A stretch of DNA of 32,000 nt, from assembly GCA_964593045.1 (NCBI GenBank), contig CAZQJQ010000004.1, positions 18,619 to 50,618 on the forward strand. Direction: 5' to 3'. The notes beneath the pieces were generated by a model. The model was not told where the DNA came from. It worked only from the letters and a program-made list of their open reading frames with translations, and did not search any database. This stretch comes from an uncultured Clostridiaceae bacterium. GTDB taxonomy: Bacteria > Bacillota > Clostridia > TANB77 > CAG-465. Every line of letters begins with the position of its first letter. Positions within the stretch are counted from its first letter, which is position 1. Below, in pieces: positions 1 through 32,000 of the stretch. Position numbers and translations under genes: made by a program.

Positions 1-55
1 AATTCTAAAATTAAAAGGACTTATGACCTTTTAAATATACAAAGTGGAGGATAAT

Positions 56-265
56 ATGAAAATATTTTTAATGATTTTCTTTACTTTAACCATAGTTGAT
101 TTTTTAAAATTAATAAAAAAAGAAAATAATAAAAGTAAAAAAGATATTGCTGTATTTTCTATACTATCTGTTATAGCACTAGCACTTGGTTGCTTTACAT
201 GTTCACATGAATATAAATCTGATTTTATATCATTATTATTTAAATTTTTAAAAATAGGAGCGTAA
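56..265 (+). CDS. small two-helix membrane protein (about 70 aa), function unknown; possibly a germinant-receptor accessory subunit
   Basis: ORF track gives 44..265. GGAGG at 46-50 makes the in-frame ATG at 56 the likelier start. Two hydrophobic segments (IFLMIFFTLTIVDFLKLI and IAVFSILSVIALALGCF) are separated by a Lys-rich loop. The stop codon ends 2 nt before the start of the next gene. Confidence 0.5.
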   Translation: MKIFLMIFFTLTIVDFLKLIKKENNKSKKDIAVFSILSVIALALGCFTCSHEYKSDFISLLFKFLKIGA

Positions 266-267
266 TT

Positions 268-1356
268 ATGGATATACAAAATAACAAAATTAGTATTAGA
301 CAACTTCATATAATGTTTGTTGTTGGTATATGTTCATCTATCATACGAGTGGTTCCAAAATATGTGGTTGAAAGTGCAAAGCAAGCATCTTGGCTTACTC
401 CTATAATATCTTTAATACCATTTATACTATTATTATTTATTCTAAGTGCAATAATAAAAAAATATCCTGATAAACCTCTAGATGAAATATACTCTATTAT
501 ATTTGGAAAACCTATTGGAAAAGTTGTAAACTGTATATTCATATTATGGCTTTTTGTAATGCTTGCAACATATGTTAGATATTTTGCTGAAAGATTTGAA
601 TCAACAATACTAGTAACTACTCCAACAAAGTTTTTCATATTAACTATACTTATATGTACATATATTGTAACAAGAAATAAAATAAAGTACTTTGGAAGAT
701 TTAACGAATTTTTTGTTATATTATTTATAATATTTATTTTGTTTTCTTTTATAATAGCAATACCAGATATGAACATTATAAATTTTTTGCCAGTAACTTT
801 TGATGATACATCAAATATACTCTATTCCACTTTACCTCTTCTTGGTATTTGGTCATATATAACTTATATATATTTTTTAAATAACTATGTCTCTGACGGG
901 CATAATTTAAAAAAACACTTTCCAATTTTGTGTATATTTATAACAAGTCTTGCTGTTATATCCGTGCTTGTAACCGTTGGAATATTTGGTGCAAATTTAA
1001 CAACTAAATTAAATATGGCCTTTTTTATGTTTTTTAAAAATATTAATGTGATAGAAACCTTAGAAAGACTAGAATCGCTACTTATATCATTTTGGATAGT
1101 TACTGATTTTACAATGCTTTGTACAATTATATACATATTATCTAACTTAATAAAAAGGACATTTTCACTATCATATAGAAAAGAACTAGTAACCCCTATT
1201 GTACTTATAACCTGCAGTTTTTCTCAACTATTGTCTTCTAATATATTTGAAATATATAATTTTTCAAAATATGTTGTACTACCAGCAAACTTAGTTTTAG
1301 CAATTGGTCTACCCGTTATAATGTTAATTATAGGAAAAATACGAAAACTTATTTAA
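268..1356 (+). CDS. spore germination protein, GerAB/GerKB-type B subunit (APC-superfamily permease-like)
   Basis: 362 aa polytopic membrane protein with about ten hydrophobic segments. The N-terminal ISIRQL motif is typical of the spore-permease family. AGGAG lies just upstream of the ATG. Confidence 0.8.
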   Translation: MDIQNNKISIRQLHIMFVVGICSSIIRVVPKYVVESAKQASWLTPIISLIPFILLLFILSAIIKKYPDKPLDEIYSIIFGKPIGKVVNCIFILWLFVMLATYVRYFAERFESTILVTTPTKFFILTILICTYIVTRNKIKYFGRFNEFFVILFIIFILFSFIIAIPDMNIINFLPVTFDDTSNILYSTLPLLGIWSYITYIYFLNNYVSDGHNLKKHFPILCIFITSLAVISVLVTVGIFGANLTTKLNMAFFMFFKNINVIETLERLESLLISFWIVTDFTMLCTIIYILSNLIKRTFSLSYRKELVTPIVLITCSFSQLLSSNIFEIYNFSKYVVLPANLVLAIGLPVIMLIIGKIRKLI

Positions 1357-1402
1357 TTGTCTTTTTCAGATATTAGGTGTATAATCTAGTTGGTGATTAA
1401 TA

Positions 1403-2041
1403 ATGAAAAAAATTCTTAAAGTCTTCCTTGTAATTTTAGCTTTTATTGTACCCGTGATTATAGCCTTTACATTAGATATAAGAGAAAGTAAAAAAGAATC
1501 AAATACAACAACAAAACTGCCTGAACAGTCTTCTCTATCATCAGTATATAAATACTTTGATGATCAATCAGGTATTGATATAAGAATTGGGGATCAAGCT
1601 ATGGGGACATATGCTTTACAAATATATAGTACAACAGATGGTGGAAATACCTGGAAATTGCAAACACAAAATAGCGATGGTTATATAGCAGTAAATATAG
1701 ATGCAAAATACCTATTTATATCTACTGATATTGGTTTTATTGAAGATCCTTCTAAAAGTGGTGACTCTTCGGATTTACTTATGACTACAGATGGTGGTAA
1801 AACATTTAAAAAAATTGATATTGTATCCAATGATATATTAGAAACTTTTACTAATGGAAATAATATAAAGAAAAATGAAGTATTCGACTCATATACTTTA
1901 CCAACGTTAGAAAACAATGTCTTAAAATTAAATATCTATCAAGGATCTGATGGGGACTATAAAGGTGGGAAAGGCTTTTTAAAATATGAATCATATGATT
2001 TTGGAAAAACTTGGACATATATTTCATATTCAAATAATTAG
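1403..2041 (+). CDS. membrane-anchored or secreted BNR/Asp-box repeat protein
   Basis: N-terminal hydrophobic signal/anchor (ILKVFLVILAFIVPVIIAF). Three Asp-box-like motifs: STTDGGNTW, TTDGGKTF, YDFGKTW. Followed by a hairpin terminator. Confidence 0.65.
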   Translation: MKKILKVFLVILAFIVPVIIAFTLDIRESKKESNTTTKLPEQSSLSSVYKYFDDQSGIDIRIGDQAMGTYALQIYSTTDGGNTWKLQTQNSDGYIAVNIDAKYLFISTDIGFIEDPSKSGDSSDLLMTTDGGKTFKKIDIVSNDILETFTNGNNIKKNEVFDSYTLPTLENNVLKLNIYQGSDGDYKGGKGFLKYESYDFGKTWTYISYSNN

Positions 2042-2097
2042 CTTGTTTGTTATTGCTATAATCTAATTTTAAACACAATTTTTGTATGTTATAACCT

Positions 2098-2125
2098 AAA
2101 CCAGTAATATAATTACTGGTTTTTA
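2098..2125 (+). terminator. intrinsic terminator after the BNR-repeat gene
   Basis: CCAGTAAT-ata-ATTACTGG stem followed by TTTTT. Confidence 0.6.
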
Positions 2126-2166
2126 TGAACAAAAAATAAGTTGTCCAATATAATATAACTAGGAAG

Positions 2167-3039
2167 GTGATTTATGTGGATTTTGAAGATTCATTAGAAC
2201 TAAAGCAAAGTAGTACTTTAAACGTTACTTCAGGAGGAAATGTTACAACAGATTTAACACTTGATGCAGCACAAGATTTATCTACTGCATCTGTATCTGG
2301 TACAGTATATGATACAAGTATATCTGGTTCAATTTTAGGTGGAGCAACAGTAACCGTTTTTGATTCATCTGGTAACATAGTTGATTCTACTACTTCTAGT
2401 CTACTTGGTATATATTTAATATCTGGACTAACTAGTGGTACAACCTATACAATAATTGCATCAAAAGATGGCTATACAACATCTGACTCACAATCATTTA
2501 CAGCAAATATACTAATTCCTTCTGTTATTAATTTAGTTATAACACCTAATGATAATGAAAATTTAAATACAGTTTATGGAATAGTGACAGATACAAGTGA
2601 TGTTGCAATAGAAAGTGCAAATGTATCATTGAAAAATTCTTCTACCGGTGAAACTTTTTCAACAACAGCTTCTATTGCTGATGGCGAATATGTAATATAT
2701 AACATCCCAACTGGAACATATACCCTAACAGCAAATAAGTCTGGATACTATTCAACTATACAAGAAGGAATAGAGCTTACTACAAGCCAAAAAAGTGCAC
2801 AAAATATATCTTTAGAAGCTGATTCAAGTAGTAGTAATGGCAATATTTCCGGTATCATAACAGATACAAACTCAGACCCAGTAGAAAATGCATTTGTAGG
2901 ATTATATACTATAGACTCATCAGAAACTCCTGAGACTTTAATTGACTATACTTTTACAAATAGTGACGGAAGGTATATTTTTAGTAATGTTGTCCCTGAT
3001 TCTTATGTTATAAAAGCAAAATTATCTGTAAGTGCATAA
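2167..3039 (+). CDS. protein with three carboxypeptidase-regulatory-like (CarboxypepD_reg) beta-sandwich repeats and no signal peptide
   Basis: Three roughly 80-aa repeats of the pattern G-x-V-x-D...G-x-Y-x-I/L...G-Y, e.g. GTVYDTS..GIYLISGLTSGTTYTIIASKDGY, GIVTDTS..GEYVIYNIPTGTYTLTANKSGY, GIITDTN..GRYIFSNVVPDSYVIKA. AGGAAGG at 2161-2167 suggests the in-frame GTG at 2176 may be the real start. Confidence 0.75.
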   Translation: MIYVDFEDSLELKQSSTLNVTSGGNVTTDLTLDAAQDLSTASVSGTVYDTSISGSILGGATVTVFDSSGNIVDSTTSSLLGIYLISGLTSGTTYTIIASKDGYTTSDSQSFTANILIPSVINLVITPNDNENLNTVYGIVTDTSDVAIESANVSLKNSSTGETFSTTASIADGEYVIYNIPTGTYTLTANKSGYYSTIQEGIELTTSQKSAQNISLEADSSSSNGNISGIITDTNSDPVENAFVGLYTIDSSETPETLIDYTFTNSDGRYIFSNVVPDSYVIKAKLSVSA

Positions 3040-3051
3040 TGGAACAACACT

Positions 3052-3399
3052 ATGGATATATTAATTAGATCAAATATTATTCAAGTAAAAGAAAAAGAGA
3101 ATGTAATTGTTAATTTAAATATTACATCCTCTCCTAATAGTATAAATATTCTTTGTGGTAGTATATATAACAAATGTTTCAAAAGAAAAGTACCTAATGT
3201 TATAGTTTCTCTATACAGCACAGAAACAAATATGTTTTATGATACACAAACTAATAAATATGGTGAATATCTATTTTTTTCATTGTCTAAAGGTATATAT
3301 ATTATAAAATTCGAGATTAATAATTGTATAATATATAAAGACATAATAAAAATAACAGACAAAATTAATAATTATTATAATCTAAAAATATGTGTATAA
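3052..3399 (+). CDS. small protein with one CarboxypepD_reg-like domain
   Basis: 115 aa. The segment VIVSLYSTETNMFYDTQTNKYGEYLFFSLSKGIYIIKFE repeats the pattern of the upstream gene. Weak Shine-Dalgarno. Sits 12 nt after the upstream stop. Confidence 0.55.
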   Translation: MDILIRSNIIQVKEKENVIVNLNITSSPNSINILCGSIYNKCFKRKVPNVIVSLYSTETNMFYDTQTNKYGEYLFFSLSKGIYIIKFEINNCIIYKDIIKITDKINNYYNLKICV

Positions 3400-3430
3400 A
3401 AATCAAGCTACAAATGTAGCTTGATTTTTT
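3399..3430. terminator. bidirectional intrinsic terminator between convergent genes
   Basis: AAAAATCAAGCTACAAATGTAGCTTGATTTTTT is a perfect stem flanked by an A-run and a T-run. Confidence 0.7.
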
Positions 3431-4065
3431 TAATGACCTTCTTCCATTTCGGCAATCATTTTTGTTTTATGTATTGTACCATGAGGATGATGAGGTGGAG
3501 CATAAATAGAATATAGCTTTATTGGTTTATACCCTGTATTTACTACATTATGCCAGGTGCCCGCTGGTACAAATATAGCATAATCATCTTTTACTTCTTC
3601 TTCAAAATCAAGATTATCTTTTGTTTTACCCATTTTAACAATTCCTTGCCCTTCTTCTATTCTTAAAAATTGATCAGTATTTGGATGTATTTCAAGTCCT
3701 ACATCATCCCCCACATCTATTTTCATTAGAGTTGCTTGTAAATACTTTCCTGTCCATATTGCCGTCCTATAATTAGTATTTTCTAAAGTTGCCTCGTTTA
3801 TGTTTATAACAAAAGGGTTTGCCCCATAATCTTTTAACTCTATCTCTTTTTCTAACTCATTCATTCCCCTTTTTCCATAACCCATATTAGGCCATGTATT
3901 CGGTGCAAACTGATTCATAAATCCCCATGGCGCACCCATATTATACCAACCACCATAACCACTACAATATGGGCATATATTAAATGGTCCATACATATTT
4001 TCATAACCTAATGCATTTGGCATACAAAATGGTGAGTTACAAGATTTATTGTATATATTATTCAT
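3430..4065 (-). CDS. cupin-domain protein with a Tyr/Gly/Cys/Pro/Met-rich N-terminal region (spore-coat-like composition)
   Basis: The C-terminal roughly 130 aa have the cupin pattern (GLEIHPNTDQFLRIEEGQG ... FVPAGTWHNVVNTG). The N-terminal roughly 65 aa are low-complexity (CNSPFCMP..YGPFNICPYCSGYGGWYNMGAPWGF..NMGYG). Strong SD AGAGGGGGA upstream. Confidence 0.8.
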   Translation of the reverse strand: MNNIYNKSCNSPFCMPNALGYENMYGPFNICPYCSGYGGWYNMGAPWGFMNQFAPNTWPNMGYGKRGMNELEKEIELKDYGANPFVININEATLENTNYRTAIWTGKYLQATLMKIDVGDDVGLEIHPNTDQFLRIEEGQGIVKMGKTKDNLDFEEEVKDDYAIFVPAGTWHNVVNTGYKPIKLYSIYAPPHHPHGTIHKTKMIAEMEEGH

Positions 4066-4140
4066 TCTAATTCCCCCTCTTTATATACTTATATTATATT
4101 TGAAAAATATTATTACAATATTAGTATATAATTTAAGTGA

Positions 4141-5262
4141 TTAGCATAATTTTATTTCTTCTACTTTTTCCCATGGCAATTCTTGATTAGTAAAATGTCC
4201 ATAATTACTTGTTTTTTGGTATATTGGCTTATCTAAATCTAAATATTTAATTATACCTTTAGGGGTAAGGTCATATCTATCATTAACAATTTGTAATAAT
4301 TTTTCCTCTTCTACCTTTGCACTACCAAAAGTATCTATATATACAGAAACTGGTTTTGCAACTCCAATTGCATATGCTATCTGTATTTCACACTTTTTAG
4401 CAAAGTTATTCGCCACAATGTTTTTTGCAATATGTCTTGCCATATATGAAGCAGATCTATCAACTTTTGTCGGATCTTTTCCTGAAAAAGCTCCACCACC
4501 ATGTCTTGAATAACCGCCATATGTATCTACAATTATTTTTCTTCCTGTAAGTCCACTATCACCAAGTGGCCCACCAACTACAAATCTACCCGTTGGATTT
4601 ATATAATATTTTGTGTTACTATCTAAATATTTTTTATCAACAACCTTAAATACTACATATTTTAATATATCTTCTCTTAATCTTTCAAGGGATATATCTT
4701 CTTCATGTTGAGTTGATATAACAACAGTATCAATCCTTATAGGGACCATGTTATCATATTCTACAGTGACTTGAACTTTCCCATCTGGTCTTAAATAATC
4801 TATTATATTATTTTTTCTTACATATGCAAGTCTTTTAGCAAGCTTATGTGCAGTATATATTGCAAAAGGTAAATAATCAGATGTTTCATCACATGCAAAT
4901 CCAAACATTATTCCCTGATCACCTGCTCCTCCAATTAAATCATTCGTTCCAAGTGCAATATCAGGTGATTGTTTTGAAATATTTATCTCAATGTCACAAG
5001 AACAAGGATCTATATCTAAATTTTTATCCCCATATCCCACATCTTTTATGCATCTTCGTATAATTTGTTTAATATCTAAATCCGCTTTACTTGTAATTTC
5101 TCCCGTTACAAATATTTTGTTTTTTGAGGCTACTGTCTCACATGCAACTCTTGAATTCTTATCAATCAATAAATATTCATCTAATATACTATCTGATATA
5201 TAGTCACATAATTTATCTGGGTGACCCTCTGTTACACTTTCAGATGTAAATAATTTTTTCAT
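4141..5262 (-). CDS. metK: S-adenosylmethionine synthetase
   Basis: Hallmark motifs GHPDK, GAGDQG and [17 protein letters not shown] precedes the ATG at 5262. The ORF track extends 6 codons further, to 5280. Confidence 0.97.
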
Positions 5263-5300
5263 AATATAACCACCTTTCATAATTTATATAAATATATATG

Positions 5301-5446
5301 TTAAAAGCTCCACGTATATACGCAGAGCCTACAATCATCTTTTAATCATCACTCAAAACGCATAAGTTTTGTCGGTATTAGCACCTTGTTTTACACAGGT
5401 TGCTGTGGAGTCAAAAAGCCGATTCTCTCGTCCACTCTTGATAACA
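5301..5446 (-). promoter_or_regulatory. SAM-I (S-box) riboswitch leader of metK with terminator hairpin
   Basis: The minus strand reads TTATCAAGAGTGGACGAGAGAATCGGC...CTCCACAGCAACC...AAGGTGCTAATACCGAC. This matches the conserved S-box core (UUAUCAAGAG, GCAACC, GGUGCUAA). It is followed by the GGCTCTGCGTATATACGTGGAGC hairpin and TTTT. Confidence 0.85.
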
Positions 5447-5464
5447 TATATATTAACTAGTTAT

Positions 5465-5493
5465 ATATTATCAAAAATAAGTGTTATAGTCAA
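5465..5493 (-). promoter_or_regulatory. sigma-A-type promoter for the riboswitch-metK transcript
   Basis: Minus strand: TTGACT (5488-5493), 17-nt spacer, TAATAT (5465-5470), about 20 nt upstream of the riboswitch. Confidence 0.5.
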
Positions 5494-5589
5494 CAATATA
5501 TCATGCATTTATTGAAAAACATGTCATTTTGTGTTAAAATATATATATATTTAATTATGTTCTTTTAAAAAATTTTAGGAGGTTACAAA

Positions 5590-5904
5590 ATGAAAATTTC
5601 GTTCGCTAGGAAGGAAAAAATTATGATAAAAGGAGGTCTTAAAGATTGTTTTGTGTATAAAGTTATAGGGGAAGTAAATTCCTCTAAGAAGAAACAAATA
5701 ACAATAGACAAAAAAGGAGATGATAGCCTATCAATCTCATATATTCATAAAGGCCTTCCAAAAAAGGAAACTATACGGATTAGGGAAATAATTGAATTTA
5801 ACGATGACAATGTCAATATTTCCTTAAAAAATATAGTTAGGATATATGGAGCTGATTCAATTTTTTATCTTACTGAAGAAGCCCATAAAACCTTAGTAGA
5901 ATAA
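5590..5904 (+). CDS. hypothetical protein, 104 aa
   Basis: AGGAGG lies 7 nt upstream of the ATG. A hairpin terminator lies downstream. I recognise no motif. Confidence 0.6.
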   Translation: MKISFARKEKIMIKGGLKDCFVYKVIGEVNSSKKKQITIDKKGDDSLSISYIHKGLPKKETIRIREIIEFNDDNVNISLKNIVRIYGADSIFYLTEEAHKTLVE

Positions 5905-5941
5905 AAAAAATTAAATTTTTACTATTCGCTATAGTATGTAT

Positions 5942-5968
5942 AAGCCTCACAAAATTGTGAGGTTTTTT
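5942..5968 (+). terminator. intrinsic terminator
   Basis: CCTCAC-aaaatt-GTGAGG stem followed by TTTTTT. Confidence 0.6.
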
Positions 5969-6159
5969 ACTTTTTTAAACAAACTTTTAATATAGTTAAA
6001 ATAACTATATTGATATAGATTATATGTTTTTTAAAAATAATTGTTATTTTAACATAATAAATTTGATAATTATCTCTACAAGAATTATTTTATCTTCTAT
6101 AGATTGTTCCATTTACCTTCATTTTGTTATATATTAATAATATATATGAGGTGGAATAT

Positions 6160-6483
6160 ATGGCTAAAAATATAATTAATAAAATTTCATTTGGGAAAAA
6201 AATACGAAGCATAAGAGAAGATAAAAATATAACACAAACAAAACTTGCAGAATCTATTGGAATATCTCAAAATTTTTTAGGGGATATTGAAAGAGGTCTA
6301 AAATTACCTAGTGTTGAAACTTTAATAAAAATATCTAATTTTTTAAAAGTAAGTATAGATTCTCTTTTTGCTGAATCTTTAGATAATATTGCTAAAGAAC
6401 CAGAAGAAATATACTATTCTGATAGACAACTTGCCATAATGTCAGATGTTATAAAAACAATAAATGAAAATTTTAAGAAATAA
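6160..6483 (+). CDS. XRE-family helix-turn-helix transcriptional regulator
   Basis: Classic HTH_3 signature IRSIREDKNITQTKLAESIGISQNFLGDIERG. GAGGTGG precedes the ATG at 6160. The ORF track starts 12 codons earlier, at 6124. Confidence 0.85.
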   Translation: MAKNIINKISFGKKIRSIREDKNITQTKLAESIGISQNFLGDIERGLKLPSVETLIKISNFLKVSIDSLFAESLDNIAKEPEEIYYSDRQLAIMSDVIKTINENFKK

Positions 6484-6513
6484 AGAGTTAAAAAAGAAAA
6501 GAAAAAATAAAAC

Positions 6514-6579
6514 AAAAATAATCAGCCCATATAATATGTAATACTCAATTTTGCATGCTTATATGGATTGATTATTTTT
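6514..6579. terminator. long hairpin between convergent genes (probable bidirectional terminator)
   Basis: AAAAATAATCAGCCCATATA (6514-6533) pairs with TATATGGATTGATTATTTTT (6560-6579). The stem is 20 bp with one mismatch and one G-T. The loop is 26 nt. Confidence 0.55.
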
Positions 6580-6605
6580 GTTTATCTATTTTATATCATA
6601 TATTT

Positions 6606-7373
6606 TCATTTTATTTTAAAAAAATTTATTGCATTGTTAAAAGTAATATCTGCAATCTCTTCTTTATCAGTATTTTTATACTCTGCTAATTTCTCACAAA
6701 TAATATTAAGATTAACTGAAGAATTTCTCTTTCCTCTAAAAGGTACAGGAGAAAGATATGGAGAATCTGTTTCTATAACAATCTGTTTCATTGGTATACT
6801 TTCTATATACCTTTTAAAACTTTCATTTCTTTTATATGTAATATTTCCACCAAATGCAACCATATACCCCCTATCTAGCACTAATCTTACTAAATCATCT
6901 GATGGTTGAAAACAATGGAATAAAACTTTTTGATTATTATCTATTTTTTTTATAACATTATATGTATCTAAAGAAGCATCTCTTGAATGTATTATTATTG
7001 GTAACTGTAATGTTTTAGCTATCTCAATTTGTTTTTCAAACCCTAAAATTTGTTCTTTTTTATTATCATTTCCATAAGCATAATCTAAACCAATTTCTCC
7101 TATTGCAACTATTTTACCATTGTTTTGTTTATTATATATATCATATAATTCATCAATATTATTTTTTTGTATATCTTGTGGATGTATTCCAATAGATGCA
7201 TATATATAATCATATTTATTTGAAAGTACTATTGCTTCCCTAGAGGATTTTAAATCATATGCTGCATTTACAATATATTGTACACCTATTTTTTTACATT
7301 CATTTAATACTTTTTCTAAATCATCATGATATACTTCATCATTATAATGTGCATGCGTATCAAAAAAATTCAT
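6606..7373 (-). CDS. tatD: TatD-family metal-dependent hydrolase/DNase
   Basis: N-terminal FDTHAHY metal-binding motif. Further His/Asp/Glu ligand motifs (IGEIGLDY, IIHSRDA, FHCF, ETDSPYL). The ATG lies 1 nt after the kinase stop codon. Confidence 0.9.
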   Translation of the reverse strand: MNFFDTHAHYNDEVYHDDLEKVLNECKKIGVQYIVNAAYDLKSSREAIVLSNKYDYIYASIGIHPQDIQKNNIDELYDIYNKQNNGKIVAIGEIGLDYAYGNDNKKEQILGFEKQIEIAKTLQLPIIIHSRDASLDTYNVIKKIDNNQKVLFHCFQPSDDLVRLVLDRGYMVAFGGNITYKRNESFKRYIESIPMKQIVIETDSPYLSPVPFRGKRNSSVNLNIICEKLAEYKNTDKEEIADITFNNAINFFKIK

Positions 7374-7374
7374 A

Positions 7375-8778
7375 CTATCCTTCCTTTTTATATTCTCCTA
7401 TTTTAGTTGGTAATGTAATAATTACCTCTGTTCCTTTGTTTACTTCACTTTGTATATCTATAGTACCGTTATTTCCATCTATTATTTCTTTTACTATTGA
7501 AAGTCCTAAACCGGTTCCTCCCATATCTCTAGAACGTGCTTTATCCACCCTATAGAATCTTTCAAAAATTCTTTGTAGATCTTTTTGAGGTATTCCAATA
7601 CCATTATCTACTATTTTAATATATGCACTCTCATTTACACAGCCTAGATATACTTTTATATCTCCACCATTTGGAGTATATTTTATACTATTGCTTATAA
7701 TATTAACAATAACTTGCTCTATTGCATCTCTATCTGCATATACTCTTGGTGGTGGTACCGTAACAACGCATTCTAAATTATGTTGTTTTTCTTTCGCGTT
7801 ATATTTCATTTTTTCACATATGTTTTTAGCTAAATCATCAAGAGAAAACATCATTTTTTTCCAACTAACTTTTTTGTAATCAAATCTTGAAAGTTGTAAT
7901 AAATCTGCAACAAGTCTATCCATTCTGTTTGCCTCTTGGTTTATAACCTTAGAAAACTTCGTTGTTTCATCAGGAGTCAGATTTCCATTCATTATTGTTT
8001 CCGAATATCCTTTTATAGAAGTAAGAGGTGTTTTAAGTTCATGTGATACATTAGCAACAAATTCTTTTCTCATATTATCAAGTTTAACGTTTTCAGTAAT
8101 ATTCCTTATTACCATTATGACACCCATTGGAATTAATTTATCACTATAAAATGGTACAAATACTACATTTAGTACATTATCTTTTACCGTTACCTTAGCT
8201 TCTATACTTTTATAATTAGGTAAATACATTACTTTATCAAAATCAATATCTATTTTAAGTCGAGAAACAACTTTATCAAAAGTATCTTCTAAAGTAGAGA
8301 TGTTAAGTAATCTCATTGCACTTTTATTCATATGTACAACTTGTTTTGATACTGAATATGCTATAACTCCATCTGCCATATGTTCAAGTATTATTTCGGT
8401 TTTACTCTGTTGACTATTTAAATCAAAACTGTTTTTCTTTATAATCTGCATCATATCATCATAAGCGGCGATAAGTTCATCAGTCTCTAAATATTTACTA
8501 TAATTTTTAAGATGTTTAGTTTCAAGTATTTTACCTGAAGCAACGCTCCTCATACTTTTTTCTATTTTTCTCATAGGAAAAAGAAACATATTTAACATGA
8601 TTGTTGATAATGTAATAGAAACCATTATCAATATACAAAGAAAAATAATATTTTGAATTGCAAACATATTATCAAAATTAATTATATTTTTGGTAAATAG
8701 AAGAATAGTAGTTATATATGTTATAACTACCATAAAGACAATCAGCAACTTACTACTTAATTTTAATGAATTTCTCAT
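7375..8778 (-). CDS. walK: sensor histidine kinase, WalK/VicK-like
   Basis: Two N-terminal TM helices with a very short loop, a PAS-like region, an H-box SHELKTPLTSIKGY, and N/G boxes (ISNSIKYTPNGG, DNGIGIP, GGTGLGLSIV). Sits directly downstream of the WalR-like regulator. Confidence 0.8.
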   Translation of the reverse strand: MRNSLKLSSKLLIVFMVVITYITTILLFTKNIINFDNMFAIQNIIFLCILIMVSITLSTIMLNMFLFPMRKIEKSMRSVASGKILETKHLKNYSKYLETDELIAAYDDMMQIIKKNSFDLNSQQSKTEIILEHMADGVIAYSVSKQVVHMNKSAMRLLNISTLEDTFDKVVSRLKIDIDFDKVMYLPNYKSIEAKVTVKDNVLNVVFVPFYSDKLIPMGVIMVIRNITENVKLDNMRKEFVANVSHELKTPLTSIKGYSETIMNGNLTPDETTKFSKVINQEANRMDRLVADLLQLSRFDYKKVSWKKMMFSLDDLAKNICEKMKYNAKEKQHNLECVVTVPPPRVYADRDAIEQVIVNIISNSIKYTPNGGDIKVYLGCVNESAYIKIVDNGIGIPQKDLQRIFERFYRVDKARSRDMGGTGLGLSIVKEIIDGNNGTIDIQSEVNKGTEVIITLPTKIGEYKKEG

Positions 8779-8798
8779 ATGTTTCTCCTAAATATAAC

Positions 8799-9500
8799 CT
8801 AATTATTAGAGATATAATATCCCATCCCTCTTTTTGTAAGAACATACTTTGGATTAGATGAAGATACCTCTATTTTTTCTCTTAATCTTCTTATAGTAAC
8901 ATCAACAGTTCTTGCATCACCATAATAATCATATCCCCAAACAGATCTTAAAATTTGTTCTCTAGTGTATACTTGATTTGGAGTAGATGATAAAAGTTTT
9001 AAAAGTTCAAACTCCTTTATTGTAAGGTCTATAACTTTATTATCTATTATTGCAACATATCTTTCAGGATCTATTATCATATCTTTTATAACAATTTGTG
9101 AAGACTTCTCTTCTTTTGGCTCCTCTTCTTGTACATTACGTTTTCTTAAATTTGCTTTTATTCTAGCGATTAATTCTCTTATGCTAAAAGGTTTAGTCAT
9201 ATAATCATCCGCACCAAGCTCAAGTCCTATAATTTTATCTACAACATCTTCTTTTGCTGTTAACATTATGATTGGACAACTAAGAGTTTGCCTTATTTTT
9301 TTACACACTGTAAATCCATCTATTTTAGGTAACATTACATCCAATAATATTAGATCTGGCCTTGATTCTAAAGCAGTCTGTACCGCTTCCTCTCCATCAT
9401 ATGCTACAACTGTTTCATATCCTTCTTTCTCTAAATTAAATTTTAAAATATCAACGATTGGTTTTTCATCATCTACTATTAAAATTCTTTTTTCATCCAT
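8799..9500 (-). CDS. walR: OmpR-family response regulator, WalR/YycF-like
   Basis: Receiver domain (DDEKPI, DLILLDVMLP, IIMLTAK, GADDYMTKPF). The winged-helix segment VWGYDYYGDARTVDVTIRRLREKIE is nearly identical to Bacillus WalR as I recall it. Confidence 0.85.
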   Translation of the reverse strand: MDEKRILIVDDEKPIVDILKFNLEKEGYETVVAYDGEEAVQTALESRPDLILLDVMLPKIDGFTVCKKIRQTLSCPIIMLTAKEDVVDKIIGLELGADDYMTKPFSIRELIARIKANLRKRNVQEEEPKEEKSSQIVIKDMIIDPERYVAIIDNKVIDLTIKEFELLKLLSSTPNQVYTREQILRSVWGYDYYGDARTVDVTIRRLREKIEVSSSNPKYVLTKRGMGYYISNN

Positions 9501-9534
9501 ATATATACACCTCTATTATATAATTTATATATAA

Positions 9535-9543
9535 ATTATATCA
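9535..9543 (-). promoter_or_regulatory. extended -10 promoter element (TGaTATAAT) proximal to walR-like start
   Basis: The minus strand reads TTTATGATATAATTT about 35 nt upstream of the ATG. The -35 is poor. Confidence 0.45.
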
Positions 9544-9684
9544 TAAACTTTTTTTTTTGCTATATTTTTGTTAAAATTTTTATATTTTTTTGTAAGTTTT
9601 TTGTAATAACACAATAATATTAATGTTTTTTAAAAAAAATTATATATTATGTATATATTTCAATAAATTGTAAATAATATTTAT

Positions 9685-9724
9685 AGCTATATATATAGTT
9701 AATATATAGTTAATATATAGTTAT
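9685..9724. promoter_or_regulatory. phased direct hexamer repeats AGTTAA-N5-AGTTAA-N5-AGTTAT, plus a degenerate AGCTAT; candidate WalR-type binding array
   Basis: Hexamers lie at 9697-9702, 9708-9713 and 9719-9724, an exact 11-bp period. A degenerate copy sits at 9685-9690. Each matches the WalR consensus TGTWAH at 5 of 6 positions. Confidence 0.4.
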
Positions 9725-9781
9725 TTTAAAATTTGCCTTTTATTCACGAAAGACAATATTAGAAAATGTGAAAAAGGCAAT

Positions 9782-9809
9782 AAAGGAGGTGGCAAAAACC
9801 ACCTCCTTT
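9782..9809 (-). terminator. intrinsic terminator of recR
   Basis: AAAGGAGGTGG-caaaaa-CCACCTCCTTT is a perfect 11-bp stem overlapping the recR stop codon. A U-rich tract follows on the minus strand (ATTGCCTTTTTC). Confidence 0.75.
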
Positions 9810-10401
9810 ACATTTGTCTTCTTCCTTCTAATGCTTTTATCAAAGTTATTTCATCAGTATATTCAAGATCTCCACCAACAGGAATTCCATGTGCAATTCT
9901 TGTAACGGTTATTCCAAGTGGCTTTATTAATCTGGAAATATACATTGCTGTTGCTTCTCCCTCTATAGTCGGATTAGTGGCAAGAATAACTTCTTTTATT
10001 CTTTCATCTTTTAACCTTTCAAGCAACTCTTTTATCTTTATATCTGCTGCTGTAATATTATTCATTGGTGATATTGCGCCATGCAAAACATGATACTTTC
10101 CTTTATATTCATGTGTCTTTTCCATTGCGACAACATCTTTTACATTTTCTACAACGCATAATATACTGTCATCCCTTTTTAAGTTTGAACAAATTTCACA
10201 AGGATCTTCTTCTGTTATATTAAAACATTTTGAACAAAATTTTACTTTTTCCTTTGCATTTTTTACTGTTTCTATTAGTTCATTTGCTACATTATTATCT
10301 GATTCTAATATATAAAAAGCAAGTCGTGTTGCAGATTTATTGCCAATACCTGGCATTTTTTCAAATTGTTTTATTAATTTGTTAATTGCATTTGAATACA
10401 T
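9808..10401 (-). CDS. recR: recombination protein RecR
   Basis: Helix-hairpin-helix start (LPGIGNKSATRLAF), a C4 zinc finger (CSKC...CEIC), and a Toprim domain (ILCVVENVKDV ... ILATNPTIEGEATA). Confidence 0.95.
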   Translation of the reverse strand: MYSNAINKLIKQFEKMPGIGNKSATRLAFYILESDNNVANELIETVKNAKEKVKFCSKCFNITEEDPCEICSNLKRDDSILCVVENVKDVVAMEKTHEYKGKYHVLHGAISPMNNITAADIKIKELLERLKDERIKEVILATNPTIEGEATAMYISRLIKPLGITVTRIAHGIPVGGDLEYTDEITLIKALEGRRQM

Positions 10402-10415
10402 ATCTACCCCATTAT

Positions 10416-10754
10416 CTAAAATAACCCTGGAACATTAAATTGTCCAAGTTCACTTTGCATCATACTATCTGCTTTTGTAAGTGCTTCATTTACTGCTGTA
10501 AGTATTAAGTCTTGTAACATTTCAACATCATCTTTGTCTACAACTTCAGGATTAATTTTTATTTCTTTTATAACTTTATTTCCTGTTGCTTTTACAACAA
10601 CGGCTCCACCACCTGCTGAAGTTTCAATTTCTTTTACCGCAATCTCCTCTTGTTTTTTTTGCATATCTGTTTGCATTTTTTGTGCTTGCTTAATTAGGTT
10701 TTGCATATTACCAAAACCTCCCATTCCTCCTTGGAAACCTCCATATTTACCCAT
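10416..10754 (-). CDS. ybaB: YbaB/EbfC-family nucleoid-associated protein
   Basis: 112 aa. The N-terminus [21 protein letters not shown] and the conserved position between dnaX and recR both fit. Confidence 0.92.
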
Positions 10755-10770
10755 TTAAATCACCCTTTCT

Positions 10771-12357
10771 TTAATCTATTTGTTTAAATTCTATATCTGA
10801 ATTTTTTAAACATTCCTCTATTTTTGAAACAGAAGAACTCTTTTTTTCTTTTAAAATTATTTTTACTTCTTTTTGTATATTATATTTTTCTTTTAATGTA
10901 TCAATTATATCTTGCTTAGAGCTATCTAATTTTAATCTTGAATACGCAAACGAATTATCTGTCACAATATATATATTTTCTTCATCTTCAAACATTTTTG
11001 CTTTTGCAAGTACGGAATATGTTGTTATTTTACCTCTTGAACATAGTTCATTTTTAAAATTTTCTGATTCTTTAAATTCTTTTTTACATATATCTTCTTT
11101 TGAAGTATCTTTATTCTTTTCATATTTAATATTAGTATCTTCAGTTGTATTTGATTGTAGAAATTCTTCACCTTTTTTTGTCTGTATATCCCCTATATTT
11201 TTTTCAAATGATAAAACCTTCTCTTCAAGTTTTTCAATTTTTTTAAATAGCATATCTATATACTCGTTATTATCATTGTTTTCAATATTTTTTTCTCCTA
11301 TAGCATTTTTTTCTTTTTCATTTTTTAAGATTGATATATTACACATTTCTACAATTGTTGCTTTAAATAGTATAGCGGGCTTTGAACTATTTCGTATATC
11401 ATTGTCTAATTTTGATAGTCTATCTATTAAATATATATATCTTTCTTTTGATGTATTATCACTATTTTGTTGATTTATTAAGAGTTCTAAAAACTTCTCA
11501 CTTAATCTATATGCTAATTCTCTTAAATCTTTCCCTTTATCTAAAATATTGTCAATAACTTTAATTGATGATATACTATCAAAGTTTAAAATACTATTTG
11601 TTAATTCATCTATTGATTCTTTATCTGCTAATCCTATTATATTTTCTATATCTTTTATTTTAATTTTTTCTTTTGACTGTGCTATACATCTATCTAGTAT
11701 ACTAAGTGCATCTCTTGCTCCTCCATCAGCAAGTTTTGCAATATATTCTAGTGCCTCTTCTTCATACTGGATATTTTCACTTTCTAATACTTTTTTTAAT
11801 ATTATTTGTATATTGTCTTTTGATACTTTATTAAATTCAAATCTTAAGCATCTAGAAAGTATTGTTACAGGAATTTTATGTTGTTCTGTTGTAGCCAATA
11901 TAAATATTACATTTTTAGGAGGTTCTTCTAATGTTTTAAGTAATGCATTAAATGCACTTGTTGTCAACATATGTGCCTCATCTATTATATATATTCTATA
12001 TTTAGCATCTACTGTAGCATATGCAACTTCTTGCCTTATTTGCCTTATATTATCTACACTATTATTTGAGGCAGCATCCATCTCTATTATATCAGTAGAA
12101 TTACCTTCTAATATGCTTTTACACATTTCACATTTGTTACATGGTTCTCCATCTACTGGAGATAAGCAATTTACTGCTCTTGCAAAAACTTTTGCAGCAG
12201 ATGTTTTCCCTGTACCTCTACTACCACTAAAAATGTATGCATGAGATATCTTTCCCTCTTTTATTTGATTTTTTAATATTGTTGTTACATTTTGCTGCCC
12301 TACTATATCATTAAAAGTTGTTGGCCTGTATTTTCTATATAACGCTATATATGACAT
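10771..12357 (-). CDS. dnaX: DNA polymerase III subunits gamma/tau
   Basis: LYRKYRP, Walker A GSRGTGKTS, zinc module CLSP..CNKCEMC, Walker B IYIIDEAHML, and the SRC motif. GGAGGTG precedes the ATG at 12357. Confidence 0.95.
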   Translation of the reverse strand: MSYIALYRKYRPTTFNDIVGQQNVTTILKNQIKEGKISHAYIFSGSRGTGKTSAAKVFARAVNCLSPVDGEPCNKCEMCKSILEGNSTDIIEMDAASNNSVDNIRQIRQEVAYATVDAKYRIYIIDEAHMLTTSAFNALLKTLEEPPKNVIFILATTEQHKIPVTILSRCLRFEFNKVSKDNIQIILKKVLESENIQYEEEALEYIAKLADGGARDALSILDRCIAQSKEKIKIKDIENIIGLADKESIDELTNSILNFDSISSIKVIDNILDKGKDLRELAYRLSEKFLELLINQQNSDNTSKERYIYLIDRLSKLDNDIRNSSKPAILFKATIVEMCNISILKNEKEKNAIGEKNIENNDNNEYIDMLFKKIEKLEEKVLSFEKNIGDIQTKKGEEFLQSNTTEDTNIKYEKNKDTSKEDICKKEFKESENFKNELCSRGKITTYSVLAKAKMFEDEENIYIVTDNSFAYSRLKLDSSKQDIIDTLKEKYNIQKEVKIILKEKKSSSVSKIEECLKNSDIEFKQID

Positions 12358-12374
12358 AAACACCTCCTATAACA

Positions 12375-12460
12375 AAAGACATCAAACACATAGAGTTTAC
12401 CGTTTATTGCTGCTTCCTTCCGGACCTGACAAGGTTCACAGCTCTCTATTGTTTGATGAT
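12375..12460 (-). ncRNA. ffs: signal recognition particle RNA, short (4.5S-like) form
   Basis: The minus strand reads AUCAUCAAACAAUAGAGAGCUGUGAACCUUGUCAGGUCCGGAAGGAAGCAGCAAUAAACGGUAAACUCUAUGUGUUUGAUGUCUUUU. It contains the universally conserved GUCAGGUCCGGAAGGAAGCAGC domain IV. The 5' and 3' arms pair (CAUCAAACA/UGUUUGAUG and AUAGAG/CUCUAU). The position upstream of dnaX is the classical one. Confidence 0.85.
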
Positions 12461-12466
12461 AGGGTA

Positions 12467-12495
12467 ATTATACACTATTTTTTTTATTTTTTCAA
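12467..12495 (-). promoter_or_regulatory. near-consensus sigma-A promoter of ffs
   Basis: Minus strand: TTGAAA (12490-12495), exactly 17 nt, TATAAT (12467-12472). This places the transcription start at the first base of the predicted 5' arm. Confidence 0.65.
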
Positions 12496-12520
12496 GTATA
12501 TTTATTATTTAAATATTTTT

Positions 12521-13213
12521 TTATTCTACTATGAAATTATATGAAGATATACTTTGTCTTTCCACACTTATTCCTTTACTTATAATAGTATCTGAAGGTA
12601 AAGTAACATCAATTTTACATTTATTTATTTTACCTAAAGAGTCAATAATATTCAAATCAAAGGAAATTTCAAACTTAACTTCACTTATTTTTATATTCAT
12701 AATATTTAAAATGGTTCCGTCATATGTAACACTATTTACTCCTTCTGCTATTTTACTTTCAGTAACAAAATTTTTGTTATTTATATTTAATTCTATATAA
12801 TATTGTGAATCTTTTTCCTGTTTTTCAATAGGTATTTTTTCTTGTAAATTAGATAAATCATAACTTGTCTCTTTTGAAGCTTGAGAAAGTGTAAGTTCCC
12901 CCTTTTTTTCTGGCATAGTTACAGACACATTATCAATATATATTTCTTTTGCTTCTGAGCCTTCTGTTTTTGCAACAAGTATAGCAAATGTGTTATTTTG
13001 TGATAGATCAAATGCCATATCTGATAGATTTCCTTCTTGTTCAACTTCTTTTTCTTCAACGCCAACTGTAGATTTAATAACAAAATCGTTTATTCTAAAA
13101 TTACCTTGATTTAATTTTCCTGTTGTATCAAGTATGTAATTATACACTAACACTATTAATGCAACCACAATAAATGCACCTAGAATAAATAAAAATCTAT
13201 TGTTTTTTTTCAT
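12521..13213 (-). CDS. hypothetical membrane-anchored protein, 230 aa
   Basis: A single N-terminal TM (FLFILGAFIVVALIVLVYNYI) is followed by a beta-rich, Asn/Ser/Glu-rich ectodomain. GAGGTGG SD. Confidence 0.6.
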   Translation of the reverse strand: MKKNNRFLFILGAFIVVALIVLVYNYILDTTGKLNQGNFRINDFVIKSTVGVEEKEVEQEGNLSDMAFDLSQNNTFAILVAKTEGSEAKEIYIDNVSVTMPEKKGELTLSQASKETSYDLSNLQEKIPIEKQEKDSQYYIELNINNKNFVTESKIAEGVNSVTYDGTILNIMNIKISEVKFEISFDLNIIDSLGKINKCKIDVTLPSDTIISKGISVERQSISSYNFIVE

Positions 13214-13306
13214 AAATCCACCTCAATTATATGGTTATTATACTACATCTTTCATAAAATTACAACTATTTAAATATATATTAGTATATATTGTAGAGGT
13301 GCACAT

Positions 13307-13486
13307 ATGGATAATATTTTCAGTAATCTTAGATCGTATTTGCCTGATGGTTGTAATATTAGTGACATAGATATAAATAAACTGTTAGTAATAATATTAT
13401 TACTAACAGATAAATTACAAGTTGAAGCTATACATGTTTACAAAAATAACTTTGTAATTTCTCTTGGAACTTTTATCCAAGATTAG
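13307..13486 (+). CDS. possible small ORF, 59 aa, unknown
   Basis: Absent from the supplied ORF track; found by reading the sequence. GAGGTG lies 7 nt upstream of the ATG at 13307. Translation: MDNIFSNLRSYLPDGCNISDIDINKLLVIILLLTDKLQVEAIHVYKNNFVISLGTFIQD. Convergent with the T4CP gene. Confidence 0.3.
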   Translation: MDNIFSNLRSYLPDGCNISDIDINKLLVIILLLTDKLQVEAIHVYKNNFVISLGTFIQD

Positions 13487-13495
13487 TATTCTTTG

Positions 13496-15433
13496 CTATT
13501 TTCCAAACAATTCATCAAATTTTTTCTCTAACTCTTTTTGTAAATCAAATTCATCGTTAGGAGTATTCTCAATGACTTGTGCTGGACCTGATGAGGATTC
13601 TTCACTTTCGCTATTTGATTTATTTGCTAAATACTCTTTTGCTCTTTTCATTCTTTGTTCTAAGTATCCCATAACATCCATTGTCCTTATTTCTACTTCT
13701 GCTGGTTTTGGCATCTCAGATATATTATGTATCTCAGTAAGTTTTACTACATCTTTCATTGGATGATATTTATAGTACCAAGCTTTTTTTGCTTTAATTG
13801 GTCTTAATCCTCTTACAAGTAATACTTCTTCATTATTATTCATTCTTTTTAATTCATCTACTGTCATTAAATCTCTTGCTTGTCTTTGCTCACTATATGA
13901 TACTCCTTGCTTTTGTTTATCTTCTTTATCTTTTGATACAGATTTAGACTGGAATTTTATAGTTTTTTGTCCTAAACTTTTAGAAATATACTCGCATGTT
14001 TTATTTGATTGACTTCCAAGGAAAAGCTGTGTATCACAGTTACCAATTATATTTTCATATGTATCTTTATATAGTCCTTCCAATTGGTCTATACTTTGTA
14101 CAACTATTGATATACTTATTCCTAAACTTCTTGTTGTACTAAGTATTTTATTAAAATCAGGTATTTGACCTATATTTGCAAATTCATCAAGAAGTAAATA
14201 TACTTGATTGTTAAGAGTTCCACCATTTCTATTTGCTTGTGAATATAATATTTGTAACAACTGACTAAAAAATATTGTAAGTATATAATTATATGTTCCA
14301 TGTTCTGCTGGAGTTATAACAAAAAGAGCTGTTTTTTCATCACTTAATTCTTCAAAATCAATATCGTTTGTTGTAGTTATATTCATCATACTTGGAGTAT
14401 CAAAATGAGTTAGTTTTGATACTAAAGATATTGCTATACTTTGTTTTGTCTGATCAGCACCAAGCCTTATTCCTTCATATTCTTTTCTTCCTGGATGATC
14501 TGGTTTTAACTCTTCTACCAATAATTTAGTAAATACAGATTCATCCGCACCGCCAGCTCTTACTATATTTAAACAACTAGAAAGATTTTGTTCTTCATCT
14601 GGCAACATAGATATTACGTAGTATATACAAGCTTTAAGTAACATAGTAGCTGTATTATCCCAAAACGGATCACTAGACTTTCCTCCATCTTCTCCTCCTG
14701 ATCCAGATACAATAGTATGTGCTATTATATCTACATCTTTATGATCTCTTATATGTGCAAGCGGATTATATCTATCACTATACTCTGGATTTACTAAGTT
14801 CAATGTCTTTACTTTATATCCATTTGACTTCAAAAATCCCGAAGTTTCTCTATACAATTCACCTTTTGGATCTGTAATTACATACGAACCTAGAAGTTGT
14901 AATATATTAGGTTTAATATAGCATGCAGATTTACCTGTACCAGAACCACCTATTACTAGTATATTTTTATTTATTTCAACTTTTTTTAAATCAGTACCAA
15001 GATAATGATTTTTACTAAGTATAAAGCCATTTTTTCTGTTTAAAATTTCTCTTCCTGTTGATGACTTAACAAACTCTTCTCCATTTTTTGCCCAATCACT
15101 TGAACCATTTTCAATTCCATCGTATTCATGTTTACTTCCATTTTTAACATACCAATAAGCAACAAGTCCTATAAATATTATAAGGGTATAAAATGAAGCA
15201 GATAAAAACTTTGAAAATAAACCCTCAACTGTTATAATTTTATATATTACATCAAATGGATTTATAAGTGTAGACATATATTTAGAAGAAAATGCACTTA
15301 TTTTATCTATTATATTAAGTGAAGTATCTAACTGCGAACTTACAACTACTCCTGTACCTACTATTAAAATATCAACTATTAAATAAAATATTAAAAAAGG
15401 TACTATTTTACTTTTTAACCTTTGTATATCCAT
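13496..15433 (-). CDS. type IV secretion coupling protein (VirD4/TraG family T4CP)
   Basis: Two N-terminal TM helices, GSSDWA, Walker A VIGGSGTGKSACYIKPNILQ, VITDPKGE, SDPFWDNTA, Walker B LLLDEFANIGQIPDF, and TTRSLGISISIVVQSIDQL..GNCDTQLFLG. This is collinear with conjugative T4CPs of Firmicute ICEs. The C-terminal tail is acidic. Confidence 0.92.
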   Translation of the reverse strand: MDIQRLKSKIVPFLIFYLIVDILIVGTGVVVSSQLDTSLNIIDKISAFSSKYMSTLINPFDVIYKIITVEGLFSKFLSASFYTLIIFIGLVAYWYVKNGSKHEYDGIENGSSDWAKNGEEFVKSSTGREILNRKNGFILSKNHYLGTDLKKVEINKNILVIGGSGTGKSACYIKPNILQLLGSYVITDPKGELYRETSGFLKSNGYKVKTLNLVNPEYSDRYNPLAHIRDHKDVDIIAHTIVSGSGGEDGGKSSDPFWDNTATMLLKACIYYVISMLPDEEQNLSSCLNIVRAGGADESVFTKLLVEELKPDHPGRKEYEGIRLGADQTKQSIAISLVSKLTHFDTPSMMNITTTNDIDFEELSDEKTALFVITPAEHGTYNYILTIFFSQLLQILYSQANRNGGTLNNQVYLLLDEFANIGQIPDFNKILSTTRSLGISISIVVQSIDQLEGLYKDTYENIIGNCDTQLFLGSQSNKTCEYISKSLGQKTIKFQSKSVSKDKEDKQKQGVSYSEQRQARDLMTVDELKRMNNNEEVLLVRGLRPIKAKKAWYYKYHPMKDVVKLTEIHNISEMPKPAEVEIRTMDVMGYLEQRMKRAKEYLANKSNSESEESSSGPAQVIENTPNDEFDLQKELEKKFDELFGK

Positions 15434-15456
15434 ATTTTTTCCCCTCTTATTTCAAA

Positions 15457-15735
15457 TTACCATCTAAGCAATTCGTCTTCTGGCATTTTTTCTTCTTTTT
15501 GTTTTTCTTTCTTTTCTTGCTCCATTTTTAGCTTTTCTTCTTCTTTTTGTTTTTCTATTTCTTTTATTTTATCAACGCCCAAATCAGTAACTTTTATGCC
15601 TTGTTTTTCTAAATCCTCTATTTCTTTTTTCTTTTTCCTTGCAACTTCTTTACTATCTTTTATTACAATTTTTCCAGGTGTATACTCAAAAGATGCTGCT
15701 CTTACATTTACTTCATCCCAACTTATATCTTTCAT
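15457..15735 (-). CDS. small Lys/Glu-rich coiled-coil protein, 92 aa, unknown
   Basis: AAGGAGAAAGG SD. Sits 23 nt upstream of the T4CP start. The C-terminal half is a charged heptad-like low-complexity region. Confidence 0.6.
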   Translation of the reverse strand: MKDISWDEVNVRAASFEYTPGKIVIKDSKEVARKKKKEIEDLEKQGIKVTDLGVDKIKEIEKQKEEEKLKMEQEKKEKQKEEKMPEDELLRW

Positions 15736-15788
15736 ATTTTCCTTTCTCCTTTATATACAATAATATAATAACTAAAAATAAAATAATT

Positions 15789-16310
15789 TTAATTTTCACT
15801 ATTATTTTTATCTAATTTCAATTCTAAAACAATATATGGCCTACTAGGAAGAATCTTACATTTTCCTTTTACCGTATGTGTAATATCATCCATATATAAT
15901 GTAGGCTTCACTTCTTCTCCTGTCTGTGTATCTATTATTGAAAAATGCCTCTTTAAATTAGGAGTATATTCAATTTCTTTATGTTCTACCCCTTCTTGAT
16001 TAAATATTGTACCATAACTTAAAGGAACATTCCTATCAACCGGTGTAAATCCTTTTTCTGTAAGTTCACCTGTGCTAATAATAGCCTTGTTATTAGTAAG
16101 TGTAAGAAGAAGTATTAATTGTTTATCCGAATCAGCAATAACATTAAATGTTTTTTTAATTTTTCCTTCTTCTTCTATTTCTAAATGATCCAACTTTTGA
16201 AGTGATAATCCTGAACTTTGCTCCATACTAGCTTCTACCATAAATGCTAAAGTACTCATTCCAGGTAAATCTACAATTTCAAATTTGTTCATTTGTATTA
16301 ATGGTTCCAT
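15789..16310 (-). CDS. hypothetical cytoplasmic protein, about 173 aa; first gene of the T4CP operon
   Basis: No TM segment or signal peptide and no recognisable motif. GTGAGG SD favours the third ATG, at 16310; the ORF track starts at 16316. Confidence 0.65.
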   Translation of the reverse strand: MEPLIQMNKFEIVDLPGMSTLAFMVEASMEQSSGLSLQKLDHLEIEEEGKIKKTFNVIADSDKQLILLLTLTNNKAIISTGELTEKGFTPVDRNVPLSYGTIFNQEGVEHKEIEYTPNLKRHFSIIDTQTGEEVKPTLYMDDITHTVKGKCKILPSRPYIVLELKLDKNNSEN

Positions 16311-16410
16311 ATACATACCTCACTTTTTTGATCATATATTATCTTTCAAAATAATTATACTATATATTTATTTTATTATCAACGAATTTGTTAATTTTTA
16401 TGTATTTTCT

Positions 16411-16445
16411 AAAGAAAAAATGAAAGTATTTTAAATACCCTCATT
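16411..16445 (-). terminator. intrinsic terminator of the VanW-family gene
   Basis: Minus-strand RNA: AAUGAGGGUAUU-uaa-AAUACUUUCAUU (12-bp stem with two G-U pairs) followed by UUUUUUC. Confidence 0.6.
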
Positions 16446-16459
16446 TTATTTAATCTTTT

Positions 16460-18304
16460 TTAATTTTGTATTTGTTCACCATTTGTTGTTTCTATATTTT
16501 GTTCTTGATTAGTTGTAGTGTTATTTACAACTGGTTGTTGAGTTTGTTCTTGTTTTTTTGTGCCAACTTTAACGATTGCATTTTCAGGTTTATATACATC
16601 TTTAGATAATTTTGCACTAGACACCACATTACCATTTAAACTTTTTGTTATATATGCCTCTGATGCATATCCATTAACCCCTTGAGAAACAACTACTTGT
16701 TCTCCTTCATTCATTGTATTATCATATATGTATTGAGTTGAATATGGAATTGTATATAGATAATTACTTGTTAAACTTATATCATATTCCACATCTTCTT
16801 TTTTTCCGTATATACTTATATTTAAACTTCCGGCTGCACTATATGAAGTGACTATTTTAACAGGATATTTTCTTGTGTTTTTAAATCTAAGATCCAAAGT
16901 ACCTGTATATATTGTGGCATCGAGGCTTGGCTTTATATATCCAACTGGTAATCCATGAGCATGCCTTTCTACTATTTCCATATTAGCCATTAAAGCAACA
17001 TAATATAACGTAGAAGAAGTTTGACATATTCCTCCACCTATTTCATCAACTACTGTACCTGCTTTAAATGTAGCAGCTGGCAAATATCCTTTTTCTGTTG
17101 TAGTATCTCCAATTACTGTTTGATATGAGAAAGTTTCACCTGGTTCAATCACTACTCCATTTAAATATTTTAAAGCAATCTCTAAATTTTTAGAACGATT
17201 CGTATTAGATGATGGAAAATATGTTGTATATCCTGCTAATTTATCATTATATAACGTATAATTTATATCAGCTTCTTTTATTTTAGGCTCAGTTATATCT
17301 AAAGGGAATTCAAAGGATTCAGATTCTTTTTTAGTTTGTAATTCTTCATTTAGTTTATCTACATCAAAATCAATGCCTACCACTTCTCTTACAAAAGTAA
17401 CTGGGTCCGTCGATTTATCTATATATGCATCTTTTGCTTCCTTGTATATTTCATCATGAATTTTTTCTGCATCTAAAGCGATTGGTTTTTTTGATATAAC
17501 TTCTATATCATATACAGTATGTTTATTTTCTGACATTTTATCTAATATACTTTTTTTGGCTTTATCATAATCTATTGTATTTCCGCTTTTTCCCATTTTT
17601 ATATTAAGTACATTTTTAGTATAGTCAACTGTATATAAATCATCTTCATATCTGTTTTCTAAGCTTAAGTCTATATTTTTAAGCACGTTATCTAGTTTTG
17701 TATCATCATATTTATATAATTTTGTTACATCATATCTACCTATTATCAATGCTTTTAATATATTATAATTATTAATAAAAATATTGGAATCCCTGCCAAA
17801 AAGCATTGCATTATTTACTGTTTTTTCAACATCTAACTCATATTCTATTTCATCTGGTTCAACCTCATATATCGCTTTACCTTCTTGCTTTATCTCAACT
17901 TTAGAATCAGATACAGCATTAGTTACATTTTTTTGAATTTGTTGAATAGCTTCACTTTTAGTCATTCCAGACAAATCAATATCTCCAACATATGCATTTG
18001 TATATATTGTATCATTTAATTTATTTAAACATGCAAATACAAGAATAGGTAAAATTACAATAAGAAAAATAACTAAGAATATAACAAGGATCTTCTTTTT
18101 TGATTTTTTTTTATAAATTACTGATATATTGTTTTTCTCTTCTGATTTTTCATCCTTTTTTCTTTCATTTGTGTTACTACCATTAATTAAAATTACATCT
18201 TCTTGTGCAGGTTCATCTGTGTTTCTAGTAGCATTATGTATTTTTTCTATATTATCTATATCTTCTTCTTTTTGATTATCATTTAAATTATTATCTTGAT
18301 CCAC
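16460..18304 (-). CDS. VanW-family protein with C-terminal G5-like domain
   Basis: Charged N-terminus, a single TM (ILVIFLVIFLIVILPILVFACL), and the VanW core (GGGICQTSSTLYYVALMANMEIVERHAHGLPVGYIKPSLDATI). The C-terminal G5-like segment is (GEQVVVSQGVNGYASEAYITKSLNG). GTG start preceded by AGGGGGGA. Confidence 0.88.
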   Translation of the reverse strand: MDQDNNLNDNQKEEDIDNIEKIHNATRNTDEPAQEDVILINGSNTNERKKDEKSEEKNNISVIYKKKSKKKILVIFLVIFLIVILPILVFACLNKLNDTIYTNAYVGDIDLSGMTKSEAIQQIQKNVTNAVSDSKVEIKQEGKAIYEVEPDEIEYELDVEKTVNNAMLFGRDSNIFINNYNILKALIIGRYDVTKLYKYDDTKLDNVLKNIDLSLENRYEDDLYTVDYTKNVLNIKMGKSGNTIDYDKAKKSILDKMSENKHTVYDIEVISKKPIALDAEKIHDEIYKEAKDAYIDKSTDPVTFVREVVGIDFDVDKLNEELQTKKESESFEFPLDITEPKIKEADINYTLYNDKLAGYTTYFPSSNTNRSKNLEIALKYLNGVVIEPGETFSYQTVIGDTTTEKGYLPAATFKAGTVVDEIGGGICQTSSTLYYVALMANMEIVERHAHGLPVGYIKPSLDATIYTGTLDLRFKNTRKYPVKIVTSYSAAGSLNISIYGKKEDVEYDISLTSNYLYTIPYSTQYIYDNTMNEGEQVVVSQGVNGYASEAYITKSLNGNVVSSAKLSKDVYKPENAIVKVGTKKQEQTQQPVVNNTTTNQEQNIETTNGEQIQN

Positions 18305-18361
18305 AAAATCCCCCCTATCATCATCTCTAAATTATAACATTAACATATTTATGTACTTATT

Positions 18362-19111
18362 TTATTTCACTTCTTCCACAGTTTGTATTTCTTCAGCATT
18401 TATAGCTTCTGTAGCTTTATCTTCACGTATTAATATTAGTGGAGTAAGCTGTTTGCTTTGTCCTGCCGGATTATCTTTAATCATTGCTTTTAATATATCA
18501 TCATTAAATTCTATGGAACTGGCTTTTCCTAAAATTTCAACATTTAAATCATTTGCATCAACTATCATTGCTTTTATACCTAATTTTTCATATATTTCAT
18601 CACATACTCCATTTGGATTTTCAGGTATTCTTATTCCAAATTCTGCATAATCTTCAAAAACTTTACCATAAAATCCATCAAGTCCACTTACTTCTTGTCC
18701 CACTATTTTATAGAAAACACCTCTTTTACCAAATAACTTTCCAAGGCCTCCCATAATAGCGGCATAAAGCACTTTCAGTCTTCCATTTATCATTATTGCA
18801 AATTGCATTTTATATGGACTGTCAACTCCAACTCCCGCATCAGTTTTCATAGCAAATTTTGATAAGAATTTTGCTAAAAATGATACCTTTACATCTTTTT
18901 TATACACAACTCTTTTTTGACATAGTGCAATTATCTTTTCGCTAATAGATAAAATGTCTCCTTCTTCATATATTGGTTTAACATACTTTTCAATTATATC
19001 TATATAATTTTCTCCTATTTGAACATAATGAGTTTGAATTGCATTTCTTAAATATTTTTTTGAATCAACTTCTATATTAACTGATTTGTTTTCATTTGCT
19101 TTAAATTCCAT
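18362..19111 (-). CDS. CofE-like (F420-0:gamma-glutamyl ligase fold family) protein; function uncertain
   Basis: The segments EGDILSISEKIIALCQKRVV and IRIPENPNGVCDEIYEKLGIKAMIVDAND resemble the conserved blocks of COG1478 proteins. This is motif-level similarity only. Confidence 0.45.
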   Translation of the reverse strand: MEFKANENKSVNIEVDSKKYLRNAIQTHYVQIGENYIDIIEKYVKPIYEEGDILSISEKIIALCQKRVVYKKDVKVSFLAKFLSKFAMKTDAGVGVDSPYKMQFAIMINGRLKVLYAAIMGGLGKLFGKRGVFYKIVGQEVSGLDGFYGKVFEDYAEFGIRIPENPNGVCDEIYEKLGIKAMIVDANDLNVEILGKASSIEFNDDILKAMIKDNPAGQSKQLTPLILIREDKATEAINAEEIQTVEEVK

Positions 19112-19330
19112 ACTACCACTTCTTTCTTTTTTATATGATAAGTATAATACAAAAGGGGTTTGTTGTCAACATTTTTGTGTCTTTGGAAAAAATTATATAA
19201 AATTTGGTAAAATAATTGTCTACTTTTTAACAATTTTGTCATTTTTGTAGAATATGGTTGAATTTTATTTGTTTTTAAGATAAACTATTGTCATAAATTA
19301 TATAACTTTATCCAAAAAGAGGTGATATTT

Positions 19331-19873
19331 GTGCAAAATGATGAAATTAATAAATGTGAATGTATAAATTTAATGAAAGAAGAAGGAAAATATTTGTTAA
19401 GTTATGAAAATGAATTTTTCAAAATCTATGGCAAACTTTGCAAAGATAATAACATTATAATAAAATACTATGGCAAACTTAAAGATAATATTAATGCAGA
19501 TATAAAATTATTTATACATTATGGATTTGGAAATCTTTGGACCAACAAAGGAAACAAAGAAATGACATTATGCAATCACAGTAAAGAAAAATGTTTTTGT
19601 ACAACTATAGATATATCATCAAAAGAAAATTTAATGTTTTGTTTTATGGACAGCAATAACAATTGGGATTTAAACGATAATTCAAGTTATGAAGTAGCTG
19701 TTTTAGAAGAACCTTGTATAATGTCTAAAAAAGATGATGAATTTATAACAACAGAAGAAGAATTAATGTCTGGTTTTGAAAAGTTTATAAAAAAAATAAC
19801 AGGGAAACTATATAATTTAATATTAAAAATAGGTAGAAAAATTGAAAAACAAACAAGTAAAGAAGAGGTATGA
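19331..19873 (+). CDS. hypothetical cytoplasmic protein with a CBM25/CBM53-like (starch-binding-type) segment
   Basis: GAGGTGA SD with GTG at 19331; the ORF track starts at 19322. The pattern IKLFIHYGFGNLW...M...FCFMDSNNNWDLNDNSSYEV resembles the HYG..W / F.d..nnWDnN..nY signature of these modules. Confidence 0.5.
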   Translation: MQNDEINKCECINLMKEEGKYLLSYENEFFKIYGKLCKDNNIIIKYYGKLKDNINADIKLFIHYGFGNLWTNKGNKEMTLCNHSKEKCFCTTIDISSKENLMFCFMDSNNNWDLNDNSSYEVAVLEEPCIMSKKDDEFITTEEELMSGFEKFIKKITGKLYNLILKIGRKIEKQTSKEEV

Positions 19874-19929
19874 AGAAAATAAACTAGTTAACATTAATTG
19901 ATTAGCATCCTTCTACTATAAATATATTT

Positions 19930-19966
19930 AAAGCAGAGTCAAATACTGATTCTGCTTTAAGTTTTT
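19930..19966 (+). terminator. intrinsic terminator
   Basis: AAAGCAGAGTC-aaatact-GATTCTGCTTT followed by AAGTTTTT. Confidence 0.7.
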
Positions 19967-20083
19967 GGCTGTATAATAAATATAATTTTAAATGTAATAC
20001 TGGCAATAAAAAATACTTCCAGTCTTACTAACTCTAATCATTTTTTGAAATTTACACCCCAACTATTGACTAAGAGCCTTTTT

Positions 20084-22528
20084 CTATATTTCTTCATCTT
20101 CTTTTGGAATTTTTGCTATACTAATTACTTTTCCTCCGTCGGATGTTCTCATAAGTGTTACTCCTTGAGTATTTCTTCCAAGTACACTTATGTCTTTTAC
20201 ATTTATTCTTATTACAACTCCTGTATCTGTTATAAGCATAATATCATCTGTATCATTTACAATTTCTACACCTACAATATTTCCTGTTTTTTCTGTTGTT
20301 TTATATGTTAAAATACCTTTTCCGCTTCTTCCTTGTTGTCTGTATTCTTCTACTTCTGTTCTTTTTCCAAAACCATTTTCTGTTATTGCAAGTATATAAT
20401 CTTTATCTGATACTACAGGTTCCATACCTATAACATAATCTTCTTCGCCTAAGTTTATTCCTTTTACACCTATAGAAGTTCTTCCAACAGATCTTACATC
20501 AGCTTCATCAAATCTAATTGATTGTCCCTGTGCTGTTACCATTACTATATCACTATTTCCATCTGTTAATCTTACATCTATTAACTCATCATCTTCTCTT
20601 AATGTTATTCCTTGTATACCTGTTTTTCTTATATTGCTATATTCTTCTAACTTTGTTTTCTTTATAATTCCTTTTTTTGTTGCCATAAGTACATATGCAT
20701 CTGCAGAATAATCTTTTATAGGAATTACAGCAGCTATTTTTTCATCTTGTGCTAATTGAAGTAAGTTTACTATTGCGGTACCTTTAGCTATTCTACTAGC
20801 CTCTGGAAGTTCATATGCTTTTAATCTAAATGCTCTCCCTTTTGTTGTAAAGAACATTATATAGTCATGAGTTGAAGTTATAAATATTCTTTCAACAAAA
20901 TCCTCATCTCTAGTATTCATGGCAGTTAAACCTTTGCCACCTCTTTTTTGACTCCTATATACATCTGCTGCTATTCTTTTTATATACCCACAATGTGTTA
21001 TTGTAACAACATTAGTCTCCTCTTTTATTAGGCTCTCAATGTCTATTTCACCTTCACCATGAGTAATTAATGTTTTTCTTTCATCTCCATATGTGTTTTT
21101 GATGTCTGTAAGTTCATCTTTTATAATTTGCATAACTATACTCTCATTTTCAAGTATTTCTTTAAATCTAGCTATTTGAGCAAGTAGGTTATTATATTCT
21201 TCTTCTATCTTTTCTCTTTGTAATCCTGATAATGTTTTTAATTTCATTTCAAGAATTGCATTTGCTTGAATTTCAGAAAGCCCAAACTTTTGCATAAGTC
21301 TTTGTGCTGCATCATCATATGATGCTTTTATAATTGCAATTATCTCATCTATATTATCTAGTGCTATTTTTAATCCTTCTAATATGTGTAGTCTTGCTTC
21401 TGCTTTTGCTAAATCAAATTTTGTTCTTCTTACTACTATTTCTTTTCTGTGATTTATATAATGATATAATATTTCTTTTAATGTTAATACTTTGGGTTGA
21501 TTGTTTACTAAAGCTAACATTAACATACTAACTGTTGTTTGTAGTTGTGTATGTTTATATAACAAGTTAAGAACAACATTTGGATTTGCATCTTTTTTAA
21601 GCTCTATTACCACTCTAAGTCCTGTTCTATCAGATTCATCTCTTAAATCTGAAATTCCTTCTATAACTTTATCACGAACAAGTTTTGCTATATATTCTAT
21701 TAGAGCAGCTTTATTTACTTGATATGGTATTTCATTTACAATTATTTTATATCTTCCCCTATTATCCTCTTCTATTTCAGCTTTTGCTCTTAAACAAGCT
21801 TTACCTCTACCTGTTTTATATGCATCTCTAATTCCATTAGTTCCTACTATAATTCCACCAGTTGGAAAATCTGGTCCTTTTACAATAGCAATAAGTTCGT
21901 CATCTGATATATCAGGATTATCAATTTGTGCACATATTCCATTTACCACTTCTGTTAAATTATGTGGTGGTATATTACAAGCCATTCCAACAGCTATACC
22001 GTATGCACCATTTATTAACAAATTAGGTAGTCTTGCTGGTAAAACAGATGGTTCTTTTAGCCTATCATCATAGTTTGGAACATAATCTACTGTATCCTTA
22101 TCTATATCAGTTAACATCTCAAGAGATATTTTTTGCAATTTTGCCTCTGTATACCTCATAGCAGCTGGCGGATCATTATCTACTGAGCCAAAGTTACCAT
22201 GACCATTTACTAGTGGATATCTCATTGAAAAATCCTGTGCAAGTCTTACCAAAGCATCATATATTGCAGCATCACCATGTGGATGATAGTTACCCATAAC
22301 ATCACCTACAATACCTGCAGATTTTCTATATGGTTTTTCCGGCCATAGTGATAGTTCACTCATTACATATAATATTCTTCTGTGTACAGGCTTTAATCCA
22401 TCCCTTACATCTGGAAGTGCACGTGCAACTATAACACTCATAGCATAATCAATATATGACTTTCTCATTTCCTTATCTATATCTACTGGTATTATCTTTT
22501 GTGCATTTACTTCATTATCTTGTTCCAT
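20084..22528 (-). CDS. gyrA: DNA gyrase subunit A
   Basis: The catalytic Tyr context [10 protein letters not shown], the [21 protein letters not shown], and the GyrA-box QKRGGKG in the C-terminal beta-pinwheel distinguish it from ParC. GGAGG precedes the ATG at 22528. Confidence 0.97.
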
Positions 22529-22558
22529 TAACATTACCTCCAATTGTCGTATAAGGTA

Positions 22559-22587
22559 ATTATACTTTAAAAAAAAGAAAAAAGCAA
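22559..22587 (-). promoter_or_regulatory. sigma-A-type promoter of gyrA
   Basis: Minus strand: TTGCTT (22582-22587), 17 nt, TATAAT (22559-22564), about 30 nt upstream of the start codon. Confidence 0.55.
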
Positions 22588-22657
22588 GTAAAAATCATTG
22601 AATTTTAAGTAATTTGTGATATAATATCAAATATAGTCGTGGAGGGAAAGTATTCAT

Positions 22658-23593
22658 ATGAAGCAAAAAAACTATTATGAAATTTTAGGCGTAACAAGAC
22701 GTAGCACAAAAGAAGAAATCAAACTTGCATATAGAAAATTAGCAAAAAAATATCATCCAGACACAAATAAAAATAATGAAGAAGCTGAGGCTAAATTTAA
22801 AGATATAAACGAGGCATATGATACTCTTACTAACGAAGATAAAAGAAGAAGATATGATCGATATGCTATTAAGTATAAATATGGTGTAGATGAAAGTGAA
22901 GGAAGTTTACCAAACATAAAATATGAAATAAAATCTGGAGTAAATGTTTTAAACGATATTTTATCTACAATTCTTGGTTTTAAAAAAGATGATGAGGCTC
23001 AAAATTTTGGAGATATAAACAACGCTCCAAAAGAAGAAACCATAAAACAAAAACCAATTAAAGGAAAAGATATTGAAACAAACTTAGAAATTACTTTAGA
23101 GGAAGGATTCTTTGGAACCGAGAAGAAAATATCTATAAAAAACCATAAGACATCTTCTAAAACAATTAGTGTAAACGTACCTGTTGGAATTAAAGATGGT
23201 GATAAAATACGTTTAGCTGCTCTTGGTATACCTGGTAAAAATGGTGGTAAAAACGGTGATTTAATTATACATGTAAAAATAAAAGAAAACGAAAACTTTA
23301 AATTAAAAGGCCTTGACCTTATAAAAGAAATAAATATATCACCTGCACTTGCAGTTGTTGGTGGAAAATATAGACTTGAATATATAGATGAAAAAATAAC
23401 TATAGATTTACCAAAGCACATGCAAAACGGTCAAGTTATAACTTATGAAAAAATGGGATACATTTCAGAAAATAAAACTAGAGGAAATCTAAAATTAGTT
23501 ATACATATATCAATGCCAGATAGCATAACAGAAAGAGAAGAAAGTTTATATTCTCAATTATTAAAGTTAGAGAACAAGAAAAACGGTAAATAG
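22658..23593 (+). CDS. J-domain co-chaperone, CbpA-like (DnaJ class II, no zinc-finger domain)
   Basis: J-domain YYEILGV...YRKLAKKYHPD. No CxxCxGxG repeats. DnaJ C-terminal beta domains are present (GKDIETNLEITLEE, GDLIIHVKI). GGAGGG SD. Confidence 0.88.
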   Translation: MKQKNYYEILGVTRRSTKEEIKLAYRKLAKKYHPDTNKNNEEAEAKFKDINEAYDTLTNEDKRRRYDRYAIKYKYGVDESEGSLPNIKYEIKSGVNVLNDILSTILGFKKDDEAQNFGDINNAPKEETIKQKPIKGKDIETNLEITLEEGFFGTEKKISIKNHKTSSKTISVNVPVGIKDGDKIRLAALGIPGKNGGKNGDLIIHVKIKENENFKLKGLDLIKEINISPALAVVGGKYRLEYIDEKITIDLPKHMQNGQVITYEKMGYISENKTRGNLKLVIHISMPDSITEREESLYSQLLKLENKKNGK

Positions 23594-23616
23594 GAAGATA
23601 CTTAATTGTATCTTCC
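23593..23616. terminator. hairpin terminator between convergent genes
   Basis: GGAAGATAC-ttaatt-GTATCTTCC followed by TCATTTT. Confidence 0.6.
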
Positions 23617-23621
23617 TCATT

Positions 23622-24653
23622 TTATTTAGTTATCTTCTTTTTCTTAAGTCTTATATCTTCTCCAATAAATTTACATATTACAAAATTACCTATTATTCTA
23701 GACATAACCCTTTCATCATATTCTTTATATAATTCATTTAAAGTTAGATTCGTAGATATAAGTATTTTTTTGTTATTAAGAAGTCTTGTATTTATAACAT
23801 TAAATAATTCAGTAAATTTATTGTTTGTCATTGTTTCTGTCCCCAAATCATCTATTATGAGTAAATCTACCTGAAATATCTTATTATATTGGCTCTTTGA
23901 AATTTCATCTTTGTTATATGAAAATTTATATTCCATTATCATATCCATAAGATTTGGTGCTGTTTGGTAAACAACAGTCTGCCCAGAATTTATAACTTCA
24001 TTTGCTATTGAATTTGCAAGAAATGTTTTTCCGAGTCCTGTATTTCCCACAAAAAGCAAATTTTTTTGTTCTTTGTTTGCTATATTTTTACAAAACTTTT
24101 CAGCTATTCTCTTTATACATTCTATATTTTCTAAAGGAGATTTATCAGAACCATATTTTTCTTTATCCGCCTTTGAGGAATAATACCCTATATCAAATGT
24201 ACTAAAGTTTTCTTCCTCCAATTTATTTATATTAGATTGTCTATATGCTTGATTAATCATGCTTTGTGTAAAACACTTACAGTTTTTCAACACACCATTT
24301 TCACTTATTACACCTGTATCGTTACATATTTTACAATCAAAATTAGGTTCTAAATCTTTTTTATTATATCCTTCTTTTTCAAGTAATTTTTCATATTTTA
24401 AGTCAATTTCTTTCATTTTAAACTCTAATTTTTCTATCTCTACCTGTTTTGTAAGATCATCTGCATTTAACATAAGTTTAGTTGTAGCTATTGCAATGTT
24501 TTCTTTTTCATCTTCAAGTTCTCTTAGTTTAGGAATTTTTGAATATATTTCTTCTGTTTTTTTATTAGCATCATCTATTTTCCTTTGCCTTTTTAAATCA
24601 TATTCTCTTACTAATTTTCTATACATATCTATATTCAAATTTCTCACCGCCAC
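23622..24653 (-). CDS. DnaI/DnaC-type helicase loader ATPase with N-terminal Cys cluster
   Basis: Walker A LLFVGNTGLGKTFLANSIA and Walker B DLLIIDDLGTE. The upstream CKICNDTGV...CKC resembles the zinc-binding N-domain of DnaI. The annotated GTG start has no convincing SD, so the start is uncertain. Confidence 0.85.
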   Translation of the reverse strand: MAVRNLNIDMYRKLVREYDLKRQRKIDDANKKTEEIYSKIPKLRELEDEKENIAIATTKLMLNADDLTKQVEIEKLEFKMKEIDLKYEKLLEKEGYNKKDLEPNFDCKICNDTGVISENGVLKNCKCFTQSMINQAYRQSNINKLEEENFSTFDIGYYSSKADKEKYGSDKSPLENIECIKRIAEKFCKNIANKEQKNLLFVGNTGLGKTFLANSIANEVINSGQTVVYQTAPNLMDMIMEYKFSYNKDEISKSQYNKIFQVDLLIIDDLGTETMTNNKFTELFNVINTRLLNNKKILISTNLTLNELYKEYDERVMSRIIGNFVICKFIGEDIRLKKKKITK

Positions 24654-24671
24654 ATCTTAATATTTTGACAA

Positions 24672-25637
24672 TTACACATTATCATAATATGATTCTAAAT
24701 CATCATAATTTCTTTGTTCATAATTTTGATACTTAGTAACAATTTTATCTACACCATTTGACTTTGACTTAGATGTCCTATTTGTAGTTACTTTACTTTC
24801 TTTTTGTATATCTTCTACGGTCTTTATATTTTTTGTATACCAGTTATTTAAAATACCATTTATATAATTAATACTTGGATTTGTTTTTGATACAGTTCTT
24901 TTTAATGCTTCTTCAATTATATCAAAATCATATTTATATTCGTTAACCCATTTATCTATATATTGTTCCTCATACTTTGTAAAGTTTCTATTGAGTCTTA
25001 ATGCTTTTAATATTTTTTGTTTAATTTTTTGCGTTTTTTCTGCTTTTTCTAAATACTCTTCTAATTGTTCGAATGTTTTTACTCCACCATTATACCATGA
25101 CTCTGCCACTACATATACATACTTTCTAGAAAGAGATTTTTTTTCTTTACAATAATGAAATAACGCTATCATTACTTCTTCAGAAAATTTATATTTTTCA
25201 AACATATCTCCAATATCTGTATACCAGCCAAGAGACATAAGTCCTTGGAAAAAACTTTCGTTTATAGCAGTAGCAGCAGCAATTCTTTTTTGTTCAGTTT
25301 CTGTTTGTTGCTTTGTCTTTTTAGTTTCTATTTTAGGTGTATATGATTTACATATCTCTTCACTCTTCATATTTTTTATATAATAACCTTCTGTATTTTT
25401 TTCAATTAGGCCTTCTATTTGCATTCTATCTAGGCTAAAAGAAATATCTTGCTCTGTAACAGAAAATTTTTTAGCAATCTCTTTTACATCAAAATTCATT
25501 CCTTTTTTTGATACAAGCAACATGTATATATATAACTTAACATCTATACCCTCTAAAACAGGTAAAAGATTAAGTATAAACAAATCGGGAACTAAAGTGT
25601 CACTAAGTTCTATATCCTCTTTTTGTACTATTTTCAT
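24672..25637 (-). CDS. DnaD/DnaB(Bsu)-type replication initiation protein (two DnaD-like domains)
   Basis: N-terminal winged-helix-like region and two DnaD-like C-terminal blocks (YVYVVAESWYNGGVKT and YINGILNNWYTKNIKT). AGGAGAG precedes the ATG at 25637. Confidence 0.82.
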   Translation of the reverse strand: MKIVQKEDIELSDTLVPDLFILNLLPVLEGIDVKLYIYMLLVSKKGMNFDVKEIAKKFSVTEQDISFSLDRMQIEGLIEKNTEGYYIKNMKSEEICKSYTPKIETKKTKQQTETEQKRIAAATAINESFFQGLMSLGWYTDIGDMFEKYKFSEEVMIALFHYCKEKKSLSRKYVYVVAESWYNGGVKTFEQLEEYLEKAEKTQKIKQKILKALRLNRNFTKYEEQYIDKWVNEYKYDFDIIEEALKRTVSKTNPSINYINGILNNWYTKNIKTVEDIQKESKVTTNRTSKSKSNGVDKIVTKYQNYEQRNYDDLESYYDNV

Positions 25638-25801
25638 AAACATACTCTCCTAAAACAAATTTAACTTGTTTTAGTAAATTATATCATTTGTTTTTAGTTT
25701 TTACAATACTTACTGAGTTAAAAACTTATACATTAGCAAAATATATAAACAAGTATAACATATATTATTTAAAAAGTTCTGACTAAATTTACTTTAATGT
25801 T

Positions 25802-26173
25802 TTACTGCACTATATTATTATATTTTATTAATTTGCTTTTTTCATATTCATCCATACAATTTTTAAAATTTGCATCTGTATAGTACACATGTTTCTTTTT
25901 AGAAAAAATATACTTTAGTATTATAGCAACAGACTCTATAGCATTCTCATTATTTAAATTAATTAGTATTATTCCAGATATAGGGATAATAACAAAAAGG
26001 AAACAATATATTTTATATATCATATCAATCTGTATCTTACTAAGAATAGTTACAATAGTTGCTGCGATACCTAGTATTATACTTAATGTTTTATAATCAA
26101 TTATTCCAAGCCATTTGTTATTCCTTTTATAGTTTAAATATATTGGTTGTAGGTTATATCTATTCTTATTCAT
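25802..26173 (-). CDS. two-TM conjugation-type membrane protein, PrgI/TcpE (VirB3-like) layout
   Basis: 123 aa. The basic N-terminus is followed by two hydrophobic helices (LSIILGIAATIVTIL and IYCFLFVIIPISGIILI). It occupies the position after a VirB6-like gene, as in Firmicute T4SS loci. The call rests on layout and position only. Confidence 0.5.
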   Translation of the reverse strand: MNKNRYNLQPIYLNYKRNNKWLGIIDYKTLSIILGIAATIVTILSKIQIDMIYKIYCFLFVIIPISGIILINLNNENAIESVAIILKYIFSKKKHVYYTDANFKNCMDEYEKSKLIKYNNIVQ

Positions 26174-26188
26174 AAAATCTCTCCACTT

Positions 26189-27022
26189 CTAATTTTTGCC
26201 GACCTTGATATCATCTGTTATTTTTACAAGAAATTCTTTAGTAAAGTTATTCACTTTATATAACAAATATATACTTCCTACTAATATAATTTTAAACATA
26301 ATTGTATCTATTTCCTTATACATCAATGGAATTATTAATATAAATTTTGTTATAACTTGAACAAACATATTAACAACAAATAATTTAACCCAGCTTCTAA
26401 ATATTCCTACACTTATACTACTACTCATACAACTTATTGCAATTGGAGATACAATAACAAGAAAAATAACTGTTACATATCTTATAGCAAACGATATAAG
26501 TATATTTAACATACCAAAAGACACTACTCCTTTTATAAGTCCATTTAAACTTATCAAATCATTTTTCATAAAATCATCTATTGATAGAATTACTTCTTTT
26601 AAGTTTTCAAACGTAACATCATTTTTTACAATATCTTTTCCGAGCAAATTTACAGCTTCTGTAAATGTATAGAAAAGTTCTAATATCTGTTCACAAATAT
26701 AATAGCTATTATTTATTAATAAAACTGCAACAATAATTTTAAGCATAAATAAATATGTATTATCCATTGGTTTGCCATTATACATAGATATAAGTTGCAA
26801 AAAAATATAATATATAAAGTAAAAAAGAATCAAGCTATTTGCTATTATAACTACTCCGTTTATTTTATCCTCAAAAAAAATATTTTTAAGAGGTTCTTCT
26901 GTTAATATATTAGGGCCTATACAAACTATATTATCAAGAACTTCATATACTTGTCCTTCTACCGATTTAAAAAGTTTTTCAGATATAACATTTAAATTAT
27001 TTAATATATCATTTGCTTGCAT
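26189..27022 (-). CDS. polytopic membrane protein, VirB6/TrbL-like
   Basis: 277 aa with about six TM segments. The central segment AIRYVTVIFLVIVSPIAISC resembles the conserved R...P-I-A block of TrbL/VirB6 proteins. Its start lies 1 nt after the upstream stop. Confidence 0.55.
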   Translation of the reverse strand: MQANDILNNLNVISEKLFKSVEGQVYEVLDNIVCIGPNILTEEPLKNIFFEDKINGVVIIANSLILFYFIYYIFLQLISMYNGKPMDNTYLFMLKIIVAVLLINNSYYICEQILELFYTFTEAVNLLGKDIVKNDVTFENLKEVILSIDDFMKNDLISLNGLIKGVVSFGMLNILISFAIRYVTVIFLVIVSPIAISCMSSSISVGIFRSWVKLFVVNMFVQVITKFILIIPLMYKEIDTIMFKIILVGSIYLLYKVNNFTKEFLVKITDDIKVGKN

Positions 27023-27023
27023 A

Positions 27024-27359
27024 TTAAGTAAGTGCCTCTACGAATTTTATAATAAGATCAATAGACATAATTATTGCATATCCTACTATTGCATTAACAA
27101 TAACTTTCTTTCCCATTATCATTTTTTCTTCATTTCCAAAGCTTAACTTTCTCATTAATACCCCTGTTGCTATTGCAAGTCCTGCAATAGGTGTGGAAAG
27201 TTTTACTAAATATCCTTGTATCTTCTTAAAAGCAGTATTTAATTTAGTAACCAGCGTAGGATCTGTTGCCGCAAAAATACTATTAAACATTACTATACAA
27301 ACAAATAATATAGCAAAAACTATAAACATCTTATTTATAATAATTTTACTTTTTTTCAT
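27024..27359 (-). CDS. small secreted two-helix protein, VirB2/TrbC pilin-like (or Maff2-like)
   Basis: 111 aa. The signal peptide ends in SIFA/ATDP. It is followed by two hydrophobic helices (STPIAGLAIATGVLM and VIVNAIVGYAIIMSIDLII). GGGAGGA SD. Overlaps the upstream gene by 14 nt. Confidence 0.5.
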   Translation of the reverse strand: MKKSKIIINKMFIVFAILFVCIVMFNSIFAATDPTLVTKLNTAFKKIQGYLVKLSTPIAGLAIATGVLMRKLSFGNEEKMIMGKKVIVNAIVGYAIIMSIDLIIKFVEALT

Positions 27360-29193
27360 ATTCTTCCTCCCATCTTTTTAATTTTATTTTGTCATAAAAA
27401 TCAATATTTTCTCCGTCTGATATAATTGCTGCAGCCTCAAAAGTCTTGAGTTCTTGAGTAAAGTATTCTTCGTTATACTTATACTCAATATTCTCAGCTA
27501 GAGAATATGATTCAGAAATTCCTGATTTAAAACTGCTAAATTTTTTAAAAAACAAATTATATTTACTATCTTGACCTCCTTCCGATATACTAAGTGTAGA
27601 CTTTTTCTTTATTGTTTTACCTATTTGTTTTATAATTTCATTTACAGTATATATATCATCATTTCTAAACCAAATTTTATTTACTAAATTTTGAATTATG
27701 ACCTTAGCAGCATTTTCATTTTTTATATTATTAATTAAAGATGAATAACTTTGCATACTCACAATATTTATACATTTGAATTCTCTTGACAATGATAAAA
27801 AATGTGCATCTTCTTCATTTACAAATTCTTGATATTCATCACATATAAAAAATATAGGCTTTTCAAAATTTTTTCTAAGTAAAACTTGCTCTTGAAAATC
27901 TAATTTTAGATATGTTGCTATTACTTTTGCAAGTTTAAAATCTTCTGCCATATTTATTGATAATACATAAATTTTATTACTCATAAAATCTATTTTATCA
28001 TTTGTAGAATCAAACTTTTTACTTATGTTATAGCTACTAGTAAACAAGCTAGTTATTCTAGTTATCTCTGATTTTATAATTCCAACTGTTCTTGTATCTA
28101 AATTTAGATATTCATTTTGTAAATTATTAATAGCAAGCTGTACCTCAAAAATAACATCATCGTTATAATTATTACTTAAAAGTAAAGACTTAACTTCCTT
28201 TATTTTACTTTTTAAATAATTATTATCACACACTAATTTATGTATCTCTAAAAAATTAATATTTTTGTTATATATCTTTATTAAAGATATAAAATCTTTA
28301 ATAAATTGTTCTGCTTTATCAAGCCAAAAGCTATCAGAAAGATTGTTATCTGATATTAAAGTAAGTACTTTTCTCATTTTTTGTGCAAGTTTAGTAGTTG
28401 AAATATTTGAATTATTAATAGGGCAATAACAAAAATTGCTTTTAATAGATATTTCTACTACCAATTCTTCTTTAGAGTATTTTCTAGCAATTTTTCTTAT
28501 AGTTTCAATATAATTTCCTTTTATATCTAGAATCAATCCTGATACATTTTTAGATATAAGCTCATCTACTATATTTGAAATTGCACTACTTGTCTTACCA
28601 CTTCCTATACTACCTGTTATAAGGAGATTTTGAAATAATCCATTTAGCGTTAATCCAATATTCATATTATCTATTTTTCCAAAATTAATAAAATATTTAT
28701 TATTATCACTACTTAAATTTTCTTTTGCTTGATTCTTTTTATATAAATTAATATAAATGCTATTTGTAATATAAAATATAAATATTAGAGATAATAAATA
28801 ATATAGAAATCTAAATAAAGGGATATAATCATTAAAAGAAGAAATAATATCTATTTTTTTACTAAAAATAGTTACTACAAAAAAATTAGAATTTAAATAT
28901 TTATATACAATTGAATATTTTAAAGAAAAAATTGTGGCTCCTGTAAGCAAGATGGTAAAAACTTGCTTACAACCGTATAATGATTTAAAAGACATAAATG
29001 AACTAATAATCTCAGAAAAAAAATTGTTATTTTGCCTATCTAAGTTGCAAGTTATATTTGTTAGACCTTTTTGTGAAATATATTTTTCAAGCTTGCTACC
29101 TTGTTTTGAATATAACCACTTTTTGTCCAAAAGAGAATATAACTTAATAATGAAAAAAATTAAATAGAATAAAAATTCAATGAAGATAACCAT
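27346..29193 (-). CDS. membrane-anchored P-loop ATPase of the T4CP (VirD4/TraG/TraD) type, highly divergent
   Basis: N-terminal hydrophobic helices, Walker A LITGSIGSGKTSS, ILDIKGNY (compare DPKGE of T4CPs), Walker B FFICDEYQEF, and the block SREFKCINIVSMQSYSSL..NLVNKIWFRNDD. This is collinear with the canonical T4CP at 13496-15433. GAAGGTGG lies 8 nt upstream of the ATG at 29193; the ORF track starts at 29205. Confidence 0.7.
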   Translation of the reverse strand: MVIFIEFLFYLIFFIIKLYSLLDKKWLYSKQGSKLEKYISQKGLTNITCNLDRQNNNFFSEIISSFMSFKSLYGCKQVFTILLTGATIFSLKYSIVYKYLNSNFFVVTIFSKKIDIISSFNDYIPLFRFLYYLLSLIFIFYITNSIYINLYKKNQAKENLSSDNNKYFINFGKIDNMNIGLTLNGLFQNLLITGSIGSGKTSSAISNIVDELISKNVSGLILDIKGNYIETIRKIARKYSKEELVVEISIKSNFCYCPINNSNISTTKLAQKMRKVLTLISDNNLSDSFWLDKAEQFIKDFISLIKIYNKNINFLEIHKLVCDNNYLKSKIKEVKSLLLSNNYNDDVIFEVQLAINNLQNEYLNLDTRTVGIIKSEITRITSLFTSSYNISKKFDSTNDKIDFMSNKIYVLSINMAEDFKLAKVIATYLKLDFQEQVLLRKNFEKPIFFICDEYQEFVNEEDAHFLSLSREFKCINIVSMQSYSSLINNIKNENAAKVIIQNLVNKIWFRNDDIYTVNEIIKQIGKTIKKKSTLSISEGGQDSKYNLFFKKFSSFKSGISESYSLAENIEYKYNEEYFTQELKTFEAAAIISDGENIDFYDKIKLKRWEEEYEKK

Positions 29194-29385
29194 TATACGT
29201 ACCACCTTCTAAATTTTAACATTTTGAATTAAATTTTTCAATAATATCAACATTTTTCGATGATATTCGAACTATCTAGATAATTTTTTTTGATTTTCGA
29301 CACAAAATAAAGTATAAATATTATAATAATAGTTATAAAAAGTTAGCCATTAATTGTTTTATAACTGGAACTCAGACTGCATAAT

Positions 29386-29432
29386 AAATGTTGGGGTTCA
29401 AGTTATTTTTAATAATTTGAACCCCAACATTT
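29386..29432. repeat. 47-nt near-perfect palindrome
   Basis: AAATGTTGGGGTTCAAGTTATT-ttt-AATAATTTGAACCCCAACATTT. The stem is 22 bp with a single G-T, and the loop is 3 nt. Confidence 0.9.
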
Positions 29433-29451
29433 GACATTAAACCATATCAAT

Positions 29452-29480
29452 ATTTAAAGTGCAATTTTTGCACTTTAAAT
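29452..29480. repeat. 29-nt perfect palindrome
   Basis: ATTTAAAGTGCAA-ttt-TTGCACTTTAAAT is a 13-bp stem with a 3-nt loop. A further direct copy of GCACTTT lies at 29491-29497. Confidence 0.9.
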
Positions 29481-29507
29481 TGTAAAAATCGCACTTTGTT
29501 TTTTCTA

Positions 29508-31481
29508 TTAATATCTATATTTTTCACTTTCTTCTGCAACGCCCAAATTTGTATAATACTCATCTTCATCAATTGAATAAGTAATTCCGTTGCATCTATT
29601 TATTCTTCTTTTTAAATATTCAGCTAAAGGCTTGTCTTCACAATAAATATAACAACCTTTCTGACCTCTTGTCATTAAAGTTCTATATGTATTTTTTATA
29701 ATTTCATCAGCTAATTTTAAAGCTTTTTCCGGATTTTCTTTGTACATTTTTTTAATTCCCTTTAAAGAATTATCTGTACCTGCTCTTTTAGTAAAATCAG
29801 TTACTATCTTTCCATTTTCATATCTCAAATCTTTGCCAATTATTACTCCTGCATAATCGAATTCTAATCCTTGAGATGTATGTATACATCCAACTTCATT
29901 TACTGATTCCGGATCAATTGCCCATGTTGAACTACTTCCCAAATTCCAACTCATTTCAAAGTTATATTCTGGTATAACAATATCATAAATATTGGTATCA
30001 TTTTTACCCTCTTTAATCCAATTCCAGCAATATCCTGCAACTATTCTTGCCTTATTGTTTATTTTGTTTAACTTCAATATTTTATTTTTTACATCGTTTG
30101 GATTATCCATAATTCGAATATCATAATCAATATCAAATCCATTACTATTGGCTGTTTGCCTTATTTCTAGCACATCATCTAACCATGCTAAATATCCATC
30201 TGAACCATTACACCTAAATTGAGACTCAAGTTCTAATATTTTTCTTTCTTCTCCTACTACTCCATATTCATCTAAATATTTTTCGATTTCAGCAACTGAA
30301 CCGATATCATAAATATCTATTCTTTGTGTTTCATCAATAAAGAAAACAGAAAACTTTGCAGTATTTATAATTTCTTTTATTTGATTTTCTCCTTGATTTT
30401 TATACATTCCTGATTTTGCATTTAATCTATGTGCCTCATCTGCCAAAATTACTGCCACATCATCTTTTCTGGATTCAGTATATATTCCTGAACCTTTAAA
30501 CATATTATCTATTTTTGATATTTTTTGAGTTCCTTTTAATTTAGATTTAAATACAGCTCTAGGTGCCGCATTTTTAGTAACATAGTGACATACCATCTCA
30601 TATGGCTTGTTTGTTAAATCTGATAATAAATTAATTGCTAAAACTGTTTTTCCTGTACCTGGTCCACCTTTAACTATCAAACATCTTTTTTTGCTGTCTT
30701 CATTAGATTTCTTTGCCATCGCCATAGCTGTTTCATATACTACTTTTTGATTATCTAATAATATAAATTCTTTATTTTGTTTTACCATTCCTGCAATACA
30801 ATCTTGTAATGATTTAGAAGGTTTTATTTTTCCATTTTCTATTAAATATAATGTTTCTTTATCATCACCTTCTGTAACATACTTTTTAATAAATTTTCTT
30901 AATTTTAGAGCATCTCCACTAATGAATATAGGAGCTTTTTTAATATAATCTTTATAATTGTCTGATAGTATAGTTTTAGGTTCGACATTTTCATAATTGT
31001 GTAAATATGCGCAAGGTAATAATTTCACATTGTCTCTTTGCACATTTTCATTAAAATCTTCGATATATGCAGCATAAGACCATGCTTGATAAGATGGATG
31101 AGCAACCTCTCTCATTGCACCACCTGTAAAAGTTCTAACAATACCATCTTGATCTTTAACAATTTCAGCCTCTGTCCATTGTTTTAACTCAACTATAATT
31201 GCAATATTTCTTCCTTGTTTATCTCTTCCAGTTATAATAAAATCTATTCTTTTTGAAGTATATGGAACTTTAAATTCTATTGCTATTCCACTATTATTTG
31301 GAATACTAACATCGTTTAATACATTATTCATATACATCATAGAATTCTTCCAAGCTTCTCTTTCCCTTGGATTAACGTTTTGTCCAACCCTTAATCTATA
31401 TAATTGTTCTATTCTAGTAGCTATTTGATTATTTATTACATCATTGATAAATAGCTCTTTTGTTGCTTCATATACTATCAT
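29508..31481 (-). CDS. PD-(D/E)xK nuclease fused to an SF1-type helicase/ATPase (DUF2075-type architecture)
   Basis: The N-terminal RIDFIITG...IAIIVELKQW gives a D...ExK nuclease motif. Walker A is VKGGPGTGKTVLA, Walker B is VILADEAHRL, and the C-terminal motif is IHTSQGLEFDYAGVIIG. GGGGGG precedes the ATG at 31481; the ORF track extends to a TTG at 31529. Confidence 0.85.
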   Translation of the reverse strand: MIVYEATKELFINDVINNQIATRIEQLYRLRVGQNVNPREREAWKNSMMYMNNVLNDVSIPNNSGIAIEFKVPYTSKRIDFIITGRDKQGRNIAIIVELKQWTEAEIVKDQDGIVRTFTGGAMREVAHPSYQAWSYAAYIEDFNENVQRDNVKLLPCAYLHNYENVEPKTILSDNYKDYIKKAPIFISGDALKLRKFIKKYVTEGDDKETLYLIENGKIKPSKSLQDCIAGMVKQNKEFILLDNQKVVYETAMAMAKKSNEDSKKRCLIVKGGPGTGKTVLAINLLSDLTNKPYEMVCHYVTKNAAPRAVFKSKLKGTQKISKIDNMFKGSGIYTESRKDDVAVILADEAHRLNAKSGMYKNQGENQIKEIINTAKFSVFFIDETQRIDIYDIGSVAEIEKYLDEYGVVGEERKILELESQFRCNGSDGYLAWLDDVLEIRQTANSNGFDIDYDIRIMDNPNDVKNKILKLNKINNKARIVAGYCWNWIKEGKNDTNIYDIVIPEYNFEMSWNLGSSSTWAIDPESVNEVGCIHTSQGLEFDYAGVIIGKDLRYENGKIVTDFTKRAGTDNSLKGIKKMYKENPEKALKLADEIIKNTYRTLMTRGQKGCYIYCEDKPLAEYLKRRINRCNGITYSIDEDEYYTNLGVAEESEKYRY

Positions 31482-31685
31482 AATAATTTGCCCCCCATTA
31501 ATTATTTTCTTTATAAATCCTCCCAACAAATAAATATTTGAAAATTTTTTCTCTTTTTTCGTAAAAATCTTTTCTCATCTCTATTATTAATTCTTTAAAT
31601 AATTTTTCATGCATTTCATTATATTTTTTTACATTCTTATTTTTTATTAAATGCTTTATTTTATTTTAGTTTAAACTCTCTATCA

Positions 31686-32000
31686 TTAAAATTTATTATA
31701 TTTTGTACTTACTCCTTTAGCTTTTTCTATAGGATATTTCTTTGCTGATATATCCATTTTATCTAAAATAATTTGTTTAGGATCTACTCCTATTTGATGA
31801 GACAAAAGAATACAATAATTCATAACATCTGCAATTTCAAATTTCAATTCGTCTTTATTATAATTGTTATTCCATTGAAAACATTCTAATAGCTCTCCTG
31901 CTTCAATGGCAATTGACTTTGCCAAATTTTCTGGTGTATTAAATTGTAACCAATCCCTATCTTCTGCAAATTTCACTATTTTTTCTTCTAATTCTTTCAT
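31686..32000 (-). CDS. MazG-like nucleotide pyrophosphohydrolase (DCTPP1/all-alpha NTP-PPase type)
   Basis: FAEDRDWLQFNTPENLAKSIAIEAGELLECFQW and EIADVMNYC carry the paired acidic MazG motifs. The ATG falls exactly on the last codon of the window, so the start cannot be confirmed. Confidence 0.8.
   Translation of the reverse strand: MKELEEKIVKFAEDRDWLQFNTPENLAKSIAIEAGELLECFQWNNNYNKDELKFEIADVMNYCILLSHQIGVDPKQIILDKMDISAKKYPIEKAKGVSTKYNKF

Follow-up and report, generated by a model that had tools for sequence, protein, structure and literature searches.

Organization of the locus

The window, by which we mean the whole 32,000 nt stretch of DNA analysed, contains four minus-strand genes followed on the same strand by genes for replication initiation and helicase loading. 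The features of this region, in the direction of transcription, are:

27346-29205, minus strand: T4CP1, 619 aa (Pfam, Foldseek)
27024-27359, minus strand: VirB2/TrbC-type pilin, 111 aa (Pfam, orthologues)
26189-27022, minus strand: VirB6/TrbL-like protein, 277 aa (Pfam matches of orthologues, fold)
25802-26173, minus strand: VirB3/PrgI-like protein, 123 aa (sub-threshold matches of orthologues)
25644-25801, no strand: spacer separating the four-gene unit from dnaD, length-variable in relatives and an insertion hotspot
24672-25643, minus strand: DnaD/DnaB_2-domain replication initiation protein (Pfam DnaB_2 1.7e-32, TIGR01446 1e-20)
23622-24653, minus strand: DnaC/DnaI-type helicase loader (NCBIfam PRK06835 1.3e-100; 336.7 bits, cutoff 215)
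23592-23617, no strand: terminator-like hairpin where the dnaI-like and dnaJ-like genes converge

The helicase loader also shows IstB_IS21/Bac_DnaA AAA+ domains. The ORF listing agrees with an earlier note on this DNA, which described four intact minus-strand ORFs at 25802-29205 with, successively, a 14 nt overlap, a 1 nt gap and a 15 nt gap between them, a dnaD-like gene 158 nt beyond the unit and a dnaI-like gene next. Hydropathy matches the transmembrane descriptions given there for all four proteins, the ATPase showing three hydrophobic segments near its N terminus, the 111 aa protein a signal-like segment and then two helices, the 277 aa protein at least four or five segments and the 123 aa protein two. 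The median intergenic gaps within the unit across relatives are -4, +1 and +3 nt, and the four genes form one tightly packed unit, probably with translational coupling. The hairpin at 23592-23617 is the sole terminator-like one in the region, a search of the minus strand from T4CP1 through dnaI having found no such site; a promoter-like site lies in the spacer (25706-25678), although such sites are no commoner than in shuffled sequence.

The four genes had also been described as A+T-rich, and their bulk GC (0.21-0.25, against 0.29-0.33 for gyrA and metK) bears this out, but not as a sign of foreignness. Codon usage is native, and GC3 is 0.14-0.19 in the four genes and 0.11-0.17 in housekeeping genes, values that we regard as the same; the A+T richness thus reflects amino acid composition and not foreign DNA.

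Relationships of the four proteins

The 619 aa protein is firmly identified as a membrane-anchored T4CP-type ATPase with intact catalytic motifs, as had been proposed, both by Pfam (TrwB_AAD_bind, 1.8e-12; TraG-D_C, 7.7e-6) and by fold. Foldseek searches with its AF2 model (pLDDT 84) find Cagbeta (5.7e-13), TrwB (1e-10) and DotL (2e-8), with VirB4 at only 1.5e-6 and HerA as the next-best fold class. The three motifs quoted earlier (LITGSIGSGKTSS, ILDIKGNY and FFICDEYQEF) were each located in the protein; Walker A reads GSIGSGKT and Walker B DEYQ, and the Walker residues are unchanged across 68 orthologues (dN/dS 0.08-0.22). T4CP1 also carries an all-alpha insertion and a beta-rich region of about 70 aa at its C terminus, and it shares no more than 23-27 % identity with its nearest plasmid T4CPs.

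Assignment of the 111 aa product to the VirB2/TrbC group is likewise firm: it matches T4SS_pilin above the cutoff (9.7e-7; 29.2 bits, cutoff 26.6) and TrbC at 4e-5, and these families are matched by 38 and 24 of 40 orthologues, respectively. Its signal peptide ends ..FAA and a conserved loop, RKFSFG(D/N)EEK, joins the two hydrophobic helices; we firmly take it to be a VirB2-type pilin, with Sec export predicted from the sequence.

The 277 aa protein of the window has no Pfam match itself and no match among plasmids, but its orthologue P0151 matches TrbL_4 at 4e-8 and 4 of 40 orthologues match TrbL (best 5.7e-7). The best PDB folds for its AF2 model (pLDDT 75, pTM 0.72) are those of R388 TrwI/VirB6 (probability 0.95, E-value 0.06, with a low TM score of 0.34). 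These matches lend moderate support to the earlier guess that it is a VirB6/TrbL-like polytopic membrane protein (dN/dS 0.02-0.12).

For the 123 aa protein the evidence is weaker, and a VirB3/PrgI-like two-helix membrane protein is suggested by matches that all lie under the curated cutoffs yet converge: among 40 orthologues, nine match PrgI (best 0.013), four VirB3 (best 0.0024) and 16 the N-terminal ~114 residues of a mycoplasma ICE VirB4 model (best 1.3e-4). In this family (dN/dS 0.05-0.35) the motif N..R.NK.LGI.DYK is conserved at the N terminus and a proline in helix 2 is invariant, and in one relative (L051) the VirB3-like and VirB6-like genes are joined in frame. The PrgI/TcpE-like assignment made earlier is thus right in kind, with weak support.

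Conservation in uncultured Clostridia

Relatives of the module occur in at least 115 species-level genomes of uncultured Clostridia, mostly gut-derived. The carriers form a deep lineage of low-GC Clostridia from gut, other host-associated or anaerobic samples; this lineage, which we presume to be the GTDB order TANB77, has sporulation genes. In 80 loci fetched, one per species-level genome, the genes without exception run T4CP>pilin>VirB6>VirB3>dnaD>dnaI on one strand, with identities across these loci of 35-58 % for the T4CP and 57-85 % for GyrA. Since the four genes are intact and in the same order in about 80 other genomes, the unit is far beyond chance. Their dN/dS values (0.02-0.35, mostly 0.05-0.2) are similar to those of dnaD and dnaI, and all four genes are under purifying selection. 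The contigs that carry the unit are chromosomal and reach 771 kb, and housekeeping genes flank it.

A second coupling protein and the search for VirB4

A second locus with T4SS-type genes, absent from the earlier note, lies 10 kb from the operon:

15789-16316, minus strand: p175, a conserved soluble partner of T4CP2 (conserved in L085, L086, L089 and L090)
within 15457-15735: gene for a poorly conserved peptide of ~50 aa
13496-15433, minus strand: T4CP2, a second coupling protein, of canonical VirD4/TraG type (Pfam T4SS-DNA_transf 9e-83, TraG-D_C 2e-37)

T4CP2 has two TM segments at its N terminus and is as conserved as T4CP1, with which it has Walker A alone in common (BLASTP E-value 0.04); its orthologues, 60-71 % identical, are on the same MAG contigs as T4CP1. 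In the four relatives listed p175 is 52-70 % identical and always directly upstream of T4CP2, and in L089 and L090 the ~50 aa peptide is fused to it; searches of Pfam, PHROG and PADLOC gave no match to p175. T4CP2 is adjoined by a VanW/G5/PG_binding_4 peptidoglycan-binding protein and also flanked by an anchored 230 aa ectodomain protein. The presence of T4CP2 and the VanW/G5 protein in the same window indicates that T4SS-type parts are dispersed here, and T4CP2 is possibly part of the same machine as the four-gene module.

In 86 loci searched to a distance of about 8 kb from T4CP1, there is no VirB4-sized ATPase and DnaX is the only large recurrent P-loop ORF; no integrase, relaxase or VirB4 was seen in six Pfam-annotated neighbourhoods. 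The earlier description of the operon as lacking VirB4, relaxase and hydrolase stands for the neighbourhood only (about 8 kb in 86 loci, and the six annotated loci).

We consider it rather probable that a monoderm-type T4SS gave rise to this locus as a domesticated, non-mobile module, inherited vertically and fixed in the chromosome, and of the two explanations first offered the findings support the retained minimal translocon doing something other than classical conjugation. A possible but less likely explanation is a T4SS that is complete but dispersed, the four genes being one island of it, a layout known from rvh of the Rickettsiales. In that case the gene for VirB4, possibly along with those for VirB8- and VirB1-like components, would be located at some other place in the genome; VirB3 would have this distant VirB4 as its usual partner, and T4CP1 and T4CP2 would each serve as a substrate receptor. 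The separation of T4CP2 and p175 from the operon fits such an arrangement, the VanW/G5/PG_binding_4 and 230 aa ectodomain proteins being putative VirB1- and VirB8-like analogues, and T4CP genes of Patescibacteria are mostly far from virB4 (PMC12102498); VirB4 is, moreover, regarded as the sole ubiquitous T4SS protein in the part of PMC4027160 drawn on here. Against it stand the absence of a VirB4-like ORF from the 86 T4CP1 neighbourhoods and, in four loci, from the 9-10 kb around T4CP2, and the position of virB3, normally adjacent or fused to virB4, locked here in a tight operon with a T4CP; the 123 aa protein family comprises just 64 representative clusters in 1.84 billion proteins, none with an ATPase fusion.

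Linkage to dnaD and dnaI

In 73 of 84 loci dnaD follows the unit directly on the same strand, with gene order unchanged; most of the remaining 11 are cut by contig ends. The median gap between dnaD and dnaI is 16 nt. The spacer ahead of dnaD has a median of 86 nt (range 17-1861) and exceeds 300 nt in 12 of 71 genomes, where it has received toxin-antitoxin-like pairs, a GNAT and membrane proteins, with no VirB4 remnants. Because of these insertions, the linkage is perhaps inherited synteny without functional meaning.

It is improbable, in our judgement, that the module is a replication- or chromosome-linked membrane device in which a T4CP-type hexameric DNA motor works with DnaD and DnaI without secretion, for example in attaching the origin region or the loading of the replisome to the membrane, or in moving chromosomal DNA during sporulation or division. 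Adjacency and co-orientation with dnaD-dnaI are invariant across the clade, with no terminator-like hairpin ahead of the end of dnaI; T4CPs belong to the FtsK/HerA group of DNA translocases, HerA being both the next-best T4CP1 fold class and a PADLOC match to its Walker A region; the DnaB_2 annotation reads 'replication initiation and membrane attachment' domain; and the lineage has sporulation genes. However, a Sec-exported VirB2 pilin has no obvious intracellular role, the spacer insertions of 0.3-1.9 kb imply that co-transcription is not obligatory, and neutral inheritance can keep genes adjacent in reduced genomes.

The other explanation first offered, an eroding ICE remnant that lost VirB4, relaxase and recombinase by recent deletion, is rejected. 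The gene content is a subset of a conjugative module and the bulk GC is under that of neighbouring housekeeping genes, but the erosion reading is contradicted by the clade-wide synteny of the intact genes, which lie beside dnaD-dnaI across 80 species-level genomes whose proteins are 35-58 % identical, by purifying selection (dN/dS about 0.05-0.2) and by native GC3 and codon usage. A continuation into VirB4 or relaxase genes, named beforehand as evidence against the translocon interpretation, was looked for and seen in no relative examined, and the larger spacers carry unrelated insertions, not VirB4 fragments. No more credible is an anti-phage or other conflict system built from a HerA/FtsK-like ATPase and membrane effectors: T4CP1 has weak PADLOC matches (HerA 2.3e-7, in the Walker A region only; mad8 1.4e-5) and directly upstream of the module there are genes for a defence-like Schlafen/DUF2075 helicase (PDC-S41 1.8e-17, AbiO, Nhi) and a MazG-like protein, but PADLOC matches none of the three partner proteins, the upstream defence-like genes are not kept beside the module in relatives, a patchy distribution and mobility are typical of defence systems whereas this module is fixed and syntenic, and the fold of T4CP1 is that of a T4CP, not HerA.

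Possible mode of action

If the locus is a domesticated module, the VirB6-like protein may form a membrane channel or platform to which the VirB3-like protein would tether the ATPase, the role that VirB3 normally plays for VirB4, with T4CP1 as the module's own dedicated motor. ATP hydrolysis could then either drive a macromolecular substrate (DNA or protein) through the single membrane, or pull pilin out of the membrane for assembly into a short VirB2 conduit or filament that crosses the wall. More speculatively, T4CP2 with p175 might be a substrate receptor for the same machine. The function is something other than self-transfer. To our knowledge, a T4CP as sole motor of a T4SS is without precedent, and the degree of novelty hinges on whether these genomes encode VirB4 elsewhere. 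In the parts of two sources drawn on here, VirB4 is present in every characterized T4SS and VirB3 is known solely as its partner (PMC4027160, PMC12857230).

Comparison with known systems

Integrative mobilizable elements (IMEs) and orphan T4CPs resemble the module in having a T4CP gene without VirB4, but IMEs combine it with relaxase, oriT and integrase, are patchy, and have no VirB2, VirB6 or VirB3 genes; the distant plasmid relatives of T4CP1 resemble IMEs, whereas the module locus does not. The MPF_FATA systems (pCF10 Prg/Pcf, ICEBs1 Con, pCW3 Tcp, CTn2) share with it a T4CP, a single-membrane architecture, and VirB6-like (PrgH/ConG/TcpH) and VirB3-like (PrgI/ConD/TcpE) parts. They always have VirB4 (PrgJ/ConE/TcpF), a wall hydrolase, VirB8-like proteins and a relaxase, none of which the module has locally, and they are found on mobile elements and are without VirB2 (2025 review), whereas the module has VirB2 and is not mobile.

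Exapted, chromosomal, non-conjugative T4SS parts are also seen in Helicobacter pylori ComB (DNA uptake), Bordetella Ptl, Bartonella Trw and the Neisseria GGI (DNA release), which provide earlier examples of use in DNA uptake or release and of functions confined to a pilus. All retain VirB4 and several are without a T4CP, the opposite of the module, at least locally, and unlike it they are diderm systems with outer-membrane cores. Kim et al. 2024 (PMC11680825) report a Tad/Flp pilus cluster as a conserved feature exclusive to TANB77; in their text T4SS, VirB and TrbC do not occur and the four-gene module is unmentioned. If the carriers are TANB77, both are clade-wide conserved envelope machines that include 'pilin' genes and belong to one uncultured gut order, but they are of different superfamilies, Tad/Flp being a type IV filament system (TadA/CpaF ATPase, TadB/C platform, TadE-like pilins) and the module T4SS-derived.

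The known system nearest to the module is the T4SS of Patescibacteria, which is chromosomal, bears pilins, is mostly without relaxase and is often near dnaA (PMC12102498). Like the module, the Patescibacteria/Saccharibacteria systems (Quinonero-Coronel et al. 2025, PMC12102498) belong to monoderm, uncultured or hard-to-culture hosts with reduced genomes, and are chromosomal and vertically conserved with no relaxase nearby. Both have VirB3- and VirB6-like parts and VirB2-like pilins, the latter otherwise reported absent from Gram-positive T4SSs, and both lie close to replication genes (dnaA in Patescibacteria; dnaD-dnaI and gyrA here). The Patescibacteria T4SS is, however, defined by VirB4 and centred on it, with a usually distant and dispensable T4CP and an array of pilin genes, whereas the module has a T4CP, no VirB4 within about 8 kb and one pilin gene, and its host, unlike theirs, is a Clostridia lineage with sporulation genes. 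The T4SS is essential in Southlakia (Wang et al. 2023, as related in the part of PMC12857230 drawn on here), and by analogy with the Patescibacteria T4SS the function of the module is most likely lineage-specific housekeeping or interaction with a host or partner.

Organization of the four-gene unit

The four genes are all transcribed from the minus strand, and re-reading of the ORFs in the window reproduced their coordinates exactly, as well as their spacing, an overlap of 14 nt and then gaps of 1 nt and 15 nt. In order of transcription they are as follows.

27346-29205, minus strand: T4CP1, a coupling-protein-like ATPase of 619 aa
27024-27359, minus strand: VirB2/TrbC-type pilin of 111 aa
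26189-27022, minus strand: p277, a VirB6-like protein of 277 aa
25802-26173, minus strand: p123, a putative VirB3-like protein of 123 aa

Across all of the genomes compared, the median intergenic gaps within the unit are -4, +1 and +3 nt. A dnaD-like gene (24672-25643) lies 158 nt downstream in the window and is followed by a dnaI-like gene (23622-24653), as the earlier note had described; the ATPase motifs that it reported are present in the 619-aa protein, and its topologies agree with the hydropathy of all four products. T4CP1 has three hydrophobic segments at its N-terminus (inside residues 1-152), the 111-aa pilin a signal-like segment and two helices, p277 at least four or five hydrophobic segments, and p123 two.

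The A+T richness noted previously is borne out by the bulk GC content of the four genes (0.21-0.25, compared with about 0.30 for gyrA and metK), but it fails as a mark of foreign DNA, since GC3 is native (0.14-0.19, housekeeping genes having 0.11-0.17) and nothing unusual is seen in the use of synonymous codons. The deficit is confined to codon positions one and two of genes encoding membrane proteins rich in Ile, Asn, Lys and Phe, and thus gives no sign of foreign DNA. Upstream of the operon (29508-32000, minus strand) are genes for a Schlafen-group-3/DUF2075 helicase (Pfam, 5e-100; PADLOC, PDC-S41 1.8e-17, AbiO and Nhi) and a MazG-like protein; this defence-like flank is variable and is not kept beside the module in relatives.

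Relationships of the encoded proteins

T4CP1 matches the Pfam families TrwB_AAD_bind (1.8e-12) and TraG-D_C (7.7e-6), with no match to PF02534. Searches of PDB sequences with profiles of T4CP1 and p277 yielded nothing usable, and that with the p123 profile was empty, so that comparison of folds was needed. An AlphaFold2 model of T4CP1, built from an alignment of 68 orthologues, has a pLDDT of 84, and its best PDB fold matches found with Foldseek are Helicobacter pylori Cagbeta/VirD4 (5.7e-13), TrwB (1e-10) and DotL (2e-8), the probability being 1.00 for both TrwB and Cagbeta; HerA scores approximately 5e-9 and VirB4 chains only about 1.5e-6. Since the T4CPs precede VirB4 in this ranking, by some seven orders of magnitude in E-value, T4CP1 is assigned as a T4CP, and the possibility that it is a disguised VirB4 is ruled out. 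It has the N-terminal anchor, the RecA-like NBD with Walker A and B motifs, the all-alpha insertion (a helical segment at about residues 270-400 of the model) and the TrwB/VirD4-like fold of that family, and its Walker A (GSIGSGKT) and Walker B (DEYQ) sequences are invariant in the 68 orthologues. T4CP1 departs from a typical T4CP in having three TM segments instead of two and an extra beta-rich region at the C-terminus. This region comprises approximately the last 70 residues (window positions 27346-27600; beta-rich at residues ~546-608 of the model, partly with low pLDDT), lies outside the TraG-D_C match and contains conserved LKTFEA and SDG motifs; it may serve to bind a substrate or a partner.

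The pilin matches T4SS_pilin (PF18895) at 29.2 bits (cutoff 26.6), with TrbC falling narrowly under the gathering score; 38 of 40 orthologues match T4SS_pilin and 24 match TrbC. The alignment shows a signal peptide and then two helices linked by a conserved RKFSFGDEEK loop. No direct Pfam match was found for the p277 of the window, although its orthologues match TrbL_4 (4e-8; 33.4 bits, cutoff 27) and TrbL (best 5.7e-7), and the top PDB fold matches of a p277 model (pLDDT 75, pTM 0.72) are R388 VirB6 (TrwI) chains, with a low TM score (0.34) and an E-value of 0.06.

The assignment of p123 as VirB3/PrgI-like is the least secure of the four. Among 40 orthologues nine match PrgI and four VirB3, all below curated thresholds, and 16 match the mycoplasma ICE VirB4 model over its first ~114 residues, also sub-threshold (best 1.3e-4); unrelated families recur in three orthologues at most. 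The size of the protein, its two helices and its position in the operon are compatible with VirB3/PrgI/TcpE. An exhaustive phmmer search of 1.84 billion representatives recovered only 64 clusters related to p123, all of 75-147 aa and none with a fusion to an ATPase, so the family is lineage-restricted. At one locus (L051:3070-4278, plus strand) the VirB6-like and VirB3-like reading frames are continuous within one 402-aa ORF, reflecting either a natural fusion or an error of MAG assembly. The family assignments in the earlier note were thus essentially right, that of p123 resting on sub-threshold matches and that of p277 on its orthologues and a fold match of low TM score.

None of the four proteins has a match in PHROGs. 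When 72,556 plasmids were searched by tblastn, p277 found no match and T4CP1 only TrwB-type T4CPs of 23-27% identity, encoded next to relaxases or integrases; no mobile ancestor of the module was identified among these plasmids with either query.

Conservation, selection and genomic context

A scan for T4CP1 with one genome per GTDB species found a relative in 115 genomes, and 80 of these loci were examined. All are from uncultured Clostridia MAGs, mostly of gut or faecal samples, and include Clostridium sp. CAG:465, CAG:452, CAG:921 and CAG:1219. The carriers are probably members of TANB77, given their low GC, reduced genomes, naming as 'Clostridium sp. CAG:...' gut MAGs and similar number of species.

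By tblastn and ORF mapping, the order T4CP, pilin, VirB6-like, VirB3-like, dnaD, dnaI and the strand are identical in every one of the 80 loci. Members missing from this count correspond to contig ends, to a few fragmented gene calls or to a VirB3-like protein whose divergence puts it beyond the reach of tblastn; an intact ORF of ~95 aa then fills the slot. The T4CPs are 35-58% identical across the 80 loci and the GyrA proteins 57-85%, indicating that the module diverged along with its host genomes. The module sits on chromosomal contigs of up to 771 kb among housekeeping genes, and the flank upstream of it is variable. Pairs of closely related genomes give dN/dS values of 0.08-0.22 (T4CP1), 0-0.25 (pilin), 0.02-0.12 (VirB6-like protein) and 0.05-0.35 (VirB3-like protein), compared with 0.015-0.15 for dnaD and dnaI. 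The four genes therefore form a selected, fixed and tightly coupled operon in which the catalytic motifs of the ATPase are intact.

Genes for mobility or for further T4SS parts were sought around the module. There is no relaxase or integrase among the annotated ORFs of the window, no Pfam or NCBIfam match to VirB4 among its annotated proteins, and no relaxase, integrase or VirB4 in six Pfam-annotated neighbourhoods. Within ~8 kb of the module at 86 loci, the P-loop ORFs of at least 350 aa are T4CP1, DnaX and otherwise just a few singletons; apart from T4CP1 and DnaX no P-loop ORF there is of VirB4 size. A cell-wall hydrolase (VirB1/CHAP/SLT) and a VirB8-like scaffold are absent from the operon and its immediate flanks; candidate analogues are two proteins encoded near T4CP2, the VanW/G5 protein (16460-18304) and the anchored p230 (12521-13213). 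Relatives in which the locus continues into VirB4 or relaxase genes, which would have spoken for a recent deletion in this genome, were looked for and not found among the loci examined. In one genus a TraX-family gene, encoding a pilin-acetylase-like acyltransferase, lies ~5 kb downstream of the module (L001:18508-19251, also L002 and L003).

A second coupling-protein locus

The window contains a second T4CP gene, T4CP2, at a site apart from the operon, which the earlier note had overlooked. The genes of this region, all on the minus strand, are as follows.

16460-18304, minus strand: wall-binding protein with VanW, G5 and PG_binding_4 domains, directly upstream of the second T4CP locus
15789-16316, minus strand: p175, a conserved soluble protein of 175 aa without known family
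within 15457-15735, minus strand: small charged peptide of ~50 aa, poorly conserved
13496-15433, minus strand: T4CP2, canonical VirD4/TraG (T4SS-DNA_transf, 9e-83) with two N-terminal TM segments
12521-13213, minus strand: p230, an N-terminally anchored 230-aa ectodomain protein (by hydropathy)

Orthologues of T4CP2 are found on the same MAG contigs as T4CP1 and are better conserved (60-71% identity), and p175, 52-70% identical in relatives, is always upstream of T4CP2; the ~50-aa peptide follows p175, and in L089 and L090 the two are fused. The two T4CPs have only Walker A in common (BLASTP E-value 0.04), which rules them out as recent paralogues. No VirB4, relaxase or integrase was found near T4CP2. 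Two distant loci were all that emerged when metagenome contigs were scanned with T4CP2 alone, an uninformative outcome. The VanW/G5/PG_binding_4 protein and p230 flank the locus in both the window and L085, and L086 and L090 encode a DUF348-G5-SLT lytic transglycosylase ~2 kb from T4CP2; the VanW/G5 or SLT protein could be a wall-remodelling partner, or its position a coincidence. Directly downstream of T4CP2 in L089 (11053-15097) are spoIID, an M23 peptidase gene, spoIIID and mreB, showing that the lineage has sporulation genes. Two RNAs of the window are ordinary: a SAM riboswitch upstream of metK (5343-5447, minus strand; 73 bits) and a small SRP RNA upstream of dnaX (12375-12460, minus strand; 67 bits).

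The separation of T4CP2 from the operon indicates that T4SS-type parts are dispersed in these chromosomes, and it is mainly for this reason that the absence of VirB4 can be stated for the neighbourhood but not extrapolated to the genome. The earlier claim that VirB4, relaxase and hydrolase are lacking accordingly stands for the operon and its surroundings but not as a genome-wide statement.

Proposed function and alternatives

The operon is predicted to encode a T4CP-fold ATPase, a VirB2 pilin exported by a Sec-type route, a polytopic protein of VirB6 type and a putative VirB3-type anchor. We think it probable that these constitute a functional module, domesticated from a T4SS, in which T4CP1 serves as the dedicated motor; the fixed synteny, the selection and the lack of nearby mobility genes support and sharpen the earlier suggestion of a retained minimal translocon with a non-conjugative role. 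In the R388 architecture, VirB6 is a membrane platform that recruits VirB2, and VirB3 tethers the motor ATPase (PMC12857230). By analogy, the VirB6-like protein would form a membrane platform and recruit the pilin, and the VirB3-like protein would tether the motor; since the T4CP is the only ATPase at hand locally, we propose that T4CP1 docks on both as that motor. It may then power passage of DNA or protein through the single membrane, or extraction of pilin into a short wall-crossing conduit, in a function other than self-transfer.

That T4CP1 truly replaces VirB4 is a further step, which, even granting a domesticated module, we consider less likely than not. In such a VirB4-free machine a divergent coupling-protein-type ATPase would drive a conduit of VirB2 pilin through the Gram-positive envelope of an order-level lineage of uncultured, reduced-genome gut Clostridia; the machine would be fixed beside helicase-loader genes and possibly needed for lifestyle, like the T4SS of Saccharibacteria. 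The main rival is a complete but dispersed T4SS whose VirB4 is encoded elsewhere in the genome. The dispersal of T4CP2 is consistent with such an arrangement and the 86 neighbourhoods yielded no candidate for the missing ATPase; we consider it rather unlikely, though a serious contender.

A replication- or chromosome-linked role is a minor rival, and a very improbable one. The adjacency to dnaD and dnaI noted earlier is invariant, but the tightness implied by 158 nt is not, the spacer between p123 and dnaD having a median of 86 nt and a range of 17-1861 nt, and exceeding 300 nt in 12 of 71 genomes. This spacer (25644-25801 in the window) is an insertion hotspot, with inserts of 0.8-1.9 kb in L008, L011, L019, L039, L041 and L042 that carry toxin-antitoxin-like pairs, a GNAT acetyltransferase, small membrane proteins or a 379-aa protein; as these are unrelated accessory genes, the larger spacers are rejected as VirB4 remnants. 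In L016, dnaD and dnaI are separated by an inserted 648-aa ORF. No terminator-like hairpin was found upstream of the end of dnaI, so read-through is possible, and promoter-like sites in this AT-rich region are no commoner than in shuffled sequence, so that no operon boundary can be inferred from them. The dnaI-like protein belongs to PRK06835 (1.3e-100, above cutoff) and thus appears to be an ordinary clostridial-type helicase loader. We regard the four-gene and two-gene blocks as two tight units held side by side, between which a functional link is possible.

A defence system has next to no probability and is rejected, as PADLOC gives only generic P-loop matches. The eroding ICE fragment offered earlier fares no better, being refuted by the synteny of 80 loci, the low dN/dS and the native GC3; nor does the module resemble an ICE or IME, with no relaxase or integrase in the window or the six annotated neighbourhoods and a fixed site beside dnaD-dnaI in 80 genomes.

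Comparison with known systems

No published description of the module was found in the literature. Detection tools and classifications of T4SSs are anchored on VirB4, and a VirB2/VirB3/VirB6 set with a coupling-protein-type ATPase would escape them. Were VirB4 indeed replaced by a T4CP as motor, the module would be the first T4SS-derived machine running without VirB4, evidence that one motor can be exchanged for another on the T4SS membrane platform. It would also join a single previously reported case of VirB2-type pilins in a Gram-positive-type envelope, and of a T4SS-like system that is non-mobile and lineage-fixed in reduced-genome monoderms. Even with a VirB4 elsewhere, the interpretation as an ICE remnant is corrected and a clean, testable gene set is defined.

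If the carriers are TANB77, the operon would give another envelope machine, and another surface-exposed 'pilin' for study, to these bacteria, which are prevalent in the human gut and linked to cancer immunotherapy response, and whose surface structures are already of interest (PMC11680825). The 'conserved pilin' of this uncultured gut order described in 2024 is that of a Tad/Flp pilus, and T4SS parts are unmentioned there (PMC11680825). This type IVc pilus belongs to another superfamily, with a TadA/CpaF T2SSE ATPase, a TadB/C platform and prepilin-type pilins, whereas the module ATPase falls in the FtsK/HerA/T4CP class; matches to T2SSE, TadB/C or Flp are lacking for all four proteins in Pfam and NCBIfam, and identity with the Tad pilus is rejected.

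With the conjugative systems of monoderms the module has T4CP, VirB6 and, putatively, VirB3 in common, but those systems invariably also have VirB4, a hydrolase, VirB8-like proteins and a relaxase. VirB4 is taken as the signature of all T4SSs, and PMC4027160 names it as their only ubiquitous protein; at our locus T4CP, VirB6/TrbL and the VirB2/TrbC pilin are present, and VirB4 was not found nearby. Among the T4SS variants in a 2025 review, some lack VirD4 and none lacks VirB4, and VirB2 is stated to be absent from Gram-positive T4SSs except those of Patescibacteria (PMC12857230). The latter are chromosomal, mostly relaxase-less, have VirB2-like pilins, are often near dnaA, and are essential for epibiotic growth in Southlakia (PMC12102498, PMC12857230). 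They are the closest analogue of the module, which is likewise chromosomal, locally relaxase-less and pilin-bearing, but they are defined by a VirB4 of their own clade with neighbouring MPF_FATA parts, and the module, locally without VirB4, is thus an analogue rather than a member. Our verdict is that it is a T4SS-derived system, locally without VirB4 and probably driven by its T4CP, that has become fixed in a Gram-positive lineage.
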